This document shows positions 1-61,708 of a stretch of DNA of 61,708 nucleotides, piece by piece. The position numbers were made by a program, and so were the translations under genes. Origin of the DNA: a virus (Duplodnaviria; Caudoviricetes). The stretch is from positions 1 to 61,708 of the IMG/VR virus record IMGVR_UViG_3300047457_001340, one strand, 5' to 3'. The notes under the pieces are model-generated. The model made no database searches, was not told the origin of the DNA, and saw only the letters and a program-made list of their open reading frames with translations. The number at the start of each line of letters is the position of its first letter. Within the stretch, counting starts at the first letter, position 1.

Positions 1-164
1 CGCGAGGACCTTACCGGCTCTTCTTTGTTTCCGGGGCCAGCAATAATCTTAGCCTTATTCAGCTCGTCCTGCTTCATTTGAGCGTAGGACTTGGCTACAG
101 CCTCAGATTTATAACATTTTTTCATTTCGGCATGTTTCTTGCCGCAATTCTTGCATAATTCCAT
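1..164 (-). CDS. N-terminus of a probable virion cargo protein (runs off window)
   Basis: Read manually: ATG at 164 gives MELCKNCGKKHAEMKKCYKSEAVAKSYAQMKQDELNKAKII..., open to the window edge; carries YKS/VAKS/LNKA motifs. Confidence 0.7.
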   Translation of the reverse strand, partial: MELCKNCGKKHAEMKKCYKSEAVAKSYAQMKQDELNKAKIIAGPGNKEEPVRSS

Positions 165-240
165 AAATCACCCTAAAAACAATTATAACCCTTGAATACC
201 AGAAGGTTATTTAACCTTAAGATATCTTTAAAAAACCTAT

Positions 241-3200
241 CTATTTGATAGATTTAGCCTTTTTGAGAATTTCCTTGGCCCTCTCCACCTTAATTTGAGC
301 CTTGAGTAGGCGCATGGTGTAGAACGATAGCTGCTCTTTCTCAAACTCTTCTTCAGCCTTGGCGAGCCTTTCCTTAATCTTTTCAGGCTTAAGCTCAAGG
401 ACATGGCCGGGCAAAACAGCCTTATTGGACATGGGCTTCTGAAGAAGGGCGTCCTTCTCATGGGCGAAGGGCTTACCGCCAGCAATGTCGTTGCTTGCGC
501 TTTCCATCTCACCATTTCGCTCAAGCTTATTGATGTCTATGTTGCCCATTCTTTCTTCAAGGTTTTCACCCCCAGCACTGTAGCCAGTGAGCCTGCTCTG
601 GTGCTGACGCGCCATGTTCATATGGTGTTCATAATGGTCCATGTGCTTCTCTGCACTATTGTCATCGCTTGCAGGGCCATTGAACAGGTCGCCTTGGCCC
701 GACTGCTTCAGCCTTGAAGCCAGGTATTTATGAGCCCTCGCCCTCTTAAGGTGGGCGTCCATGGCCTCTATGTGATCTTCTGCCGTCTTGGATGTCTCTT
801 CCCTATTTAGGAATGCTGAGGTCATCTTGCTTGGGACAGGAAGGGTGTTTCCGGGCTGGGGGGTAAAGCCCAATTGCTTGGGGGCCTTCCTATAGGACTC
901 CTTGTAAACAGTGTGGACATTCTTCTCTCCAAGGAAATTGGCCTTGGATTCTGGGGAATGGGTGATAATTCTTTCCACGCCGTGCTTTTTGGCATGATTA
1001 ATGACAGCCGTGAATAGATTCGCTCTCCAGTCACCGTGCATGTCATTGATCTTATCCAGCGCAGCAAGCTTTTCTGCGTCAACTTTTTGACCAGCAGCTT
1101 CTGCAGCTTCGAGCTGAGGGCGAATACCTTTATTCTCAAGGTCCGACTGCATCTCATCCACCACCCAAGTTTTAGGGTCTGAGGTATCCACTCGGGCCCA
1201 GCCGATGGTATTGAAGTTGACGGGGTGCCCACTTCTTTTGGATGTCTCGGTGATGCGGTCAAAGACGTTCTTCAGGGCTGGGTCGGCGTCAATTTCTTTT
1301 AAGCTGTCTGGTGTATGGTCAAGGCGAAAAACAACCTGATCTCCGCCCGTGGAGTTTTGCATAGAATCACTGCCCCATCTATCGTATGAAAGGGCGTATT
1401 TCTTTTTGGGTGTGGCATCAATCTTGTCTTGGATATCCTGAGCAGAAAGCTTGGGTTTATTGAAGTGCTTTTTCCAAGCCTCCTTCAGGTCTGGGTAAGC
1501 TCTATTCATCTTGTCGATGCCGATAGAGCCGCCATTGGCTTCTGCGTGCTCCTTCAACATATTCAGATGATGGAGGTCTTGCCCAAACTCATGCTCATTC
1601 TGCCTATTTGGGATGGTTTCGTTTAGGAAGCCTGCGATCTTTTTTTCTTTGTCTGATGCTTCTGCATGAGCCCTTTCTCTTTCAGACATCAGCCTTCTGG
1701 CTTCTTTATTGTTGATGCTGTCGATCTTCCCACGAACATGGTTGGGCAAGTAGTCGTAATCGTGCATCAATTCATCCATTTTATCGTTAGCCCTACTGTC
1801 AGCGATTTCGCTCTCTCTGTCAGAGAGGCTTTCGCTATAGCCGTCGTAAAGAGAATCCCTTAGGCCCTCTCCTTCTGGGCTATCAACGAAATCGGACTGA
1901 CTGTCAGAAAATCTATCGTCGAATTTGGGGTGGTCGCTGATGCTATATTCGTCGTGGTTGGCGTAGTCAATTTCTTTGGGATTGTGCTTTTCGTCATGCT
2001 CGTCTTTGGCAGCATCATAATCAACCCAATCACTGTCATCCTCTGGGTCAAACCTGTGCTCTCTCTGAAGGTAGTTTGCTACCTCGTCTTTATTGGAGTT
2101 TTTCCAGTCCTTAAAAGCTTTGCCAGTGATTCTTCCATTATCATCTTTGATTTCAGAAAGAGCGTCCATGCCCCTCTCAAGGCTTGGGTCATGATTGGGG
2201 TTTTCTTCTTTCCAATCATGTTTTTCTCTGAGGTAGTCGTAATAGTCGTCTAGATGCCTTTCGGCTTGTCTGCTACTACGCCTTCCGCCGAATATGGGGC
2301 CGATATCATTAACATACTCACTGAACGGATATTCTTCCTCAGCCTGCTCTCTCGCTTCGCCGGAGTCGTAAACATCCTGAATGATGCTATCTCTATGCTC
2401 GTCTTTTAAGTGTTCTTTAAAGTTATCGAGATCATACCCATCATCTTGGTCGTCATTTTCCCACTTATGCCACATTTCCACGGCATGTTTTGGGTCTATG
2501 TGCTCGTTATTGAAGAGATTAAGCTTTGCGTTTTCTGTGCCGTGGCGTTTAATGTGCTCAGCCTGCTCGTCAGAAAGGTGCGGTGAACTTGCTAGGGTCT
2601 TCTCGTAGTCATAACCGTAGCCTTCGCCGCTTTTATAGTTGTCTTCGCCCCAGCTTGCCGTGGCAGGATCGAAGCCCTCCTCATCGGCATCGACATGCTT
2701 TCCGCCAGCGATGCCAAGCTTTTTGTCGATAAACTCTTTTCTTTTGTCCTCTGGAAGCTTGGAAAGCAATCCATTTAGGGTGTATTTGTTGCTGGGGACA
2801 CCCTTATCCAAGTGTTTTAAGATAGCGTCTATGTCTTGGTTTTTTTCGTGAGCCAAGGCTTTGGCTTGAGTGTCTAATGGGACATTCTTTTGGCTGGCTA
2901 GATAGCCGACGCTATCCTGAGACACGTCTGGGTGATTCAAAGCCTCGTCTAGAATTTGTCTTTTGGAATATTCCCCAACATTTTCAGCCTTATGGGTGTG
3001 CTTAATGATTTTATGGAGCTGATCTGGGGTGACACTCTTGTTTCGGACAAGAGCCATCAACTCATCTGAATCCAAGGTTTTGTTTAAAACATGATCTACC
3101 AGCTTATCATCGACATTGGCCAGTCTTAAAAACTTGTCAGCATCATGTCCCGGCGACCCACTGTGCTTCTTTCTGAGCGCCTCGTATATTTTCTTGTTGT

Positions 3201-3399
3201 TTGCCGGGGTATTGTGCTCAGACTTTTGCCAACGCAAATCACTATTGTTGCTATCATCATACCAGTCAAACTCATGAGCCTTATGGCCGTATGCTCCTGT
3301 GAGGAGATTGACATACTCCTCTTTGGTGAGTCCATTTTTAATGTACTCATTGGCTGCCTCTTTATCATCTCCATTTAGGATTCCATGTACCTTAACCAC
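241..3399 (-). CDS. Large multidomain virion-associated protein (helical repeats, acidic middle, C-terminal 'R..E.QSD' domain)
   Basis: 1052-aa ORF; helical repeats (ALNHPDVS, LASSPHLS, LFNNEHID); C-terminal H..IGWARVD..WVVDEMQSD motif of a kind seen in large phage virion proteins; LAKA/LKKA at the C-terminus. Confidence 0.6.
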   Translation of the reverse strand: MVKVHGILNGDDKEAANEYIKNGLTKEEYVNLLTGAYGHKAHEFDWYDDSNNSDLRWQKSEHNTPANNKKIYEALRKKHSGSPGHDADKFLRLANVDDKLVDHVLNKTLDSDELMALVRNKSVTPDQLHKIIKHTHKAENVGEYSKRQILDEALNHPDVSQDSVGYLASQKNVPLDTQAKALAHEKNQDIDAILKHLDKGVPSNKYTLNGLLSKLPEDKRKEFIDKKLGIAGGKHVDADEEGFDPATASWGEDNYKSGEGYGYDYEKTLASSPHLSDEQAEHIKRHGTENAKLNLFNNEHIDPKHAVEMWHKWENDDQDDGYDLDNFKEHLKDEHRDSIIQDVYDSGEAREQAEEEYPFSEYVNDIGPIFGGRRSSRQAERHLDDYYDYLREKHDWKEENPNHDPSLERGMDALSEIKDDNGRITGKAFKDWKNSNKDEVANYLQREHRFDPEDDSDWVDYDAAKDEHDEKHNPKEIDYANHDEYSISDHPKFDDRFSDSQSDFVDSPEGEGLRDSLYDGYSESLSDRESEIADSRANDKMDELMHDYDYLPNHVRGKIDSINNKEARRLMSERERAHAEASDKEKKIAGFLNETIPNRQNEHEFGQDLHHLNMLKEHAEANGGSIGIDKMNRAYPDLKEAWKKHFNKPKLSAQDIQDKIDATPKKKYALSYDRWGSDSMQNSTGGDQVVFRLDHTPDSLKEIDADPALKNVFDRITETSKRSGHPVNFNTIGWARVDTSDPKTWVVDEMQSDLENKGIRPQLEAAEAAGQKVDAEKLAALDKINDMHGDWRANLFTAVINHAKKHGVERIITHSPESKANFLGEKNVHTVYKESYRKAPKQLGFTPQPGNTLPVPSKMTSAFLNREETSKTAEDHIEAMDAHLKRARAHKYLASRLKQSGQGDLFNGPASDDNSAEKHMDHYEHHMNMARQHQSRLTGYSAGGENLEERMGNIDINKLERNGEMESASNDIAGGKPFAHEKDALLQKPMSNKAVLPGHVLELKPEKIKERLAKAEEEFEKEQLSFYTMRLLKAQIKVERAKEILKKAKSIK

Positions 3400-4795
3400 G
3401 TTTTGTCATCTCCAGCATGATTCTGCGAACATATTTGGGGTCCATATTGTTTTCGCGGGCATACTTATCAGCAGCCTTGTAAACCTCACTCACCTGATCT
3501 CTGGACCTATCAATCCTCATTTGGCGTTCGTCCGTTGGGAATTCGTCTTGATCTTCTTGGGGGGCTTCTTGCTCTTGCGGTGCCTCTTCTTGTTGTTGTT
3601 CTTGTTCAGGGGCTTCCTGTTGAGGTTGGGCAGAGTCTTGCTCTGGAGCCTCTTGTCCTTGGGCGTAGGGGTCTTGGCCTTCTTTTAGGGCTTCTGTGTT
3701 CTGATTGGGCTCTCTTAATGCCACCTGCATCTTGGCGGAGTCGGTCGTGTCCTTGTCCTTTAGGCGCATCTCGATTTCTTGGTTGGTGGAGTCGTCATAG
3801 GTGACTACTTCGCCTTTACCCCTGAGCTTGCCTAAAGTTTTGGCACGGGTGGATTCACTGATCTTTTTGCCGATGCCAATGGTCGCGGTGACATTAGCTC
3901 TAGTGACATAATCTTCTTGTAGGTTTTGGATGAAATTAAGAGCTGTAGATGGGAGCTTGGCCATCATTTCGGTGCCATTGGCGGTGAGGATGGTGCCGCC
4001 CATTTGAATCACCCAAGCTTTAAAAGCCTCTTGGCCAGCATTAAGGCCTTCTGATCTGGCAATCAGCTTAGCCTCATCGTCTTGTAGGGCGGTGCGATCA
4101 AAGGTGTCAACGGAAGAGGTTTTTTCTAGGTCTGCCTCGGCAACATGATTTACAACATAGTCATGGTATTCATTTGGGGACATTGAGCCTACAATACCTG
4201 AGTAATGGTGAAGTCCCGCATATTTAAGAGTCTTAACTGCGATATGCTGCTTGTCTAGCTCACGGTCCTCAAGCGTATTCAGAACCCGCATCGCCTTCTT
4301 ATGGTCTGGGTGTTTAGAAACACTGATTTTTAGGTTACTTAAGCCATCTTCCGACTTAAAGTAGGCCTTGGTTTCCTTCTCTGCCTCGGTCTCCTTATTC
4401 TCTTCACTGAGCTTCTTGACCTGAGCTTCTACTTCTTCACTGTATTCGACAATCTTGTCTTTGCCGGTGAGCTTAGCACCAATCAGGGCCGTTTCACCGT
4501 GTCTCAGTGTGGTCCCAACGCCAACAGAGAGGGTGAAGCCTGTCTTTTTGGCATAGGCCGCCCTCAGCTCTTCAAGCTTTTTGGTTTCAATATCTTTGAA
4601 ATAGAATCTTGCTTCATCTCCGCCGTAGGAGATCATTTCGCCGCCATTGGCCTTAACCCAATCGGCAATGAGGGTTTCGCCCGCCTCAATGATGTTGGCG
4701 ACTTCCTTCACCTTGGCGGGGTCATCGGACATCACTGCCCTTCCAACTCTACTTCCAGCATTGTCTGCATCGACTGAGCAAAACTTCATAATCAC
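3392..4795 (-). CDS. Tandem mCpol/GGDEF-palm-like nucleotide cyclase protein
   Basis: SVDADNAG...GGEMISYGGDE...LSVGVG...AKLTGKD matches the minimal Cas10/GGDEF palm; degenerate second copy at about aa 226-345; Q/E-rich tail. Confidence 0.75.
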   Translation of the reverse strand: MIMKFCSVDADNAGSRVGRAVMSDDPAKVKEVANIIEAGETLIADWVKANGGEMISYGGDEARFYFKDIETKKLEELRAAYAKKTGFTLSVGVGTTLRHGETALIGAKLTGKDKIVEYSEEVEAQVKKLSEENKETEAEKETKAYFKSEDGLSNLKISVSKHPDHKKAMRVLNTLEDRELDKQHIAVKTLKYAGLHHYSGIVGSMSPNEYHDYVVNHVAEADLEKTSSVDTFDRTALQDDEAKLIARSEGLNAGQEAFKAWVIQMGGTILTANGTEMMAKLPSTALNFIQNLQEDYVTRANVTATIGIGKKISESTRAKTLGKLRGKGEVVTYDDSTNQEIEMRLKDKDTTDSAKMQVALREPNQNTEALKEGQDPYAQGQEAPEQDSAQPQQEAPEQEQQQEEAPQEQEAPQEDQDEFPTDERQMRIDRSRDQVSEVYKAADKYARENNMDPKYVRRIMLEMTKRG

Positions 4796-5211
4796 TCCGT
4801 GTCCGCTGAGAGAGTCAGGTAAACCGTGTATGGGGCATCCATCATGGGCTCAGCCCCAAAGCTCTCATTGGCAGAACCAATCTGGGCGGTTTGCTTCACC
4901 GCTTCTTCAGATTGCTTCCTTTGTTGTACGCGATCAAGTAACTCCCTGAGAATCTGGATTGCTGGACCAATTCGGTCGTCTATAGTAGGATTTGGTTCCT
5001 GCTCCATGGACTCCTCATCGGCAATGGCCTGAAGGTCGCTCCCCATTCCATTAATGTAGTCGGCCACCTCTGGCAGCGTTGAGAACTGCGCCAGATTCAA
5101 GTCTTGGGCTACCTGTGGGTTTCCACCTACAACATCGAATCCGCCAGCCTCGTTTTCGGCAAGCATCACTAGGGGCTGTCCACTTTTTTGGCTGACAATC
5201 GTTAAGTTCAT
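4792..5211 (-). CDS. Hypothetical protein
   Basis: ORF, probable start at the ATG at 5211 just past the upstream stop; coupled to the downstream gene. Confidence 0.7.
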   Translation of the reverse strand: MNLTIVSQKSGQPLVMLAENEAGGFDVVGGNPQVAQDLNLAQFSTLPEVADYINGMGSDLQAIADEESMEQEPNPTIDDRIGPAIQILRELLDRVQQRKQSEEAVKQTAQIGSANESFGAEPMMDAPYTVYLTLSADTE

Positions 5212-5215
5212 GAAA

Positions 5216-6958
5216 CTATCTCTTTTTAATAATCTGAGCGGCCTTGCGTTTGATATCAATGATGAAAGCTTCCCTGCTCTCATCATCCCACTTCTTGTCG
5301 AAGGAGAGTTTTAAACTCTTTTTTACCGAATCAAATTTCATCTGTGGTTTTGGGAGGCCTGTGTAGCAATCGCAAAAGATTTCGCCACTGCCACAATCTT
5401 GACAGTCACCTTGCTCCTCATCCATACTCTTAGCTAGGTCTCTGGATGAGATTGATACTTGGGCGCTTTTTTTGATCTCATTGAACTGTGGCAGCTGTTT
5501 AATCTTGCCAGACTTCAATGATTCGAGGGCGTGGTTTTTTAATGACTCAAGTTCCTCATTGAGATCTGAGTAGTCAATGTGTTCAGACAATCTGTTTTTG
5601 AGGTCCTTGATTTTGACGCCCAGTTCTTTTCTTTGCTTGCCTGCCTCTACTAAGTCATCTTTATGGGATGGGGACTCAAGCACATTGATAAGCCGTTTGT
5701 GCTCATTGGTAAACTCTTTCTCGTCCATTTTAATGGATTTACCCATAAATTCCTTAACCTTCCCGTGCTTGATGAAGTGCTCGGTGTCTGCTGAGACATT
5801 AGAGAAATCATCGCCACTTTCCCATCCGTCATGATGAACCATGAAAGATGTGTGGGGGTCGTAAATAGAGTCTTTAATCATGTTGCGAAGAGTTTTATTG
5901 GCGGGATGCTTGGGGTTGTTTAAAACACTCTCTGCCGCAGCAACCTCGTTACCGCCCGCAGATCCTACTTTGATATACCCTCTTTTCAATGCTTCAAATT
6001 CGTCACCCTCTTTATTGGCGATCCAGTCTTCATGGTATTCATTTGGCTTAAGGCGATTAAACTTTCCATCAGGAGAAATCCATCCATGGAAAGAGTCATT
6101 GCCTGAGCCATAGGTGTGCTTTTTGATGTCGTTTGTGGGCTTCAGCTGCTGAAGCGTTACTCTCATTGCTTCGGGAGGGGTGCCGTGAACATATACCATT
6201 TTGGTTTTGTGCTTATTTGCTTCATCAATGGCTTCGTTCAATTCTGCGTTGGTGGGGGAATGAAGATGCTTGCCGATCATGTGGACATGATCTTCGTGAG
6301 TGGCATGAAAAACATGAACACCCTTCATGGTGCCATAGTAGTGGGGATGTCTGTCGTCTGAGCGCTCCAGTGGCTCCGGGTTCACTGCAAGCTGAAACTT
6401 ATGGCCTGAGGGAAGGAGAGTGAAGTGGTTGTCGTAGTGGCCTCCGTGGGAAACGCCTACACCCGGCTCACTCTTTCTACCATCTCCAAACACAAAATGA
6501 TTTGTGAGATATGACGAATGAAGGACGGATGTTTGGTTATATTTGTTTCCAAGGGCTTCAAGCTTTTTCTTGTTCTCTTCAGAGCCGTCATGGGGCACCA
6601 TGTAGCCCTTTTCTTCGGTGTCATATTTGCCGTGAGTCTCAACTGGCTTCAGTCCATGGGCAATAATATCTTGTTTCAGCTGTCGATGAGCCTCTTCGTT
6701 GTGCTCTCCACCAGTCTTTTGCGCAGAAAGGCAGGTGAAATGGTCTGGTAAAACAAGATCTCCTTTGGGCTTCACTTCTCCCGACAGGTGCTTGTGATAG
6801 TGGTCTGGGAGTGGCCAGTGGTCGAGACCTTTAGGTGCGCCCGACTTATCCCAATAGTCGCTTACAGCTTTTGTTTTGGGATCAAAGTCTGGTGTTATAG
6901 TGGATTTGGACAGGGTCTTGTGTTCTTTGGCCATAAGGTAATTATCCACCGAAAACAC
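5216..6958 (-). CDS. Multidomain cargo protein: SAM-lyase-like domain, GWxxPxG domain, C-terminal Cys cluster
   Basis: LSA..N...L..GKY..EE...LGNKYNQTSVL; HGWISPDG domain; CQDC...CDC; linkers LSKS, LERS, MGKS, IKKS, LAKS. Confidence 0.65.
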   Translation of the reverse strand: MFSVDNYLMAKEHKTLSKSTITPDFDPKTKAVSDYWDKSGAPKGLDHWPLPDHYHKHLSGEVKPKGDLVLPDHFTCLSAQKTGGEHNEEAHRQLKQDIIAHGLKPVETHGKYDTEEKGYMVPHDGSEENKKKLEALGNKYNQTSVLHSSYLTNHFVFGDGRKSEPGVGVSHGGHYDNHFTLLPSGHKFQLAVNPEPLERSDDRHPHYYGTMKGVHVFHATHEDHVHMIGKHLHSPTNAELNEAIDEANKHKTKMVYVHGTPPEAMRVTLQQLKPTNDIKKHTYGSGNDSFHGWISPDGKFNRLKPNEYHEDWIANKEGDEFEALKRGYIKVGSAGGNEVAAAESVLNNPKHPANKTLRNMIKDSIYDPHTSFMVHHDGWESGDDFSNVSADTEHFIKHGKVKEFMGKSIKMDEKEFTNEHKRLINVLESPSHKDDLVEAGKQRKELGVKIKDLKNRLSEHIDYSDLNEELESLKNHALESLKSGKIKQLPQFNEIKKSAQVSISSRDLAKSMDEEQGDCQDCGSGEIFCDCYTGLPKPQMKFDSVKKSLKLSFDKKWDDESREAFIIDIKRKAAQIIKKR

Positions 6959-6981
6959 TAGAATTGACTTATGGTTACGCC

Positions 6982-7794
6982 TTAAACAGAGCCATCTTTA
7001 GGCTCTGGTCTGTCGGAAGGACCCACCTTGTCGTAGGGGTCGTGTGGAATGAAGTCCTTTCGAACAACTGCCAACTGAGGGAAGCGCTGTTGAATAGAAT
7101 TTCCATCTTTATCAAGGGTTTGCGTAGCCCTAATCTGATGGGGCAGGCCTATGACGGTGAAAACTGGTCTGGTGTAATAGTTGACCGAATAGATAATCCC
7201 ATTACCTGTGACAGGGTCATATCCGGGCCTTTCTCCAACCCACTCTAAGTACCCTTTTTCATTAATAATTACATCGACCCCAACCCGATACTGGACGCCA
7301 TAGGCATCCATAATGAAGTCAATACTTTTAGCTGGAAAGTGGAGCTTGTCGATTCCTGTCTGACTATGCTCTACAAGCTGATAGTAGCGAACCGTGTAGT
7401 CTGGCACCAAGATCTGATCAAAAAACTGAACATCAAGCTCCGTACCGTCATCGTAGGTAGAGGGAAGGACAATCGTGGCCTGATCGATGTCATAAGAACC
7501 ATTCATCACGAATTGGCGCTGATTACTATTGCCCTGAAAGGCTCCAATAAAAGCCCGCTCGCCGTAGTAGATAAAGCCGTTGTGGCAATCGGTACATCCG
7601 GGATCATGGTCCCCATCATGAATACTTAAGCGCCTCGGACATGGCACAGGTCTTGAATGCACCATGCGAATGCCCTTACTTTTAATCAGCTCATTGAAGG
7701 AATCTGGGTTCATTCCTGCCTGAGGCTGGCCACTGGGCTGCTGACCAAGGAGCTTGGATGGGAGCTTAATGTTTGGAATTTTTGGCTGCGACAT
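6982..7794 (-). CDS. Head-tail connector/neck protein (SPO1/Twort-like)
   Basis: PCP...H...CxxC.NG N-terminal motif typical of this neck protein family; structural gene context. Confidence 0.6.
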   Translation of the reverse strand: MSQPKIPNIKLPSKLLGQQPSGQPQAGMNPDSFNELIKSKGIRMVHSRPVPCPRRLSIHDGDHDPGCTDCHNGFIYYGERAFIGAFQGNSNQRQFVMNGSYDIDQATIVLPSTYDDGTELDVQFFDQILVPDYTVRYYQLVEHSQTGIDKLHFPAKSIDFIMDAYGVQYRVGVDVIINEKGYLEWVGERPGYDPVTGNGIIYSVNYYTRPVFTVIGLPHQIRATQTLDKDGNSIQQRFPQLAVVRKDFIPHDPYDKVGPSDRPEPKDGSV

Positions 7795-8263
7795 TTCTCA
7801 TGGCCTTCAGGTGCTTATCGAACCTTTTAACATAGTTGTGGTTGACTATTTCTGTTTCAGAAACCTTATTCACTTTATTTGGTCCAAATAACCAGCTATA
7901 AGCAGCTCTCTTGGGTCCAAACTTCTTTCTCAGAGTGCTCCAGTAGTACATCGCAATCTCCCTATCCATCTTTCGATTATGATTGAGGAGCTTTGTGATG
8001 GCCGAATTAGAGAGAGGTAGGATGTTTCCGTACTTCTTTCTTAGGTCCTTTGATCTTAGAACCAAGTCTCTGGCAGTGATTGGCATCAGACCATACCACC
8101 CACCAGCCCTAGTTCCCTTGTGCATCCCACCCTCAATCACTCTATGATTCAGGAAGATACCGCCCTTAGTTTCAACAAGGGCAATTGAGTTCAATTCGTT
8201 GTCAAATGATGCGAAAGCTAGTTGCGAAAAAAATAATGTTAAAACAATACAAGCATTAGTCAT
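7766..8263 (-). CDS. Secreted lytic transglycosylase/lysozyme-like protein
   Basis: Signal peptide (...LAFA); IALVET (catalytic Glu), GWYGLMP, AAYSW, YV motifs of the SLT fold. Confidence 0.7.
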   Translation of the reverse strand: MTNACIVLTLFFSQLAFASFDNELNSIALVETKGGIFLNHRVIEGGMHKGTRAGGWYGLMPITARDLVLRSKDLRKKYGNILPLSNSAITKLLNHNRKMDREIAMYYWSTLRKKFGPKRAAYSWLFGPNKVNKVSETEIVNHNYVKRFDKHLKAMRNVAAKNSKH

Positions 8264-9086
8264 TCAGGTTAGATTTGATCTTCCTGATATGCTCGATTAC
8301 CCTCTTCCCTTTCTCAATACGGGTATTCGACTCCGACTTATGGAGTTTCACTTGATGTGGCTCCACATACGCAACATCGTTGGTGCCACCCACTTGCACC
8401 TTGATTTTATTGGGTACATTTGGGTTGGTTGGGCGAACTATGGCCAACTTGTTGTGTAGCGCAGTTCCATGCGCGTCGATTCTTACCGTACTGCCGGGGA
8501 TATGCTGCTTGGCGATATGCGGCTGTGCGGTGAGAGCTTGGTTTGAACCTGATTTTTCTTTTAAATTTGGATTGGACATCTTCACTCTGGTTGTGAAAAC
8601 AAACTCGCCACTCTTTTTGTCAGTGGCATAGTGATAGTGGTCCATGTCCTTGTCTTGAAATGCGTGGGTAGCCTTAATTTGGTCGTGAGGAGGTAGCTCG
8701 GAGTAGTGCTTGTAATCGTATTTGGGGTTCAACCCCGCTGGCTTATCTTGGGGATAACTCACTGCCTTTTCAAAGGACTCGCCCTTATTTAGCTTTCTTT
8801 GTCTGGACAATACTCGATTATATACATGATTGGCGCGGTCAAAATAAGGCTTGACGCTTGGGTGGAAATCTGCGGCCTCACTGTGCTTTCCTTCAGAAAT
8901 TAACTGCTTTACGTGGTCTTCGGAGTGTTTCTGTGCCTTACTAATCAGAGCCCTGGCGTGGTGAACTCTTCCAATTCTCAAAGCATCGAAAGCCTGAGCT
9001 AAGCGGTGAAAAATATTCTGATAATGGCTTCTGTTTTCTACGCCATCGTCTCCAAAAAATGGTGATGCAGACTTATTTTTACTCAT
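8256..9086 (-). CDS. Probable virion cargo protein with C-terminal SH3/KOW-like region
   Basis: 276-aa His-rich ORF; linkers LNKGESFEKA and LHKS...IEKG; PGSTVRI...KVQVG beta-rich segment. Confidence 0.5.
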   Translation of the reverse strand: MSKNKSASPFFGDDGVENRSHYQNIFHRLAQAFDALRIGRVHHARALISKAQKHSEDHVKQLISEGKHSEAADFHPSVKPYFDRANHVYNRVLSRQRKLNKGESFEKAVSYPQDKPAGLNPKYDYKHYSELPPHDQIKATHAFQDKDMDHYHYATDKKSGEFVFTTRVKMSNPNLKEKSGSNQALTAQPHIAKQHIPGSTVRIDAHGTALHNKLAIVRPTNPNVPNKIKVQVGGTNDVAYVEPHQVKLHKSESNTRIEKGKRVIEHIRKIKSNLND

Positions 9087-9124
9087 ATGCTTCTCTTAGT
9101 TATACCTATCTCACCAAATGCTTG

Positions 9125-9538
9125 TTATAACTCACCATAAACCGTAATAGCTCTGGGCAAGATGGCGATCTTCTTATTGGAGCCCTCGGAAACCTCTACC
9201 TTGAGAGTGCTAGACACTAAGGCCTCTGTTTCTGAGGAGGTTAGGGGAATTTTGTAAATTGAATTGTCACCAACGAATGCCACCACGGCGGATCTGGTAA
9301 GGGTTGGATTTGATCCTACTCTGGTATTATTTGGTCCAGCAGACACTTCATCCATTCTAGGAATAACAAGCTGAACGGTCGCTCCGGGGGAAGGAATGTA
9401 CCTTAGGCCGTTTTGGTCCTGATCCACAAGCTGGACAAAAATTTCAGCTGTTTCTCCCCTGACAATTTCAACACTTGAAACATGTTTGAAACAATTTGCT
9501 GTCGCACCAGAATTTAATAATTTTAAACCAAGTCTCAT
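9125..9538 (-). CDS. Beta-rich virion structural protein
   Basis: 137-aa Ig-like pattern (RGET...VQLVD, YKIPLT) between structural genes. Confidence 0.5.
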   Translation of the reverse strand: MRLGLKLLNSGATANCFKHVSSVEIVRGETAEIFVQLVDQDQNGLRYIPSPGATVQLVIPRMDEVSAGPNNTRVGSNPTLTRSAVVAFVGDNSIYKIPLTSSETEALVSSTLKVEVSEGSNKKIAILPRAITVYGEL

Positions 9539-9540
9539 AA

Positions 9541-10365
9541 TTAAAACGCCGTGAATTGAAGGTCCGTTCCGTAGTGGGCCTTCAACTGCATCGTGAGCTT
9601 ATCTCTCTCTGCTGTTAGCTCCTGAAGCCTTTGAGAAAGCCACTGAGGTCCTGCATTGCCAGTGCTTTGAGAAAGGCCGTCGATACCTACGCCAAACGAG
9701 TTAATGGGGAAAATGGCGGGCCCCATCTGTGAAAGAACAGCAATGGCGGCCATAACGCCAATGCAATGATTAACAATGTGTGGAATCTTATCGTTCTCAA
9801 ATCCTGCAACATAAGTGATGCGCCAGACATTGGGCCACATCTGCTGCCCACCCAGTGCCAATGCGCGGCCAGTGATGGAGAAAACAAAGTTGGCATCGGC
9901 GTTATTGATGGAGCCTGAGGTGGGGACAATGCGGATTAGGCCATTATCTTCTTGGGTGGTAACCCAATCGGTGGGGTAGGAGTATTCCTGTCCTTCCGCT
10001 CTTCCCGGCCAGAGGGCCTCAAGCTTCTCTACCTTCAGAAGAGGCCAGCGTGCCAGCCTGTGCGGAGAAAACTCCATGTCATCTGGACGCTTGAAGTCAA
10101 ACTTCTCTACATTTCTAACTGGGCTTACTGGGATTCTGATGGAAGATTCAAATTCAGACACTGCAGTGAGAATGAAATCCTGCAAGTCTTCGTCATCAAG
10201 CTCGTCATCTGTCATTGCTGCCTTGAGCGGCACTCCAAACAGATACTTCTTCTTGAACTTCTTTGGGCTCAGAAGCGGTCCCACTCTTGTGAAGCTGGGG
10301 TCTCCATTGCCTTGGTTTAGGGGTGTTGGCTGCCCAATCACTGGGCTGTCCTTTGAATCTGCCAT
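9541..10365 (-). CDS. Head completion/adaptor protein (SPO1/Twort-like)
   Basis: YLFG, ITYVAGF..IP and GIDGLSQS motifs. Confidence 0.65.
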   Translation of the reverse strand: MADSKDSPVIGQPTPLNQGNGDPSFTRVGPLLSPKKFKKKYLFGVPLKAAMTDDELDDEDLQDFILTAVSEFESSIRIPVSPVRNVEKFDFKRPDDMEFSPHRLARWPLLKVEKLEALWPGRAEGQEYSYPTDWVTTQEDNGLIRIVPTSGSINNADANFVFSITGRALALGGQQMWPNVWRITYVAGFENDKIPHIVNHCIGVMAAIAVLSQMGPAIFPINSFGVGIDGLSQSTGNAGPQWLSQRLQELTAERDKLTMQLKAHYGTDLQFTAF

Positions 10366-11047
10366 ACCTATATTGTACTAGCAAACCCTTAGGGCCATAA
10401 TTGGCCTTAAGCCAATTTTCGGCCTCTTTACAAGTAGATGTGGGGTGCTCTTGGAAGTAGCGGATGGCAACTCCACCCATTCGGGCTGCGCTGAATGAGG
10501 TGCCTCCTGCATCTTTGGGCGACCTTTCTAGGTAGGTGTCGCCAGCGTTGGCTATGGGGTCCTTGTTGCCCTTAATGGTTGTAGATACAGAGACAAGGCA
10601 GGGCAGGTCATACTTGGCTGGGAATCCGGGCTCGTCTAGGCCCTCATTTCCAGCTGCCACCACCACGAGTATGCCGCTGGAGGTGGCTCTTTTGATTGCA
10701 GAAAACTCAGCAATATCGGGTTTTTGTCCATTAAGGGAGAGGGATATAACTTTGGGTTTTTTGTCAGTAGCCTCTTCAATTGCCTTGGGAAGGTCCGAGA
10801 TATTATGCCAAATAACTTGCTCAGCCCTCACTGGCTTGACATCCTCAATGCTGAGTTGGTCATCGAGGGATTGGGCGACCTGTGTCCCATGGACATTCCA
10901 GCAGGCCTCTGGCCTATTGATGGGCATGTTCAAATAGCCAGTGTGTGACTTGGTGTTTCCCGTATCAACCTGAATGATTTCTATACCGTCAGCTAGGGCT
11001 GAGGTAGATAAAGACAGTGCTATTATGTATTTGACCCAATTGCTCAT
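10205..11047 (-). CDS. Secreted subtilisin-like (S8) serine protease
   Basis: Signal peptide; triad motifs VDTG, HGTQVA, GTSFSA and oxyanion AAGNEG; 3' end overlaps the next gene. Confidence 0.85.
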   Translation of the reverse strand: MSNWVKYIIALSLSTSALADGIEIIQVDTGNTKSHTGYLNMPINRPEACWNVHGTQVAQSLDDQLSIEDVKPVRAEQVIWHNISDLPKAIEEATDKKPKVISLSLNGQKPDIAEFSAIKRATSSGILVVVAAGNEGLDEPGFPAKYDLPCLVSVSTTIKGNKDPIANAGDTYLERSPKDAGGTSFSAARMGGVAIRYFQEHPTSTCKEAENWLKANYGPKGLLVQYRYGRFKGQPSDWAANTPKPRQWRPQLHKSGTASEPKEVQEEVSVWSAAQGSNDR

Positions 11048-11084
11048 GTACAATTGTACGCAAGTGGGCTAGTAGGCGATAGGA

Positions 11085-11420
11085 TTAGGATTCTTCGGTG
11101 AGATAGAGATAAAGGAGGGCAGAGCTTGCCACAATGTATTCGTGGCTGCCTGAATTAAGAAATGTCTTTTCGTTTGGTAGAATGGGAATGGCTTCTGCTG
11201 GGTCTATTGATGGGGTGACGGTGTTGTCGCCAAAGCGGACGAATTCGGTAGTGCCTGAGGGGTTGTAGACGACGCAGGTTCTTGATTTATTTACCCTTTT
11301 TGCAACACTAAAGGTTCCTGCTGGGTCCATGGCAATGCCAGCATCGGCCTGACGGTAGACCTGAGATCTGTCGTCGTAGGTGACTTGATTGATTTTTGCT
11401 GGGTCAGTGACTTTCTTCAT
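11085..11420 (-). CDS. Hypothetical, probably structural protein
   Basis: 111-aa beta-rich ORF in operon. Confidence 0.6.
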   Translation of the reverse strand: MKKVTDPAKINQVTYDDRSQVYRQADAGIAMDPAGTFSVAKRVNKSRTCVVYNPSGTTEFVRFGDNTVTPSIDPAEAIPILPNEKTFLNSGSHEYIVASSALLYLYLTEES

Positions 11421-11646
11421 TTTTATCCTCCACTTGACCCACTTCGCCTTTTGACCACTTCAGGCGTCTGCCAAAATAGAGTGCAGCTGAACCAAACCAC
11501 CACTCGCTGACGAGGTTGATATCCTTAGCTTTTCCAGCCAAGGAAAGCCCTATGGCCACAACCATACAGACAGTAGCCAAGATCAGATGTCCCAAGGACA
11601 CTGATGGCTTTCCGTCTTTTGGGTCTATTGGCCAAGGTATGTTCAC
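11404..11646 (-). CDS. Small membrane protein, possible holin
   Basis: Two hydrophobic segments, charged C-terminus, YFGRR. Confidence 0.5.
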   Translation of the reverse strand: MNIPWPIDPKDGKPSVSLGHLILATVCMVVAIGLSLAGKAKDINLVSEWWFGSAALYFGRRLKWSKGEVGQVEDKNEESH

Positions 11647-11972
11647 TGAATTAAAACTTCCTTAATGATCTTAATAATATAATACACTACAGCAGGTAGA
11701 CCCAAAAAGGTCATGGCAAGCTTTCCATAGGCATTTACCTTGTAGACATGCTCTTCAATGGGCTTAAGCCTATTGTCAACTTTTTCAGACTGATTGGCAA
11801 TCGCATCTTCATTTTGCTGAGTGCGTTTGATGTGAATCTCAAGCTGCTCGGTGTTCCTGATGAGCGTGGTATTCATTACCTTCAATTCTTCGGTAATCTC
11901 ATTCAGTTTATCGGAGTGGTGCTCAAGAATCACTCCCATTTCCTTAAATTCTGCGTAATCTTTTTTATCCAT
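11643..11972 (-). CDS. Coiled-coil protein with C-terminal TM (XhlA/holin-like)
   Basis: Heptad region followed by a single C-terminal hydrophobic helix. Confidence 0.5.
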   Translation of the reverse strand: MDKKDYAEFKEMGVILEHHSDKLNEITEELKVMNTTLIRNTEQLEIHIKRTQQNEDAIANQSEKVDNRLKPIEEHVYKVNAYGKLAMTFLGLPAVVYYIIKIIKEVLIQ

Positions 11973-12030
11973 AAAACAACCCCTAGGGGTATTCTATACC
12001 TATAAGGTTAGGTATTCGACCAAAACAATA

Positions 12031-12067
12031 AGAGAAAGCCCCCACAGCATGAGCCATGGGGGCCTTC
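12031..12067 (-). terminator. Intrinsic terminator
   Basis: AGGCCCCCATGG-loop-CTGTGGGGGCTT followed by a U-rich tract on the - strand, downstream of the fibre gene. Confidence 0.7.
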
Positions 12068-12092
12068 CTAACTACTTAATTATCTAAGCAAA

Positions 12093-13580
12093 TTAGACGC
12101 GATAAGCGTATTTTGCTCTGATAACATCGCCCGCAGCGAGGGCTTCTTCTCCTGCTGGGAGCAGAGCGCCTGCGACAACCGAAACGGTATAATCAGCGGT
12201 TTGGTGGATAGCAAGGCGATCAACATACATGTTGAGAGACAGTGCTTCAACTTCGTGGCCGAGGTCGATGTAGCCGTTGGAGATATCTCCAGATGTGATC
12301 GTGAACACTTCTTGATTGAACAAGAAATGATCGGCTTCGAGGGAGGTGATGCGGCCATCGAGACCCCCTTCAGCTGACGTTGCGCGGGCAACTTCAACTG
12401 CCAAATTAGCGGTGAGAACGCCTTCAGCATTTTCAGCGCGGCTAACTTCAGCTGCGAGATCAGCGGTCAATACGCCTTCAGCTGCCGTAGCGCGGCTAAC
12501 TTCAGCTGCCAAATTAGCAGTGAGGACGCCTTCAGCTGCCGTAGCGCGGCTAACTTCGTCAATGACAGACTGAGCGAGAGAAGCTTCGGCTGCTTGAGCG
12601 CGGGCAACTTCAGTTGCGATCTGACCATTGAGATTATTATACGCTGCCGCATCGTCAATTTGATTCTGAAGCTCAGCTGCTTGAGCGCGGCTGATTTCAT
12701 CAGCAATAGACTGGGCAAGAGAAGCTTCAGCTGCTTGAGCGCGACTGATTTCTGCAGACAATGCTGCGGAGTTGCCAGAAGCCAAGGAGCTGATAGCACC
12801 CTGCAAGCTGCCATCAGCTGCTTGGAATGCTGCAACAATCTCGGTGAGAGAGTTGAGGGCTATTGGGTCGGAATTGCTAACAATGAAGCTAATCTGCGAC
12901 TGGAGCGATGCTTCAGCTGCGGTAGCGCGAGACACTTCGGCAGAAAACTGATCAAAGTTAACAGAGTCGCCAGAAGAATCGCCAACTGCGAGGTTGGTGA
13001 TCTTGCGGACATTCATGTTGAGGTCTGCTCCAGAGATGGATAGGAGGATGTCGTCCGCCACGTTCTCCATCTTGAATTCAACGGTTTGTCCCGTGTTGTC
13101 ATTGTACATTCCAATGACATTCTTATGGATACCATTGGTGTCATCGGCGTAGCTATGCATATAGCTTTCCCACATGCCGTCGGCGCTATAGGAATTGAGC
13201 ACTGCCGATAAGTCCGAAAGGACGTGGTTAGCCAAATGACCACTCCAGCCCTGAATATCGCCAACAACAACCATACTTCCGTTTGCGGTGACGGTGTGGT
13301 CTAAACCACTAACTGCTAAGTATGCAGGATTTGATCCCGGAATACTCGGATTGGCTTTACCGATAAGGGTGACGGTCTCGCCCTCAACGTCGGTTCTGCT
13401 GTACTCATTTTTGATCATAAGGGTGTCGGTGTTTCCGACGCCATCTGTACCAAGCATGATTAAGTCTTTAACGGTAACATTGTCAATAGACTTAGCTTTG
13501 AACGCATCATTGTTCAGCATCAAAATCTTTGAGCCGTCAATGGCAGCGTCCATTATATGTTTCTTTTTAATCTGTTGCAT
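12093..13580 (-). CDS. Fibre/decoration protein with coiled-coil repeats
   Basis: RKITNLAVG..DSVNFDQ fibre motif; multiple EVSRATAAE-type repeats. Confidence 0.7.
   Translation of the reverse strand: MQQIKKKHIMDAAIDGSKILMLNNDAFKAKSIDNVTVKDLIMLGTDGVGNTDTLMIKNEYSRTDVEGETVTLIGKANPSIPGSNPAYLAVSGLDHTVTANGSMVVVGDIQGWSGHLANHVLSDLSAVLNSYSADGMWESYMHSYADDTNGIHKNVIGMYNDNTGQTVEFKMENVADDILLSISGADLNMNVRKITNLAVGDSSGDSVNFDQFSAEVSRATAAEASLQSQISFIVSNSDPIALNSLTEIVAAFQAADGSLQGAISSLASGNSAALSAEISRAQAAEASLAQSIADEISRAQAAELQNQIDDAAAYNNLNGQIATEVARAQAAEASLAQSVIDEVSRATAAEGVLTANLAAEVSRATAAEGVLTADLAAEVSRAENAEGVLTANLAVEVARATSAEGGLDGRITSLEADHFLFNQEVFTITSGDISNGYIDLGHEVEALSLNMYVDRLAIHQTADYTVSVVAGALLPAGEEALAAGDVIRAKYAYRV
12370..12760 (-). 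repeat. 54-bp (18-aa) coding tandem repeats
   Basis: TTCAGCTGCCGTAGCGCGGCTAACTTC recurs at a 54-nt period; encodes EVSRATAAEGVLTANLAA-like units. Confidence 0.85.
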
Positions 13581-13614
13581 AATTTAAAGCCCCTCCTTGG
13601 GGCAATAATTAGGT

Positions 13615-13971
13615 TTATTCTACATAGGAGATGAAAAGACGTTCTCCGGCCTCTAAGAACCCATCGAGTCCAAGGCCGTCCCACGAAATCTCATTCCCAT
13701 TAATCAATATAAAGTCTTCCCCGTAGACTTGAGGTATTCCGCCCTCAGGTTGTAAAAAAATGTTTGTGAAGGATGGGGTGGCTGATAACACAACTTTTTT
13801 TGCGGATATATCGCCCGAACTTAGGGTGATAACATCTTGTTTTGGTTGAAGACCGCTTACCGAGGTAACAATTAAATCTATTGCTTCCTGAACCGTATTG
13901 GCTGATAGCGAGCTAGAGGTTGAGTCGTATGGTACAGATGCTGCGTGTGGCAGAATGATTGGTGCTGGCAT
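13615..13971 (-). CDS. Structural/decoration protein
   Basis: ANTVQEAID motif; C-terminal domain resembles the C-terminus of 12093..13580 (ITLSSGDIS vs FTITSGDIS). Confidence 0.6.
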   Translation of the reverse strand: MPAPIILPHAASVPYDSTSSSLSANTVQEAIDLIVTSVSGLQPKQDVITLSSGDISAKKVVLSATPSFTNIFLQPEGGIPQVYGEDFILINGNEISWDGLGLDGFLEAGERLFISYVE

Positions 13972-14669
13972 TATCCAACCTCCCAGATGCGGGCTTCACT
14001 GGTTCCGGCACTTCTCACCAGATAAACACTCATGTTTTCGCTTGCCGCGATGAACATCATCTGGTTCTGAAAGATGGGAATTCCATTGGATGGGGTCACT
14101 GCAGCCGAAAAGCCAAAGTAGTTTCCGCCTGTTAAGCACATGATATAGATGCCCTTGCGATTGGCAAGCTTCGTTGCTCCGCCAAGAGCTTCTGCTGCGG
14201 TGGAGGTGATGGTGAGGGCAGCTCCCTGGGCGGTGCCATTAAAGCCATCGGTAACCTTAAGTTCACCAGCTTCGCTATACTCGGGGTTAAGTGTTTTGCC
14301 AGCGGCATTAACCTGAACAGTTCGCATTGCAACTGCAGGCTCTTCTTCATAAATAGAACGCTGAATTTCTTGGAGGGGGATGACGGGTCTAGGCTGTTCA
14401 TTTGCATAAATGAACGAGGTTCCAGAGGCGTATGCCGACAAGTCCACTCTCTCACTGATTTTACCCCCAACCGGGCCTAATTCGAGTGTGGTGTCGGAAG
14501 AAACGCGCTTCACTTCAAGAGCAAGGCTCGGAAGCATGGCGGTGGACTCAAGGACAATGACTTGCTTGACCCTAAACCCATTGGTTGATTCTAGTGTAAC
14601 CTTGCCTCTAGACGTACCTGCTGAGACAAAAGTGGCAGGGGGCACACTGGCCCAATGTTTCTCAATCAT
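13971..14669 (-). CDS. Structural protein
   Basis: 232-aa beta-rich, Ser/Thr/Ala-rich ORF in the structural operon. Confidence 0.55.
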   Translation of the reverse strand: MIEKHWASVPPATFVSAGTSRGKVTLESTNGFRVKQVIVLESTAMLPSLALEVKRVSSDTTLELGPVGGKISERVDLSAYASGTSFIYANEQPRPVIPLQEIQRSIYEEEPAVAMRTVQVNAAGKTLNPEYSEAGELKVTDGFNGTAQGAALTITSTAAEALGGATKLANRKGIYIMCLTGGNYFGFSAAVTPSNGIPIFQNQMMFIAASENMSVYLVRSAGTSEARIWEVG

Positions 14670-14744
14670 GCTAACCCTTTAGCTTAATATTTTCCTATAG
14701 CGATGAGGCCGATCCCCACACGCTTTATGAAATTATTACACTTT

Positions 14745-15095
14745 TTAGGTAGAATCTTCTTCTGGGGAAGAAATATTTACATGATTGAAGGGGACTACAA
14801 GGCTGTCCACCTCGGGAAATGAGATGTTAAATATGTCTCTACCGCCTTGGTTGACGGCAAAGGTTACACCATATATCCATGCCCTTGCTAGTAGGGTGCT
14901 ATCGCTTAATGGCGATGGGCCACCTGAGTAGTATCTTATGGCCTGTTCCCTCACCGTTTCTTTGTTTAAATCCTGTGGAATCAATGACTTATCAATCTTT
15001 TTCGACATGATTGATATGGCCGAATTAAAGCCGTCACTAGGGTCAAACCACACTAAGTCACTGTTATAAAAAGCGAATTTATTTGAGAGCGTCAT
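14745..15095 (-). CDS. Hypothetical protein
   Basis: ORF; probable start at the ATG at 15095. Confidence 0.5.
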   Translation of the reverse strand: MTLSNKFAFYNSDLVWFDPSDGFNSAISIMSKKIDKSLIPQDLNKETVREQAIRYYSGGPSPLSDSTLLARAWIYGVTFAVNQGGRDIFNISFPEVDSLVVPFNHVNISSPEEDST

Positions 15096-15345
15096 TGAGG
15101 AGGTCCAAAAGATCAGATTTAGATTGCATGATATAAGTATCTTCTGGACCAAAGTCTGTATAAGTGACAGTCAAGACATATCCCCCATTGGTGGCTGGCT
15201 TGATGACAAAGGCATCGACAAAAGCTTCCTCGATCTGAGCTTCAATTTTGCTCTTTTTTCTGCCTCCGACAATCAGTTGAATGGGCTCCTTGCCCTTATT
15301 CTTGTCATCGCTGCCGTCATTTCCACCATTATTATTATCGCTCAT
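15079..15345 (-). CDS. Hypothetical protein
   Basis: 88-aa ORF with RBS and upstream promoter motif. Confidence 0.65.
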   Translation of the reverse strand: MSDNNNGGNDGSDDKNKGKEPIQLIVGGRKKSKIEAQIEEAFVDAFVIKPATNGGYVLTVTYTDFGPEDTYIMQSKSDLLDLLNDALK

Positions 15346-15369
15346 AAGGTTGCCTTTCTTTATACGGAA

Positions 15370-15789
15370 TTAGGGATTAAAGAACCTGTTGCCAGACCTT
15401 GGGGCAAAGATTTGAAAATGCACCCAGTTGGGCGTAGCACTAAAGCTCTCGCACCAAAGGCCCGCCTGCTCAAGTGTGGACACATTCGCCAAACACCAAG
15501 CCTGAAGCTCTTGGTTGGGGTCGGAGATATCCAAAGCCGCACCCTTTAAGTGCTGCGATTTCATAGGCACCTTAGATTCATCGAATGGGACTCCAGCCTT
15601 CTCAGCTTTTTCCCTATAGATTCTCAGGTGATCGGCCATGGTTCTCAGACCTGAAGTCACGGTCATTGGCTTGCCGTAGGCCTCCCTGATCTTATTCACC
15701 TTGGCAATGAGGATTGCTAGGTTTGCCCTCACATCCTCGGGCTGATCTTCAAGCTTTGCGCCTTTTAAAACTTCCTTGAGGGTAATCAT
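15370..15789 (-). CDS. Peptidase M15-family endolysin
   Basis: VTSGLR, SQHLKGAALD (H-x6-D) and WVH zinc ligands. Confidence 0.85.
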   Translation of the reverse strand: MITLKEVLKGAKLEDQPEDVRANLAILIAKVNKIREAYGKPMTVTSGLRTMADHLRIYREKAEKAGVPFDESKVPMKSQHLKGAALDISDPNQELQAWCLANVSTLEQAGLWCESFSATPNWVHFQIFAPRSGNRFFNP

Positions 15790-18764
15790 TGTTTAAACTT
15801 TCCGTGTTTAGCAAAGTGATCAACACTCACCCCCACATGAGACTCGGATGGAGTATGGGTGTCGCCATAGTGGTAGATGTCGCCGTTCATAGTTTGACCG
15901 GGATAAGCATCGCCAAAAATCTGACGAAGCTTCAGGGTGGCTGGGTGCCTCTTATTTGCGATAATGGGGTGAGCAGCGCTAAAGCTTGCGTCTCCGCCGT
16001 GGCCAACAGCAATCCAGCCAGAGTCAAGAGCCGCTGTGGCATTCTCTCCGGTTTTTTCGGCAATCCAATCCATGTGAGACTCATTGGGCTTCATTGGGTG
16101 AAAGTCACCCTCTGGAGATACCCAACCGTGAAGCTTTCCAGATTTACCATCGAAGATGTGCTTATTAAGCTTATTAGTAATTTCTTGAGCCTTTTTTAGC
16201 TTAGATGGGATGCTCTCATCAAACCAGTCTGCCGGGTTTTCTTTAGGAGCTTCTTTCTTGCCGCCCTCAATCACTTTGATTTGTGATTGAACCTTTTTGT
16301 CAGCTTTCTTCTGCTGAAGGCGCTTTAATTGAGCCTCACCCTCTTCTTGGGAAATCTCCACGCCCGTATCTGGGTTATGCCAATTATTGTCGGCAAAACG
16401 CTCCAGCTGAGATTGGGTCATGTTCTTGTGGGGAGACTTGACCTTTTCAAGCTCCTCGCTCTTGTTCATTTGTCCGCTGAGCTTGTTAAACTTCTGAACA
16501 TAGGGGTGGGAGTCGATCTGTTCTTGGGTCGCATTCTTGGCGGCTGTAATGCCATTGCGCCAAGCGTAGGCCATTCTAGGCTTATCGCCACCAAACACAT
16601 GATGTAGCCTGTCCCAGTGGTGATTAGCTATGTCCGCCTCGATGCTGGGGTTATTATTGAGGTGTTGCGTGATCTGGTCACTGGACATGGAAAGGATGTT
16701 TGAGTGTCTCTCCATGAGCTTTGGGTTTTTCTTAATAGCCTCTTTCACCGTAATGGGCATAAGTCCAGTAGAGCCTGCTGCTGTATCTCCAGCATTCAGG
16801 CCTACGGTCGTCTTCTGATGCTTCTTATTTTTTCCGTCAGACGACTCAATAGAGGCAATGTGCCTGAGACTGCCTTTTAGCTCTACCTTGGGGGACACAC
16901 GGGCGGGAACCACGCCTGCACTGGGTGAGGTTGGGGTGGCCATGGCGGTGGCAGATAAGATGGCTAGACCCGCTGCAGCATCCTTCAATGCCCCCTTATC
17001 TAGCTCACTCTTGTCTATATTGGCACTCTTGATCTTGCCGTATTTGGCAAATGTATTGGTGTCGGCTTCATGGAATTGCCAATTATCACCCTGCTCCGGC
17101 TTAATAGTGACACCAAAGGTGGGGCCCCAATGTTTGTGAGCAAGCTCCCTCAGCTTTAGGGTTGCTGGGTGCCTTCTGTTGCCAATAACAGCGTGGTGGC
17201 CAGAAGCCTCTTCCATTCCGGCATGGCCAACCGATATCCACCCCTGATCATAAGCATCCGAAATGGAGCTGATACCATGGCCATTGCGTATAACATCCAA
17301 ATGGTCCTCATGGGGCTGCATGTGGATGTAATCGCCTTCCGGCGTAATCCACCCATGAACCTTGGCGGGAGTGCCTAAGTGGTAATCAACTTTGTCTAGC
17401 GATTCGGGTTTGACCGCCTGCCTTCTGGCAAGCTCCGTCTTTTTATGCTCTATCTCTTTGGGGTCCACGAAATATGAGCGCGGCGGTTTTGAATACTCTT
17501 CAATCTGATCGGCCAACATGGTGGTTGGAGTAGAGGCTGTGTAATCTTTAATTCCATGTTTCTCATATAGGTTTCTAAGATGTATTTTAAGGTCCTGATT
17601 ATCAAATAAATCCAGAGTAGATGAGGCGCGGCTTCTTTTAGCAAATCCGCCCATATCCATGATTTTGAGTTCGCCCTTTGCATTTCTTCCTAATTGAATG
17701 TTATCAATGGGTTTATGCCCGGCAACAAATGCATCATGAAGGCTTTCTCTGACATGAGCAAGCTCGTGCTCGTTTAATTCTCCGTCTTTAATGGGGGTGA
17801 GAGATTCTCTAGCCAGATAAAGCTTATCCCCTTTTCTCCAAGTCCCGTGATGTTTGGGAGTGAGGGGATTTCCTGCCATGCCGGTGATGGCATCGTGCTC
17901 ACTCATGATGTCTCCGCGAGCTTCAGCCGGGGTTTTCTTGGGATTAAACTTGTTATATGGGGTAGTTTTGGAAACCTTTACAACTACATCTGGGGTGGCC
18001 TGATAAACATGGCCCTGATGTCCACTTCCTAAGTATTTCCAATCGTGAGTCTGAAATAATGGAGTTCCCCAATCAGCGCCTTTCTCAAGCTCTTCGGACT
18101 TGCCGAATTTGCGGTTGGGCTGGTTCCAGAAAGCCTCGCCATCTGGCTCCTGTATATCAGAGCGGATTATCTTTAACCCGCTTTTCTTCTCGGCTAACAC
18201 ATACATAGCCGATCCAAGCCCCTTCCGTTGATGCTCTTCGTCTACCCACACGGAGAAATTGCCAGTACCATCTATGGGGTGTAGCGCAGAGCCCTTTTCT
18301 CTAAAAAGAGCCTCTCCGACCTCATTGCCATTTGAGTCATGGGCTGATAGGCTGTGTATTTTCTTTCCTTCTCCTGAATCATCCTTCCAAGAGCGGTAGT
18401 AAATTTTATACCCCTCCTTCTTCCAATCCCCATTCTTGCCCTTGTCGAGGTCCTCGGCCTTATTCAAAAGGCCTGAGGCCTTCATGGACTCAACGACTTG
18501 GTCCATCACCTCTTTGGTAGGCTCAGCTCCCATAGCCTGCATGACAGCCTTAAAGCGGTCAGCCTTATTTGGAATCTGAGAGACCTGCTGAACCAGCTCA
18601 GGTGGGAGCTTCTCTGCTTTAGGGTCTAAGATCTGAACTAGGGCTGAGACCTGAGAAAACGTAGCGGGGTCCTCAAGGTCCGATTCCTTGAGGTTTGCGG
18701 CTAGGTTTATAAGCAGTTCTACAAGCTCGTTTTGGGGGATGGGCATGTCCCTATTATCCCCCAA
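15786..18764 (-). CDS. Polyprotein: GNAT + kinase-like + GWxxPxG + SLT + small domain + GWxxPxG
   Basis: VDEEHQRKGLGSAMY; YLGSGHQGHVY/VVVK/IMDMG; IASIES/GLMP; domains separated by KSEELEK-type linkers. Confidence 0.8.
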   Translation of the reverse strand: MGDNRDMPIPQNELVELLINLAANLKESDLEDPATFSQVSALVQILDPKAEKLPPELVQQVSQIPNKADRFKAVMQAMGAEPTKEVMDQVVESMKASGLLNKAEDLDKGKNGDWKKEGYKIYYRSWKDDSGEGKKIHSLSAHDSNGNEVGEALFREKGSALHPIDGTGNFSVWVDEEHQRKGLGSAMYVLAEKKSGLKIIRSDIQEPDGEAFWNQPNRKFGKSEELEKGADWGTPLFQTHDWKYLGSGHQGHVYQATPDVVVKVSKTTPYNKFNPKKTPAEARGDIMSEHDAITGMAGNPLTPKHHGTWRKGDKLYLARESLTPIKDGELNEHELAHVRESLHDAFVAGHKPIDNIQLGRNAKGELKIMDMGGFAKRSRASSTLDLFDNQDLKIHLRNLYEKHGIKDYTASTPTTMLADQIEEYSKPPRSYFVDPKEIEHKKTELARRQAVKPESLDKVDYHLGTPAKVHGWITPEGDYIHMQPHEDHLDVIRNGHGISSISDAYDQGWISVGHAGMEEASGHHAVIGNRRHPATLKLRELAHKHWGPTFGVTIKPEQGDNWQFHEADTNTFAKYGKIKSANIDKSELDKGALKDAAAGLAILSATAMATPTSPSAGVVPARVSPKVELKGSLRHIASIESSDGKNKKHQKTTVGLNAGDTAAGSTGLMPITVKEAIKKNPKLMERHSNILSMSSDQITQHLNNNPSIEADIANHHWDRLHHVFGGDKPRMAYAWRNGITAAKNATQEQIDSHPYVQKFNKLSGQMNKSEELEKVKSPHKNMTQSQLERFADNNWHNPDTGVEISQEEGEAQLKRLQQKKADKKVQSQIKVIEGGKKEAPKENPADWFDESIPSKLKKAQEITNKLNKHIFDGKSGKLHGWVSPEGDFHPMKPNESHMDWIAEKTGENATAALDSGWIAVGHGGDASFSAAHPIIANKRHPATLKLRQIFGDAYPGQTMNGDIYHYGDTHTPSESHVGVSVDHFAKHGKFKQ

Positions 18765-18769
18765 AAACC

Positions 18770-19015
18770 TTAAGTTTTAACGCTAAGGTCCGAAATTCCT
18801 TCGGGAAGTAGTCCACCAAACAGCGCTACTTTTAAGACTTGTTCCGCGATCTCATTGATATTATTGGGAGCCGTGGGGTAGTCAAAAAGGACCCTGCCCT
18901 GATGGCCATCGTGCTCAAAGTGGACTGTAACCTTAAGACCTTTAAAGAGTTTTCCCCCACCCGGATAATCATCAAACCGCTCTTCGTACCCAATCCCCTT
19001 AATCAAAGAATTCAT
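18770..19015 (-). CDS. Hypothetical protein
   Basis: 81-aa ORF with GGAGG RBS. Confidence 0.6.
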   Translation of the reverse strand: MNSLIKGIGYEERFDDYPGGGKLFKGLKVTVHFEHDGHQGRVLFDYPTAPNNINEIAEQVLKVALFGGLLPEGISDLSVKT

Positions 19016-19193
19016 TGATTTTAACCTCCGTAGTCATTCCTAAGAACATTTGCAAAGAGTTTATGGCCACCTTTGTCATGGGTATGATATAAAAAACCAC
19101 AAACAATATGGCCACTATGGCTCCTGCAGAAAGTAACATTGTAAACATCAGGTTCTTAAATAGCCGAACTGTTTGTTTTACAACCTTACTCAT
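18999..19193 (-). CDS. Small membrane protein
   Basis: Single TM; probable start MSKVVKQ. Confidence 0.5.
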   Translation of the reverse strand: MSKVVKQTVRLFKNLMFTMLLSAGAIVAILFVVFYIIPMTKVAINSLQMFLGMTTEVKINEFFD

Positions 19194-19248
19194 CCAAAGA
19201 GTTATACCAAAATGCTCACCTACTTTATATGGGCTTGAATTCATTGTA

Positions 19249-21267
19249 CTATTCCAATTGGCTATTGCCTGATTTATAAGTGATCTTGATGATATTCGAG
19301 AAGGCTGCTTTAAACTCTGAGGAGTGGTCGATAACAAACACCGGACGGGTTACCGCCGCTTCTTCTAAGAGCTTCATTGCTTCGGTTTTACCCATCACAT
19401 CAAGGCCATCGAGAGCCTCATCAAGGAATAAGGGGCTGTCCTCGTTAACGGCTTCGGCAATGGCCACATCATAAGCAAGCATGGTCATGCGGCGTGCCCC
19501 GCCTGACAGGTCGTCTTGGGGGACTTCTTGGCCGCCCTTAACAATAACGGGCCTCAGAATCAGCTTCTGCTGACCCTTTACGTCCTCACCCACCTGATCA
19601 ACACGGGTGGAGTAGATGCCATCAGTCATGATAGACAGTAGGTGGCCTGCTCTTGCTCCAATTCTTTCGATCAAGCCATTAAAGCAAATGGACCTAAAGC
19701 CTTTTGGCCCAAAGAATTCTATAAGATCTAAGGCCTCACTGAGGTCTGATTCTAGGTCACGAAGGGAGTCTTGTTGCGCCTTAACCTTCTTCTTAAGGTC
19801 CTTCTCTCTGTGTTCAAGCCTATCGATAGACTCTGTACTCATCGTGCGGCGAGACTCAAGAACCCTAATCTGAGATTCGATCTCAGTTTTTTTGGTCGAT
19901 GCTGCGGCAAGTCTCTTCTCTTTGCCTGTCTTAAGTGTTGACACCTTAGACTCATAGTCGATTTGCAGGCTCTTGATGTCAGCATCGACAGACTTAAACT
20001 TGGCTGTGAGGGTCTGAACATCAGCTTTAATCTGATTGGGGGCGGCTTCTACCTGCGCCTTTCTCTCTGCTAATGCTACCTTGGCTTTTAGGAGTGAGTC
20101 TTCAAATGGCTTGATATCGATCTCATCTGGGACATCGATGAGATCTTGGGACAAAAGATTTGCCTGATTAATGTGCTTCTGTATTTCCGCTTCACGGTCC
20201 CAAGTGGGGAGGCTCTGTCCGCATGAGTGACATTTGCCGTCAGCCATGTTGTCGATGGCATCCAGCTCTTTTTGAATCTTTTGCTTGGTTTTTTGGTTCT
20301 TAAATTCAAGAGAAAGGCGTTCTTGGTTTTGTTTCTTAGCAATATCAAGGGCCTTCTGAGCTTGACCAATGGCAATCTCATAGTCTGGCTCAACCCGTGG
20401 GGCCGAATCAAGTGAGGCCTCAAGCTTTTTAATTTGATCAAATAGATTGTGTTTTTCTTTTTTTAGTGACTCTTGGGCAGATTTATTGTAGTCCTCCAGC
20501 TCACCGAGGCTCCTCTGAAAATCCTCCTCTATGACTAAAGCCTCGGCATCTGCAGACAAAGTGGCCTCTTGAAGACCAGCCTCTTGGTTTTTAAGCTCTT
20601 CCTCGATTTTGAAGGCTTGCGAGGTGAGGGAAGCCATTTCGTTGGGGATTTCATTCAGTTGCTCTAGTAGTATGGACAGTCCTCCCGTCTGCTTGTCCAT
20701 GCTAGACTGAATGGAATCCCTTCTTGTCTTTGCAAGCGAAAGCCCCTTGTCCAACTCATCCAAGCCCGCCACAACAGACAAAAGCTGCGTGCGCTCGGTG
20801 TCACTCATAGTGAAAAAGGACGCTGTGCGGTCTTGGGAGATGTAGACCGACAGGAGAAACTGCTGTGGGGTCATGCCAACTAGCTGCTCAATCCTGCCAT
20901 CCAGATCTGAGGTCTTGCCGTGGATTTGTTCCCCATCTACCGTCACGGCAAGCTTGTTGGGCCTCGATCTTGTCACTACAACGGTCTTGCCTTGGTTTTC
21001 AAAAGTGAGTTTTACGGTGCAACTAGACTCCCCTCTTTTGATAACAGCGTCCACAGGGGCACCCTTGGGGCCACCCCACTTTGGCAGGTATCCATAAAGA
21101 GCCCAAGCAATACTGTCAAGTATTGTGGACTTTCCCACCATGTTGCTTCTGCCATTCTCCAGATTGACTCCGTCAATAAGGGTGAGGCCTCTTTGTGGTA
21201 GGCTCCAGTCTAGGGAGCTATAGGAGCGGAAATTGGTGGCTTGGACAGAGCGGATTCTCATGTCCAC
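19249..21267 (-). CDS. sbcC: SbcC/Rad50/gp46-like recombination ATPase
   Basis: SNMVGKST Walker A, CHSC zinc hook, LSGG signature, [13 protein letters not shown]. Confidence 0.92.
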
Positions 21268-21893
21268 CCCAGTGCTTTTGCTATGGTGGGAAACTGATCT
21301 TTCATAATATCTTTTACCAAAAGAGCAATTTCCCTGTGTTCCTTTTGAGTTGAGGCATCTGTCCTTACATCAACATAGTGGATGAAGGACCGTATGGTGC
21401 CGTGCATATAGAGTCTGGTTTGGGTACTGAGCGGAAGAAGGAACCGTGCGCACTCCTTAGCGATGCCCTTGGAAATAGCTTCTTGATACAACTTGCTTGA
21501 TAGGGCGACGACATCGCCCTGAGCCTGATCAAACCAAGCCTTAATGTCCTCTGGCAAATCATCCGTACTGTTTTGCTTGTTCTTGAGGTCCTGCCTTCTT
21601 GCCTCGCAAGAGATAAAGACCTGAACCTCTGAGTATCTTTGGCTAAACTCTTGAAAATTAAAGCTTTTGTGCCTTAAAATCTGAGCGGCTATCGCTCTTG
21701 TTGTATTGATTTCAACACACATCGTGGCCATCTCAAATGGCGACCAGTGTTTGTGCTTGATCAAATACTTAATTAACTTTTCAAATTCAGGGTTTTCTTG
21801 ATTACTACTACTCACCCTAGCGCAGTACGCTATTGTGGCTTCTGTATTTGGGGTGACATGAATGAGCTTCACTGACACTTTCAATTCCTCCAA
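21258..21893 (-). CDS. thyX: FAD-dependent thymidylate synthase
   Basis: [37 protein letters not shown]. Confidence 0.97.
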
Positions 21894-21898
21894 ATTAA

Positions 21899-22174
21899 CT
21901 ATACGGGATTAGACCAGCTTACTCGAACAAACCCCTCATACTCCCCAACGTCATAGGAGACGGAATAGCCTAAGTCCTCAAAATGATTCTTGATCTCATT
22001 CAAAACAAATGATTTTGGGCGGGCCTTCTTAATAAAGATGGCGGCATAATACTTGCCCTTTCTGGCCTGCTTTTTGATTCTATATTCCAGTGCGGCAATC
22101 AGCCTAACCTGAATCGGCTTTTTGCTTTTGATGTTAAACTCATTTGCTATTGCTAGGGCGTCTTTTGCGTGCAT
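21899..22174 (-). CDS. Hypothetical protein
   Basis: 91-aa basic ORF ending LGY.V...VSW. Confidence 0.55.
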
Positions 22175-22697
22175 TTTTGCTTCCTTTCACTAAAATCTCA
22201 TAAAGGCTTCTAGGCTCAAATTTCATCTCTATGCTGACGCTGAGGAGCTTTGCGATCTCCTCCACCTTCTCCTCGGTATCCGCCTCAACCTCAAGATAAA
22301 GCTGACTGTATCCTTCAATAAAGTATAAGGAAATGCTTGTGTGCTCATCAGTGTGGATGCTGTAATAGTGTTTGACAATTCTTTTTACAGGTTCGCCATG
22401 AAGCCTTGTTAAAAACAATAGGGCTTGGTCGGGTTCACTTGTCGGAACATCAATCTCCACCCGGTTGAAATTGGACCTTTGGTCCTTATGTTTAATTGTG
22501 AGTTGTCCATCTCCCTCGGGCATGAATCTCAGACGGATGAAGTCGGCATTCTTTGACTTGCTGTGCCAGTAATAGTCAGCACTTACCCCTGTGGTTTCTT
22601 TTTGTGATGGGAAGAGCTGAAAAAGAGCAATTATGGCTTCGCTTATGGAGCAATTTATAATGAACTTTTTCTCGATCTCCCTGTTCTGAAAGCCCAT
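22140..22697 (-). CDS. CYTH (triphosphate tunnel) domain protein
   Basis: EIEKKF, IRLR, LTIK, RVEI, YLEVE, SLY motifs. Confidence 0.85.
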   Translation of the reverse strand: MGFQNREIEKKFIINCSISEAIIALFQLFPSQKETTGVSADYYWHSKSKNADFIRLRFMPEGDGQLTIKHKDQRSNFNRVEIDVPTSEPDQALLFLTRLHGEPVKRIVKHYYSIHTDEHTSISLYFIEGYSQLYLEVEADTEEKVEEIAKLLSVSIEMKFEPRSLYEILVKGSKNARKRRPSNSK

Positions 22698-22906
22698 TAT
22701 TCACTCCGGTGGGCATTGTAGAACCGGGAGAAATCAAATGCTGCCATCAGTGCTGCAAGAAGTAGGATTGCGCCAAACAGACCTGCCCCAAGCTTAAAGA
22801 AAAACACGCCCAAAGCCACATCAGTTACTGCTAGGGCCAGGGAGTTGGCCATACCTCTCATCATTAAGTCTTTATCACTCATCTTCGCTCTTCTCCTTTT
22901 CTTCAT
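22697..22906 (-). CDS. Small two-TM membrane protein
   Basis: Two hydrophobic segments. Confidence 0.5.
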   Translation of the reverse strand: MKKRRRAKMSDKDLMMRGMANSLALAVTDVALGVFFFKLGAGLFGAILLLAALMAAFDFSRFYNAHRSE

Positions 22907-23072
22907 GGGCTCTGATGGCCTCCATTGGCATCAGATAAAAGAACCAGACAATGAGGCCTGTCAGGATGGAAAGAAAGGTTCGTTGGCCTTCTTGCAACTC
23001 GAATGCGTCTGCGATGGCCGAAACCCCGACAGACATAAGAGCAATCATGATAAAAGATTTCAAATAATTCAT
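22875..23072 (-). CDS. Small two-TM membrane protein
   Basis: Two hydrophobic segments. Confidence 0.5.
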   Translation of the reverse strand: MNYLKSFIMIALMSVGVSAIADAFELQEGQRTFLSILTGLIVWFFYLMPMEAIRAHEEKEKSEDE

Positions 23073-23075
23073 AGA

Positions 23076-25661
23076 TTAACCCGAAGCCTGAGCAGGCTCC
23101 TCCTCCTTATCGTCTACCCGGCCTGCTGGACCCATCTCAAGATCTGAGAGTTCCATCTGCTGTGGCTCTCCACGGGGGCCGGGAAACTGTGTATAAACAA
23201 TACAACGATTGTAGTCGGTGACACATTCAACAGCCACTGGACAGCGGCCATTTCGCACCTTGTCTAACAAGAAGACGATTCTGTTTTTCTTGGCATCATC
23301 CTCGGAGCGGTTAATCGTGATGACATTGGAGGCCTTCCTGACAATCCCAAAGCTTTCAGCCACATCGGACATCCTGAGGTAGTCGGTGCCTTTTTTAGAG
23401 AGCTGGTGTCCAAGACGGTTCACTTGAGCCCCACCAGCACCTGCCACATTCAGCTCTAAACAAAGCTGCTTCAGCTCTGAATAGACAAACTCTTGAAGGA
23501 GTCGGGTGTTGTCGAGGGACTTGAATCTTGAGGTGGTCAAGCATTGGCCGTAATCACACAAGAAAAGCTCGAAGGGCCACTCTTTATGGAGCATTCTAGC
23601 CGCCTGCTGCACCTGCTCCACGGTAGCTTCGTGGCTGTACATGTACCTGATCTTAACGTTCTCTTTTAGAAGCTCGTCGGCAATCTTTAGGGCTTCCTTC
23701 TCGTCTTGATTGAGCAGGGTGTATGGGGCCATAAGCTTGGTGAAGGGGACGCCGCTGAAGCGGGATAGGAACCTCAGTTTGGTGGGAAGCTCTTCGTCCT
23801 CATGGACGGTTAGAAACACCTTTTTGCCTGCATTGACTGCAAAGTAGGCCAGATTGGGCATGAGCATGCTGTTGTGTGTTAAGATACCGTTGGCAACGAA
23901 AAGGTTGTCTCCGTCTACCGATAGGTCAAATGTTTCTTGTTCTCCGACATATTCAATTGAAACAACCTCATCTCTATGAAATGAATCGTCAAAATTAAGC
24001 CCATCAGATTCCGCTGTATTGGCAAGAATCCTCCACAAACCTGAGTTGGGGCGCTTTTTTTGGAGCTTTTTCTTTGTTTCAGATGGCAGCAGGTTAGAGG
24101 CTTCGTCGGAGTAATACACCCACTCCCCACCAAGCTTAGAATTTTCTCTACCCACAGCTTTTTCAAGACGACCGTCGCCCCATTTATCCGTCAAACTAAG
24201 TTCTTTTATAAGCCTTCTTGATGACCTTCCGGTTACAAAGATTGAATATACCCCATAGTTTTCCAATGTTCTGTTTTTAAGTTTGACTGTTTTGTGCGAT
24301 GATTTAACATTGGACACATATCCAAGACGCAATAACACTTGTTGAAGGTATCGAACTTGGTGTTCATAATGAAGCGATAAAACTACAGACGACCCCCTCT
24401 TATCCACTGTTCCATCTGCATCCATAATACCAGCAATATAAGCTGCTGCAGATTCCTTGGACCAAGATAAAACATCAATCAAACATTTGTTTTCTTTGGT
24501 TCCTGTCCTAAGACCAAACGCTTCTAGCTGATCTGCAATAAAAGCATTAGCCCAAATAGACTCGCCATTATCGCCCTTTTTGTGCGTTCTTGGATTGTTG
24601 AGTCCCATATTTCCAAGAACTCTTAATAACTTATTTTTCACCGAACTATCTTTATGAATAGCCCAACTGAGATATCGAGTGTTGAAACTATTTTTAAAGT
24701 AGCTGCCGTCGCCAAAAGTAAATCCCAATAACCAAGCGATGTCATTGGGTATTTTTTTTGTTCCAATCCAGTTATCAATGGGAACAACTACAGGATCTCC
24801 AACGCTAATGTCCCTAAGTTGTTTTTGCTCTATTCCATCTCCGCTATCCAGCGCGTGTATGTGATCAAGTGTTGAATCAATATACAGGCCACTGCTGAGT
24901 GTCATACGGTAAAGTGGTTTAATGCCATTTCTATGAACAGCAAGAATCTTTCTTTTCGCGTTGTAGCCAACAACATAATTATGTTGAGATAGCGTTATAT
25001 CCTTAATTTTAACCAAACCCTTATCAGTAGGGACCAACGAATCCCCGCCTAAGCATTTTCCCGTATTCGACCCCCCAAGAAAAGTGGTCCAAGTCTGCGG
25101 GAAAAGTCCGCCGTTCATGGCGGCATCGATTGCGGCAATGCCCGTTGGGATTGCATTTTGAGCCTGAGCAGAGGCCAAATCGATCATGGAGACATGGTCC
25201 CCGAAGGAGGCGACCTTTTCCTTCTCAAAGTCTACCTTGGAGATGAGGTCGAGGTGTTTCTTGGTGATTTCATAAGCATGCTCCCGGTTGCCTGAGTTGT
25301 AGAGTGGGGCTGCCTCTTTGTAGGCTAAGATAAAGAGGCTTGCTCGAATGAAGCCCGTCAGCTCTTTTTTAAGGTAGTTCTCATCCGGTTCACTCTCTTG
25401 GATCTTCTTAAACTCGGCATAATACTTGGAGGCGTCCGTTGCTCCTTGTTTATTGATCTCGTTGGAGAGTGCCGATCGGGTAGGAAGGCTGTTGTGCTCT
25501 GTGTATAAGTCCTTAAATTTACGAAAGAACCACCGCAGCTCTTGAGAGAAGTAGCCCTCTTCTAAGTAGGCCACGCACCGGGCGGCAAAGCGTTCGTCCT
25601 GTAACATCTGCTTAATAACCTGACGCTGGAAGTCTAGACCAAATTTTTCATTGCCGCTCAT
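23076..25661 (-). CDS. DnaB-like replicative helicase with intein
   Basis: IPTGI..ID...GG, Walker A GGSNTGK|S, CDY, AQVNR, AES, KVRNG. Confidence 0.92.
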   Translation of the reverse strand: MSGNEKFGLDFQRQVIKQMLQDERFAARCVAYLEEGYFSQELRWFFRKFKDLYTEHNSLPTRSALSNEINKQGATDASKYYAEFKKIQESEPDENYLKKELTGFIRASLFILAYKEAAPLYNSGNREHAYEITKKHLDLISKVDFEKEKVASFGDHVSMIDLASAQAQNAIPTGIAAIDAAMNGGLFPQTWTTFLGGSNTGKCLGGDSLVPTDKGLVKIKDITLSQHNYVVGYNAKRKILAVHRNGIKPLYRMTLSSGLYIDSTLDHIHALDSGDGIEQKQLRDISVGDPVVVPIDNWIGTKKIPNDIAWLLGFTFGDGSYFKNSFNTRYLSWAIHKDSSVKNKLLRVLGNMGLNNPRTHKKGDNGESIWANAFIADQLEAFGLRTGTKENKCLIDVLSWSKESAAAYIAGIMDADGTVDKRGSSVVLSLHYEHQVRYLQQVLLRLGYVSNVKSSHKTVKLKNRTLENYGVYSIFVTGRSSRRLIKELSLTDKWGDGRLEKAVGRENSKLGGEWVYYSDEASNLLPSETKKKLQKKRPNSGLWRILANTAESDGLNFDDSFHRDEVVSIEYVGEQETFDLSVDGDNLFVANGILTHNSMLMPNLAYFAVNAGKKVFLTVHEDEELPTKLRFLSRFSGVPFTKLMAPYTLLNQDEKEALKIADELLKENVKIRYMYSHEATVEQVQQAARMLHKEWPFELFLCDYGQCLTTSRFKSLDNTRLLQEFVYSELKQLCLELNVAGAGGAQVNRLGHQLSKKGTDYLRMSDVAESFGIVRKASNVITINRSEDDAKKNRIVFLLDKVRNGRCPVAVECVTDYNRCIVYTQFPGPRGEPQQMELSDLEMGPAGRVDDKEEEPAQASG
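23871..25055 (-). mobile_element. Intein with LAGLIDADG endonuclease in the helicase Walker A
   Basis: CLGGDS...GILTHN|S; LLGFTFGDG and IAGIMDADG; AT-richer than the flanks. Confidence 0.93.
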
Positions 25662-25725
25662 ATACTGGAGTTATACGGAATCAAGATTTACATTTTTCTT
25701 GTTGCATCTGATATAAAATAGCTGT

Positions 25726-26352
25726 ATGCTTGTTAGTAAGGAGATGACAGAAATGGAAAACGCAAACAATATTACCGAATCCAAAAGAGCCCAAGCCACC
25801 AGAGCAAGCATTCTTGCAAGCGTCAAGAAAATCACCGAGCCTAAGGGCGATACTGTTGTTCTGAATTCCTTTAAAGAAAAGGCCGATGAGCTGAATGAGC
25901 TTTTTGCCCTGTCTGAGCTTCTGGACATAAAGAAGGCTGAGCTGAAGGAGGAGATTAAGGCTCTGCGCCGTGGTGATGAGTATTCATCGTCCTACGCTTT
26001 AGTGGGCGAGTCCACCCCCGGTGTGTCTATTGCTTTCTCTGACAGCGGGACCATAAAAGAGGCTGACATACCCCTTTTGAAACAGCTCACTGGGGACAAC
26101 TTTGGAAACTGGTTTACGGAAGAACGGTCTCTTGAGCTTAAGGGACTGTCTGCTGAGGCCACTGACAAGATAGTGGCGGCCCTCATCGGTGTTCTTGGGG
26201 TTGATGGTTTTAAGAATGCTGTGAATTACAAAGTCCAAGCCACCACCAAGAAAGGCTTTGATAAGCTTCAGTTCAACCTGAGCAATGAGATCAAATCGGT
26301 CATCAAGATGCGGGAGCCCACAATCTCCTCCGCTAAAAAAGACTACAGATAA
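25726..26352 (+). CDS. Hypothetical protein
   Basis: 208-aa ORF, divergent from the helicase; start may be a downstream ATG after AAGGAG. Confidence 0.7.
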   Translation: MLVSKEMTEMENANNITESKRAQATRASILASVKKITEPKGDTVVLNSFKEKADELNELFALSELLDIKKAELKEEIKALRRGDEYSSSYALVGESTPGVSIAFSDSGTIKEADIPLLKQLTGDNFGNWFTEERSLELKGLSAEATDKIVAALIGVLGVDGFKNAVNYKVQATTKKGFDKLQFNLSNEIKSVIKMREPTISSAKKDYR

Positions 26353-26383
26353 TCATTAGTTGAGCGCATCGGTATGATAGAGG

Positions 26384-26833
26384 GTGAGAAAGATTCTTGC
26401 CCTCTTTTTTTTATATTCAACACTGACATATGCCGATGAACAGTCCACTCTTCGGGTGGGTGCCATGGACAATGACAGGCTGGTCACATTTGGGGCTCAA
26501 TCCAACCTCATCAGCGATTACATCTATACCAACTGGGAAGTGGGGACCTATTATAGCCCTTCCATGAGGTCTTTTTTGGGGTTCTATGGCGGTGGGGTGC
26601 GGGTGGATGCTGGTGACATTCTTGCTCAGGTGGGCATTGCCCTTGGTGGAATCACAAGCACCGATGAATACCTTGGGGGGCATCTCCAGTTTACTGAAAA
26701 CCTTTTCTTGGGACTAAAAAGCCACCGTGATGCTGCCCTCGGGGCTTTCTTTAAACACATCAGTAGTGGCGGCATTTCAAGCCCCAATCTGGGGAGAAAC
26801 TTTGTTGGGATTGAAATCAGAATCCCCCTGTGA
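26384..26833 (+). CDS. PagL-like lipid A 3-O-deacylase (outer-membrane beta-barrel)
   Basis: Signal peptide, alternating beta pattern, LGG.LQF.E and KHISSGG...PNLG.NF motif. Confidence 0.75.
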   Translation: MRKILALFFLYSTLTYADEQSTLRVGAMDNDRLVTFGAQSNLISDYIYTNWEVGTYYSPSMRSFLGFYGGGVRVDAGDILAQVGIALGGITSTDEYLGGHLQFTENLFLGLKSHRDAALGAFFKHISSGGISSPNLGRNFVGIEIRIPL

Positions 26834-26839
26834 GGCAAT

Positions 26840-27271
26840 GTGGAATTGAAAATTAAGAAAATGAGAGAAAATGCGAAAGTGCCGACCTATGCAAACCCCG
26901 GAGATAGTGGGTTTGATTTCTACTCTGCGATCGATGCCACCATCGCACCGGGCAAGACCATCATCATCCCTACAGGCATTGCATTTGAGGTCCCGGTGGG
27001 GTACGAGCTTCAGGTAAGAGCGAGGTCCGGCCTATCAGCCAAAACTATGCTGCGGGTAGCCAATGGAATTGGAACTGTTGACGCACCGTTCCGTAATGAA
27101 GTGGGGGTTATCCTCTGGAATGCTGGACAGGAGGAGATTAGCATCAAAGAGGGCGACAGAATCGCTCAGGGCGTTATTTGTCCTGTGGTTCGCGTGACCC
27201 TCGTCGAATCTGAGGAGCTGTCTCTGTCAGAGCGGGGCATGAGTGGTTTTGGCTCTTCTGGTACAAGATAG
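26840..27271 (+). CDS. dut: Trimeric dUTPase
   Basis: SGFD, RSGL, GTVD..FR.E, DRIAQ, RG.SGFGSSG. Confidence 0.97.
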   Translation: MELKIKKMRENAKVPTYANPGDSGFDFYSAIDATIAPGKTIIIPTGIAFEVPVGYELQVRARSGLSAKTMLRVANGIGTVDAPFRNEVGVILWNAGQEEISIKEGDRIAQGVICPVVRVTLVESEELSLSERGMSGFGSSGTR

Positions 27272-27467
27272 CCTCTTCTCGAATCAATTCTTTTGCCCTT
27301 TCTACCGTATCCTTCAACCTATCTTCGTCAATCTTGTGATTTCTTTTCTTGAGTCCCTCAAAGAAAAGCAGGATTGTGATGATATTGTTTCTCTTATGAA
27401 CAAGCCTGCCATTATTGATGTCGCGCAGCATGGCGCATAGCCCACGGATATAGTAGATGTCGTTCAT
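27174..27467 (-). CDS. Hypothetical protein
   Basis: ORF from MNDIYY; 3' end overlaps dut convergently. Confidence 0.4.
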   Translation of the reverse strand: MNDIYYIRGLCAMLRDINNGRLVHKRNNIITILLFFEGLKKRNHKIDEDRLKDTVERAKELIREEAILYQKSQNHSCPALTETAPQIRRGSREPQDK

Positions 27468-27499
27468 GCGGGCAGCTATAAGCCGCCTGCCACGCATCG

Positions 27500-27721
27500 T
27501 CAACCGAAATCTGGCTGCTGACCCAAAAGTTCTTCCACCTTGGGGAAGTGGGCCTTGGCGATGATTCGGTACAGGTAGGGGCTTGGGGAATCGTTGATCT
27601 TCATACAAGCTGCAACCGCATCGACTCTAGTCCTATATTCCCCCACTTTTATCCATCTTCTTTTCCACACAAACGCATGAAATCTGATGTCTTTTTCTTC
27701 CATCCCCCAACCATATCTCAA
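27500..27721 (-). CDS. Hypothetical protein
   Basis: Short ORF in operon. Confidence 0.5.
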   Translation of the reverse strand: MRYGWGMEEKDIRFHAFVWKRRWIKVGEYRTRVDAVAACMKINDSPSPYLYRIIAKAHFPKVEELLGQQPDFG

Positions 27722-27724
27722 TTT

Positions 27725-28411
27725 TCAATTTTGGCAAGAGGCTCTCATGGACATGGCTTGATTGTAATAGTCTGCCGCCCTGCCCTGCGCCATGTTTCCG
27801 GGCGGGGTGTTGTTCACTGCCTCCATCCTCGCCATGGAAAGAAGCCTTTGGGCTTGCTGCTCACAGAGGTTATTGGATGGCTGAGCTTGGGCGAAGCTTG
27901 GTCTTGGGGCCTGAATAATAGTAACAGGCCTCATGCTCTCGATGCGGTCGATCTTTTCATTCACTTCCTGAAGGCCCGCTTGGGTTTCTTCAATGGAGTT
28001 ATTGATCTTCTCAAACCCAGATTTCACCAGCTCCACCAGACCCTCATCTGCTTTTGAGTCCTCTTTGTTGAAGTCTTTCATCAGCTGGATATTGGAGTAT
28101 TTGGCCTTCTTGTCTTTGGGCAAGCCCTTGGTAGTCTCGCAAGACTGGAAATCCACCCCTACAGCAACCTCGGCCTCAAAGCCCTGATCGGTTCTAGAAA
28201 CCTTCTGCTCATAAACTTTGGACTCAGCTGGCGCGACACCGCACTCCACAATAAGATGCCTCACTGCGTTGTTCTGGGCTTCAAGAACAGCCTTGGTGGA
28301 GGTCTTCTGGACGGAGACACCCCGGTAAAGGATGTCTCCACCAACCACTCTGCGGTTTAGATCTTGTGCATTGGCCGTAGCGGCAACGAGCAGAAGGATA
28401 AGAAACCTCAT
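27725..28411 (-). CDS. Secreted/periplasmic protein with coiled coil
   Basis: ATGA-coupled start; signal peptide MRFLILLLVAATANA; paired Cys. Confidence 0.7.
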   Translation of the reverse strand: MRFLILLLVAATANAQDLNRRVVGGDILYRGVSVQKTSTKAVLEAQNNAVRHLIVECGVAPAESKVYEQKVSRTDQGFEAEVAVGVDFQSCETTKGLPKDKKAKYSNIQLMKDFNKEDSKADEGLVELVKSGFEKINNSIEETQAGLQEVNEKIDRIESMRPVTIIQAPRPSFAQAQPSNNLCEQQAQRLLSMARMEAVNNTPPGNMAQGRAADYYNQAMSMRASCQN

Positions 28412-29085
28412 GCTGCCACCTGAGCTTCCTGAGCCGCTTTGGCCACTTTGCAACGGGTGAGAACGGTTTGCTTCACGCCTTGATATTCATCATGCTTTTT
28501 GACGGTGCCCACAATCTCAACCACTTCGCCCTTATCAAGAATAGTGGTGCGGGAGGAGGAGAACCAACGGAACTGATTGCCCTTCTCATCTTCCAAGCCA
28601 TAGAGGGTGGTGACGCCGTAGTGGGTGTGGATGTCCTTGGTGAAAGCCACTTTCACTTTGGCAGTCCACTTCTCACCCACAATACCTTGGTGAGCACTTT
28701 GTGCAAGAAACTCTTTTCTGGCCTCTTCTTTGGCCTTACGCTCATTGAATTGAGCCAAGGCTTTTTTGAGGGCGTTGTGCTGGGCTTCTGAGATCTGGCC
28801 ATACTTCATGATTTTGTAGCGGATTTCACCAATGAAGCCTGCGGTGTTATCATCAATAGCAGCTTCAGAAGGGTTTGCCGCAATCCAGTCAGCCAAGTTC
28901 TTTCTGGCCTTCTCAGCAGCTTTTTTGGCAGCAGTTTCACGGCGCTTTTGAGCAGAGAGGTTCACGCGCACCTTGCCAGAGCCACCACAGGAGAAGCAGC
29001 GGCCACCCTCAATGTGGCTCCAGCAACTGAAAACCTTGGTTCCAATGCACTTGTGGCAATCTCTAATCTCATATTGATCGGCCAT
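28408..29085 (-). CDS. Zn-finger plus OB-fold nucleic-acid-binding protein (probably early)
   Basis: CHKC/CFSCGGSG; C-terminal GTVKKH..Y.G.KQT.L.R OB-fold; preceded by a sigma70-type promoter. Confidence 0.7.
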   Translation of the reverse strand: MADQYEIRDCHKCIGTKVFSCWSHIEGGRCFSCGGSGKVRVNLSAQKRRETAAKKAAEKARKNLADWIAANPSEAAIDDNTAGFIGEIRYKIMKYGQISEAQHNALKKALAQFNERKAKEEARKEFLAQSAHQGIVGEKWTAKVKVAFTKDIHTHYGVTTLYGLEDEKGNQFRWFSSSRTTILDKGEVVEIVGTVKKHDEYQGVKQTVLTRCKVAKAAQEAQVAA

Positions 29086-29108
29086 AGTTTCATCTCCCTT
29101 ATATAAAC

Positions 29109-29137
29109 ACTATAGCAGGATTGACCAAATGAGTCAA
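29109..29137 (-). promoter_or_regulatory. Host sigma70-type promoter
   Basis: TTGACT-17 nt-TATAGT with extended -10 TG. Confidence 0.75.
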
Positions 29138-29206
29138 CAATTATTTTGTAAAAATTACCATTATTAATTAGTTGATTTCAAAGATCAGCCTTCGTATAAT
29201 AATTAA

Positions 29207-30835
29207 ATGAGCGACAAATATCGTGGCTTTGAGGAGCATAGAAAAAAGCTGAGGGAAGAATCGGCCCAAAAGCTGATTGGCAAAACCTTTGGATGGCTAA
29301 AAATCCTTGAAATACGGGCACCTAAGGTACTCTGCCTCTGTGTTGGAGATGGGCCACACAAAGGCGAGGCTGGTACGATTGGGGTATGGAAGCACCGTAG
29401 CGATGTCACGTCTTTAAAATCAACCTCTTGCGGCTGCATGCGAAAGAAGAAGCTAGAGTCTACACTTAAAGAGCAGGGAGTTTGGTCAGACAGGGCTGGG
29501 GAGAGAAATGGTCTTGTTGTGTTAACCAAAAAAATTAACTCCAACACCTACGCCTACCGCTGCGACTGCGGCAACACGGGCGAAGTGAGTCTGCCTAACT
29601 GGATTTCTGGAGACCAAAAGTCCTGCGGATGCTCCACCGTGGAGCTGAGAAAGCAGACTAATTTAGAGAAGTATGGGGTAGAGAACCCCATGCAAGATAA
29701 TGAGATCAAGGATCGGCATAAAGAAACGGTACTTGAGAAGTATGGGGCAGAAAATGTCTTTGCCACAGAGGGGGTCAAAAGGAAAATAACAGAAACCAGC
29801 CTCAAGAAATATGGGACGACAAGCCCGATGAAAAATCGGGAAGTTTCCATGAAAATTACCAAACATGTGCTTTCTAGCGGCGTTTCTGTAAATGAATATC
29901 TTATTAAAAATCAAATCCCATATGCCAATGCACTGAATGTTCTTAAAAACCATGGTGAGGAGGCGTTTCTTGAGTATGTGGAAAGCTACGAAGATAAAAT
30001 AACTTCTTTGGAAATTGCCTTTCAAATTCTTATGAAATCCCACTTCCCGGACTTGGAGCATTTCAATAAAAAACCAGCGCCCGATCTTAATTATCACCCA
30101 GACTTCAAGCTTACAAATGGAGACAAAACTATCTATGTGAACGTAGATGGACTTTATCCTCACTCAATGAAAAACCCCCACATGGACAAACATTACCACT
30201 TTAAGATGAGGGAGGGGTATTCGCAGCGTGGGCTTACGATTTTACAATTTACTGGCGATGAAATGTATTACAAAAAACAAATTGTAAAATCTATAGTTCT
30301 TTCAAAATTGGGAATACATGAAAAAACATACATGGCAAGGAGGCTTAGTGTGGGGAATGTTCCATATCGGTCCGCATATAAATTCTTTGAAGAAAACCAC
30401 CTTATGGGAATGCACGTTGGAGCCTCATCTATTGGATTGTATGATGGAGAAAAGCTAATTGCCTGCATGTCCTACAAAGACAGGGGTGGTTATTTTGAGA
30501 TTTCTAGGTTTGCCACCCTCTTAAATACGCGGGTTCAGGGTGGCTTTAGCAGGCTATTGAGCAAACTTAAACTCATTTCCTCAAGTAGGCTTGGGTGCGT
30601 CAATATATTGTCTTTTTGTGATTTGAGATATGGGTCTGGCGATTCGTATAAAAAGTGTGGGTTTCAGCTAGTAGGAACTACCTTGGGGTGGAACTGGACC
30701 GATACCATATCCAAAAAACTGTATCGATGGCACTGTAAGGCGGGTGGTGGAAAAACTGAGAAGGAGAATGCTCAGGAGCGGGGGCTTTGGAAGATCTATG
30801 ATGCTGGGCAGGCTAAGTTTGTTTTGATGGAGTAG
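29207..30835 (+). CDS. Free-standing homing-endonuclease-like protein (PD-(D/E)xK-like nuclease, KYG repeats, GNAT-like tail)
   Basis: CDCG/SCGC motifs, KYGVEN-type repeats x3, PDF...NVDGLYPH, C-terminal EISRFA...GGFSRLL; opposite strand and AT-rich. Confidence 0.7.
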   Translation: MSDKYRGFEEHRKKLREESAQKLIGKTFGWLKILEIRAPKVLCLCVGDGPHKGEAGTIGVWKHRSDVTSLKSTSCGCMRKKKLESTLKEQGVWSDRAGERNGLVVLTKKINSNTYAYRCDCGNTGEVSLPNWISGDQKSCGCSTVELRKQTNLEKYGVENPMQDNEIKDRHKETVLEKYGAENVFATEGVKRKITETSLKKYGTTSPMKNREVSMKITKHVLSSGVSVNEYLIKNQIPYANALNVLKNHGEEAFLEYVESYEDKITSLEIAFQILMKSHFPDLEHFNKKPAPDLNYHPDFKLTNGDKTIYVNVDGLYPHSMKNPHMDKHYHFKMREGYSQRGLTILQFTGDEMYYKKQIVKSIVLSKLGIHEKTYMARRLSVGNVPYRSAYKFFEENHLMGMHVGASSIGLYDGEKLIACMSYKDRGGYFEISRFATLLNTRVQGGFSRLLSKLKLISSSRLGCVNILSFCDLRYGSGDSYKKCGFQLVGTTLGWNWTDTISKKLYRWHCKAGGGKTEKENAQERGLWKIYDAGQAKFVLME

Positions 30836-30837
30836 CC

Positions 30838-30873
30838 ACAAAAGCAAAAGGCCCGGAGGTTTCCCTCCGAGCC
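30838..30873 (-). terminator. Intrinsic terminator after the major capsid gene
   Basis: GGCTCGGAGG-GAAA-CCTCCGGGCC followed by TTTTGCTTTT. Confidence 0.8.
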
Positions 30874-30897
30874 ATTCACTTTAAATAATATAAACTA

Positions 30898-32364
30898 TCA
30901 AGCTTTTCCGATGTTCTGGATGATACCAGATTTACGGGGAGCGAAGATAATTAAGGTGCCCGCGAGCCAAAGCAAAAATTCTTTGCTAGTGCTGACCTGC
31001 GCCAGATTGATCTTCATGAGAGGAGCCAATTGCTTCCACACCATGATCTCAGGACGCATGTCGAGCATGTATGCCGTTGCGCCGCCTTCAACCTTCTCAC
31101 CGCGATCGGTGAAAACGGTCGAAGCGCCTGCAGCCTTGACGTAGCCGACAAACTTCTTGCCTGCGCCGTTCTTGTCAGAGCGGTACACAGCGTAGTGAGT
31201 CGGAGCAGCGCCGCCAGCCGGAGCGGAGATGGTGACCTTGATGTTCTTGCCATCAGCGTCAACCGTCACTTCGGAGGTAGCAGCGGTAGCAGCACACTCG
31301 CCCTGCTCATTAACAGCAGAGACAGAGTAGCTGTACTTTTCGCCAAGCTTCAGCTTGCTGTCGCCATCGGTGGCGAGAGCTGCTGCTGCAGCAGCCGGAG
31401 CCTGAGGAACGCTTGCGCGGTCGTTCTGGGACTTTGGAGCATCTTTTGGCTTCAAGAAGAGGTTCGGGCGGAGGGCGATCGAGCCTGCGGTCGTCACCAT
31501 CTCACGAACAACATAACCAGCTTTTCCATCAGCAATACCGAGGACGTTCACACGCTCCTTCGGGAAGAATTGCTTAATGAAATCGCTCATCTGTTTCGGA
31601 GCGAGGTGGAGCTGGTCAGGGCGTCCGAAATTCTGCATCAAGACGTTTGCGAGGTCTTCGATGGTGCTTTCGGAGATGATATCACCTTCCATGTCCTTGA
31701 TGATGGAGTCAGCGCCGCCGAAACCATCGAATGCACGGGCCTGAGCCGAGAAGTCACTGTCGCCGGAGCGCAGCTGAACTTCTAAACCACTCAGGTTGAG
31801 GTTCTGCATCTTGGAAGGAATTGCAGAGATTTCGCCGTCAAATTTCCCGTTGTTCGAGAAGTCAGCGTTACCTTTGTACAATTCGCGCTCAAGGCGCTCA
31901 AGCATCCACAGAGTTCCAGCTTGAGATTCACGGCTTTCAGCATCACCTGCGAAAGAGCGAACCAAGGTGGAGGCCAACGAGACACCACGGCGGGTGCTCA
32001 GGAAGACCACCTTCTGTGCATGACGATTGTACTCTGAATCGTTCATGGAAGGGCTCCCGGACTCGGGTACAAAGGCGCTGCCTCCGTCTCCGTAGGAGTT
32101 GGTCCTTACATATTGCTCAACCAAGCTGTAAGCGCGATCTTGAGGGATCGAAGGCCACATGATGAGGTTGGAAGCGTCGTAAGTGACAGATTTCAGGGTA
32201 GAATCGAGGGATTCGACCTGAAGAGCAGCACCGCCAACCAGAGAGGTCGGAGCGCCGAGATAACCATGACCTGCTTGAAGAGTTTTTGCCAGCTCTTCAG
32301 CCTGTCCCATATCGAGAGCCTGTGAATTTACAGCTCCCAATTGCGTGTTGAAATCAGAAAACAT
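30898..32364 (-). CDS. Major capsid protein (SPO1/Twort-like) with Ig-like insertion
   Basis: ELAKT.QAG...GGAALQVESLD..L, QLAPLMK..LA, AP.K..I.N; strong codon bias. Confidence 0.92.
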   Translation of the reverse strand: MFSDFNTQLGAVNSQALDMGQAEELAKTLQAGHGYLGAPTSLVGGAALQVESLDSTLKSVTYDASNLIMWPSIPQDRAYSLVEQYVRTNSYGDGGSAFVPESGSPSMNDSEYNRHAQKVVFLSTRRGVSLASTLVRSFAGDAESRESQAGTLWMLERLERELYKGNADFSNNGKFDGEISAIPSKMQNLNLSGLEVQLRSGDSDFSAQARAFDGFGGADSIIKDMEGDIISESTIEDLANVLMQNFGRPDQLHLAPKQMSDFIKQFFPKERVNVLGIADGKAGYVVREMVTTAGSIALRPNLFLKPKDAPKSQNDRASVPQAPAAAAAALATDGDSKLKLGEKYSYSVSAVNEQGECAATAATSEVTVDADGKNIKVTISAPAGGAAPTHYAVYRSDKNGAGKKFVGYVKAAGASTVFTDRGEKVEGGATAYMLDMRPEIMVWKQLAPLMKINLAQVSTSKEFLLWLAGTLIIFAPRKSGIIQNIGKA

Positions 32365-32392
32365 TGTTTGTTTCTCCTTTTATTTGTGGAAT

Positions 32393-33106
32393 TTACCCAA
32401 TTAAAGCCTTGATAGTAGCCATGTCCTGTTCGGTAGCACGGTTAGTTTCAAAGCGAGTAATCAGGGCAGTTTCCACTGGCTTCCCCGATTTTTTAAGATT
32501 CAAAAGCTTGTCAATCACTTCAGCCTTATTGAGCGACTGGCCTTCTTCCGACTTGCGGAGAGGGGTTAGGCCAGATACGCCCTTGCGGGGCATCGGTGCA
32601 TTGGCAATCTTTTCGATTTTTTCGTTCAGTGCTGCAACGGTCTTAGAAAGGGATTCAATCGACTCACCGAAGGACTTCTTCAGAGCTTCCACTTCTTCGT
32701 TAGTCTTGATTTCTTCTTTCTTAACTTCTTGAGCCTGTTCAGACTTCAAGAGACCGCGACTTTCCATTTGAGACTTCAAGGCTTCAAATTCGGACTTCAG
32801 AGCGTCATCGCTCATTTCTTCCTCTTCTTCTTCCTTGTCGTCTTCCTTCTTATCCTTCTTTTCGTCTTCTTCTTCAGCAGCTTCTTCAGCAGCAGGCTCA
32901 GCAGCTTCATGAGCGGCTGGTTCTGCAGCTTCGTCTTCCTGAGCTTCTTCAGCTTCGGGAGATGCGGCCAAAGGACGAGAAGGATCTTCAGCGTACTGGA
33001 AGTCGTCCATCTTAGACAACTCTTCGTACTCTCTCAGAGCTTCATCCAGCACCTGTTCGATGCTCTTCAGAAGCTCTTCCTTGCTCTGTTTGGTTTCCTT
33101 AGCCAT
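32393..33106 (-). CDS. Scaffolding protein
   Basis: Acidic coiled coil upstream of the capsid gene; many LxKS/KT/KA sites; P.PRK motif. Confidence 0.75.
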   Translation of the reverse strand: MAKETKQSKEELLKSIEQVLDEALREYEELSKMDDFQYAEDPSRPLAASPEAEEAQEDEAAEPAAHEAAEPAAEEAAEEEDEKKDKKEDDKEEEEEEMSDDALKSEFEALKSQMESRGLLKSEQAQEVKKEEIKTNEEVEALKKSFGESIESLSKTVAALNEKIEKIANAPMPRKGVSGLTPLRKSEEGQSLNKAEVIDKLLNLKKSGKPVETALITRFETNRATEQDMATIKALIG

Positions 33107-33130
33107 AGTCGATTTCTCCTAAACTATGGA

Positions 33131-33556
33131 TTAGTTACCGACAGCGCCGAGGCGAGCGTCGTTAGGGATTTCGGTCGTATTTGCGTCGGTCATGTCAGCT
33201 TCAGCAGGTGCTGCGGAAGCGGCGACTTTGAGCGATGCGCAGCCAACGCCTGCGGCAGCTTTAGCAAGCTTTGCCATGCGGACGAGGGATTGATCGTCTT
33301 TCACGATCAAGAAAGCGTCGTGCTCAGGGAGGCCTTCACCTGCCGAGGACGAGATTTCTGCAACGATATTGAAGCCGTTGAACGACTTGCGTTTGATAGC
33401 AGCTAAAGCAACAACGGTAGCACCGTCCTTGATCTCAATCATGGGCTGTCCGTCAGCAGCAGCTTTGGCAGCACAAGTGAGTTCAGGGGCGAGCTTCTCG
33501 ATGTCCTGCTTCAACCTTTTAGCGATTTGCTCTTTGGTATTAGATGCGAGAGCCAT
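33131..33556 (-). CDS. Head-associated protein
   Basis: Between protease and scaffold; codon bias like the capsid gene. Confidence 0.55.
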   Translation of the reverse strand: MALASNTKEQIAKRLKQDIEKLAPELTCAAKAAADGQPMIEIKDGATVVALAAIKRKSFNGFNIVAEISSSAGEGLPEHDAFLIVKDDQSLVRMAKLAKAAAGVGCASLKVAASAAPAEADMTDANTTEIPNDARLGAVGN

Positions 33557-33560
33557 TAGT

Positions 33561-34304
33561 TCACTCCTTATTTATGCTGCCTTTATGGGCAGCGATTATT
33601 GATTTCAGTTGCTTCAAAAGCTGCGGACTCTTCAGAGTTACAACCTCTTGACTCTCCGACATCTCAGATGCTTTACGGAGCAGCTGGCGAGCAACAATCG
33701 CCAACTTCAAGACTTTCTCAAGCGGGCTCTCATCCGATACTTCAACGAAGTCGGGGACAAGGGCTGTTTCGCTTTTAATTAAATCATTTTCCGCGATGCC
33801 AAGAGACTTGGTGATCTGGGTCACTTCGGTCTTTGTTTCGCGATTGCAGGGGTGAACGGTGAGCGCAATGCCTTTGATTAAAGTGCGCTTCAAATGGCCA
33901 TTTTCTCCACGCTCAAGGGTTTTGCCTTCGACAGACACCTTGATGGGAGCGGCTTCGTTCTTGGATTGATAGAATTTATAGATGGAGGCGATTGCGTCGG
34001 ACTCTTTATGTCCGTGGCCATCCCACAGTTCGGCTTTGCACCAAAGGAATGGCTTCTTTTTTTCGCTCCAGAATTTGAGCTGGGATGGGGTGGTGCAGTC
34101 TTCTGCTTTATAGATCTTTTTAGCAGAAAGGACGCGACCAATGAGGTGAGCAAAATCATTGCGATGATCAGAATTGACATAACCCCTGTTCTCAAGGAGA
34201 GGGGAAATATCAGCGCCATCGAGGTCTAATGTCTCGTTGGTGACATCGCGATCTGGTGTAGACGCAATGCATTCGATGATTGTGCTTTTTCTTAAATGGC
34301 CCAT
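33561..34304 (-). CDS. Prohead (capsid maturation) protease
   Basis: IAST..RD...E, NSDH, IG, SVEG, ALT..P.N..T HK97-type motifs. Confidence 0.88.
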   Translation of the reverse strand: MGHLRKSTIIECIASTPDRDVTNETLDLDGADISPLLENRGYVNSDHRNDFAHLIGRVLSAKKIYKAEDCTTPSQLKFWSEKKKPFLWCKAELWDGHGHKESDAIASIYKFYQSKNEAAPIKVSVEGKTLERGENGHLKRTLIKGIALTVHPCNRETKTEVTQITKSLGIAENDLIKSETALVPDFVEVSDESPLEKVLKLAIVARQLLRKASEMSESQEVVTLKSPQLLKQLKSIIAAHKGSINKE

Positions 34305-34365
34305 TATTCATAATTAAACCATGAAAAAGCTAGATTGGATCGGATTGGGGTTTGATTTTGAGGGC

Positions 34366-34662
34366 TTAAGGCTGCTCTACGGGGTCGTCCTCTATGTTCT
34401 TGAGGATTTTTTTGAAGTTGTTGATGATACGCTTCACCTCTGCGTCGTCGATCATGAGTAGTCTGGCAATCCGGTGGGGCTGAACTGGCTTATTGCCATT
34501 GTCCGCTAAGTATTTAAAAACACAATAGTTAGACTCCCTGTCGGCCACAAAGTAGGGGCAGCCGCCCTGACACCCCTTCCTAGCCTCATCAATGGCCTTA
34601 CGGCCCTCTTCGCAGGGGGTTGTGGGTAGGGAGCTTAGCTTTCTAGGGCATCGTGAATCCAT
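34366..34662 (-). CDS. Cys-rich protein with C-terminal HTH
   Basis: CP...C...CP...C plus IARLL...EVKRI..KKI (sigma region 4-like). Confidence 0.55.
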   Translation of the reverse strand: MDSRCPRKLSSLPTTPCEEGRKAIDEARKGCQGGCPYFVADRESNYCVFKYLADNGNKPVQPHRIARLLMIDDAEVKRIINNFKKILKNIEDDPVEQP

Positions 34663-34678
34663 GCCCTGTTATACCGTT

Positions 34679-34963
34679 TTAGCGAACCTTCTTGCGGTAT
34701 TTGCAGGTGGGCCTATCAATACAGAAGTGGTACAGGAACGCTCCGAGGGTTACCTCTTCGGTTTTATTGCTGCATTGGGGGCATTTTCCCGCTATGGCAT
34801 TGCCCTCTTTTTGAGTGTCTTTCTTCTTTGATTTCTTAGGCTTAACTTCTTCTTCTTCGTCTTCATCAAACAACTCGACTGGAACGCCGTTTTTATTCAG
34901 TTCCTTACGGAGCCGCTGATTTTCCCTCTTGAGCTTTTGAAGCTCTTTTTTCATGCGGTTCAT
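34679..34963 (-). CDS. Coiled-coil plus zinc-ribbon protein
   Basis: CPQC...C....C. Confidence 0.6.
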   Translation of the reverse strand: MNRMKKELQKLKRENQRLRKELNKNGVPVELFDEDEEEEVKPKKSKKKDTQKEGNAIAGKCPQCSNKTEEVTLGAFLYHFCIDRPTCKYRKKVR

Positions 34964-35086
34964 ATATTAATGGTAAGGGAAAATGGACAGGCGGGTCCTT
35001 TCCGCTCTAAAAAAACAACAGATCACCATAAGTGCTTGTAATAACATAGGTTTCCTGTTTCGGTATAACTAGGACAGGAGAAGGGT

Positions 35087-35254
35087 ATGAACAGAATTGA
35101 ACGTATTCAGATGATCTTAGAAAGCTTAGAAGAGATTGGCTCGTCTGGAGACCAAAACACCCAGACCCTTGAGTCTTACATCAACCTCACTATTTGCCTG
35201 ATTGGGGAAGCCAAGGGCCTTGTTAAAGAAACCAGTGAGGAGAAGGCCGCTTAA
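35087..35254 (+). CDS. Small hypothetical protein (55 aa, absent from ORF track)
   Basis: MNRIERIQMIL...EEKAA*; AGGAG RBS and promoter motif upstream. Confidence 0.65.
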   Translation: MNRIERIQMILESLEEIGSSGDQNTQTLESYINLTICLIGEAKGLVKETSEEKAA

Positions 35255-35409
35255 GCCTTCTTAAGAGGCTCCTCAAACAGCTCCATCCATTGGCTTTCTT
35301 CTTGAGATTTCTTTTTCTTATCGCAAACGGGGCAATATTTGTCCCCGTCGTCAGTCACAACCATCTGAGTGTCGCAGATAGAGCAAAGCGTTTTTGTTAG
35401 GTTTTCCAT
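35251..35409 (-). CDS. Small zinc-ribbon protein
   Basis: CSIC...CPVC. Confidence 0.55.
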   Translation of the reverse strand: MENLTKTLCSICDTQMVVTDDGDKYCPVCDKKKKSQEESQWMELFEEPLKKA

Positions 35410-35410
35410 C

Positions 35411-35599
35411 TTAGCCAACCTTCTTTTTCCATTGTCTAGCCATGCTTCTGGCGTCATTCGAGATCATCTTAACAAAAATGGTCACTATAAAATAGTCCCT
35501 AAGTGGGACATGAAAATAAGCATTCAAGGCCAATGCCAAACCTGCGTGCATGAGCACAATAAAAATCATGAAAATAGAATCGGTCATTTTACTCTCCAC
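35411..35599 (-). CDS. Small membrane protein
   Basis: Hydrophobic 62-aa ORF in operon. Confidence 0.5.
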   Translation of the reverse strand: MESKMTDSIFMIFIVLMHAGLALALNAYFHVPLRDYFIVTIFVKMISNDARSMARQWKKKVG

Positions 35600-37164
35600 T
35601 TCCCACCAATCGAGTGAACCATTTGTCTAGCGCCATTCTTATAGATGAGGGTTGAGCTATGGAACCAGCTTGATGACCCCTGAGTATAGGGGAGTCTAAG
35701 GAAGCTGGACGTTCCGTTCTGCCAGAACCCGCGCAGTATCTTAGGAGAATGGCTATGGCCAACGACGCAATTGCCATACGCCTTTTCGAGTGTGGTTGCA
35801 CTTCCTTTGGCACCGTTTGCCCCCTTATCACCGTGAGCACCCAGCTCGATTCCGGCAATTCTATATGATTCATCACGCTTCAGCCAGCGTACTTTTTTGG
35901 GACTTTTTAGCCCAACCAAAGTTTCAATCGCATACCTGAACGGGTCTTTTCCTTCGGCCATGGCTGAAACCAGCTTGTGTGCCAAGAAGAAATTCTGAGG
36001 GTCTCTGAGGTATTTGCCTTCCTGCAGGTAGCGGGTGATGAAATCGTGGTGATTGGAGTCCACAATCACAACCTCATCGTACTGGGAGGTTTCTTCATCG
36101 ATAAACTTAGCGACCGACTTTAACTCCTCTTCCAAGGAAAGTCCGTTCTGCATGGCGAGCAGTGCCCTATTGATGTTTCTATTTTCTTCGTGATGATTGA
36201 CCGACAGGCCTGAGAACAGGTCGTGGTGAACCACTCTACGGCATCCCGTTGCCTTGGATACTTCGCGCCAAGCCTTCATGGCGGTGGGGTCGGTCTCAAG
36301 AACGTGGGTATCGCCTAATGAGAAGGCTTCTGGGGCAAGAGTTCCTACTTGATCGCCCTGATAATAAACACCTAAATCGACAAAGCTTCCGCCCTTTTCA
36401 CTTTGAATCTGTCTGAAATGAAAGATCTTATTGTCTTCAATCTCCACCACCACAGCACCCACCATATGGTCGTGCGCTGCAATGTAGTCCACGCGCTTGA
36501 TTTCTCCCTTGCCGGAAGTGTAGGCGCTTTTGGTGAGGGCTCCGGTGGACATGACCACATGGGGCAATTTATTGTCTCCCGTTGGGACAAACTCCATGAA
36601 TTGTTTGGGGGAAGCAACAATCACAGAGCCGTTTCTCTGGCCAATTCTGGAAAGACCCGTCAAAGGGTTGACGGACTTAGAGTTGACCTTAATAGAGGAC
36701 AGATGGAGATTGCTATTGAGGTTGGTGTCCTCAAAGATGAAATGCTCACCCGAAAGAGCCGGGTCCATATCGGACACAGAGCCGTTGGCTGGCAGGAGGA
36801 GTAGGGCTGCTCGGTTCTTTTTACAGTAGGTCTTCAGGCTTTTTAAAAAGCCTTTATGAACAGGGCACCCCGAAACAACCGTTGTTACCACAAACCTCTT
36901 ATAGTTCTTGAGGGTGGTTGCCAAAGACTTCTTTCTCTCCGGGGAATTGATAACATCTTCGATGATTCCCAAGAAGGCCCTTGGCTGCTCGCTCTTTGCA
37001 ACCTTTTTCAGGTTCTGAAGCGAGGTGAAGGCAGCGCGGATAGAATCCCTGCTATAGCCGACCTGAAGCATATCTGATCGGGTGGGGTGTCTGCCTAGCT
37101 TCTGGGCAGCCGCAATATAGGCGCTCAGAAGCTTTGATTGTTTCGGGGTAAGTCCCTTTTTCAT
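35584..37164 (-). CDS. Calcineurin-like metallophosphoesterase
   Basis: GDTH, HD, SNH, HGD, GHSH motifs. Confidence 0.8.
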   Translation of the reverse strand: MKKGLTPKQSKLLSAYIAAAQKLGRHPTRSDMLQVGYSRDSIRAAFTSLQNLKKVAKSEQPRAFLGIIEDVINSPERKKSLATTLKNYKRFVVTTVVSGCPVHKGFLKSLKTYCKKNRAALLLLPANGSVSDMDPALSGEHFIFEDTNLNSNLHLSSIKVNSKSVNPLTGLSRIGQRNGSVIVASPKQFMEFVPTGDNKLPHVVMSTGALTKSAYTSGKGEIKRVDYIAAHDHMVGAVVVEIEDNKIFHFRQIQSEKGGSFVDLGVYYQGDQVGTLAPEAFSLGDTHVLETDPTAMKAWREVSKATGCRRVVHHDLFSGLSVNHHEENRNINRALLAMQNGLSLEEELKSVAKFIDEETSQYDEVVIVDSNHHDFITRYLQEGKYLRDPQNFFLAHKLVSAMAEGKDPFRYAIETLVGLKSPKKVRWLKRDESYRIAGIELGAHGDKGANGAKGSATTLEKAYGNCVVGHSHSPKILRGFWQNGTSSFLRLPYTQGSSSWFHSSTLIYKNGARQMVHSIGGKWRVK

Positions 37165-37784
37165 TAGCCGCTCACTTGTGCTTCGGGTTTCTTTCTCAGA
37201 GATAGAAGAGTGGCCTCAAGCTCAAGGGTTTCGCCGTTGATGCTGGCTGCAAAACGGCGAGTTTCGCCCTTTGTTGCTCCAATCATGGCCGTGTCCAGCT
37301 CGGGGTAAAGCTCATTTTTACCCAGCTCCACCTTGCTTCGGGGGATGTTGTTGCTGGTTTCTTGGCCATCCTTAAATATTTTGATGGAGGTGGTGATGAT
37401 CATCCCGGTCTGGGCCTGCTCGCCATCGGCGTTCACAAGACCTCTGTCGGCATCGTCCTTCAAAGAGGCTTCGTCAAATTGCTTTACCTTAATGTCCCGA
37501 ACCGTATTGACAACATCGTCTTCCTTAACGGTGCCAGCTTCATTCAAGAGCTTCAGCATAGCCACGGAGCGCCAATCGGCTGCATCTGCCTTCACTTCGG
37601 TCCTGTTGTGAGCATTGGCGAGGGCCTCGAAGGCTTTTTCGAGTACAAACATTCTTTTATAGGCTGCGATAATGGTTTTGCCCATCTCCTCTAATTTGGC
37701 ATCTACACCAGCTGCTTGAACCTCAAAGTCCTTAACAGTGCTTTTTCCACGAAATCTTTCTTTCTTTTCCTTAGTTTTACTCAT
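37164..37784 (-). CDS. Coiled coil plus trigger-factor FKBP-like domain
   Basis: AQTGM.I......DG...VELG.....PELD.AMIG...GE...F resembles the trigger factor PPIase domain. Confidence 0.6.
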   Translation of the reverse strand: MSKTKEKKERFRGKSTVKDFEVQAAGVDAKLEEMGKTIIAAYKRMFVLEKAFEALANAHNRTEVKADAADWRSVAMLKLLNEAGTVKEDDVVNTVRDIKVKQFDEASLKDDADRGLVNADGEQAQTGMIITTSIKIFKDGQETSNNIPRSKVELGKNELYPELDTAMIGATKGETRRFAASINGETLELEATLLSLRKKPEAQVSG

Positions 37785-37802
37785 CTTTTCTTCCTTTCAG
37801 TC

Positions 37803-38231
37803 CTAAAAATTGGGCCCCATTGCATCCATCTCTTCAAGCTTCCTAAGAAGGGGGTCTGCTTCCTTTGCTGCCTTCGACTCTTTCAGAGGCTTTGCTCTAG
37901 CCATCATCTCCCGATCTTTGTCTGTTATACTGATTTGGTTTTTCTGAGTAGAAACGGGCAGTTCCTTAACTTGAGTTTGGGCCTGCTGTTGAGGCTCTGA
38001 GGGTTTGGCCATCAGCTTCTTGGTGAATGCCTTCAGGAAGGTTATTTCTTGCTCGGTGAGGTTTGTGGTGGATGGGGTTCCCATCAACTCAGCGAGCTGA
38101 GATTCCACCCAAGACGAAAACTCAACCTGAACCTCTTTTTGAACAGCCTCATCCTTGGTGACGTTCTTGAGGGTTAAGTCCAAAAGCCTTCTATAGGCGT
38201 TAATCTTTTCGATAACAAAATCTCTATCCAT
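37803..38231 (-). CDS. Hypothetical protein
   Basis: 142-aa ORF in operon. Confidence 0.65.
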   Translation of the reverse strand: MDRDFVIEKINAYRRLLDLTLKNVTKDEAVQKEVQVEFSSWVESQLAELMGTPSTTNLTEQEITFLKAFTKKLMAKPSEPQQQAQTQVKELPVSTQKNQISITDKDREMMARAKPLKESKAAKEADPLLRKLEEMDAMGPNF

Positions 38232-38799
38232 CTTCTTCTTCTCCTACAATCTTATCTACCAATCCCAGTTCTTTAGCGTGCTCTGCGGAAATGTAAGTGT
38301 CTAAGGCGCACTTCTTTTCCCAAAATTTGGTGTCCTTACCCGACCTCTCGGCGTAGATTTGGTACATCATTTTTCTAGTAATTTTAGATTGCTCAGCCTG
38401 CGACTCGAATGATTTGGGGGTTAGCGATGCTTCTTCGTGGCCATCGTGAATCATAATGAAGGCGTTGGGGTGGATAATTCTTTCATCTGCGGCTTGAAGA
38501 ACAATAGAGCCCATGGAGAATGCCGACCCAACTACCTCTATTGTAACGTGACATGGGCAGGCCTTGATCGAGTCATAGATAGCCATGCCAGAATAAAAGC
38601 ACCCGCCAAAGCTATTCAAGACAACATGAATGGGAGCCTCTGGGTTTTGCTTGCTGAGTAGATGGAGGGCTGTGATGAACCGTTCGGCACTCACATGATC
38701 AATCCCTCCCTCTAAAGAGTCCATCAAGAATATGGTTCTTGATTCCAGATGGATCTTATAATCAAAGGCCCGGTCAATGCTTTCTCGATTGAATCTCAT
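38224..38799 (-). CDS. clpP: ClpP-like serine protease
   Basis: LNSFGG, AIYD, G.AFSMG, MIH, DTYISA..A..LGLVD. Confidence 0.9.
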   Translation of the reverse strand: MRFNRESIDRAFDYKIHLESRTIFLMDSLEGGIDHVSAERFITALHLLSKQNPEAPIHVVLNSFGGCFYSGMAIYDSIKACPCHVTIEVVGSAFSMGSIVLQAADERIIHPNAFIMIHDGHEEASLTPKSFESQAEQSKITRKMMYQIYAERSGKDTKFWEKKCALDTYISAEHAKELGLVDKIVGEEEDG

Positions 38800-39008
38800 T
38801 GATATTCAGCCTCTTCCCCATACTCCAGCTCGGAGAGCGCTTTTCTGTAGAGCCTGAGTTGGGATGATTCAATTACCTGATCACACTCTGGACAGTCATA
38901 TCCATCGAGTCCAACCGGATTCTCAATAGGAACAACTACCTCATCGCATCGAGGGCATCTAATTCCAATCTGGCCATCACTGAGCTTGTAAACTTTTAGT
39001 TGTCTCAT
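38796..39008 (-). CDS. Zinc-ribbon protein
   Basis: CPRC...CPEC; coupled to clpP. Confidence 0.6.
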   Translation of the reverse strand: MRQLKVYKLSDGQIGIRCPRCDEVVVPIENPVGLDGYDCPECDQVIESSQLRLYRKALSELEYGEEAEYQ

Positions 39009-39016
39009 CTCCTATT

Positions 39017-39043
39017 CTTATACGGAACTTGAATCGGTATAAC
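39017..39043. promoter_or_regulatory. Back-to-back phage promoter motifs
   Basis: TTCCGTATAAG on - and ATCGGTATAAC on +, each facing a divergent gene. Confidence 0.7.
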
Positions 39044-39048
39044 TGCAT

Positions 39049-39384
39049 ATGGGAATAGCCTACTTAATTAGTCTAATGTGTACCGACCCATATAGACCTG
39101 CCAACTATGTGGAGGCATGTAATTATGGGGCTAAAGCCTTTTTTGTGCAGTCTGGAATTGAACGCAATGTCAATAACTTAGAAAGCTTTCTTACCAAAGA
39201 GACTAGGAAAATGGTTATTGCCCAAACTGGCGAAAAGCCCCTCTACTTCGCACTAAGCGCACTAACCGTCGTAAGACAAAGAGGTTTTTCATTCAACTTA
39301 GGCCGAATAGATGTCCTTCGCTCTAATGCCAACATGTCTGTGGGCATGGACGGAGCCTCGCTTGGAATGAGTTGGGGGTTTTAA
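39049..39384 (+). CDS. Hypothetical envelope protein
   Basis: Ends in beta strands with a terminal Phe (SLGMSWGF). Confidence 0.55.
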   Translation: MGIAYLISLMCTDPYRPANYVEACNYGAKAFFVQSGIERNVNNLESFLTKETRKMVIAQTGEKPLYFALSALTVVRQRGFSFNLGRIDVLRSNANMSVGMDGASLGMSWGF

Positions 39385-39887
39385 TGATAAAAGAGTTTTC
39401 ATCAATATTGGTTTTTATGGTTTTCCTTACCGCCTACAGCCACAAGGATACCGCCTCCTACACCTTAGATAAGGCAATCACTGAATATGAGGCTAACCTT
39501 ATAAATAAGGGGATAGGTGTTCTTGAGGGTTATCAAGAAGGTGGGTTTATGCACTCCCAAAACCCGGATATCAGAATCACCCTAAAATTTGGGGAATTGG
39601 ATGGCGACACCGTTGGTCTTGCTGAGGTGGGTGGTGATGAATGTAACATCACGATTGAGAACGAAATCAACCCATCTAATTACACACATTCGGACCCAAA
39701 GATTCGGCGTGAGGTGATGAAGCAGTTTAAGGTCACCCTTATTCATGAGATCGGGCACTGCTTTGGTCTTGAGCACGATGAGGGTCTCAATGAAATCATG
39801 TCTCCGTACTACAATAGTGAGGCCGCGACACAAGAGGCCTTTGATAGGTTTAATGAGGCCCTTCGCCGGGCAAGAAAGGGTTTATGA
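39384..39887 (+). CDS. Matrixin/M10-like zinc metalloprotease
   Basis: N-terminal hydrophobic leader, HEIGHCFGLEH, Met-turn IMSP. Confidence 0.85.
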   Translation: MIKEFSSILVFMVFLTAYSHKDTASYTLDKAITEYEANLINKGIGVLEGYQEGGFMHSQNPDIRITLKFGELDGDTVGLAEVGGDECNITIENEINPSNYTHSDPKIRREVMKQFKVTLIHEIGHCFGLEHDEGLNEIMSPYYNSEAATQEAFDRFNEALRRARKGL

Positions 39888-40243
39888 TTACAATTCACGG
39901 AGTAACCTTATTTAGCGATGTGGATGAAACCCTGATTTTATTTGGAAAAGAAGATCATCCCGAGGCCATCGAGCTTGAAAACAACGGCTTTAAGATGAGG
40001 GTGGTTCCACACAAAAAGCACATCGACATGATTAAAAGGTGCAAGTTTAGGGGTCATCGGATTGTTGTGTGGAGTGCTGGCGGAAGTGAATGGGCTGAGC
40101 ATGTGGTGAAAAGCCTTGGACTTGAAGACTATGTCGATTTGGTGATTTCAAAGCCTGACTTTTACATCGACGACCTGAAATCAGACAAGTTTATGCCGGA
40201 GTCCAACCGAGTCTATTTTAACGATTACGAAGACAAAGAATGA
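39884..40243 (+). CDS. HAD-superfamily phosphatase
   Basis: DVDETL, WSAGG, KP, YIDD. Confidence 0.85.
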   Translation: MITIHGVTLFSDVDETLILFGKEDHPEAIELENNGFKMRVVPHKKHIDMIKRCKFRGHRIVVWSAGGSEWAEHVVKSLGLEDYVDLVISKPDFYIDDLKSDKFMPESNRVYFNDYEDKE

Positions 40244-40434
40244 TACTGTGTAAACGCTGCGGCAAAGAAATCAATGCAGACTGCCTCGACTGCATAGCGG
40301 AAGACATTAAGGCTGCTAAAGTAGCTACAGATTCTCAGCTAGAAGAAGCCAAGCAGCTCGCTCAAAAGATTCAAATTGATGCTATTGAGGCTATTATTGC
40401 CTACCTTCGGAATAGAGATGGAGATAGGGAGTAG
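40240..40434 (+). CDS. Small Cys-containing protein
   Basis: CKRC...CLDC; ATGA coupling. Confidence 0.55.
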   Translation: MILCKRCGKEINADCLDCIAEDIKAAKVATDSQLEEAKQLAQKIQIDAIEAIIAYLRNRDGDRE

Positions 40435-40566
40435 GAATAAGGTCTCTGTAGACCTTGACAACCTTTTTTAGATTAAAGGTTCTGAGTGTTGGGTCTTTTC
40501 CAGTGAAGGCTTCATAAATCGTCATTGTTGTGACAACAACAATCAGGGCGCTCAAGATCTTATACA

Positions 40567-40686
40567 TCACTCACCCTCCACAATAAGCTCAACTGGTTCT
40601 TCTTCCCCAATTTCACCATTGAAGAATCTGTCAAGCCACTTGGGGTCAATGGGTTTGTCAAATATCTTATAGTGTTCTTCACTCAT
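40567..40686 (-). CDS. Small acidic peptide (39 aa)
   Basis: MSEEHYKIFDK...; GGGAG RBS. Confidence 0.4.
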   Translation of the reverse strand: MSEEHYKIFDKPIDPKWLDRFFNGEIGEEEPVELIVEGE

Positions 40687-40721
40687 ACTCCCAGACTACA
40701 GCCTTGGAGCAAAAAAGTCAA

Positions 40722-42092
40722 CTACAATTTATCTTTGTGAATGGATTCTTTCGAGTAGAGGCGCATTCCAATAGTGGGGTGGTAAGCCCATGTATAGACT
40801 ACTCTATGGTCTTCTGGGACATGGACATCCTCTTCATTTCCATGTCTAATAGCCTTAAAGATCACATAGTCTTGGCCATTGTGGTTTTGAACCTTCATGT
40901 GGACCGTGTTTTTGTTCTGAAACAGGGCTGCCAAATGCCTTGCCCTCGGGAAGTGGGTCTTGCCCGTCTTCCCCTCTTTGGTGGGGATGAGGTGCTTGTT
41001 GGGGTGCTGCTCAATGGCATTAAAGAAGGAATTCACAAGCTGCTGGTGTTCTGGCTTCTGAATGCTGGTGAAGAACTCCTTGCCTTGGGCAATGGCTTTA
41101 TCGTGTTCCTTGGATACCGCCTCATTGTTGCGCCATGCCAATTCTCCCAAATGCCTTGTGGCCACATAGTCGCCCAAGCTGTCTTTGATGTGGGTCGGGG
41201 GACGATTGGCCTTTACGAGCGGCTCAGGAAGCTCCAAAATGGCTTTTCTTAGGCCTGTCTGGTAATGGTATTCGGAGTGGTCCTTCCCTTTGTAGGTCAG
41301 GTTTGACCCATTGAAACCCCAGCCGGGGGTGATTTCATGGAGGATGTGGCGTTCGTTGGGATGTGTCGAATCGATCGTAGGGAGCCAGTCTTTGGCCTTG
41401 CGCCCGATGTTAGAGCCGTTATTCATGAGGTCTGACATCTTGTAAACTTTGGGTGTGATTCCATCGGCTAGAAACCAAAACTTTAAACAGTGCTTGCAGG
41501 TTGCTTCGTCCGATGGGCCTGATTTATAGACGTAGATTTCATCGGGCTGCCTATTGGGGTTAGCCGTAATGATGGCGTCCATCGAGCCCCAGTTGGAAGC
41601 GCGATTCAGCTCTGTGGTGACAATCGTGCGCCAACGATGCTCCCAGTTGTCCACCTTACCTCTGAGGGTAGCGGCTAAGTTCTTGGAATACTTGTTCTTG
41701 TCTTTGAGAACCTCGTAAATCTGCTGGCCTTCTCGTCTGTCAAAGATCGGCATGAGGTGGCTTTCGATCGTGGCCATCATGTCTGTTTTGAGGCTTTCGC
41801 CCGCTTTCTCAGAATAAGCCTGAAACATTCGCTCCAAAAACTTAATAGCACCATCACGGATAGCCTTGGGGGCAGGCCCCGCCGTGGTTCCCACCAATGC
41901 TTTGGCATGGGTTCTAATATAGGCCTCGCTCACCGCAGTCTTGGTGGGGCGTGAAATCATCCCGTTTCTAGCCAAGTCCTGAAGCTCTGCCCTAGAAAGG
42001 GCGTGTGGCCCGATCGACATATATCTCAGGTAGGCAATGAAGCGTTTGATGGCCGCCTCAATAGTATTTCGAGCTTTATTGGACAGTGCCAT
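40722..42092 (-). CDS. MuF/SPP1 gp7-like head morphogenesis protein with C-terminal extension
   Basis: IVTTEL, TCKHC, HPNERH (variant of HPNCRC); immediately downstream of portal. Confidence 0.75.
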   Translation of the reverse strand: MALSNKARNTIEAAIKRFIAYLRYMSIGPHALSRAELQDLARNGMISRPTKTAVSEAYIRTHAKALVGTTAGPAPKAIRDGAIKFLERMFQAYSEKAGESLKTDMMATIESHLMPIFDRREGQQIYEVLKDKNKYSKNLAATLRGKVDNWEHRWRTIVTTELNRASNWGSMDAIITANPNRQPDEIYVYKSGPSDEATCKHCLKFWFLADGITPKVYKMSDLMNNGSNIGRKAKDWLPTIDSTHPNERHILHEITPGWGFNGSNLTYKGKDHSEYHYQTGLRKAILELPEPLVKANRPPTHIKDSLGDYVATRHLGELAWRNNEAVSKEHDKAIAQGKEFFTSIQKPEHQQLVNSFFNAIEQHPNKHLIPTKEGKTGKTHFPRARHLAALFQNKNTVHMKVQNHNGQDYVIFKAIRHGNEEDVHVPEDHRVVYTWAYHPTIGMRLYSKESIHKDKL

Positions 42093-44083
42093 TACTCGTC
42101 CTTATTGTCTTTGTCTTCCATGTCATCTTTGATGGCTTGGAAAACGTCTTTCAGAAGGAATTTCGATGCCCTATCAAACTCTTTCATCAGATGATCGCGC
42201 ATTTCCTCGACATGATCATCCTGAATGCGCCTCACTGAACCTTCGGCCTTCTGGAGGTCAAGGTTGTGCTGCATAGCTTTAAAGAGCTGTGGGTTCATGG
42301 CAATATACTGCTCGATAGCCTGAGCTTGAGCTTGAGCCTGCTGTTGCATCATCTCCTGCTGGGCTTGGGCATCTTGCTCAGACTGCTCGCCACCTTGCTG
42401 GTCTTGCTGCTGGTCCTCTTCCCCGCCTTCCTGAGGAGGAGCCTCTTCTTGGCCCTGCTGGGCCATAGCCTGCTGCTGCATCATCTGCATCTGAATCTGC
42501 TGCCACTGGAACCACAGCGGATCTGGGACATATTGGAGGTCTGGGCGTTCGCTTGCGCCTTGAATCCCCATAAATAGCTCCATAAACATCCCCTTAGGCA
42601 TGTTTGTCTGGAGGGTCTGAAGGAGAAGTGGGTTCATGATAAGCTCGCCGCCCACTTCAATAGGCTTCTTATCTACTTGTTTTCTGGCCTCATTGATTGT
42701 GGTATGAAGATTGGTCTCGGCCTGAAGGCGTGCGATTTCTTCCTGCTCAGTCTCTGCGTCCATGCCCACAAACTGGAAGTGATACTTTTCAGCAATCTTG
42801 TGTCCAAAGGCATTGGGAAGAATGTCTTCGTTAAGGATAGACTCAATTCGGTTGAGGATGGGCCTTAAACCACGGTCGCGACTTGCGGTGATTTTCCAGC
42901 TATTGCTACTTTCGGAGAGAGCCCTCTGGCCGGGTTCCTTGGAGAGGTGGCCAAAGCCGATCTCTTCTGCGTCAATGCCGAAGGCTGCGCAAATGGTGAG
43001 CAGGATGTGCTGCTGATAGGCTGCAAACTCCATGTCGCGATTGGACATGGTGAGGGGCTGCCACTGGACGCCTTGAATGCCGGAAAGGACTGGGGTGCGC
43101 CATGCATTTTGCGGTCCAGTGGTTTGCTGGGTCCACTGAGCCTGAAGCGCTTTTAGAGTGTTCGGTGGAACATCTCCCTGAATCACCAACACCCCACGGC
43201 TGGCTACACCGTGCGTAAAGAACTGTTTCTGATGGTTTTCTATCTGAAGATGCGTCGTGATGGCCGAGATCGCTCGTTCAAGCGGTCCATAACAATACCC
43301 ATTGAGATCAATGTCAGACTCAAGGTTGTAGCGGCCAAAGATAAGCTCATCGTGAGCGAAGCCTTCCACAACTTTCCCGCCAATGACTTGGACATACTCG
43401 TATTCTCCGTCTTGAATGGATTTAGCAGAAACTTTCTTTTCATCAATCGCATTGCGCCAAATGTCACGGTAATCTTGAATCATTTTGGCATCGACTTTCT
43501 TGTTGGCGTAATAAATGGTCTCAGCTGCCAAGGGAAGAAATGCGTAGAGGTCCTGCCCGACGCTTCTTACCTTTTCAATGGCACAATGACCATACACCAG
43601 CATATCGCGAGTGACGACGTAGCAGAACTGGTCAAACGCCATCTTGTCGTCGTGGGTGCGATTTCCAGTCTTGCCACAATTGAGGATGTACTCCTCGATC
43701 TTTCTCACCTCATCGGCATCGGCTTCGGTCTCATTGTTCTTTGGAGCAATTTTAAAGCCTAGATCAAAACGATTGACAGGCTTCTTGGCGCAGGATGCCA
43801 CTTGATTAGCCCTAACGTCGATGATGGCAGCAACAAAGGGGTCGCGGCGGGAGACTTGCTTGAGAATGGTGGGTGAAAGGTAGGTGCTCTTGGGCTTAAA
43901 GAGGCCACCACCAGCAAAGACCTGTTCGCTAAAGGGGTCAAACAGGAGGCCTTTTCTCGTGATAGAGCCATCTTCTTTGACAGCTTTAGAGAGGTCTTCT
44001 TCGGACTTGCTTAAGTCCTCAATTCTCTTGTCGAGGGAAGCATTAATGTAGTCATAAAACTTGGTAAAGATATTGTCAGCCAT
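42092..44083 (-). CDS. Portal protein
   Basis: YG.LE.A, FF.HG...GVL, NAWRTP, DMEF, AAFGID.EEIG, TINEAR, GG..I.NP. Confidence 0.92.
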   Translation of the reverse strand: MADNIFTKFYDYINASLDKRIEDLSKSEEDLSKAVKEDGSITRKGLLFDPFSEQVFAGGGLFKPKSTYLSPTILKQVSRRDPFVAAIIDVRANQVASCAKKPVNRFDLGFKIAPKNNETEADADEVRKIEEYILNCGKTGNRTHDDKMAFDQFCYVVTRDMLVYGHCAIEKVRSVGQDLYAFLPLAAETIYYANKKVDAKMIQDYRDIWRNAIDEKKVSAKSIQDGEYEYVQVIGGKVVEGFAHDELIFGRYNLESDIDLNGYCYGPLERAISAITTHLQIENHQKQFFTHGVASRGVLVIQGDVPPNTLKALQAQWTQQTTGPQNAWRTPVLSGIQGVQWQPLTMSNRDMEFAAYQQHILLTICAAFGIDAEEIGFGHLSKEPGQRALSESSNSWKITASRDRGLRPILNRIESILNEDILPNAFGHKIAEKYHFQFVGMDAETEQEEIARLQAETNLHTTINEARKQVDKKPIEVGGELIMNPLLLQTLQTNMPKGMFMELFMGIQGASERPDLQYVPDPLWFQWQQIQMQMMQQQAMAQQGQEEAPPQEGGEEDQQQDQQGGEQSEQDAQAQQEMMQQQAQAQAQAIEQYIAMNPQLFKAMQHNLDLQKAEGSVRRIQDDHVEEMRDHLMKEFDRASKFLLKDVFQAIKDDMEDKDNKDE

Positions 44084-44612
44084 TTTTCTTTGCCTTCTTA
44101 TATTGAGCCCTTAGCTCTAAAACCTTTTCCACAATCTCCTGTGGGTAAACTTGAAGCTTCTTCTTGGTGAACTTCTTAAGACCTTCTCGGATGAAGTTTT
44201 CGTCATCACTGTTTTGAATCTGCTCCAAAAGCTCGCTATCTTTAATGAGCTGCCTAGCTTGGCGCTCAGAATTAGTCTTGGCCTGATGACAATGCTGGCA
44301 GATAGGTTGTAAGTTGCTTGCGTCACAAAACAGTCTGTCCACAAATTGATTCCAGTCCTTGAATCCGTGAACTGGGTGAATCACGGGTTCAATGTGGTCA
44401 ACTGCTATTTTGGTGGAGCCAACGTATTCTTTACACATATTGCACTGATACTGGACACTATCCTTTTTAGCCCGGCTCCCATCTTTATTGTATTTGGGAA
44501 CCTCTCTTCTGACCTTTTGAAGAACCTCTCTCACAACCGGGCTCCTAGAAAAGGTCCTTCTAATTGCCCCCCTAATTGCGGCATTCTGGTTGAATGGGGG
44601 CCTCTTTTTCAC
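44076..44612 (-). CDS. HNH endonuclease
   Basis: CNMC, VDHIEP, NLQPICQHCH..KT. Confidence 0.85.
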   Translation of the reverse strand: MKKRPPFNQNAAIRGAIRRTFSRSPVVREVLQKVRREVPKYNKDGSRAKKDSVQYQCNMCKEYVGSTKIAVDHIEPVIHPVHGFKDWNQFVDRLFCDASNLQPICQHCHQAKTNSERQARQLIKDSELLEQIQNSDDENFIREGLKKFTKKKLQVYPQEIVEKVLELRAQYKKAKKNG

Positions 44613-44616
44613 ACAA

Positions 44617-45528
44617 TCACTCCGAAAGAATCAGCATACCGTTAACGGGCTGAATGCCCGGATTACTCACCTTCACCTCAAAAACCTTGCCCCGCTTCAG
44701 AAGAAGGCCGGGGTTTCTTGCCAAGTCACCTTCAACATGGGGCTCAACCTCAATTGAGGTGGTGCTCTCTCCATTGAGAGAAACCAGAACCTTGCGGTCA
44801 GTGGCCATCATCAGCCACTTGTAAGCGTAGGGATAAACAGAGATACCGGACGACGCTCCGGTGACCGATTCTGCAATCACATTAGGGTTCAACACTTCGA
44901 TGAAGTCTGCAGTGACACGGCTAATGACGAATGTTCCGCGATTGGAGAATGCGAATTCGGAGGCTGTGATATCAATCACATCGCCCTTTTGAACGGGGCC
45001 AGCAGAAGAAATCAGAACCTCTCCAGTGACAACCTCAGGGGCACCGAGCGGATTGATGAATTCCACATAACTTGCTCCACGGTTCAGAACAGTGAAGTCG
45101 CCTTGGTTGTAAATGTTAAATGCACCGCTCATGGTGACAATGTCGCCAGCCACAGTGGTGGAAAGGGTTGGGATAGCTCCGCCTGTTGCAGTGAGCTTCA
45201 TGATGTCGCCAGTGCGTGTGAGGGTCCATTCCGTTGTGTTATCTCCTGCATCGCGCTTGGTGGCTTGACCAAAAGACCCCTCGATCTTCATCTTTCCGCT
45301 ACTGGCTGAGATAGCAAACACAGTGAATGGGGTGTAAGAGATGGTTCTTGCTGTGCTTGCCACCACCATGCTTTCGCCGGGGCCGAGGTTAATCGGCATG
45401 TTTCGGAAGTTGTCGGTGGGCAGACCCAGCATTGAATATTTGATATCAGCAAGGCGGACCTGAGGCTGGTTAGAGGCCGGGCCATCGACATAAGAGAGGA
45501 GGTTTAGGGATAGGTTTAATAGTGACAT
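44617..45528 (-). CDS. Virion structural protein with internal repeat
   Basis: GDIV.....F...N.G.F.V repeated twice; beta-rich. Confidence 0.6.
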   Translation of the reverse strand: MSLLNLSLNLLSYVDGPASNQPQVRLADIKYSMLGLPTDNFRNMPINLGPGESMVVASTARTISYTPFTVFAISASSGKMKIEGSFGQATKRDAGDNTTEWTLTRTGDIMKLTATGGAIPTLSTTVAGDIVTMSGAFNIYNQGDFTVLNRGASYVEFINPLGAPEVVTGEVLISSAGPVQKGDVIDITASEFAFSNRGTFVISRVTADFIEVLNPNVIAESVTGASSGISVYPYAYKWLMMATDRKVLVSLNGESTTSIEVEPHVEGDLARNPGLLLKRGKVFEVKVSNPGIQPVNGMLILSE

Positions 45529-45639
45529 AGGATTCCTTTGGCTATCACTATTATACCGCTTTAGGTTTAGATTTTAGGGGCTTATGTGTATGTGGCTGTT
45601 TTAAAAAGGTTTTTCTAAAACAACAATGAAAACAGAAAC

Positions 45640-48600
45640 TTAAGTCCAGTAAAAGGTAGGGCCTGAACCACCGCCACCATTGCCGTCATCATCGTCATTG
45701 CTATCGCGATTATCGTTAAAATAGACACCTTGAGCGCGGGCAATTTCGGTCATAGCTGGGTTGGCGGAGTTGAGGGCTCCTTCTTGGGCGTTCTGCCAGA
45801 ACACTTTGGCATTGGCGCGGTGGAAATACCAGTACATAGCATAGCGAAGGGCGTCCATATAGTGGTCGGCTTCCTTCTTGACCTTATCATCAAGGACGTT
45901 GCCAGCGGCATCAATCTCTTTGGAGTAGATGGAAAACTCTTCGATTAGACCGGGGATGTCGGAATTGGAGGAGCGGATATCTGGGCAGATGAACAGGCGG
46001 GAGCGATTGTTGGTGCCCGGCACCTTGAGGAGGCCCTTAACTACGTTGATGCCAGCCTTCACGCTTCCCTTACCCTTGTCAATCTCAGCAACAGGGAGGT
46101 CTGCCTTTCTCAACAAGGATATGCCTGATGGGTTTTCCGAGTCGGGAAGATACATCTGGATATCGTATTTGGTCTGAATCATATCTTTGATGATCTCGAC
46201 CCACTCTGGGTCATCTTTTCTCACCATACCCAAAGCTTCGATAACATAAACATTTTCTTGATCGTCAATGGCGCAAACAACACATGTGGCTGGATGGGTG
46301 TATCCCCAGTCAACGCCTGCGATGATGGTAGTTCCGCGCTTTTTAAGTTCCTTTATGAAGGCGGTCCTATCTACCTCAAACCGTGGCTCTTCCTTGGTGA
46401 GGGTTTCCCAGAGCCTATTCCATGAGGGGATGTGAATAGAGTGGTTGAATTCTGGATACACCAAGCCCTCACTTGATGGCTGCAGGCTCAGGAGCTGCGA
46501 CAATACCCACTCATGTGAGTTTGACGCATTCACTTTGGAGATAACGTCATCAATTTCTCTTAAGATGGGTGACTCTGAGGTCTGATGGCGAGCCCTGCCT
46601 TGGCAGTATTGTAAAAGCGGGCATTTTAGGCAGCCGCTCATCGTTTCTGTGGTGCGCTCAAATCCGTCCTGTTCAGAGGGCTTGAGTTGAGAAAACTGCT
46701 CATCTGTGTAGGCCAGACCCTTGATGATATTGATGTTCATTGGGGCTGGGGTGGTGCCAGATCTTTCTGGTGGGCACTTTTTCATACAGTCAATCGTGGT
46801 CCAATTGACGATTTGAATCCCAGACTTGTGGGCGTTTTTGATCTCTTGCTCAGCCAAGGACGAGCCATTCTGGCGGGAGGTGATTTTAACAATCACCGCA
46901 GGCTTGCCGTTCAGCTTATGTGTTCCCGGCACCCCTGACAAGTCGCGATAGGCTTTGATCTGCTGAGGGTCCATCGAAGATGTCAGCTCGTCCACAGAGA
47001 CAAGGGGGTAGTGGGCTCCTTGCACAGCTTTAGGGGTCAGGGAGATAATTTCAAGTCCCACGTTCTCGTTTGAGACATTGAGCTGAATCACACTTTGGTT
47101 TTCCTTGGTGAGGGCTGATCTTAAGATGGGGTGCTTCAGTATGAAGGCTTGTAAATACTCTCGGGCGCGGAGGGCCTGAGGCTTGGTCATCGCGCTATGG
47201 AGAGCCGATCTTTGGTCATGGAGCATGGCCAATAAATCTATGACGCTAAGGGAGAGGGTATTGTGGCTGATAAAGCCGTTTGACCAGTAAGCATGGCTGT
47301 CGGTTACTTCTAAGTCGTAGAAGTAGGCCCTTTCATAGGTGATCGAAACAACCCTATCTACAGCATATCTTTCAAGGTTTTCAATCCAATCTGGGGTTTT
47401 TATTGAGAGCGCCTTTTTTACCCAATCAGGCTTATGGCAATTAGGGCCCTTCCAAGAAGTAGCTGAATATTTAAGGCCATTAATCGCGTTTCTTTGGTTG
47501 ATTATCTTTTCTCTTGAAATAGACTCATATTTATTAACATGAGACATTTTTACATAGGAAAGCCTGACGCCCTCTGATGGGCCAGCTTTTGGCGATCTAA
47601 GCCCACTAATTTGATCAATCCATGGCTTTAGGTCTTTTGATGGAATTGGATGAGCCTGAGTTGGCTTTTCTCTTACAATGTTCCTGATTTTAGTTCTTGG
47701 ACCTACACTGACAAAAGTTTCAAGCCCAATATCCAAAAGCCTTTGCATTCCCAGACCATTGACTATTAAACTATATGGTTGCTGGTATTTTTCTAAAAAC
47801 TCTTTGGTTACGGTTGTTTTTCTTATGTATGAATACACTCCAAGGGAGGCCAAAATGGACTGACAATCCTGTAAGAGCTTGGGATTGCTTTGATAAAAGA
47901 GCATGTGGCCATTTTGAAAACCACCATCAGTATCATAGAAACCAGCAATAAAACCGAGCATTCTTGACGGGTTCTCATATATAGCTTCTGGCGCACGCTT
48001 TTCTGTGGACTTACAACTTTTAAATCCCAACTTTCTTATTGCATCACATGCTTTTTTGTTGGTTATTCTGTAAGTACATTTTTTGTCAAAGCCTATTTTT
48101 GTGTCTACCGGCAGATATCTACAAGCCAAAAGTTCCCATCTTTTCAGAACTTCTGGGTCTATATTAGAAAACATTATTGTATTATGGTTATCCATCAAGG
48201 AGAGGCCGCCATCTCCGGTCATAAGGCCGCAAAAATAACCCAAATCGTAATCGTATTTATTTATCTCCAATTCACCTTGCGGTAGTGAAACAATGACGTT
48301 ATCACCATCAGATAGGTCTTTAATGTGTTTCCAGATGACCTCGCCGCCCTCTAATACCTGAACCCTGTGTTTTAGGCTTCCTGTTAGGCTTCTGCCAGAA
48401 GCAGTTTTGACGGTCACACCATCCAAATACCCCTCGTCAAACGTATTTATGACGGTTTGGTATTTATTTCCATCCCAGACCCTGTCTCCAACCTTGATGT
48501 CCTCAATTTTAGCTAACCCCCTATCAGTCATGATGAGAGTTCCTTTACGGCAGCATTTCCCGGAATCTCTACCACTGAGACTCATAACATGAAATGGTTT

Positions 48601-48792
48601 CCCATCCATGATAGCTCGATACACCTGCCAGACGAAATCCAGGGGGTTGGAGTTGGCCCACTGAGTAACTGTGCAATCAGGTAGGGTGAATCCTAAGAAA
48701 TGCTGAATCCACGCCTGCAAATGCTCCTTATCTGCGATAGGAGTCATCAAGAGCGTAGCTTCGTTGAGTTGCACTTCGGGCTTTTTACTCAA
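45640..48792 (-). CDS. terL: Terminase large subunit with intein
   Basis: SGRDSGK|T, VDE, GLVYPEF, GVDWG..HP, DH..DALRY. Confidence 0.93.
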   Translation of the reverse strand: MSKKPEVQLNEATLLMTPIADKEHLQAWIQHFLGFTLPDCTVTQWANSNPLDFVWQVYRAIMDGKPFHVMSLSGRDSGKCCRKGTLIMTDRGLAKIEDIKVGDRVWDGNKYQTVINTFDEGYLDGVTVKTASGRSLTGSLKHRVQVLEGGEVIWKHIKDLSDGDNVIVSLPQGELEINKYDYDLGYFCGLMTGDGGLSLMDNHNTIMFSNIDPEVLKRWELLACRYLPVDTKIGFDKKCTYRITNKKACDAIRKLGFKSCKSTEKRAPEAIYENPSRMLGFIAGFYDTDGGFQNGHMLFYQSNPKLLQDCQSILASLGVYSYIRKTTVTKEFLEKYQQPYSLIVNGLGMQRLLDIGLETFVSVGPRTKIRNIVREKPTQAHPIPSKDLKPWIDQISGLRSPKAGPSEGVRLSYVKMSHVNKYESISREKIINQRNAINGLKYSATSWKGPNCHKPDWVKKALSIKTPDWIENLERYAVDRVVSITYERAYFYDLEVTDSHAYWSNGFISHNTLSLSVIDLLAMLHDQRSALHSAMTKPQALRAREYLQAFILKHPILRSALTKENQSVIQLNVSNENVGLEIISLTPKAVQGAHYPLVSVDELTSSMDPQQIKAYRDLSGVPGTHKLNGKPAVIVKITSRQNGSSLAEQEIKNAHKSGIQIVNWTTIDCMKKCPPERSGTTPAPMNINIIKGLAYTDEQFSQLKPSEQDGFERTTETMSGCLKCPLLQYCQGRARHQTSESPILREIDDVISKVNASNSHEWVLSQLLSLQPSSEGLVYPEFNHSIHIPSWNRLWETLTKEEPRFEVDRTAFIKELKKRGTTIIAGVDWGYTHPATCVVCAIDDQENVYVIEALGMVRKDDPEWVEIIKDMIQTKYDIQMYLPDSENPSGISLLRKADLPVAEIDKGKGSVKAGINVVKGLLKVPGTNNRSRLFICPDIRSSNSDIPGLIEEFSIYSKEIDAAGNVLDDKVKKEADHYMDALRYAMYWYFHRANAKVFWQNAQEGALNSANPAMTEIARAQGVYFNDNRDSNDDDDGNGGGGSGPTFYWT
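47260..48555 (-). mobile_element. Intein with LAGLIDADG endonuclease in the TerL Walker A
   Basis: CCRKGT...GFISHN|T; CGLMTGDG and IAGFYDTDG. Confidence 0.93.
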
Positions 48793-49397
48793 GTAGCCTC
48801 ACCCCTCATCTTTCTTAAGAGAGCCTCTTTTACATCCTGCTGGTTCACTTCAATAATCTCGGGCTGTTCAACTACAACGGTTTTAAGCGGGGTTGCAGCC
48901 ACTTCGTCTCCACCCTTTTGTGTCTTGGGTGTGGTGAGTTCGGTGAGAAGCTGGATGAGCGATGAATACTGGTGTAGGCTTGCTGGCAGGCACTTGGGTC
49001 TTTCTTCTCGATCTGGGGCTGCCAAAAACCTCATGATCTCTTGCTTCCATGCTACATGGGTGGCTGTCAAAAGATCAGACAGAAATCGAATGCTCTCGGC
49101 CTTCACTGCCATAGCAGACTGCAACACTTGATCGGTGACACCCCTTCTGTATTTTTCACGCAGAAGGTCCCAATCATACTTCATCTTGGCCCAAAGAAGC
49201 AGCGGAAGCTCATATTCAGGGAAGAAGCGATTGATGTCTTCGCAACTATAGCCCTGCATATAAAGAACCGACAGATGCTCTGCCTTGACCTTGTGCAGAC
49301 CGGGCTTACCTCTGTCCATCCAGTTCTGGATGAGTTTGGCCTCGTCTTCGGACAGGCCTTTTTCTTTCATAATTTCTAGTTCAGTTGACATAAACAT
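48789..49397 (-). CDS. Possible terminase small subunit
   Basis: HTH-like LY.QG.S..DI...KYDW; coupled to terL. Confidence 0.45.
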   Translation of the reverse strand: MFMSTELEIMKEKGLSEDEAKLIQNWMDRGKPGLHKVKAEHLSVLYMQGYSCEDINRFFPEYELPLLLWAKMKYDWDLLREKYRRGVTDQVLQSAMAVKAESIRFLSDLLTATHVAWKQEIMRFLAAPDREERPKCLPASLHQYSSLIQLLTELTTPKTQKGGDEVAATPLKTVVVEQPEIIEVNQQDVKEALLRKMRGEAT

Positions 49398-49827
49398 GCA
49401 CCTGATACGATGGGGGCAGATATTGCTTTGACAATGCCTCTATGTTTTTCTCAATCATTCCGGGGATTGGGGCACCAAGCTTCACCAGCGCCAAGATCTT
49501 CAGCTTATTGAAGATGCCTCCACTGGATTGCGCCCTGAGGATGGAGGAGTGGCGGTTTGCTGCCTTGGTCTCCAGCTCCACCTTGAAAGTAACGGACGGC
49601 CTTACCTGGGAGTCTTCTGAGCCGGGGAAGAATTCGATGGTAGCTCCCTTGACATGGGGCTGCATGTAGGCGTACCCCAAAAGAGTTTGAATGGTGGTTT
49701 CGCTTGGAATCCCCATCGTCAGAAGCCACTGATCTGCTAAAAAGAGTTCATTCAGCGAGGAGTTGTTCGATTGCGGAGACAAGCCGCTTAGGCTCAGTTC
49801 TCCACTTCCTTGAATGTACGAATTCAT
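49381..49827 (-). CDS. Hypothetical protein
   Basis: ORF; start uncertain. Confidence 0.55.
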   Translation of the reverse strand: MNSYIQGSGELSLSGLSPQSNNSSLNELFLADQWLLTMGIPSETTIQTLLGYAYMQPHVKGATIEFFPGSEDSQVRPSVTFKVELETKAANRHSSILRAQSSGGIFNKLKILALVKLGAPIPGMIEKNIEALSKQYLPPSYQVHVYVN

Positions 49828-50755
49828 GCACCTTCTCCTTCTGGGTCTTGGCACTGGCTCCGGCAAGCACCTTATCTGGTTTTACCGTTGTCAGTGCGTC
49901 CACCACACGCTTTGCGCTCTTCTTGAGACTCATAACGCTTGAATTCTTCCAGAAATCAGCTATCTCTGCTGGTGTTGCCGTCGCAATAAACTTAATGTTC
50001 ACACTGCTCAAGTCGTTCTCAGTGGCGTTTTCAGCAAATGAGATGAGGCTTTCGATCGACCCCTCAACATTGACGAATATGGGCATTTTAAACTTATGCT
50101 TCTTCATTACAGTATAGCCGTCTGTTGCTAGATCGATGGCATAAACCCCTTTATCTTCGCCAGCATCAGCAAAGGTGTGTTGGTATGGGGTGCCCGGATA
50201 CCAGATTTTGTCTATCTTTTGTTCAGTGTGGATGTGACCTGAGATGACAGCCGACAGATGCTGGATAGACTCGGTGGGGACACCGTGGGGGTCAAAGAAG
50301 CCGTTGACGAATTGAACGCCATTAAAGGACTGGTGACAGAATAGGACAGAGCCTTCTGGCACGGCTTTGGCGATGGCCGAAAACTCATCCACACTTCTGA
50401 CAAATGACATATAGTAGATACCATTGATTTCGGTGAGGTTGTCCACCACGGTGACATTGGGGTAGGACTTGAAAGCCTCCATGGCATGGGTTCCGCCTGT
50501 TTCCCCTGCCATATCGTGGTTGCCTACTAGGAGGACAACCTTGGTGTAGTGCCCTGCGTTAAGGAGAAAGTCGCTCCAAAGGGCCAGCACTTCGGAACGA
50601 ATGACGGCAAAAGAATCAAACTGGTCACCGAGAAGAATGACCTGCTTGGGCTCTTCTTCCCTGATAAGCCCAAGCAGTTGAAGCAGAAACAACTCTCCCT
50701 CTTGGAGAGAGTTGATCTTAATATGCGGATCTCCTACTAGCAAGGTTTTATTCAC
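49748..50755 (-). CDS. sbcD: SbcD/Mre11/gp47-like nuclease
   Basis: GDPH, GDQFD, GNHD, HQ, SGHIH, YPGTP. Confidence 0.9.
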   Translation of the reverse strand: MNKTLLVGDPHIKINSLQEGELFLLQLLGLIREEEPKQVILLGDQFDSFAVIRSEVLALWSDFLLNAGHYTKVVLLVGNHDMAGETGGTHAMEAFKSYPNVTVVDNLTEINGIYYMSFVRSVDEFSAIAKAVPEGSVLFCHQSFNGVQFVNGFFDPHGVPTESIQHLSAVISGHIHTEQKIDKIWYPGTPYQHTFADAGEDKGVYAIDLATDGYTVMKKHKFKMPIFVNVEGSIESLISFAENATENDLSSVNIKFIATATPAEIADFWKNSSVMSLKKSAKRVVDALTTVKPDKVLAGASAKTQKEKVHEFVHSRKWRTEPKRLVSAIEQLLAE

Positions 50756-51852
50756 GATTTTTTATCCAAATCGTAGATAGCGGACACGAGCTTGCGCTGC
50801 AGTTCGGGCGAAGACTCGATTTCCGCGACAGCATTGGCAAATCCCACCCACTTCTTGTCACCGAAGACCCATTGTGCTGCAATCGGGGCACCCTTGTCGT
50901 TCAGTGGGTGGTAGATGACACCCAGATTGGCGGCGAGCTTGGCCACTTCCATGCCCGTATTGACGACACCCTTTTGGTAGTCGATCTGAAATTCGGCTTC
51001 ACGGAATGGATTGTCCAGATTCGCCTTATCGACGCGAACGCGCACAGTGTGGCCGCGCTGAACAGGTAGTTCACGGATGGAACTCATGGTTTCATCAAAG
51101 ATTTTCGAGTCCTTAGACTCCACTCGCTCCACCAAAGCCATGCATTCTGCAAAGTGCTTTAGGGCCTGCCCTGAGGGCACAATCCACTTTTTGTTCTGGT
51201 ACTTCACCTCATCTGGGTTCATGTTCATATTGACCTGCTGAACCAAGAGGGTAAGGATGTCGTATTTACGAATAATAGGCAAAAGAGAGCGGAGGGATGG
51301 GTTCAGGTACTTGGAAATGTCTCCCATGAAGTCCTTCTCAACAGACTCTGCCGCCTGCTCTTTAGGGCCCTGAATTCCCTTAATGGAGTCAATGACCAAA
51401 CCCTTAAATGGAGCACCCTGCTCTAACATGAATCTCAAGCCCGGAGAGCCCTTGGAGCCATCTGAGTTGGTAAACTTCTCATCTGGGGAAGCAATCCAGT
51501 CAAACACATCATGTAGGGTGTTCACTTCGCGAATAACAAGGCGGTCTGGGTCCACCCCCAGTGCCTTCAGGCGATCTGGGTTGGGGGCACGCATCTCTGT
51601 AGAGATTAGCACCGCCAAAGCCTCCGGGTCTCTCTGATGAAGAGAGCCGATTGCCATCATGGAAATCAACGACTTACCTGACCCTTCTGGTCCATAAAGG
51701 ACTGTGGAGTAGCCGGTGGTTAAGCCGCCTGAAAACGCCCAGTTAAGGCTTGGGGAAGAAAACTGCACCCGTGGCTTAACAACCACCTCTGATGCTTTGA
51801 CATTCTTTTCGTCTTTGAGCATCATGCTCATCCATTTATTAGTTTCTGCCAT
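50752..51852 (-). CDS. recA: RecA/UvsX-like recombinase
   Basis: YGPEGSGKS, LGVD, VIDSI, SG.ALKH. Confidence 0.9.
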   Translation of the reverse strand: MAETNKWMSMMLKDEKNVKASEVVVKPRVQFSSPSLNWAFSGGLTTGYSTVLYGPEGSGKSLISMMAIGSLHQRDPEALAVLISTEMRAPNPDRLKALGVDPDRLVIREVNTLHDVFDWIASPDEKFTNSDGSKGSPGLRFMLEQGAPFKGLVIDSIKGIQGPKEQAAESVEKDFMGDISKYLNPSLRSLLPIIRKYDILTLLVQQVNMNMNPDEVKYQNKKWIVPSGQALKHFAECMALVERVESKDSKIFDETMSSIRELPVQRGHTVRVRVDKANLDNPFREAEFQIDYQKGVVNTGMEVAKLAANLGVIYHPLNDKGAPIAAQWVFGDKKWVGFANAVAEIESSPELQRKLVSAIYDLDKKS

Positions 51853-51903
51853 ATAATCTCCTCAGTCTATTGTACCGATTGAAAAATGTTCCACGGGGAA
51901 CAT

Positions 51904-52104
51904 TTAGGTTTCTTTGTATTTCTTAACTGTTTCAATCACTTCTACGGTGTAATCTTCATCGGGCACAGGTTCAATGGCATAAATGCCGTATGGGCCCATG
52001 ATCTGCAAACGGACGCCCACAGCATCGTCATATTGACGAATACGATACTGAAGATCGTCTTTAATATGATCAAACAACGATTTAGGCACTTTGACTGTCA
52101 TCAT
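51904..52104 (-). CDS. Hypothetical protein
   Basis: 66-aa coupled ORF. Confidence 0.5.
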   Translation of the reverse strand: MMTVKVPKSLFDHIKDDLQYRIRQYDDAVGVRLQIMGPYGIYAIEPVPDEDYTVEVIETVKKYKET

Positions 52105-52625
52105 TGCGAATCCCTCCCGCTTGGAAGTGCCACGGTAGAGCCTCTTGGATCTCTCATGGAATCAAAGATCTTTTTGGCGTCATCGTGGGCAGCTTGGAAC
52201 TTATCCACCTTATTTCCCATGAGGGTCACCAGTGCCCTGTAACAATCCTCTTTAGCCTTAGACTCTTTGTAGGAGTGGTCGGTTTGGGCGAATTGTTTGC
52301 GGATTTCATCAGTCAGCTTTAAGCCCCTAGCCTTGGCGTAGTCTTCGGCCTTTTCTAAGTAGGCAATGGCATACTTTTCTTTGGCCTCATTCTTAGCTTG
52401 TTCAAAATCAAAGAGCACTTTGGCATAAAAGCCTGATGCTAGTTCCTTGGCCTTGAGGAATTCCCGCATATAGAAAGCGCCATTAATCTGGTTGATGTTG
52501 GTGATTTCTTCAACCAGCTTTTCATATTGATAGATGTCCGTCATATCCATGGGGACTGGGAATGCGGACTCGTGCCTATAAACAGGGGCCAACTCTTGGT
52601 TGGCCCCGTAATTGTTATTGTCCAT
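52101..52625 (-). CDS. Helical protein, possibly UvsY-like recombination mediator
   Basis: Helical, lies between SSB and RecA. Confidence 0.4.
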   Translation of the reverse strand: MDNNNYGANQELAPVYRHESAFPVPMDMTDIYQYEKLVEEITNINQINGAFYMREFLKAKELASGFYAKVLFDFEQAKNEAKEKYAIAYLEKAEDYAKARGLKLTDEIRKQFAQTDHSYKESKAKEDCYRALVTLMGNKVDKFQAAHDDAKKIFDSMRDPRGSTVALPSGRDSQ

Positions 52626-52647
52626 TTCTTCTAATCTCTAGGGGGGA

Positions 52648-53568
52648 TTAGCTTTTGTTGCCGCCCATGAGGGCGCGAAGGCGGTCCAGCTCAGCCTTGC
52701 GCACCGTTCCACCCTCAGCCGACTGGGCCTTAGGGGCTGCGGCTGCGGGGGCTTGCGTTTCGGTCGCCGTGGCGACCGATTGCGGGGTAGATGGAGCTTC
52801 GCTGGTATCGTCTGAATCGTCTGAGGATTCAGTGGTGGAAGAGGCTGCGTTCTCCATTGGCAGAGGGATTCCACGCAGGTAGTCAGACAATTGTTTGGCG
52901 GTGAACTGCTTGATATTCAAGCCTTCTGCCGTATAGATGTTGGTGGCCGAAGACTTGTAGAGGTTCATGGTCTCGTCTGCAACTGGGGTATGGTCGCGTT
53001 GGTCGGTCTTAGGGTCACGGCGGTAGTCTACGCGCACCGAGTCACGGCCAAAGCCCTGTTTGGTAAACTCAAACCAGACGCCAGTCGTTGGACTGATCGG
53101 GTCAAAGCCCTTTTTGGTGACAGAGTCTTGAAGGAGGGTTTCGACCTGCTTAGACACTGTAGAGGAGAGCTTCAGGATAACGATTTCATTTGAGGCGTTC
53201 AGAGCGTTGTAGTAGACATGACGAGCGGCTCTCAGGGCTTCTTCGGACTCTTTTAGGCGATCTTGAAGAGCTTTGTCCCCAGTCTCTTTGGCGCGTTTTT
53301 GCTCTTCTTCCACCTCTTTGTGGGCGTTACAGACTGGGCAAAACTTCTCTTTATACTGAGTACATTCGGTCTGAAGCTTCTTTCCATTGGGGCCCAAGAG
53401 CCAGTGAACAGCCCAGAACTTGGAGATTTGGCGGGTGCTTGCAACAGCAGAGGGCAGGATGCGGTAGGAGGACACTCCCGGCTTGATAGTTTCTGACTTG
53501 GCGTAGGTCTTTTTGTTACCGCGATTGACGATGGCATTAAGGTCGAATGACAGATTTTCTACAGACAT
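52648..53568 (-). CDS. gp32-like single-stranded DNA-binding protein
   Basis: RILP, HW, C...CPVC, DP....G..F...K.G.G; acidic tail. Confidence 0.8.
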   Translation of the reverse strand: MSVENLSFDLNAIVNRGNKKTYAKSETIKPGVSSYRILPSAVASTRQISKFWAVHWLLGPNGKKLQTECTQYKEKFCPVCNAHKEVEEEQKRAKETGDKALQDRLKESEEALRAARHVYYNALNASNEIVILKLSSTVSKQVETLLQDSVTKKGFDPISPTTGVWFEFTKQGFGRDSVRVDYRRDPKTDQRDHTPVADETMNLYKSSATNIYTAEGLNIKQFTAKQLSDYLRGIPLPMENAASSTTESSDDSDDTSEAPSTPQSVATATETQAPAAAAPKAQSAEGGTVRKAELDRLRALMGGNKS

Positions 53569-53592
53569 TTTATTTCTCTCTTTCTCTTTTCT

Positions 53593-54075
53593 TTATACGG
53601 ATTCAGATTCGGTTTGTTTTTCTTCTTTAGTTTCTTTGGTTTTCTTCTTTTTGGTCTCATTAACAGCTTCAATAGTGACCTGTGCAACTCCATCCAGCTC
53701 ATCAATCAGTGATTTTGTCAGTTCTTCATTTGCAACGTAAATCCCAAAATTCTCATCTTTAGAGCTTTGAATCTCCTGCGAGATGAGCTTTGAAATCCAC
53801 TGTCCGCCATAGACTGCTTTGCCGATGGCATCAAATGCCTCAGCAGCTTGGTCTAAAGATGACACTTCTTTGCCGCTGTGCTTGGTGACGGCAACGGCCT
53901 TAAACTCGACTCGTTGAATAAAACGACGGACATGCTCGTCGGTGATACGCATGGTATCAAACTCTTCGTCAGTCTTTCTCAAGATGGCCTTGGAAAGGTC
54001 TCTTAAGATCTCATAATCAAGCATTTTCAGGCTTTTGGTTTGGGCTTTATTTGGATTAATCGTTAGTTTTTTCAT
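53593..54075 (-). CDS. Hypothetical protein
   Basis: Start MKKLTIN with GGAGG RBS. Confidence 0.7.
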   Translation of the reverse strand: MKKLTINPNKAQTKSLKMLDYEILRDLSKAILRKTDEEFDTMRITDEHVRRFIQRVEFKAVAVTKHSGKEVSSLDQAAEAFDAIGKAVYGGQWISKLISQEIQSSKDENFGIYVANEELTKSLIDELDGVAQVTIEAVNETKKKKTKETKEEKQTESESV

Positions 54076-54087
54076 AAATTCCTCCCT

Positions 54088-54158
54088 TAAAAAGGGACAG
54101 GTGGAAGGCCCGGTTGGGGGAGGGTAGGAATGAGGTCCGTTGCCGCCCACCTGTCATG
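54088..54158 (-). ncRNA. Putative structured small RNA or 5' leader
   Basis: GACAGGTGG/CCACCTGTC stem extended by GGC/GCC and CGG/CCG, C-rich loop, U tract, promoter motif directly upstream. Confidence 0.45.
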
Positions 54159-54191
54159 TAGGGTTATACCGATTCAGGTATCCCCACGAAA

Positions 54192-57100
54192 TTAGAGATG
54201 TTCTAGATTTTGGACAAAGATAGACCATTTGCCGGGTTCCCGGCTGGGCTTCAGCTGTCCTGTCACCAGAATGATGCGATTTGCTTTGGGTTTCCCCAAG
54301 ATCTCATATGTGTCTGGCCACATGACACACTCGATAGAATCGCCATCGTTGGCGAGGTTCACTTTCAAAGCCGTCACCTGTTTTCCGCTCTTTCGGTCAT
54401 TGTAGCGGAATTCGTCCATATCATTAATGAGTCCTACATACGCAACGGTGGCCTTGGGGCTATGAGCGTAAGACGCTTTAATGTCGGCTGCATTCTTTAA
54501 GACGTTGGTGGTTCCGCCCGCGACCCGCATAGTGGTGAGGCCATCTGAACCGTAAAGGAACCGGGTGGAAAGAAATCTCCTGAAGTTATCATGCACATCC
54601 ATGCGGTAGATGGGGAGGCTCTTGACTCTTTCAATCTCGATTTCCACTTCATCCCAGTGAAGCTCTGGGACATCCACCTTTTCATCGGGGTGCTTTGTCT
54701 TATGCTCAACAACGGCCTGCTTTAGAGCCTCGCCCAACTTGTCTCGGCCAACCTTGAGGGAGGTCACTCTTTTCAGAGTGTGGTACTCCTCAATCAGCTC
54801 CTTGAAAGTCTTATTGGGCTCAATCTCATCAAAAGCACCTGCTAGAATGAGTTGGTGAAAGATGCCCTGATTGATGGTTTTCTTGTCTACCCTTTCAAAG
54901 AAGTCTTGGAAGGACGTGTATGGGCCAGCCTCTCTTGCTCTTTGGATGGCAAGGCAAGCTGAGTCTCCAATTTTGTCGATCAAGTAAAGTGGACTACGCA
55001 CCACTTCACTATCGAGTTCAAAAGTGGCTGTCGGACCATTGACGCTAGGCGGAATGAGGATTTCTTTGACGGCTTTGGCAAACCCTTTTTCCTTAATGTC
55101 CTCCACTTTGGCGTTGTTCAAAACGCTCGTCCACCACTCGGTGGGGAAGTAGTGCTTCAGGAAGGCGCACTGATAAGCCACCAGAGCGTAGCTGGCGGAA
55201 TGGGAAAGGTTGAAGGAGTAGGCCGAGGAGGCCACGCACAGGGACACGAATGAGTCAGATTGCGCCGAGGTCCAACCCTTCGCCTCAAGCCTTTTTCTCA
55301 GATCTGGGATGCGCTTTTCAAGCTCTTGTTTCTTCTTTTTGGCCAAGATCTCACGCAGTTCATCTGCCTCTTCTTGGCTGTATCCTGCCAGCTCAACGAA
55401 GGCGCGAGACAATTGCTCCTGATAGACAAACACCCCATAGGTGTTTTTGACGATGGGCTCCATGTCCGGGTGGACATAAGACACCTTCATCTTGCCGTTT
55501 TTACGAGCAATGTAGCCCTCGGTCATGGTGGTTTTGCCGTCTTCCAAAAGGGCTTCCAGTGGGCCGGGGCGAACTAAGGCCACAATGTCAGACAGTTCTT
55601 GGACGGACCTTGGGCGAATGCGTTTGGCAAAGCCTGTCATCAGGGCTGAGGACACTTGAAAGATCGACTCGGTCTTCCCGTCGTCAAAGTCTTTAAAGAC
55701 CTCCTCGGTCTCCGGCAACTCGTAAATATCCACAATCATCTGTCCGTCATTTTTATGACAGAGGGGGATCTTCGTGATGGGAAGCTCTCCCTGAACGAGC
55801 TTAAACTCTTCCCCATTGATGATCTGCTTTTCGGCACGGACTTCATAGCCCATCTTTTTCTGGATGAGGCGGACGCAGCCGCTGATATCCGAAAGAGTGT
55901 TCACCCGCAGGAAGTCAAATTTAATGAGGCCCGCCTTTTCCACCATGTTATTGTTTGCAGTGGCAGTGTACTGAGTGCAGAGATGTCCTCCGATGTCGCA
56001 GGTGGGGACCGACTCATAGATAGGGCGGTCTGAGATGAGGTAGGCCGAGGCGTGGCGGGACACGGCTCTGGGGATACCCAAAAGTTGAAGCACCATCTCG
56101 TAAACAGACTTATTCTGCAAAAAGAAGTCAGCAAGCACCTGATTTTGCATCAGATGCCCGTCATGGAGATTGCCTTCGGCGTCCTTGTAGCCTAGCAGGA
56201 AGTCCTTGTCATTGACACCTTGTGGGGTGTTGGGGATGGTTTTACAGATGCCATCCACCCTTTTGTCTTGACTATTCCAGCCTAAAATGACTCGGCAGGC
56301 GTCTTTAATGGCGTTTTTGACCTTAAGGGTGTGGTGGGTGGAGCACTGGGCGAATTTGTCACCATAGGACTCTTCGAGCTTGGCAAGAAGGGGATCTCTA
56401 TCTGATAAGTCCCAATCGATATCTGGGTATTTCAGTCGGTTAATGCGGGCCTGAGACAAGAACCGCTCAAACGGCAGGTTATGCTTGATCGGATCAAGGT
56501 GGGTGATGCCTAAGAGATAGCAGAGAAGAGAACCTGCGCCAGAACCACGGCCCGGAGCCGATAGAACGGAGTGTTCTCGGGTCCATGTGTTCCACTGCTC
56601 CAAGAACAGAAAATAGGGGGAGAAGTCGATGCTACCATTGTCGCAGATTACACTTAATTCCCTCTCTAAACGCTCTTCCCAGACTGGGTCTCCCCACTTC
56701 ATTCGTCCGTGCTGATTGACAGCCCTCAGGATAGTAGCTTTTCTCTGATCGGACTCGGAAAGATTCAGCTCTAAAACCTCTTTTGGGATAGTTGGGGTAG
56801 GCAGGTGATAAGAGTCTTGAATAGATAGGTCTTTAGCAAGCTCCGTGAGGAGGGTGTTGTTCTCCACTGCTTCTGTGAAGATCTTTTGCTGCTCGATATC
56901 TCCACCGTAAGCCTTTTCCCAGTGAGACCACGCCTCTTCTGTGGTCATCATGTGATAGGAATTTTTGAAGTGCCAGCCCGATGGGTCTCCATTCTGGAGT
57001 AGAACGTCCTGAAGCTTCTTCTGGCTTGGCTTCACAAAATGTGAGTCAATGGTCATGAGAAGCGGCAAGTTGTGTTTTTTGGCTACCTCAATCATCTTGA

Positions 57101-58853
57101 TGTTGCAAGATTTCTGGAGATCTCCGTCCGGGGAGAAGTCGGAACACTCGTTATGCTGAAACTGCTTAGTGTCGCGATTGTAGTCATGGGTGCAGTTATG
57201 AACAAGAAGATCGTCTTGGCCAACAAAAAAACAATGAGTATTTTCTACTTCAATGTCATATTTGAATGAGTAATCAATAATCGGGTCCTTTTTAATCCTA
57301 TATGGATTTGGAACCCTAAGAAGGGATACTGTTGGGTAAACAGTCATTTCTTTAGAAATCTGCGCTGGAACATACTTTATTGACCTAAACTCTTCTTTTA
57401 TCTTATACTTACATTCTGGATGAGTATATTTGGAGACCATCTCACACAGCTTGTGATGATCATCTTTGTTCAATCTAATAAAAAAGGTGGATTTTCCAAA
57501 TGTTCGACTTTTTACTGGACTAAATCCAATCTCCATCATTTTTTTAACAATAAAATCAATATCTTCTTCTATAAATCCCTGCGTACAAAAAATTGCCTGC
57601 CTATTTGTTGCTGTTCCGTCGTCCATAAACCAAGAAGCAAGTGTTCTTGGTGTTATTTCCAAATCTCTGGGGACTCTCTTTTTCCCATCTGGATACCACT
57701 TATCCCTAATGCTCATGAAATACGAATCTGAAACAAAAAACCTATGAGTTACACCTTTGCCCTTTCGTTCTTTTATTTCAATATTGCCCCATGTTATCCA
57801 TGACAATAATTGCTCTACCCTGCCTTTTCTTCTTGTTTCCTGTGAGTATGAAAATTTACCATTTCTATCTATTGATGCATCACCAAGCATCATACCCACA
57901 ATTTCTTCTTCCTGTTCTTTTGATGGTTTCCAACCCGGACGACATGCTATCTTAGAATTATCAACCTTTACCCAACCATTTCCATCAAAAAATAAATGAT
58001 CCTTAGTTGAAATAACTGGAGTTTTCTGTGGCTGAGTTCCGGTTCCATATGAATAATGGGAGCAAAAATCGGATTCTTTTGATGGTGTTTTATATGTTCT
58101 TGTTACTATTGAAGTTACAATATTTCCCGTTTTTTCATTGTATGACATAACAGTATCGCCAACACAAATATCTTCTATTGGCTTAAGTGTTGCGTCTGCC
58201 ATTCTTACTTTTGTTCCAGCAACAAAACAATTATGCGGCAAAATCTCTGCAAACAGCCGTCCCTTGTAAACCTCCAAAAGCTTCATGAGGTTTTTCTCTG
58301 CCTGCGTAAACTCCCCATTTAAAAAAGCCTTGTTGAGGGAACCGATCAAGCAGCCTGAGCCCAGAATCAGACCTTCATGGTTGTCCAATAGCTCTTGGAA
58401 GGTGATTCGGGGCTTACTCTCACCCCACTTAGTGACAACCCTGTTGACCTCTCCAAACTCGTGCTTTTTGTCCTTGCGGCTATAGCTCCATCCGGCCAGC
58501 TTATCCTGTGCCCAAGAAAGAGAGCCTAGTTTCAAAAGATTACGGTAACCCTTTTCATTCACTGCCCATGCGGTGACATGAAAGTAATCAAAAGGCTTCT
58601 TGTTGAATTGGTAGTCGGCATCGGGTGCGACATAAAACTCGCAGCCCGGAAGGCTTGAGAGTCCGGCCTTTTTGGCCTTATAGTAGAGTTCAAGGGCCCC
58701 AATGACCCAGCCGTGGTCAGTGATTCCAAGGCCTGAGGCCCCATTCTCAAGGCACCATGAGATGTACTCGTCGATGGTGGATGCGCCGTCCAGAATGGAC
58801 AGCGTGGTGTGGGTGTGTAGTGGGGCTAACTGAGTCTTTGTTGGGCTTTTCAG
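54192..58853 (-). CDS. dnaE: DNA polymerase III alpha subunit with intein; CTG start
   Basis: PHP (HTH..S.LDG, TDHG, GCE), PGRGSGAGS, PDIDWD, KFDFL, RPGP, YQEQ, YSFN.SH; the frame is open 97 codons upstream of the tracked ORF to a CTG behind GGAGG. Confidence 0.93.
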   Translation of the reverse strand: MKSPTKTQLAPLHTHTTLSILDGASTIDEYISWCLENGASGLGITDHGWVIGALELYYKAKKAGLSSLPGCEFYVAPDADYQFNKKPFDYFHVTAWAVNEKGYRNLLKLGSLSWAQDKLAGWSYSRKDKKHEFGEVNRVVTKWGESKPRITFQELLDNHEGLILGSGCLIGSLNKAFLNGEFTQAEKNLMKLLEVYKGRLFAEILPHNCFVAGTKVRMADATLKPIEDICVGDTVMSYNEKTGNIVTSIVTRTYKTPSKESDFCSHYSYGTGTQPQKTPVISTKDHLFFDGNGWVKVDNSKIACRPGWKPSKEQEEEIVGMMLGDASIDRNGKFSYSQETRRKGRVEQLLSWITWGNIEIKERKGKGVTHRFFVSDSYFMSIRDKWYPDGKKRVPRDLEITPRTLASWFMDDGTATNRQAIFCTQGFIEEDIDFIVKKMMEIGFSPVKSRTFGKSTFFIRLNKDDHHKLCEMVSKYTHPECKYKIKEEFRSIKYVPAQISKEMTVYPTVSLLRVPNPYRIKKDPIIDYSFKYDIEVENTHCFFVGQDDLLVHNCTHDYNRDTKQFQHNECSDFSPDGDLQKSCNIKMIEVAKKHNLPLLMTIDSHFVKPSQKKLQDVLLQNGDPSGWHFKNSYHMMTTEEAWSHWEKAYGGDIEQQKIFTEAVENNTLLTELAKDLSIQDSYHLPTPTIPKEVLELNLSESDQRKATILRAVNQHGRMKWGDPVWEERLERELSVICDNGSIDFSPYFLFLEQWNTWTREHSVLSAPGRGSGAGSLLCYLLGITHLDPIKHNLPFERFLSQARINRLKYPDIDWDLSDRDPLLAKLEESYGDKFAQCSTHHTLKVKNAIKDACRVILGWNSQDKRVDGICKTIPNTPQGVNDKDFLLGYKDAEGNLHDGHLMQNQVLADFFLQNKSVYEMVLQLLGIPRAVSRHASAYLISDRPIYESVPTCDIGGHLCTQYTATANNNMVEKAGLIKFDFLRVNTLSDISGCVRLIQKKMGYEVRAEKQIINGEEFKLVQGELPITKIPLCHKNDGQMIVDIYELPETEEVFKDFDDGKTESIFQVSSALMTGFAKRIRPRSVQELSDIVALVRPGPLEALLEDGKTTMTEGYIARKNGKMKVSYVHPDMEPIVKNTYGVFVYQEQLSRAFVELAGYSQEEADELREILAKKKKQELEKRIPDLRKRLEAKGWTSAQSDSFVSLCVASSAYSFNLSHSASYALVAYQCAFLKHYFPTEWWTSVLNNAKVEDIKEKGFAKAVKEILIPPSVNGPTATFELDSEVVRSPLYLIDKIGDSACLAIQRAREAGPYTSFQDFFERVDKKTINQGIFHQLILAGAFDEIEPNKTFKELIEEYHTLKRVTSLKVGRDKLGEALKQAVVEHKTKHPDEKVDVPELHWDEVEIEIERVKSLPIYRMDVHDNFRRFLSTRFLYGSDGLTTMRVAGGTTNVLKNAADIKASYAHSPKATVAYVGLINDMDEFRYNDRKSGKQVTALKVNLANDGDSIECVMWPDTYEILGKPKANRIILVTGQLKPSREPGKWSIFVQNLEHL
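57195..58229 (-). mobile_element. Intein with LAGLIDADG endonuclease in the DnaE PHP domain
   Basis: CFVAGT...LLVHN|C; VGMMLGDA and WFMDDG; AT-rich. Confidence 0.92.
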
Positions 58854-58877
58854 ATAACGCCCTCCCTCTCACACGAG

Positions 58878-59069
58878 TTATACCAAAACCCAACTTTCCA
58901 ATTGTTTCGATGAGATAAGAATGGCATCGTCACAAATGCCAAATCCGTTGTGCCGAAGAACCCAGCAGCCTTCAATTAAAAAGCCTTGATCTTGGGGAGA
59001 GATCTTATAAATCCGAAACCCAACATCAAGGCTATGAATATGTTTTATCGTTTGAAAGGGCTTAAACAC
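58878..59069 (-). CDS. Hypothetical protein
   Basis: 63-aa ORF, GAGAGG upstream. Confidence 0.5.
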   Translation of the reverse strand: MFKPFQTIKHIHSLDVGFRIYKISPQDQGFLIEGCWVLRHNGFGICDDAILISSKQLESWVLV

Positions 59070-59081
59070 CCTCTCAGGCTA

Positions 59082-59384
59082 TCATTTCTTTTCTGACGCA
59101 GCAAGCTGCTTAATGTGTTCAGCCAAATCGGGGCGAGCGACCACTTGAGCCTTACGCTCATCGCTATAGCGATATCGGGTCCTGCCATCCACATTGACAA
59201 CCCCATAGCCGGGACTATGGAGATACTCTCCTGTTGGAACGACTGGCTGTTCCCGGTATTTAGCAAGCTTTTTCTTAAAGTCTTCCTTAGCGGCCTCTTG
59301 GGTCTCGCCAACACCAACAATCTCTTGATTGGTGAGATTATAAAAGCGTCTAACCTCATAAAGTCCTGTTGCTTTATTTCTCAT
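59082..59384 (-). CDS. Hypothetical protein
   Basis: 100-aa ORF, GAGG RBS, promoter motif. Confidence 0.65.
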   Translation of the reverse strand: MRNKATGLYEVRRFYNLTNQEIVGVGETQEAAKEDFKKKLAKYREQPVVPTGEYLHSPGYGVVNVDGRTRYRYSDERKAQVVARPDLAEHIKQLAASEKK

Positions 59385-59442
59385 AATAAACCTCTTGATT
59401 TATTATACGAAAACAATTAGCCTCATTTTAGGAGGGCGTTAT

Positions 59443-59868
59443 ATGCCGGAAAATGAAAATCAAGCAAATGATACCAGTCATTCGGAGAGCCTAAAGAGGG
59501 CGTGGGAAGCCAGAAGAAAAAAGGCTGCGGAGCGAAGGGTGGAAAAGGCCGTGGAACAAAGGTCCAAACCCACCATGACCCACTCAGAGAGAATGAAAAA
59601 AGCGTGGGAGACACGCAGGAAGAACTTGCAGGAGAGCGCGGGGGCTAAGGCTCAATCTTTCAGACAGACTATGCAGGCTGTGGCAAAAGAAAAGCCCGCT
59701 GCAGAAAAACCTTCCATTGGGATTAGTGCCGCGACCTTTAATGCCACCTTGGCTAGATACTTGCAATATGTAGACGCAGCAAGAGCCTTGGGAGACACCT
59801 CTATACTGGAAAGCTCCAATTTTAGGACAATAGAGGGATTAATTAAAGAGTTTTTAGTGATTAAATAA
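59443..59868 (+). CDS. Basic protein with duplicated HSE..K.AWE.RRK motif
   Basis: SHSESLKRAWEARRK / THSERMKKAWETRRK; AGGAGG RBS. Confidence 0.7.
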   Translation: MPENENQANDTSHSESLKRAWEARRKKAAERRVEKAVEQRSKPTMTHSERMKKAWETRRKNLQESAGAKAQSFRQTMQAVAKEKPAAEKPSIGISAATFNATLARYLQYVDAARALGDTSILESSNFRTIEGLIKEFLVIK

Positions 59869-59870
59869 AT

Positions 59871-59901
59871 AAAAAGGGGGCCGAAAGGCCCCCTTTCTTT
59901 T
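59871..59901. terminator. Bidirectional intrinsic terminator
   Basis: AAAGGGGGCC-GAAA-GGCCCCCTTT between convergent genes, with A/T tracts on both sides. Confidence 0.9.
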
Positions 59902-60930
59902 TCAAGCTTCAGCTTCTTGTGATTCTTCTTCAGCCGCAAGCTCTTGACTAGCCGCTTCCCCGCCCTCAGAACCATCCTCCTCCGATGACTCCGTGGTCTC
60001 GGTTTCTTCTGAGTCAGCCGTTTCCACCACATCGCCAGAAATTCTGCCGCTGAACAGAGCATCAGAGATGCTCTCTTTTTGGCTGGCTGGCAGCATCTCA
60101 TAGATGTGCTTGACATCTAAGCCCTGCTCCATAGCTTCGATCAGGGACTGGATATACTCAGAGGCGGATTGGTCGCGCTCAACATCATTCACCGCCAACT
60201 CATTGACGGCATACACTCCACCCACTTCATTGCTGGTAGGCTCAACGTGATTTTCCTGCAGGATTCCATCATAAGAGATGGAGCGTCCGCCCAGAAACTT
60301 AGGAGAATAGCGGTGGCGGGTGCGGCAGAGGTAGTTCTTGAGTCGGGAATAGACGCTTCTTTTCTCGGCTGCCTCCAGTGTTTCTTCAGGGTTTTTGAGC
60401 TTTTCTTCTACTCTTTTCTTGCCTTCCGAGGCACTTTTGATGGTTTTTGAGTAAGAGAGCATGGCTTTGTTGGGGTCAAAGCTGTCGCGCAGAGCCATCA
60501 TGACCTCAATCCGGCACTCATTCCAGAGGTCTTTCTCGTTCATCGAGCCTTCAAAGAGAGCGCATGATGAGATGTATTTGGGGACAATGGAGCGGACGAA
60601 GGGCTCGTATTTGTTGATACGATTGTCATCGATTCTTTTACCCAGCTTGCAGAACATGCTTCTCAAACGAGTTTCTACAAAGCGCTTTTCAAAAACCAGA
60701 ATCTTCCGCTCAATTTTCTTCGTCCTCTCCTTTTGGGAGTCATTCGGATTAATTGCTGGCTCTGGAACCGATTTTGGGTCGAAATCGGCCAAAGCTAGTT
60801 CTGCGGCTTTTTCGAGAGTGGCAATATAATACTCCCGTGCATGGGGCAGTGGGACGAAACTTGAGTTAAAGCCTGAGACAATACGTTCGATGAGACCTTT
60901 GTAATTTTCTACTTTCGACTTTTTTTCCAT
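59902..60930 (-). CDS. Divergent RNA polymerase sigma-factor-like protein
   Basis: YEPFVRSIVPKY...DLWNECRIEVMMAL..FDP resembles sigma region 2; acidic tail. Confidence 0.6.
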   Translation of the reverse strand: MEKKSKVENYKGLIERIVSGFNSSFVPLPHAREYYIATLEKAAELALADFDPKSVPEPAINPNDSQKERTKKIERKILVFEKRFVETRLRSMFCKLGKRIDDNRINKYEPFVRSIVPKYISSCALFEGSMNEKDLWNECRIEVMMALRDSFDPNKAMLSYSKTIKSASEGKKRVEEKLKNPEETLEAAEKRSVYSRLKNYLCRTRHRYSPKFLGGRSISYDGILQENHVEPTSNEVGGVYAVNELAVNDVERDQSASEYIQSLIEAMEQGLDVKHIYEMLPASQKESISDALFSGRISGDVVETADSEETETTESSEEDGSEGGEAASQELAAEEESQEAEA

Positions 60931-60941
60931 TGTTTCCTCTC

Positions 60942-61708
60942 CTAGAGTTTGAGGTAGGCTTCTAAATAAGAAGCTGGAAAACTGGCCAATTCTTGCGCTT
61001 TCTCAATCGAATCAAATACTTCGTCTACATGACACTCCCCAAAGTCCTTTCTATGTTCTGGAGGCAAAATCCTATAAACCTTTTTAGAAGATAGGTGCTG
61101 GGCTATTTCGGACACCTCGTCTGCTGCATCGTGGTCCAGTCCGATATAGATCTCGGAAGCATTGGAATCCACTAAAAGCTTCAGCTGGTCTAAGGAAACG
61201 CCCTTCCCGAAAGAACACACTGCCCCAAATCCATCGACATCGACATGGATACAGTCAAATGGCCCCTCCACTAATATGATGCGATCCATACTCACTGCGC
61301 GATCGTAATTGAGCAAAAACTTGCTCTTATTAAACCCCACCGAGTTAACCAGCCTAAGGCGATTTGGCCCTAAGGGCGGTATAGCTCGACCCTGCCAACC
61401 GTAAATCTCTTCACTTCGCTTCACTGGGAAAACAACTGCATCCAATCCCCCGTGATATCTTAAATCATATCTTAGAATAGTATTTTTGTCAACTACTTTT
61501 CTCTGTCTTAAATAGCCCATTCCCCGTTCAGAGAGAGTGACATCTACGAAGTCTGGGGTAAGGTAAATAGGCTTAAAGTCGTTTTTGGTCTGATCTGAAT
61601 TGTCGGATGAAGAAAGAGCCCTCAAATCAATGGCTTGTAAATCTTCTGGATTAATCATGGAGATGTCATCGACATTTCTGCCTAAAACCTCTTTAGAGAC
61701 TTCCCCAA
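60942..61708 (-). CDS. DNA primase (TOPRIM), N-terminus outside window
   Basis: YL..R, VFP, GWQGR, LVEGPFD, LD.DA, KD.GE; frame open to the window end. Confidence 0.88.
   Translation of the reverse strand, partial: GEVSKEVLGRNVDDISMINPEDLQAIDLRALSSSDNSDQTKNDFKPIYLTPDFVDVTLSERGMGYLRQRKVVDKNTILRYDLRYHGGLDAVVFPVKRSEEIYGWQGRAIPPLGPNRLRLVNSVGFNKSKFLLNYDRAVSMDRIILVEGPFDCIHVDVDGFGAVCSFGKGVSLDQLKLLVDSNASEIYIGLDHDAADEVSEIAQHLSSKKVYRILPPEHRKDFGECHVDEVFDSIEKAQELASFPASYLEAYLKL

Follow-up and report, generated by a model that had tools for sequence, protein, structure and literature searches.

A polyvalent phage protein whose junction motif recurs in head-assembly proteins: a putative capsid-targeted precursor

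Results and discussion

Modules of the polyprotein

The window, that is, the whole 61,708-nucleotide stretch of the Caudoviricetes record IMGVR_UViG_3300047457_001340, carries on its minus strand an ORF (15786..18764, stop codon at 15786-15788) for a multi-module protein of 992 aa when read from TTG. Translation could just as plausibly start from the ATG of residue 7 (nt 18746), which has AGGGA upstream, and the database copy P0004 begins at this Met7, giving 986 aa. The ORF is real, and its product is a phage 'polyvalent protein' in the sense of Iyer et al. 2017. M15 peptidase and tail-fibre-like genes lie on one side of the gene and SbcC and ThyX on the other, and the head genes are about 12 kb away.

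The polyprotein consists of six or seven separate modules, and five module types (leader, GNAT, kinase-like, SLT-type and two paralogous GW domains) are backed by fold and sequence evidence; the names GNAT, kinase-like, SLT and GWxxPxG, given in a sequence-only reading of this DNA, proved correct. The leader (18468..18764, aa 1-99), a putative capsid-targeting propeptide, is acidic (pI 4.5) with six predicted helices (residues 11-96 in the AlphaFold model, pLDDT 65-89) and ends in G-L-L-N-K|A. It is followed by the GNAT acetyltransferase module (18108..18437, aa 110-219; pLDDT 70-91), which has a Q-R-K-G-L-G acetyl-CoA-type motif at 179. This copy is weak in Pfam (E 0.0033, 18.2 bits vs a cut-off of 27), while homologous copies clear the threshold, e.g. 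P0022 at E 4e-24.

For aa 230-452 (17409..18077) a C-lobe-poor protein-kinase-like fold is supported by modelling. Conserved motifs are found at 246 (G-loop GSGHQG), 261 (VVKVSK), 352 (PIDNIQ) and 369 (MDMGG), and Foldseek returned 171 PDB matches at E<=1e-3, with a kinase or kinase-like domain in all 43 of the rows listed among ranks 1-50. The model matched Rio2 with Z 12.9 (VIA; rmsd 4.1, 171 aligned) and Pkinase structures in the ESM Atlas with TM 0.61-0.65. The two GW domains, copy a (17019..17387, aa 460-582) and copy b (15789..16157, aa 870-992), are paralogs (iE 1e-21) and are connected by a 44-nt DNA repeat of 75% identity. Copy a has conserved HGW[IV]SP.G, GW[IV]SVGH and HPA motifs; it was modelled with only moderate confidence, and structural comparison gave no named match for it.

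Between the GW copies, a hydrophobic segment (aa ~592-612) precedes an SLT-type lytic transglycosylase fold (aa ~624-774; 16470..16991 together), with E640-S641, GLMPIT at 667 and AYAWRNG at 732. The SLT fold is supported by a model of high confidence (pLDDT 96-98), which matched MltC best (VIA; Z 12.4, rmsd 2.4, 122 aligned), then MltE (Z 10.9), Slt70 (Z 10.6) and phiKZ gp144 (Z 9.6); Foldseek ranks 1-21 were all lytic transglycosylases, the best at E 0.033. The remaining module is small and helical in the AlphaFold model (16200..16439, aa 776-855; pLDDT 61-85). Stand-alone genes for modules of these kinds also occur in the window, at 7766..8263 and within 5216..6958.

A lysine motif at every junction

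The proposed beads-on-a-string architecture was borne out. Homolog alignment endpoints, obtained independently of any motif, cluster at residues ~99-110, 224-231, 577-592 and 759-779, and AlphaFold segments with pLDDT<50 fall at 102-112, 214-231, 455-467, 549-613, 835-852 and 866-875. Confidence drops at most linkers, but K768, K774 and K858 were modelled within helices with fair confidence.

All six boundaries carry a hydrophobic-x-Lys motif. The anticipated stereotyped double linker, with two such sites 5-10 residues apart, was found at five of them, while linker 3 is single. Linker 1 (18438..18467, aa 100-109, LNK|AEDLDK|G) reads L100-N-K102|A and then L106-D-K108|G, and linker 2 (18078..18107, aa 220-229, FGK|SEELEK|G) reads F220-G-K222|S-E-E-L-E-K228|G, a string that also separates tandem GNATs in many homologs. 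Linker 3 (17388..17408, aa 453-459, PESLDK|V) offers only L456-D-K458|V. In linker 4 (16992..17018, aa 583-591, IDK|SELDK|G) the sites are I583-D-K585|S-E-L-D-K590|G; this linker lies within the long low-confidence stretch, just as linkers 1 to 3 overlap those listed above. Linker 5 (16440..16469, aa 766-775, MNK|SEELEK|V), with M766-N-K768|S-E-E-L-E-K774|V, is instead a predicted helix end (10-residue block means 89 and 69) and not disordered in the model. Linker 6 (16158..16199, aa 856-869, LKK|AQEITNKLNK|H), the weakest match, has L856-K-K858|A and L866-N-K868|H, the latter site in the final segment of low pLDDT.

The seven matches to L[DENQ]K[GVHAS] in the polyprotein all lie within the six linkers and none inside modules. 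Compared with shuffled sequences, L[DENSAQK]K[GVAST] occurs 7 times vs 1.1 expected and [LIVMF]xK[SA]E 4 times vs 0.3. Eight of the 11 putative P1 lysines fall in the pLDDT<50 segments, which span 203 of the 992 residues (binomial P 3e-4), the exceptions being the three helical lysines. The linkers are encoded by differing synonymous codons, and no DNA repeat joining them was found within the gene; they are conserved as peptide, not as DNA.

Module shuffling and motif conservation in homologs

Of 1294 homologs, the best 149 were compared. The modules recur in them with widely varying order and copy number, and the proteins reach 2470 aa; this confirms the variable domain content foreseen from the sequence. 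The leader, expected in the same reading to be conserved, is not constant: several kinds of N-terminal module exist, and this one is present in 8 of the 149 homologs, at residues 1-96 every time, while 8 of the 9 leader-bearing proteins have hydrophobic-x-K or hydrophobic-hydrophobic-K after G-L. The N-termini of 118 proteins of at least 400 aa (117 homologs and the query) formed at least nine clusters of five or more members (15, 9, 8, 8, 7, 6, 5 and 5, plus one listed without its size) and 33 singletons. One N-terminal family starts with NUDIX, and another with a short peptide followed by [ED]-L-[DE]-K-G and the SLT module. The small helical module was kept in six of the 149 homologs (P0015, P0017, P0021, P0062, P0095 and P0100).

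Conservation of the linkers in homologs was confirmed at the peptide level, the motif being retained across proteins with 35-55% identity in their modules. Motifs of this kind recur beside the leader, kinase, GW, SLT and small helical modules, and the core motif has a density of 2.37 per 1000 aa outside mapped module cores vs 0.72 inside. In 279 K[ST]E instances, F/L/I/V occupied position -2 in 68%, L position +4 in 28% and K position +6 in 30%. Of 19 GW copies that were aligned (the query's two and 17 homolog copies), 17 have an L-x-K or I-x-K a few residues upstream of the conserved HGW, and 28 of the 149 homologs contain a second form of the motif, K-L-A-A-S-E-x(1-6)-L-x-K, up to four times per protein. 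With strict patterns, which leave out the looser variants FGKGE, FGKTE and LKKG visible at homolog junctions, a site was found at 37 of 68 short junctions between mapped modules and at 1 of 7 GNAT-to-SLT junctions. A smaller GNAT relative in L007 sits among replication genes, without such a linker.

The same motif in the head-assembly proteins

The head module of this phage is SPO1-like, as judged by homology. It encodes, all on the minus strand, the head-maturation protease (33561..34304; phrog_1028), which resembles SPO1 gp3.2 (BLASTP E 1e-13) and is the proposed processing enzyme, a scaffold-like acidic protein (32393..33106), the major capsid protein (30898..32364; 32% identity to SPO1 gp6.1, E 6e-71) and the portal (42092..44083). 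The junction motif recurs in these proteins. Two instances are found in the protease vs 0.2 expected, and the scaffold has three core and two double motifs. The portal has two double motifs, a perfect N-terminal unit (aa 24-35, D-L-S-K|S-E-E-D-L-S-K|A) and another at ~aa 600-616.

Across 57 ORFs (18,607 aa), [LIVMF]xK[SA]E was found 17 times, and 11 of these instances belong to four proteins with a combined length of 2,139 aa, namely the polyprotein, scaffold, protease and portal (binomial P 3e-7). With the polyprotein excluded, the last three, amounting to 1,147 of 17,615 aa, still hold 7 of 13 (P 6e-6). Similarly, the SPO1 scaffold has 11 hydrophobic-x-K-[SA] sites vs 1.1 expected, and the motif is also enriched in the portal and scaffold of Myxococcus phage Mx1 and in the relative L006. 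The capsid protein begins ...Q-A-E-E-L-A-K27|T28-L-Q-A-G-H, and its alignment to SPO1 starts at L25 (L25-A-K27|T vs L-N-K|A). In a Staphylococcus relative, the 439-aa PDB chain 9row_B begins right after E-D-V-V-K24 of the 463-aa chain 5lii_P, at the aligned position, although this start could be the depositors' entry choice rather than a measured mature N-terminus. We found no report of the junction motif marking the portal, scaffold, head protease and capsid-protein N-terminus of this phage, and literature searches returned no published SPO1-family cleavage site.

A candidate substrate of the head protease

We infer, with somewhat better than even confidence, that the polyprotein is a capsid-targeted precursor, which the head-maturation protease cleaves after Lys. 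The leader (aa 1-102), being acidic and helical, would serve as a propeptide taking the precursor into the assembling prohead, where the SPO1-type protease would cut at the hydrophobic-x-Lys sites of every junction. This would release the leader (~11 kDa), a GNAT acetyltransferase (~13 kDa), a Rio-like, C-lobe-poor protein kinase (~26 kDa), two GW domains (~14 kDa each), a small helical piece (~10 kDa), an SLT lytic transglycosylase (~19 kDa) with a newly exposed hydrophobic N-terminus, and short acidic peptides such as SEELEK. The freed enzymes may exit the capsid together with the DNA into the host, the SLT module to open peptidoglycan, the GNAT and kinase to modify host proteins.

In favour of head-protease cleavage are the motif common to the candidate substrates of this enzyme in the same genome, its position at the probable capsid-protein maturation boundary, the family relationship of the protease to SPO1 gp3.2, the enrichment in relatives, the conservation of the linkers in homologs as peptide only, the low model confidence around most putative P1 lysines, and the SPN3US precedent and cultured Mx1 parallel described below. 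Against it stand the distance from the head genes, the three lysines in helices, the G, V or H that the second half-sites have at P1', where the head proteins have S/A/T, the strict sites at only about half of the short homolog junctions, the linker-less GNAT in L007, the uncertain PDB chain start and the lack of a published SPO1-family site. A further point is that the motif partly coincides with conserved GNAT-module ends, QPNRPFGKSE at the C-terminus and KG..GDW at the N-terminus.

This last point is the core of an alternative that we consider unlikely, in which the protein stays intact, packaged or cytoplasmic, and the motif serves as a connector (charged, flexible or helix-capping), in part simply the GNAT termini copied with module duplication. 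Most GNAT copies have these ends, 38 of the 68 short junctions are GNAT-GNAT, linker 5 is modelled as helical, and the N4 virion RNA polymerase is reportedly packaged unprocessed. Iyer et al. (PMC5512222) describe some polyvalent proteins as delivered unprocessed. The occurrence of the motif beside all other module types, its concentration in three proteins that have no relation to GNAT (portal, scaffold and protease), its coincidence with the likely capsid-protein boundary and the differing synonymous codons all argue against this alternative. Cleavage by another protease, or after ejection, seems more doubtful still. The window does encode a ClpP-family protease (38224..38799, E 9e-37) and an S8 subtilase (10205..11053, E 3e-11), a host enzyme could also act, and post-injection processing is considered in the same paper (PMC5512222). 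However, the motif goes with SPO1-type head-protease substrates in SPO1, Mx1, L006 and the present phage, no ClpP or S8 gene was seen between the portal and capsid genes in the SPO1 region examined, and the signal-like N-terminus of the subtilase suggests action outside the cytoplasm.

The sequence-only reading had proposed a cassette format in which domains are gained or shuffled together with their linkers. The shuffling is real, but the leader is not constant and the linkers are not conserved as DNA. Taken alone, with linkers as neutral passengers or recombination joints devoid of a biochemical role, the cassette model appears highly improbable: it fits the variable module order and copy number and the stand-alone genes, but not the missing DNA-level similarity between linkers, the persistence of the peptide across diverged homologs or the motif in head proteins that are not shuffled. 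Since the leader is inconstant, the linkers are conserved as peptide only, and the motif also marks the portal, scaffold, protease and capsid-protein boundary, selection for a protease site at each junction explains the motif better than passive transfer with cassettes.

Relation to known systems

As in the polyvalent proteins of phages and conjugative elements described by Iyer, Burroughs, Anand, de Souza and Aravind (2017; PMC5512222), many unrelated enzymatic domains are joined in one phage polypeptide with highly variable architectures. According to that paper, the repertoire comprises GNATs, cell-wall enzymes, NUDIX and kinases that lack the C-terminal subdomain, the proteins are proposed to be delivered along with the DNA, and stand-alone module copies nearby are compared to cassettes; kinase-bearing forms are found mainly in Verrucomicrobia-Chlamydia and Bacteroidetes (pro)phages. 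Processing is proposed there by embedded zincin-like or C-terminal assemblin-like peptidases, whereas Pfam detected no embedded peptidase in the present protein. Here, unlike in those proteins, every junction has a short motif common to the head-assembly proteins, and a term search of the paper did not return the word 'linker'.

The T4 internal proteins and Alt are ejection proteins with protease-removed propeptides, and the T4 cleavage motif, L/I-x-E, ends in Glu. In the SPN3US/phiKZ systems (PMC10052503), N-terminal propeptides, 20-254 residues long in SPN3US internal head proteins, target these proteins to the prohead and are cut several times each by the prohead protease at a fixed short motif, and the portal and protease are also trimmed. 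Those cuts remove and fragment the propeptide of a single mature protein, whereas in the present protein the sites fall between modules, five or six in number, each with a fold of its own. The SPN3US motif ends in Glu (A-x-E), while the P1 residue here would be Lys.

With SPO1 (Herelleviridae-type), the phage shares a homologous capsid protein and protease, at only 32-34% identity, the order protease, scaffold, capsid protein, and the enrichment of hydrophobic-x-K-[SA] in scaffold, protease and portal; a polyvalent cargo protein was not seen within the 13-kb SPO1 head region examined. The SLT module also gave a weak fold match to the SLT domain of T7 gp16 (6yt5_G; Z 5.8, rmsd 2.8, 92 aligned). 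This protein of the internal core, whose SLT domain is N-terminal, is a virion-internal lytic transglycosylase ejected ahead of the DNA, but it is a single large ejectosome structural protein and not excised from a polyprotein.

A cultured parallel is Mx1, which has the ~165 kb genome size estimated for the present phage. Its 1479-aa protein WNM70333, annotated as 'NUDIX hydrolase', shares the SLT-like module (34% identity, E 2e-12) with a hydrophobic segment ahead of it, and contains, besides a K-S-E-D-L-D-K-V linker, further hydrophobic-x-K-S-E sites (3 observed vs 0.2 expected). Its remaining modules are different, with GNAT-like, NUDIX and ParB-like regions assigned by eye, and the protein has no leader. 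Its gene lies in the structural region, between the capsid and tail-sheath genes, adjoining a kinase gene, and a neighbouring gene encodes a 1239-aa protein that begins with the protease domain.

Module organisation and linkers of the polyprotein

The polyprotein ORF (15786..18764, minus strand) comprises 992 open codons from a TTG start, though an ATG at codon 7 with AGGGA upstream is as good a start and is the one used in the database copy of the protein (P0004, 986 aa). It lies on a 61.7-kb viral contig, 37% complete by the CheckV estimate, in which portal, capsid, terminase and related genes are present. Seven modules of five kinds could be mapped onto the protein, and all six junction motifs named in the sequence-only reading were recovered between them: LNK-AEDLDK-G (linker 1, aa 100-109), FGK-SEELEK-G (linker 2, aa 220-229), SLDK-V (linker 3, aa 455-459), IDK-SELDK-G (linker 4, aa 583-591), MNK-SEELEK-V (linker 5, aa 766-775) and LKK-A...LNK-H (linker 6, aa 856-869). 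All seven matches to L[DENQ]K[GVHAS] in the protein fall inside these linkers; a similar pattern was observed seven times compared to 1.1 expected from shuffled sequences, and the stricter [LIVMF]xK[SA]E four times compared to 0.3. The synonymous codons differ from linker to linker and no DNA repeat joining the linkers was found within the gene, which together indicate, as judged from the gene sequence, that selection acts on the linker peptide. The P1' residue is not the same at the first and second half-sites, and part of the motif is formed by the GNAT module's own termini.

The structure was predicted with AlphaFold2 in two halves from sparse homolog alignments. Residues 1-460 reached a mean pLDDT of 79.6 and a pTM of 0.55, with pLDDT below 50 at 1-5, 102-112, 214-231 and 455-460, the last three segments coinciding with linkers 1-3. 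Residues 461-992 reached a mean pLDDT of 70.9 and a pTM of 0.40; the core at 625-770 was modelled with very high confidence (pLDDT 96-98), whereas confidence was low at 549-613, 835-852 and 866-875. Eight of the 11 candidate P1 lysines are located in segments with pLDDT below 50, which make up 203 of the 992 residues (P 3e-4), while K768, K774 and K858 are modelled within helices. The low pTM beside high local confidence, along with the shuffling seen among homologs, indicates that the modelled modules are real and separate units.

Predicted folds of the individual modules

For the kinase-like module (aa 230-452), Foldseek returned 171 PDB matches at E<=1e-3 (best 4o0t_A, 4.6e-5), and all 43 Foldseek rows among the matches listed (ranks 1-50) were kinases or kinase-like domains. 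The top VIA-align matches were the small atypical kinases Rio2 (Z 12.9, rmsd 4.1, 171 residues aligned) and Rio1 (Z 11.8), and the ESM Atlas model of the module matched Pkinase with TM 0.61-0.65. Two homologs, P0075 and P0104, retain the Gly-rich loop, the VVKV lysine, the PIDNIQ Asp and the D-M-G motif, while the 122-aa homolog P0084 covers and keeps only the N-lobe motifs (G-loop and beta-3 Lys). The predicted structure thus places the module in the protein-kinase-like superfamily fold. Kinase activity is regarded as putative only, since the module had no Pfam match and conservation does not extend to the Asn of the canonical HRDxxxxN loop. Against PDB sequences nothing better than a Legionella effector (E 0.39) was retrieved, and none of 312 candidates scored in a homolog search for short stand-alone kinases.

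The SLT module is predicted to adopt the SLT/family-1 lytic transglycosylase fold (PF01464) at approximately residues 624-774, with VIA matches to MltC (Z 12.4, rmsd 2.4, 122 residues aligned), MltE (Z 10.9), Slt70 (Z 10.6) and also phiKZ gp144. Foldseek ranks 1-21 were lytic transglycosylases throughout, yet the best E-value was 0.033; matches to this module filled both the VIA and the Foldseek lists for residues 461-992. E640-S641, GLMPIT at 667 and AYAWRNG at 732 are what we take to be the catalytic Glu-Ser, GLMQ-like and AYNxG-like motifs. Sequence profiles did not retrieve the family: Pfam gave no match, and the best hit of a C-terminal-half profile against PDB sequences was unrelated (E 0.42). 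A hydrophobic stretch (approximately 592-612) separates linker 4 from the SLT fold, and a stand-alone SLT paralog in the window (7766..8263) has a signal-like N-terminus in its place.

The GNAT module matched PF13508 at E 0.0033 and 18.2 bits, below the cut-off of 27, and carries Q-R-K-G-L-G at 179, which fits the acetyl-CoA motif Q/R-x-x-G-x-G/A; copies in homologs that are 38-47% identical to it pass the Pfam threshold (for example PF00583, E 4e-24, in P0022). GW copies a and b are paralogs (iE 1e-21), and a third copy is found in the ORF at 5216..6958. No usable feature match for GW came from the ESM Atlas, and its structural neighbours had TM <0.5 and no family. The leader is acidic and helical in the AlphaFold2 model, and no match to it was found in other proteins of the window.

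Homologs and shuffling of modules

A full HMMER scan returned 1294 proteins at E<=1e-3. The seven query segments were mapped onto the best 150 of these, 149 of which are non-identical to the query. Among these 149 of 1294, lengths range from 122 to 2470 aa, GNAT occurs in 1-4 copies per protein and GW in up to 5, and the SLT module is found at the start, in the middle or at the end; GW is carried by 12 proteins, the leader by 8, the small module by 6 and the kinase-like module by 3. The four largest homologs hold further domains, including NUDIX and S-AdoMet-lyase-like ones. When compared by eye, none of the 149 (best of 1294) shared the full architecture of the query; only the identical P0004 does. 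The expectation of variable domain content behind a conserved leader thus holds for the content, but not for the leader, which only 8 of the 149 carry and which is one of several N-terminal families. Where present, it invariably occupies residues 1-96, and a hydrophobic-(x)-K motif comes next in 8 of 9 leader-bearing proteins.

The linkers, which had also been predicted to be conserved, proved to be so: among the best homologs of the 1294, LEKG was found 78 times compared to 4.5 expected and FGKSE 48 times compared to 0.3, and the core motif is denser outside module cores (2.37 per 1000 aa) than within them (0.72). Across 279 K[ST]E instances, 68% have a hydrophobic residue at -2, 28% Leu at +4 and 30% Lys at +6. 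When 19 GW copies (two belonging to the query and 17 to homologs) were aligned, L-x-K or I-x-K, mostly as [ED]-L-x-K, lay a few residues ahead of HGW in 17; the two exceptions are truncated there or lack the hydrophobic residue. The strict patterns score 37 of 68 short junctions, and 1 of 7 GNAT-to-SLT junctions, in the best homologs of the 1294. A further type of linker, K-L-A-A-S-E-x(1-6)-L-x-K-[GAST], was seen in 28 of the 149 homologs (best of 1294; P0021, P0022 and P0095 among them), with at most 4 per protein at spacings of 180-560 residues; it does not occur in the window protein.

Other searches returned little. No match to the gene came up among 50,697 phage records searched with megablast, PHROGs gave no family for the polyprotein, and a phmmer search of PDB sequences with the full-length protein yielded chance-level matches only. 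The capsid protein as query led to one related locus, L006, in whose record, only 28% complete, no polyprotein match was found. A single-protein search led to locus L007, where one distant GNAT relative without such a linker lies among replication genes. A small NUDIX+GNAT protein, gp203, was also noted in Tunturi_5.

The linker motif in head proteins and at the capsid-protein boundary

The motif of the polyprotein recurs in the head proteins of the same phage. The portal (42092..44083, minus strand) has an N-terminal ...DLSK-SEEDLSK-A, and the acidic scaffold-like protein (32393..33106, minus strand) a C-terminal ...LRK-SEEGQSLNK-AE. An SPO1-type head-maturation protease (33561..34304, minus strand; phrog_1028, homologous to SPO1 gp3.2 at E 1e-13) is encoded by the phage that encodes the polyprotein, and it carries LIK-SE beyond its catalytic core. 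The head module also includes a 141-aa ORF and the capsid protein (30898..32364, minus strand), which shares 32% identity with SPO1 gp6.1 (E 6e-71). Across the 57 ORFs of the window the strict motif occurs 17 times, and the polyprotein, scaffold, protease and portal together account for 11 of these (P 3e-7); with the polyprotein excluded, 7 of 13 strict motifs are in the portal, scaffold and protease (P 6e-6).

The alignment of the capsid protein with SPO1 gp6.1 starts at L-A-K27/T, opposite L-N-K/A in SPO1 (the slash denotes the presumed bond). For a Staphylococcus relative the PDB contains chains of two lengths, 463 aa (5lii_P) and 439 aa (9row_B, also 9rox and 9roz), and the first residue of the shorter chain directly follows E-D-V-V-K24, though the start of chain 9row_B may be other than a measured N-terminus. 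The scissile bond was placed from these PDB chain lengths, not from published work, and no published cleavage site or specificity for SPO1/Twort-like head proteases was found in the searchable literature. In SPO1 itself, the scaffold contains hydrophobic-x-K-[SA] 11 times compared to 1.1 expected, and its protease and portal are also enriched. Enrichment was likewise seen in the portal, the scaffold and the 1479-aa polyprotein (WNM70333) of the cultured Myxococcus phage Mx1, and in L006, which retains Q-A-E-E-L-x-K/T-L-Q.

The motif of the polyprotein is thus that of the capsid-protein maturation boundary, with its presumed bond, and of other head substrates. Because it is common to the head proteins, the capsid boundary, SPO1, Mx1 and L006, we read the unit, a hydrophobic-x-Lys followed by a small residue, as the recognition site of the SPO1-type head protease family, and take each 'double linker' to be a tandem pair of them. 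Cleavage after Glu (K-S-E/), in the style of T4 and phiKZ, was considered as well and dropped, since neither the capsid boundary nor the L-x-K-G half-sites have a Glu at that position.

Proposed processing and comparison with known systems

If the linkers are recognised in this way, the leader would take the precursor into the prohead, where the head protease would cut every junction, yielding fragments of approximately 11, 13, 26, 14, 19, 10 and 14 kDa and acidic peptides of 5-10 residues; the enzymes would then be ejected along with the DNA. We infer that the polyprotein is packaged and cleaved at the presumed bond, and the shared motif and the position of the Mx1 homolog suggest virion packaging and delivery with the DNA. 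Caution on the cleavage reading is called for by the position of the gene, approximately 12 kb away from the head genes, by the three candidate lysines modelled within helices, by the differing P1' residues, by the share of the motif that belongs to the GNAT termini and by the uncertain start of chain 9row_B. A tentative generalisation, to which we give slightly less credence than to its negation, is that a large, mostly uncultured SPO1/Mx1-like group makes injected effectors as true polyproteins, in which head-protease sites bound interchangeable enzyme modules behind a removable capsid-targeting leader. Each module may be flanked by the site (hydrophobic-x-Lys, then a small residue) in single or double form. 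Were this so, any module between two sites would automatically be packaged, freed as an enzyme and delivered, and the extreme shuffling would be explained by such a plug-and-play format. The acidic hexapeptides from double sites would be a by-product, which might serve as internal counter-ions.

The polyprotein fits the definition of polyvalent proteins (Iyer et al. 2017), described as phage or conjugative-element polypeptides with 2 to 15 distinct domains, marked by combinatorial architectures and conflict-repertoire domains such as protein-modifying, cell-wall and nucleotide-targeting enzymes (PMC5512222). Such domains are represented here by GNAT, kinase-like and SLT modules in the query and by NUDIX and S-AdoMet-lyase-like domains in homologs. 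The proteins of Iyer et al. likewise include GNATs, kinases lacking the C-terminal subdomain and cassette-like stand-alone copies, and their processing was ascribed to embedded zincin-like (MPTase) or C-terminal assemblin-like peptidases, frequent but not obligatory (PMC5512222). No peptidase family was detected in the query by Pfam or PHROGs, the GW and small modules being without assigned folds. The word 'linker' is absent from that survey (PMC5512222), and a later jumbo-phage survey names polyvalent proteins three times without giving cleavage sites. Among the matches listed in a search for 'polyvalent protein' beside maturation protease or virion mass spectrometry, no paper used the term. 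Internal head proteins of SPN3US can have propeptides of 20-254 residues, which are removed by several cuts at an A-x-E motif (PMC10052503). In contrast, the sites described here part distinct folded enzymes, and P1 appears to be Lys. The polyvalent class itself is already known.

Were the linkers sites of the head protease, a polyprotein strategy hitherto tied to RNA viruses would be at work in tailed phages, for which it would be the first described. It would provide a simple processing rule for polyvalent proteins, a question left open by the 2017 survey, which credited embedded peptidases, and would establish what the SPO1/Twort-type head protease recognises. It would also allow packaged effectors of metagenomic phages to be spotted by a signature in their sequence, including the neighbours in this window, and suggest a general route for loading capsids of this type with foreign proteins. 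Such a rule is simple, recurs widely and could be checked directly in Mx1. Should the linkers remain uncut, the protein would still be a clean new case among the polyvalent proteins, one whose connector is unusually regular.

Other genes in the window and in Mx1

Three of four neighbouring genes bear the motif. In a cargo-like gene block, a 467-aa protein (3392..4795, minus strand) has an N-terminal mCpol (minimal CRISPR polymerase) domain (Pfam E 4.5e-22) and, by eye, single motifs (F-K-S-E-D-G-L-S-N-L-K and L-E-K-T); a 'nucleotide cyclase' occupies the equivalent neighbourhood in Mx1. A 276-aa ORF (8256..9086, minus strand) with three double hydrophobic-x-K motifs and a 1052-aa ORF (241..3399, minus strand) with one near its C-terminus, both without a family match, may be further protease-processed head proteins. 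The 580-aa product of 5216..6958 (minus strand), in which neither pattern scan found the motif and inspection by eye revealed no more than a loose M-G-K-S, joins the third GW copy (E 3e-23) to a region resembling S-AdoMet-lyase/DUF3293 (aa 79-160, at the Pfam threshold) and may be a packaged anti-restriction enzyme.

The DNA polymerase (54192..58562, minus strand; 1456 aa) has a LAGLIDADG homing-endonuclease match at aa 214-390, and the large terminase (45640..48792, minus strand; 1050 aa) matches terminases only within aa 805-1019. Its aa 78-330 and aa 172-469 of a DnaB-like helicase (23076..25661, minus strand) match the same two PHROG families, and these segments of the three proteins look like intein-type insertions. 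The product of 35584..37164 (minus strand), with a metallophosphoesterase region, is a relative of the 'DNA transfer protein' family (phrog_1745, E 3e-93), which is the T5 A1-like family; L006 encodes one as well. Two further proteases were noted, a ClpP-family protein (38224..38799, minus strand; E 9e-37) and an S8 subtilase with a signal-like N-terminus (10205..11053, minus strand; E 3e-11). At the Mx1 locus (L008, 5003..8722), the 1239-aa 'putative prohead protease' has an N-terminal SPO1-like protease domain followed by approximately 900 aa of unassigned modules, and one segment, A-M-E-A-G-N-F-N-A-.-P-S-T-L, is a near repeat of the Mx1 capsid N-terminus just past the predicted cleavage site. 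Finally, a 495-aa tail-fibre-like protein of the window (12093..13580, minus strand) contains many tandem A-E-V-S-R-A-x-A-A-E-G-V-L-T-A-x-L repeats.

Follow-up and report, generated by a model that had tools for sequence, protein, structure and literature searches.

Phages inject enzymes together with their DNA, and wall-cutting enzymes are carried in the virion. We know of no account of how a mixed injected cargo would be sorted between the cytoplasm and the envelope of the host.

The closest described systems are of several kinds. In the available passages of the study by Iyer et al. 2017 (PMC5512222), polyvalent proteins are postulated to undergo processing and to enter the host with the DNA, and their lysozyme-type domains to assist in breaching the wall during invasion. 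Processing is ascribed mainly to embedded zincin-type peptidases; the terms "signal peptide" and "transmembrane" are absent from that text. T7 gp16, a head-internal podovirus core protein of 1318 aa, is ejected at infection, its N-terminal transglycosylase acts in the periplasm, and it has membrane-inserting regions; in the accessible part of the source (PMC8954989) it is not described as cut. SAR endolysins such as P1 Lyz begin with a weakly hydrophobic segment rich in Gly/Ala/Ser, which makes use of Sec and keeps the enzyme attached to the inner membrane (excerpts of PMC6116005 and PMC7912344). For their part, SPN3US/phiKZ-type ejection proteins and T4 internal proteins are cut by the capsid/portal protease at the same motif and delivered into the host, the T4/SPN3US-type proteases cutting after Glu, at A-x-E (excerpts of PMC9026906 and PMC10052503).

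The polyprotein and its linker motifs

In the window, that is, the whole stretch of 61,708 nucleotides that was analysed, the ORF at 15786..18764 (TTG start; minus strand, as are all the features located below) encodes a multi-enzyme ("polyvalent") polyprotein of 992 aa, the database version of which has 986 aa and begins at Met7. Its modules are a weak GNAT-like piece, a kinase-like piece (an Atlas lead), a duplicated unknown domain with one copy on each side of a hydrophobic leader, and a transglycosylase-like core; at least two unrelated effector-type domains, the mark of a polyvalent protein, are thus found in one polypeptide. Four K-S/A-E-E/D-L-E/D-K motifs lie in its linkers. Motif 1, KAEDLDK (aa 102-108; 18441..18461), has a putative cut after K108; motif 2, KSEELEK (aa 222-228; 18081..18101), ends the GNAT-like piece (aa 109-228); motif 3, KSELDK (aa 585-590; 16995..17012), has a putative cut after K590 that would give the new N-terminus G591; and at motif 4, KSEELEK (aa 768-774; 16443..16463), a putative cut would close a 184-aa fragment, G591-K774. 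The original prediction had placed a cut after ELDK and the resulting fragment at 16470..16994. The text at this site reads as it claimed, ...IDKSELDK|GALKDAAAGLAILSATAMATPTSPSAGVVPARVSPKVELKGSLRHIASIESS..., codon 591 begins at nt 16994, and 16470..16994 corresponds to aa 591-765.

The distribution of the motif points to the enzyme that would cut it. E[ED]L.K occurs 9 times in the 57 ORFs (18,641 aa), compared with 1.29 times in shuffles. Three of these sites lie in the polyprotein, where SELDK is a fourth variant, and of the six outside it, five belong to the capsid, scaffold-like and portal proteins, none of these five extending beyond residue 33. The major capsid protein contains AEELAK at aa 22-27 (32284..32301), around the point where its similarity to other capsid proteins starts, and L-x-K is invariant at the putative cut point in 7/7 aligned capsid proteins. 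Just upstream of the capsid gene lies that of the acidic scaffold-like protein, in which E-E-L-x-K is present twice (aa 9-14 and 27-32; 33011..33082), and the N-terminus of the portal protein has two E-D-L-S-K motifs (aa 21-26 and 28-33; 43985..44023). Since the same motif is found at the N-termini of these head proteins, E-E/D-L-x-K is probably the cut site of a ClpP-like prohead protease, the candidate being the ClpP-family head maturation protease encoded at 38224..38799 (phrog_94, 8e-43; PF00574, 9e-37). The polyprotein carries the motif common to the capsid, scaffold and portal proteins and, with that motif as a prohead cut site, would be head cargo. L/I-x-x-E is also a cut motif of T4-type prohead proteases. 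The literature consulted yielded neither a report of where Herelleviridae-type capsid proteins are cut, by which L-x-K| could be anchored, nor a virion proteome of Myxococcus phage Mx1, the cultured relative.

The gene does not belong to the head gene block: its surroundings are genes of nucleotide metabolism and repair, the capsid gene is 12 kb away, and an M15 peptidase of endolysin type adjoins it. A promoter and terminator scan around it gave results at chance level. Among 35 long members of the family, the partner modules were NUDIX (6), GNAT (6), ART-PolyVal (2), VTC (2) and SAM lyase (1), modules with cytoplasmic substrates. The enzyme is the C-terminal module in 102/151 instances, and further modules follow it in 49/151. 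Judging from this layout, cleavage must precede any export, since the repeat domain flanks the leader on both sides, modules lie behind the enzyme, and the substrates of the partners are cytoplasmic.

The neighbouring endolysin-type gene, the distance from the head block and the frequent last position of the enzyme, as in a bitopic membrane protein, would also suit a protein that is not head cargo, be it a bitopic signal-anchor in the producing cell or a protein from which a cytoplasmic protease frees an exported piece, with a role in lysis or at the envelope. We consider this improbable. The linker motif is that of the head-protein N-termini, cytoplasm-type or duplicated modules stand behind the enzyme in the 992-aa protein and in 48 other instances, and there is no evident logic in fusing NUDIX, GNAT or ART to a lysis enzyme; moreover, an Ala-rich run of 14 residues is short for spanning a membrane stably, the segment of P1 Lyz having 24.

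The transglycosylase-like domain and its stand-alone paralog

The original prediction had called the region behind the leader an SLT domain. Here, the core at aa 625-765 (16470..16892) contains the motifs IESS, GLMPIT, AYAWRNG and HPYVQKF. Glu640 (codon at 16845..16847) is invariant in 43/43 aligned family members; its counterparts in the alignments are the invariant E-S motif of the E. coli enzymes and Glu37 of T7 gp16. GLMP, AYAWRNG and PYV are in register with GLMQ, AYNxG and RY of the E. coli enzymes. The catalytic motifs of family-1 lytic transglycosylases (E-S, G-L-M-Q, A-Y-N-x-G and a C-terminal Tyr) are therefore all recognizable, apart from a Pro in place of the Gln in the second one.

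Profile comparisons agreed with the motifs. When the 43-sequence family profile was aligned by hhalign with that of EmtA, Slt70-C, MltC-C and MltD, a probability of 64.4% was obtained (E 6.4e-5), which rose to 91.3% (E 9.6e-7, 115 columns) with T7 gp16-N added to the E. coli profile; homology to family-1 lytic transglycosylases is thus found at the profile level. Against T7 gp16 itself, the probability was 32% (E 4.8e-4), with the invariant Glu on Glu37. Among the named Atlas clusters, 19/30 were of SLT type, which serves as a lead only.

Direct searches yielded little. The Pfam SLT model, PF01464, did not match the 992-aa protein or its six-frame translation, its curated cut-off not being reached, and the SLT region of this protein was likewise without a match in Pfam, NCBIfam and PHROGs. 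Among 44 short family members, PF01464 matched 14 at E<=0.1, and only P0078 scored above the cut-off (33.5 versus 21.3 bits). None of 43 family members matched PHROGs, sequence and profile searches of the PDB gave no match, and neither did a tblastn search of cultured phages with P0078, the Pfam-positive member, or a single-protein locus search in viral contigs. An alignment-pattern search of bacterial and archaeal genomes returned 550 candidate stretches, none of them related, and hence no prophage copy or named host. The family itself is large, with 910 cluster representatives at E<=1e-3. On the strength of motifs and profiles, the core is a divergent domain like those of family-1 lytic transglycosylases, with putative activity.

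A stand-alone paralog of 165 aa is encoded at 7766..8263. It is 33% identical to the polyprotein domain over 129 aa (E 6e-25), and all the pairs on which its paralogy had been proposed were aligned (IALVET/IASIES, GLMPIT in both, AAYSW/MAYAW and NYVKRF/PYVQKF). Its first 18 residues (8210..8263) resemble a classical signal peptide. As had been claimed, this is an ordinary N-terminal signal peptide by appearance: like each of its three relatives in the database, the paralog begins with a hydrophobic segment whose last residues are small (MTNACIVLTLFFSQLAFA|S in the paralog).

Conservation of the leader

Behind motif 3, the polyprotein continues with an n-region, GALKD (aa 591-595; 16980..16994), in which Lys594 stands just ahead of the hydrophobic run and is offset by Asp595. 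The hydrophobic core that follows, AAAGLAILSATAMA (aa 596-609; 16938..16979), comprises 14 uncharged residues, 71% of them Ala/Gly/Ser/Thr, with a Kyte-Doolittle 12-residue maximum of 1.76, and ends in small residues, A607-M-A609|T610, as a candidate -3/-1 pattern. A Pro/Ser/Thr-rich linker, TPTSPSAGVVPARVS (aa 610-624; 16893..16937), connects it to the enzyme core. On inspection of the sequence, three types of signal were rejected: the twin-arginine signal, as the leader has no Arg-Arg; the lipoprotein signal, as it has no Cys; and the prepilin-type signal, given the Lys at +3 after the Gly and a core of only 14 residues.

The leader was counted in a family sample of 154 proteins, with 156 domain instances and 97,819 residues. 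A non-N-terminal, uncharged hydrophobic run was found within 90 aa upstream of the core in 126/156 instances; a classical N-terminal signal peptide took its place in 12 (16 in a separate count), and neither was seen in 18, several of which are fragments. The leader is almost the sole hydrophobic segment of these proteins, 125 of their 154 hydrophobic runs being located just upstream of the enzyme core. An L-x-K-small motif preceded the leader by 16 residues or fewer in 121/126 cases, compared with a background of 0.146 in random windows, and a Lys or Arg was present within 3 residues of the leader core in 126/126. The expectation that the hydrophobic stretch would be conserved in homologs was thus borne out.

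The 992-aa sequence taken singly would be compatible with a functionally neutral, Ala-rich spacer that is hydrophobic by accident: the region is low in complexity, and a comparable uncharged run (at least 14 residues and as hydrophobic) appeared in 430/2000 shuffles of the protein (21.5%), so that, judged by this protein alone, the run is no rarer than would be expected at random. Its position and its family-wide conservation do exceed chance. Position, length, flanking Lys/Arg and upstream motif are kept among relatives with only 30-60% identity, Mx1 included, and the remaining three linkers of the 992-aa protein have no such run, which makes a neutral spacer highly improbable.

Conservation goes beyond hydrophobicity, in that patterns such as M-L-G-x-P and G-A-L-A-G-S-A-P are kept within subfamilies. 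Such specificity might be expected if the run acted inside the virion, docking to the lumen of the capsid, portal or tail, oligomerizing, or keeping the enzyme inactive until release. Many relatives, although not the 992-aa protein, also carry a copy of the capsid N-terminus inside these proteins, and sequence-specific head targeting therefore exists in the group. A role in the virion would nevertheless leave unexplained that the run is found only on the module whose substrate is outside the cytoplasm, that its layout of n-region, hydrophobic run and Pro-rich stretch is that of targeting signals, and that true signal peptides stand in its place in the stand-alone relatives; we regard this role as fairly improbable. 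Leader and classical signal peptide changed places 7 times on the family tree, compared with 15.4 times in shuffles, and the well-supported branches force at least two interchanges.

Proposed route and comparison with known systems

We put at about even the chances that the 992-aa protein is a virion-cargo polyprotein that is cut and ejected, with the leader acting as a freed N-terminal signal-anchor. Cutting of the polyprotein after E-E/D-L-x-K by the ClpP-like protease in the prohead is likely. One of the products, by sequence, would be the 184-aa fragment, consisting of the n-region, a weak Ala/Gly run, a Pro-rich tether and the transglycosylase-like domain with Glu640 as the predicted catalytic residue. 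At the next infection the pieces would, with somewhat better than even prospects, exit the head with the DNA. The leader would be silent inside the polyprotein and act only as a free N-terminus, in the manner of a signal-anchor; it would bring the wall-cutting domain to the inner membrane, on its periplasmic side, whereas the acetyltransferase-like and kinase-like sister pieces, having no leader, would stay in the cytoplasm. The likeliest route is through the host Sec/YidC after delivery to the cytoplasm, a step that, on its own, we propose tentatively.

The leader departs from an ordinary Sec signal peptide in several respects. A Sec signal is N-terminal in the translated protein, whereas this run occupies aa 596-609 of 992 and would become N-terminal only after the putative K590|G591 cut. 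Its hydropathy of 1.76 is lower than the values of nine exported E. coli proteins (1.96-2.75) and than the median of the classical signal peptides of the family (2.34). In many relatives the run is ended by M-L-G-x-P, without an evident signal-peptidase site, and the linker after the leader has a median of 20.5 residues. A plain cleavable Sec signal is disfavoured by this combination of lower hydropathy, M-L-G-x-P ends and a Pro/Ser/Thr linker; with some 20 Pro/Ser/Thr-rich residues behind it, the leader looks more like an uncleaved anchor followed by a tether, and more often than not signal peptidase would leave it in place.

The same weakness can be read in another way. The leader core is short (median length, 14 residues), has an Ala/Gly/Ser/Thr content of 64% and lacks amphipathic character (median moment, 0.12), and 85/126 leaders show a small-xxx-small-xxx-small pattern. 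These properties, together with a hydropathy too weak for a typical Sec signal, would be in keeping with a fragment that is cut and packaged as above but leaves the tail into the periplasm before the DNA, its freed Ala/Gly N-terminus dipping directly into a membrane and holding the enzyme at the entry site without the host Sec. Membrane-active, wall-cutting ejection or tape-measure proteins, as well as the fusion peptides exposed by cleavage in enveloped viruses, provide parallels. The wall has to be breached before, not after, DNA entry, and T7 gp16, in the part of its description at hand, is a head-internal transglycosylase that works in the periplasm during ejection. We find this course of events unlikely, as a soluble enzyme freed in the periplasm would need no leader, the Lys/Arg on the N-terminal side in 126/126 leaders fits the positive-inside rule of Sec-type insertion, and the stand-alone relatives have classical Sec signal peptides where the leader would be. 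Furthermore, the sister modules appear destined for the cytoplasm, so that ejection itself would have to sort the pieces.

The original prediction regarded proteolysis as a localisation switch. This is plausible and in part supported. In favour of it are the conservation of the leader behind L-x-K and the presence of the motif at the head-protein N-termini; against a true signal peptide, the leader is weaker than those and many leaders have no evident peptidase site. Returning to the signal-anchor, its broadest version, in which effectors packaged together are assigned to their destinations by the cuts of the capsid protease and the Sec system of the new host returns an injected enzyme to the periplasm, is possible but doubtful. 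If true, a protein delivered by the virion would exploit the secretion system of the host from the inside, and proteolysis would switch its address. Within the family, the leader is confined to the one module that acts on a substrate outside the cytoplasm, and it directly follows a probable capsid-protease site; this amounts to a sorting rule, one that can be tested because the cultured relative Mx1 keeps the layout. Such a rule would inform the design of phage-delivered protein cargo. For this group of phages, E-x-L-x-K can also be used to predict which proteins are carried in the head and where mature proteins have their ends.

As far as we found, the combination of cut motif, hidden leader and wall-cutting domain is undescribed in the literature. 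Like the polyvalent proteins, as portrayed in the available passages of PMC5512222, the 992-aa protein unites unrelated enzymes in one polypeptide and has relatives with NUDIX, GNAT and ART-PolyVal modules; unlike in them, the cuts appear to fall at the capsid protease's own motif, with the leader directly behind a cut site. The capsid of the phage analysed is of Herelleviridae type. Mx1 has a contractile tail, going by part of its description, and a tail-sheath model matched 1/4 relatives, below its cut-off. In T7 gp16, as far as that partial source goes, the enzyme is at the very N-terminus and the putative membrane regions are downstream of it, whereas here an excisable enzyme has its leader upstream. 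In P1 Lyz, a late lysis protein, the segment is truly N-terminal and has 24 uncharged residues (positions 5-28) with a hydropathy maximum of 2.97; here it has 14 residues at 1.76 and is internal to 992 aa, so that the N-terminal span of about 20 or more residues of a SAR segment is not found, although the Ala/Gly/Ser/Thr content fits. Finally, in the T4 and SPN3US systems, cutting removes targeting propeptides, and the consulted portions of their descriptions report no new sorting signal on the mature piece, whereas in the polyprotein studied here cutting would create one.

Layout of the polyprotein and its transglycosylase-like domain

The ORF at 15786..18764 (-) encodes a 992-aa polyprotein, a member of the 'polyvalent proteins', with four near-identical linker motifs (aa 102-108, 222-228, 585-590 and 768-774; consensus K-[SA]-E-[ED]-L-[ED]-K, the third copy reading K-S-E-L-D-K). 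The third motif is followed by GALKD and an uncharged hydrophobic run or leader (AAAGLAILSATAMA, aa 596-609); the linker TPTSPSAGVVPARVS then leads to a domain spanning aa 625-765. This domain shares 33% identity over 129 aa (E 6e-25) with the product of the stand-alone ORF 7766..8263 (-), which, like its three database relatives, has a classical signal-peptide-like start. The observation behind the original prediction, a cryptic signal peptide that cleavage would unmask ahead of an SLT domain, was confirmed, and all its coordinates and quoted motifs proved correct when the sequence was re-read. A repeat domain of ~120 aa (consensus HGW..PEGD..GW[IV][AS]VGH..RHPATLKLR) lies on each side of the leader and transglycosylase module (15789..16148 and 17016..17375, both -; 39% identity, E 2e-26); PDB and Pfam searches with it gave no match.

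Direct searches of Pfam, PHROGs and NCBIfam with the window protein yielded no SLT match, and PDB sequence searches found nothing. Among 44 short family members, 14 matched Pfam SLT at E≤0.1, one of them above the cut-off. A 43-sequence family profile matched four E. coli family-1 enzymes with 64% probability, and with 91.3% (E 9.6e-7) when T7 gp16-N was added to the E. coli set. In the profile alignment, the invariant Glu640-Ser was in register with the E-S motif of the E. coli enzymes, GLMQ corresponded to GLMP in the family and AYNxG to AYAWRNG. Glu640 was also aligned with Glu37 of T7 gp16, named as its catalytic residue in the part of a review available to us (PMC8954989). Given these profile matches and aligned motifs, we accept aa 625-765 as a predicted divergent SLT-type domain.

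Conservation of the leader

An equally hydrophobic uncharged run appeared in 430 of 2000 shuffles of the polyprotein; in a single sequence, the run is no more than chance. Judged from the sequences of the family, it is its conservation that settles that the stretch goes beyond chance. A search through all 1.84 billion representatives yielded 910 relatives at E≤1e-3, and the sample studied (the best 150 of these plus earlier matches) comprised 154 proteins with 156 domain instances. An uncharged hydrophobic run at most 90 residues upstream of the core lay more than 45 residues into the protein in 108 instances and 13-45 residues from the protein start in 18. Thus, the stretch was conserved in homologs, 126 of the 156 instances carrying a non-classical leader; 12 had a classical N-terminal signal peptide, and 18, several of them truncated entries, had no leader of any type. 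Over the 97,819 residues scanned, 125 of 154 hydrophobic runs sat directly upstream of a core, and 12 of the remaining 29 were the GLMPIT segment within it.

The 126 non-classical leaders had a median core length of 14 residues (interquartile range, 13-15) rich in Ala (35%) and Gly (13%), always with Lys or Arg at most 3 residues upstream (126/126), and were followed by a Pro/Ser/Thr/Ala-rich linker (median, 20.5 residues). Of these leaders, 121 had an L-x-K-small motif no more than 16 residues upstream, against 14.6% of random windows, and 71 had the strict form L-[EDQ]-K-[GSN], against 3.3%. Myxococcus phage Mx1, the sole cultured phage with the module, showed the same layout. For its part, the relative P0016 contains (aa ~240-360) a second ELEKG and hydrophobic leader ahead of a different, unidentified module of ~100 aa, so the leader may be a portable tag not confined to the transglycosylase.

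Candidate protease sites and probable head packaging

The motif E[ED]L.K occurred 9 times in the 57 window ORFs, compared with 1.29 expected: three times in the polyprotein (plus SELDK as a fourth variant), once in the capsid protein, twice each in the scaffold-like and portal (aa 22 and 29) proteins, and once elsewhere. The major capsid protein (30898..32364, -) is similar to those of SPO1-like Herelleviridae (up to 34% identical); its motif is at aa 23-27, near where similarity to other capsid proteins starts, and L-x-K was invariant in all seven capsid N-termini aligned (window, CP-51, Mx1 and four uncultured relatives). The adjoining gene (32393..33106, -) encodes an acidic 237-aa scaffold-like protein with motifs at aa 10 and 28 and many L-x-K sites followed by S, T, A or M throughout, which would fit its degradation by the maturation protease. 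The window also codes for a ClpP-family head maturation protease (38224..38799, -), the portal, a terminase and replication genes, and a subtilase (S8)-like protein (10205..11053, -) sits among the virion genes. According to the portions available of PMC10052503 and PMC9026906, capsid, portal and ejected cargo have a common cut motif in SPN3US, and likewise in T4. With this parallel and the motif common to capsid, scaffold-like and portal proteins, the best reading is that the ClpP-like prohead protease would cut the polyprotein, which would therefore be packaged in the head.

The capsid N-terminal motif (K followed by TLQAGHGYLGAPTSLVGGAALQVES; 32185..32364, -) was copied inside the large multi-enzyme proteins of many relatives (P0006-P0011, P0014) and in a second Mx1 protein of 1267 aa; the window polyprotein has no copy. 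Such copies may be capsid-targeting mimics.

Possible role of the leader and comparison with known systems

Cutting would have to precede any membrane step, since the same repeat domain flanks the leader on both sides, 49 of 151 instances have additional modules downstream of the enzyme, and partner modules have cytoplasmic substrates. Among 35 long members, the partners were NUDIX (6), GNAT (6), ART-PolyVal (2, one below its cut-off), VTC (2), SAM lyase (1) and PI3/4-kinase-like (1) domains; 22 members gave no match. A SAM (S-adenosylmethionine) lyase/DUF3293-like region is also present in a 580-aa window protein (5216..6958, -), and the same domain lies within the polyvalent homolog P0069. 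In stand-alone relatives, a true signal peptide takes the leader's place. On a tree of 155 cores (those with <100 matched positions or <8 upstream residues were dropped), leader and classical signal peptide switched 7 times, against 15.4 in shuffles, and well-supported branches forced at least two changes.

The need for prior cutting and the signal peptide at the same place favour a targeting role for the freed N-terminus and partly support the proposed localisation switch. Several points speak against a standard cleavable Sec signal: the leader's hydropathy (1.76) is below that of nine E. coli exported proteins (1.96-2.75) and of the family's own classical signals (2.34), no signal-peptidase site is evident in many sub-families, and the long linker behind suggests a retained tether. 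The run is uniformly hydrophobic, not amphipathic; a SAR domain is argued against by its 14 residues, compared with 24 in the P1 Lyz SAR segment. The leader, as a targeting element, may enter the membrane either through Sec from the cytoplasm or directly from the periplasmic side.

With an estimated completeness of 37%, the 61.7-kb record implies a phage of ~165 kb. Its PagL-like lipid A 3-O-deacylase (26384..26833, +; PF09411, E 6.8e-10) implies a Gram-negative host and possibly serves outer-membrane remodelling. The mCpol (minimal CRISPR polymerase) domain is present in a 467-aa protein (3392..4795, -; PF18182, E 4.5e-22). Selfish elements appear to occupy several essential genes: the DnaB-like helicase (23076..25661, -) contains an intein with a LAGLIDADG endonuclease inside, the DNA polymerase (45640..48792, -) gives a LAGLIDADG-type match over aa 214-390, and a helicase/endonuclease-like insert is seen at the N-terminus of the large terminase subunit (54192..58562, -).

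The leader-type copy is the sole family member in Mx1 and the relative's genome G001 (complete or near-complete) and in three partial relatives; the window phage is unusual in having a signal-peptide-type paralog besides. In our literature search, no published account of a virion transglycosylase with a leader next to a cut site turned up, and the text of the paper defining polyvalent proteins (Iyer et al. 2017, PMC5512222) mentions neither signal peptides nor transmembrane segments. The proposed reading is open to testing in cultured Mx1, whose tail is long and contractile according to the available part of its genome announcement. Part of the polyprotein's logic is in common with T7 gp16, and it partially overlaps that of SAR endolysins and of the T4 and SPN3US cargo.
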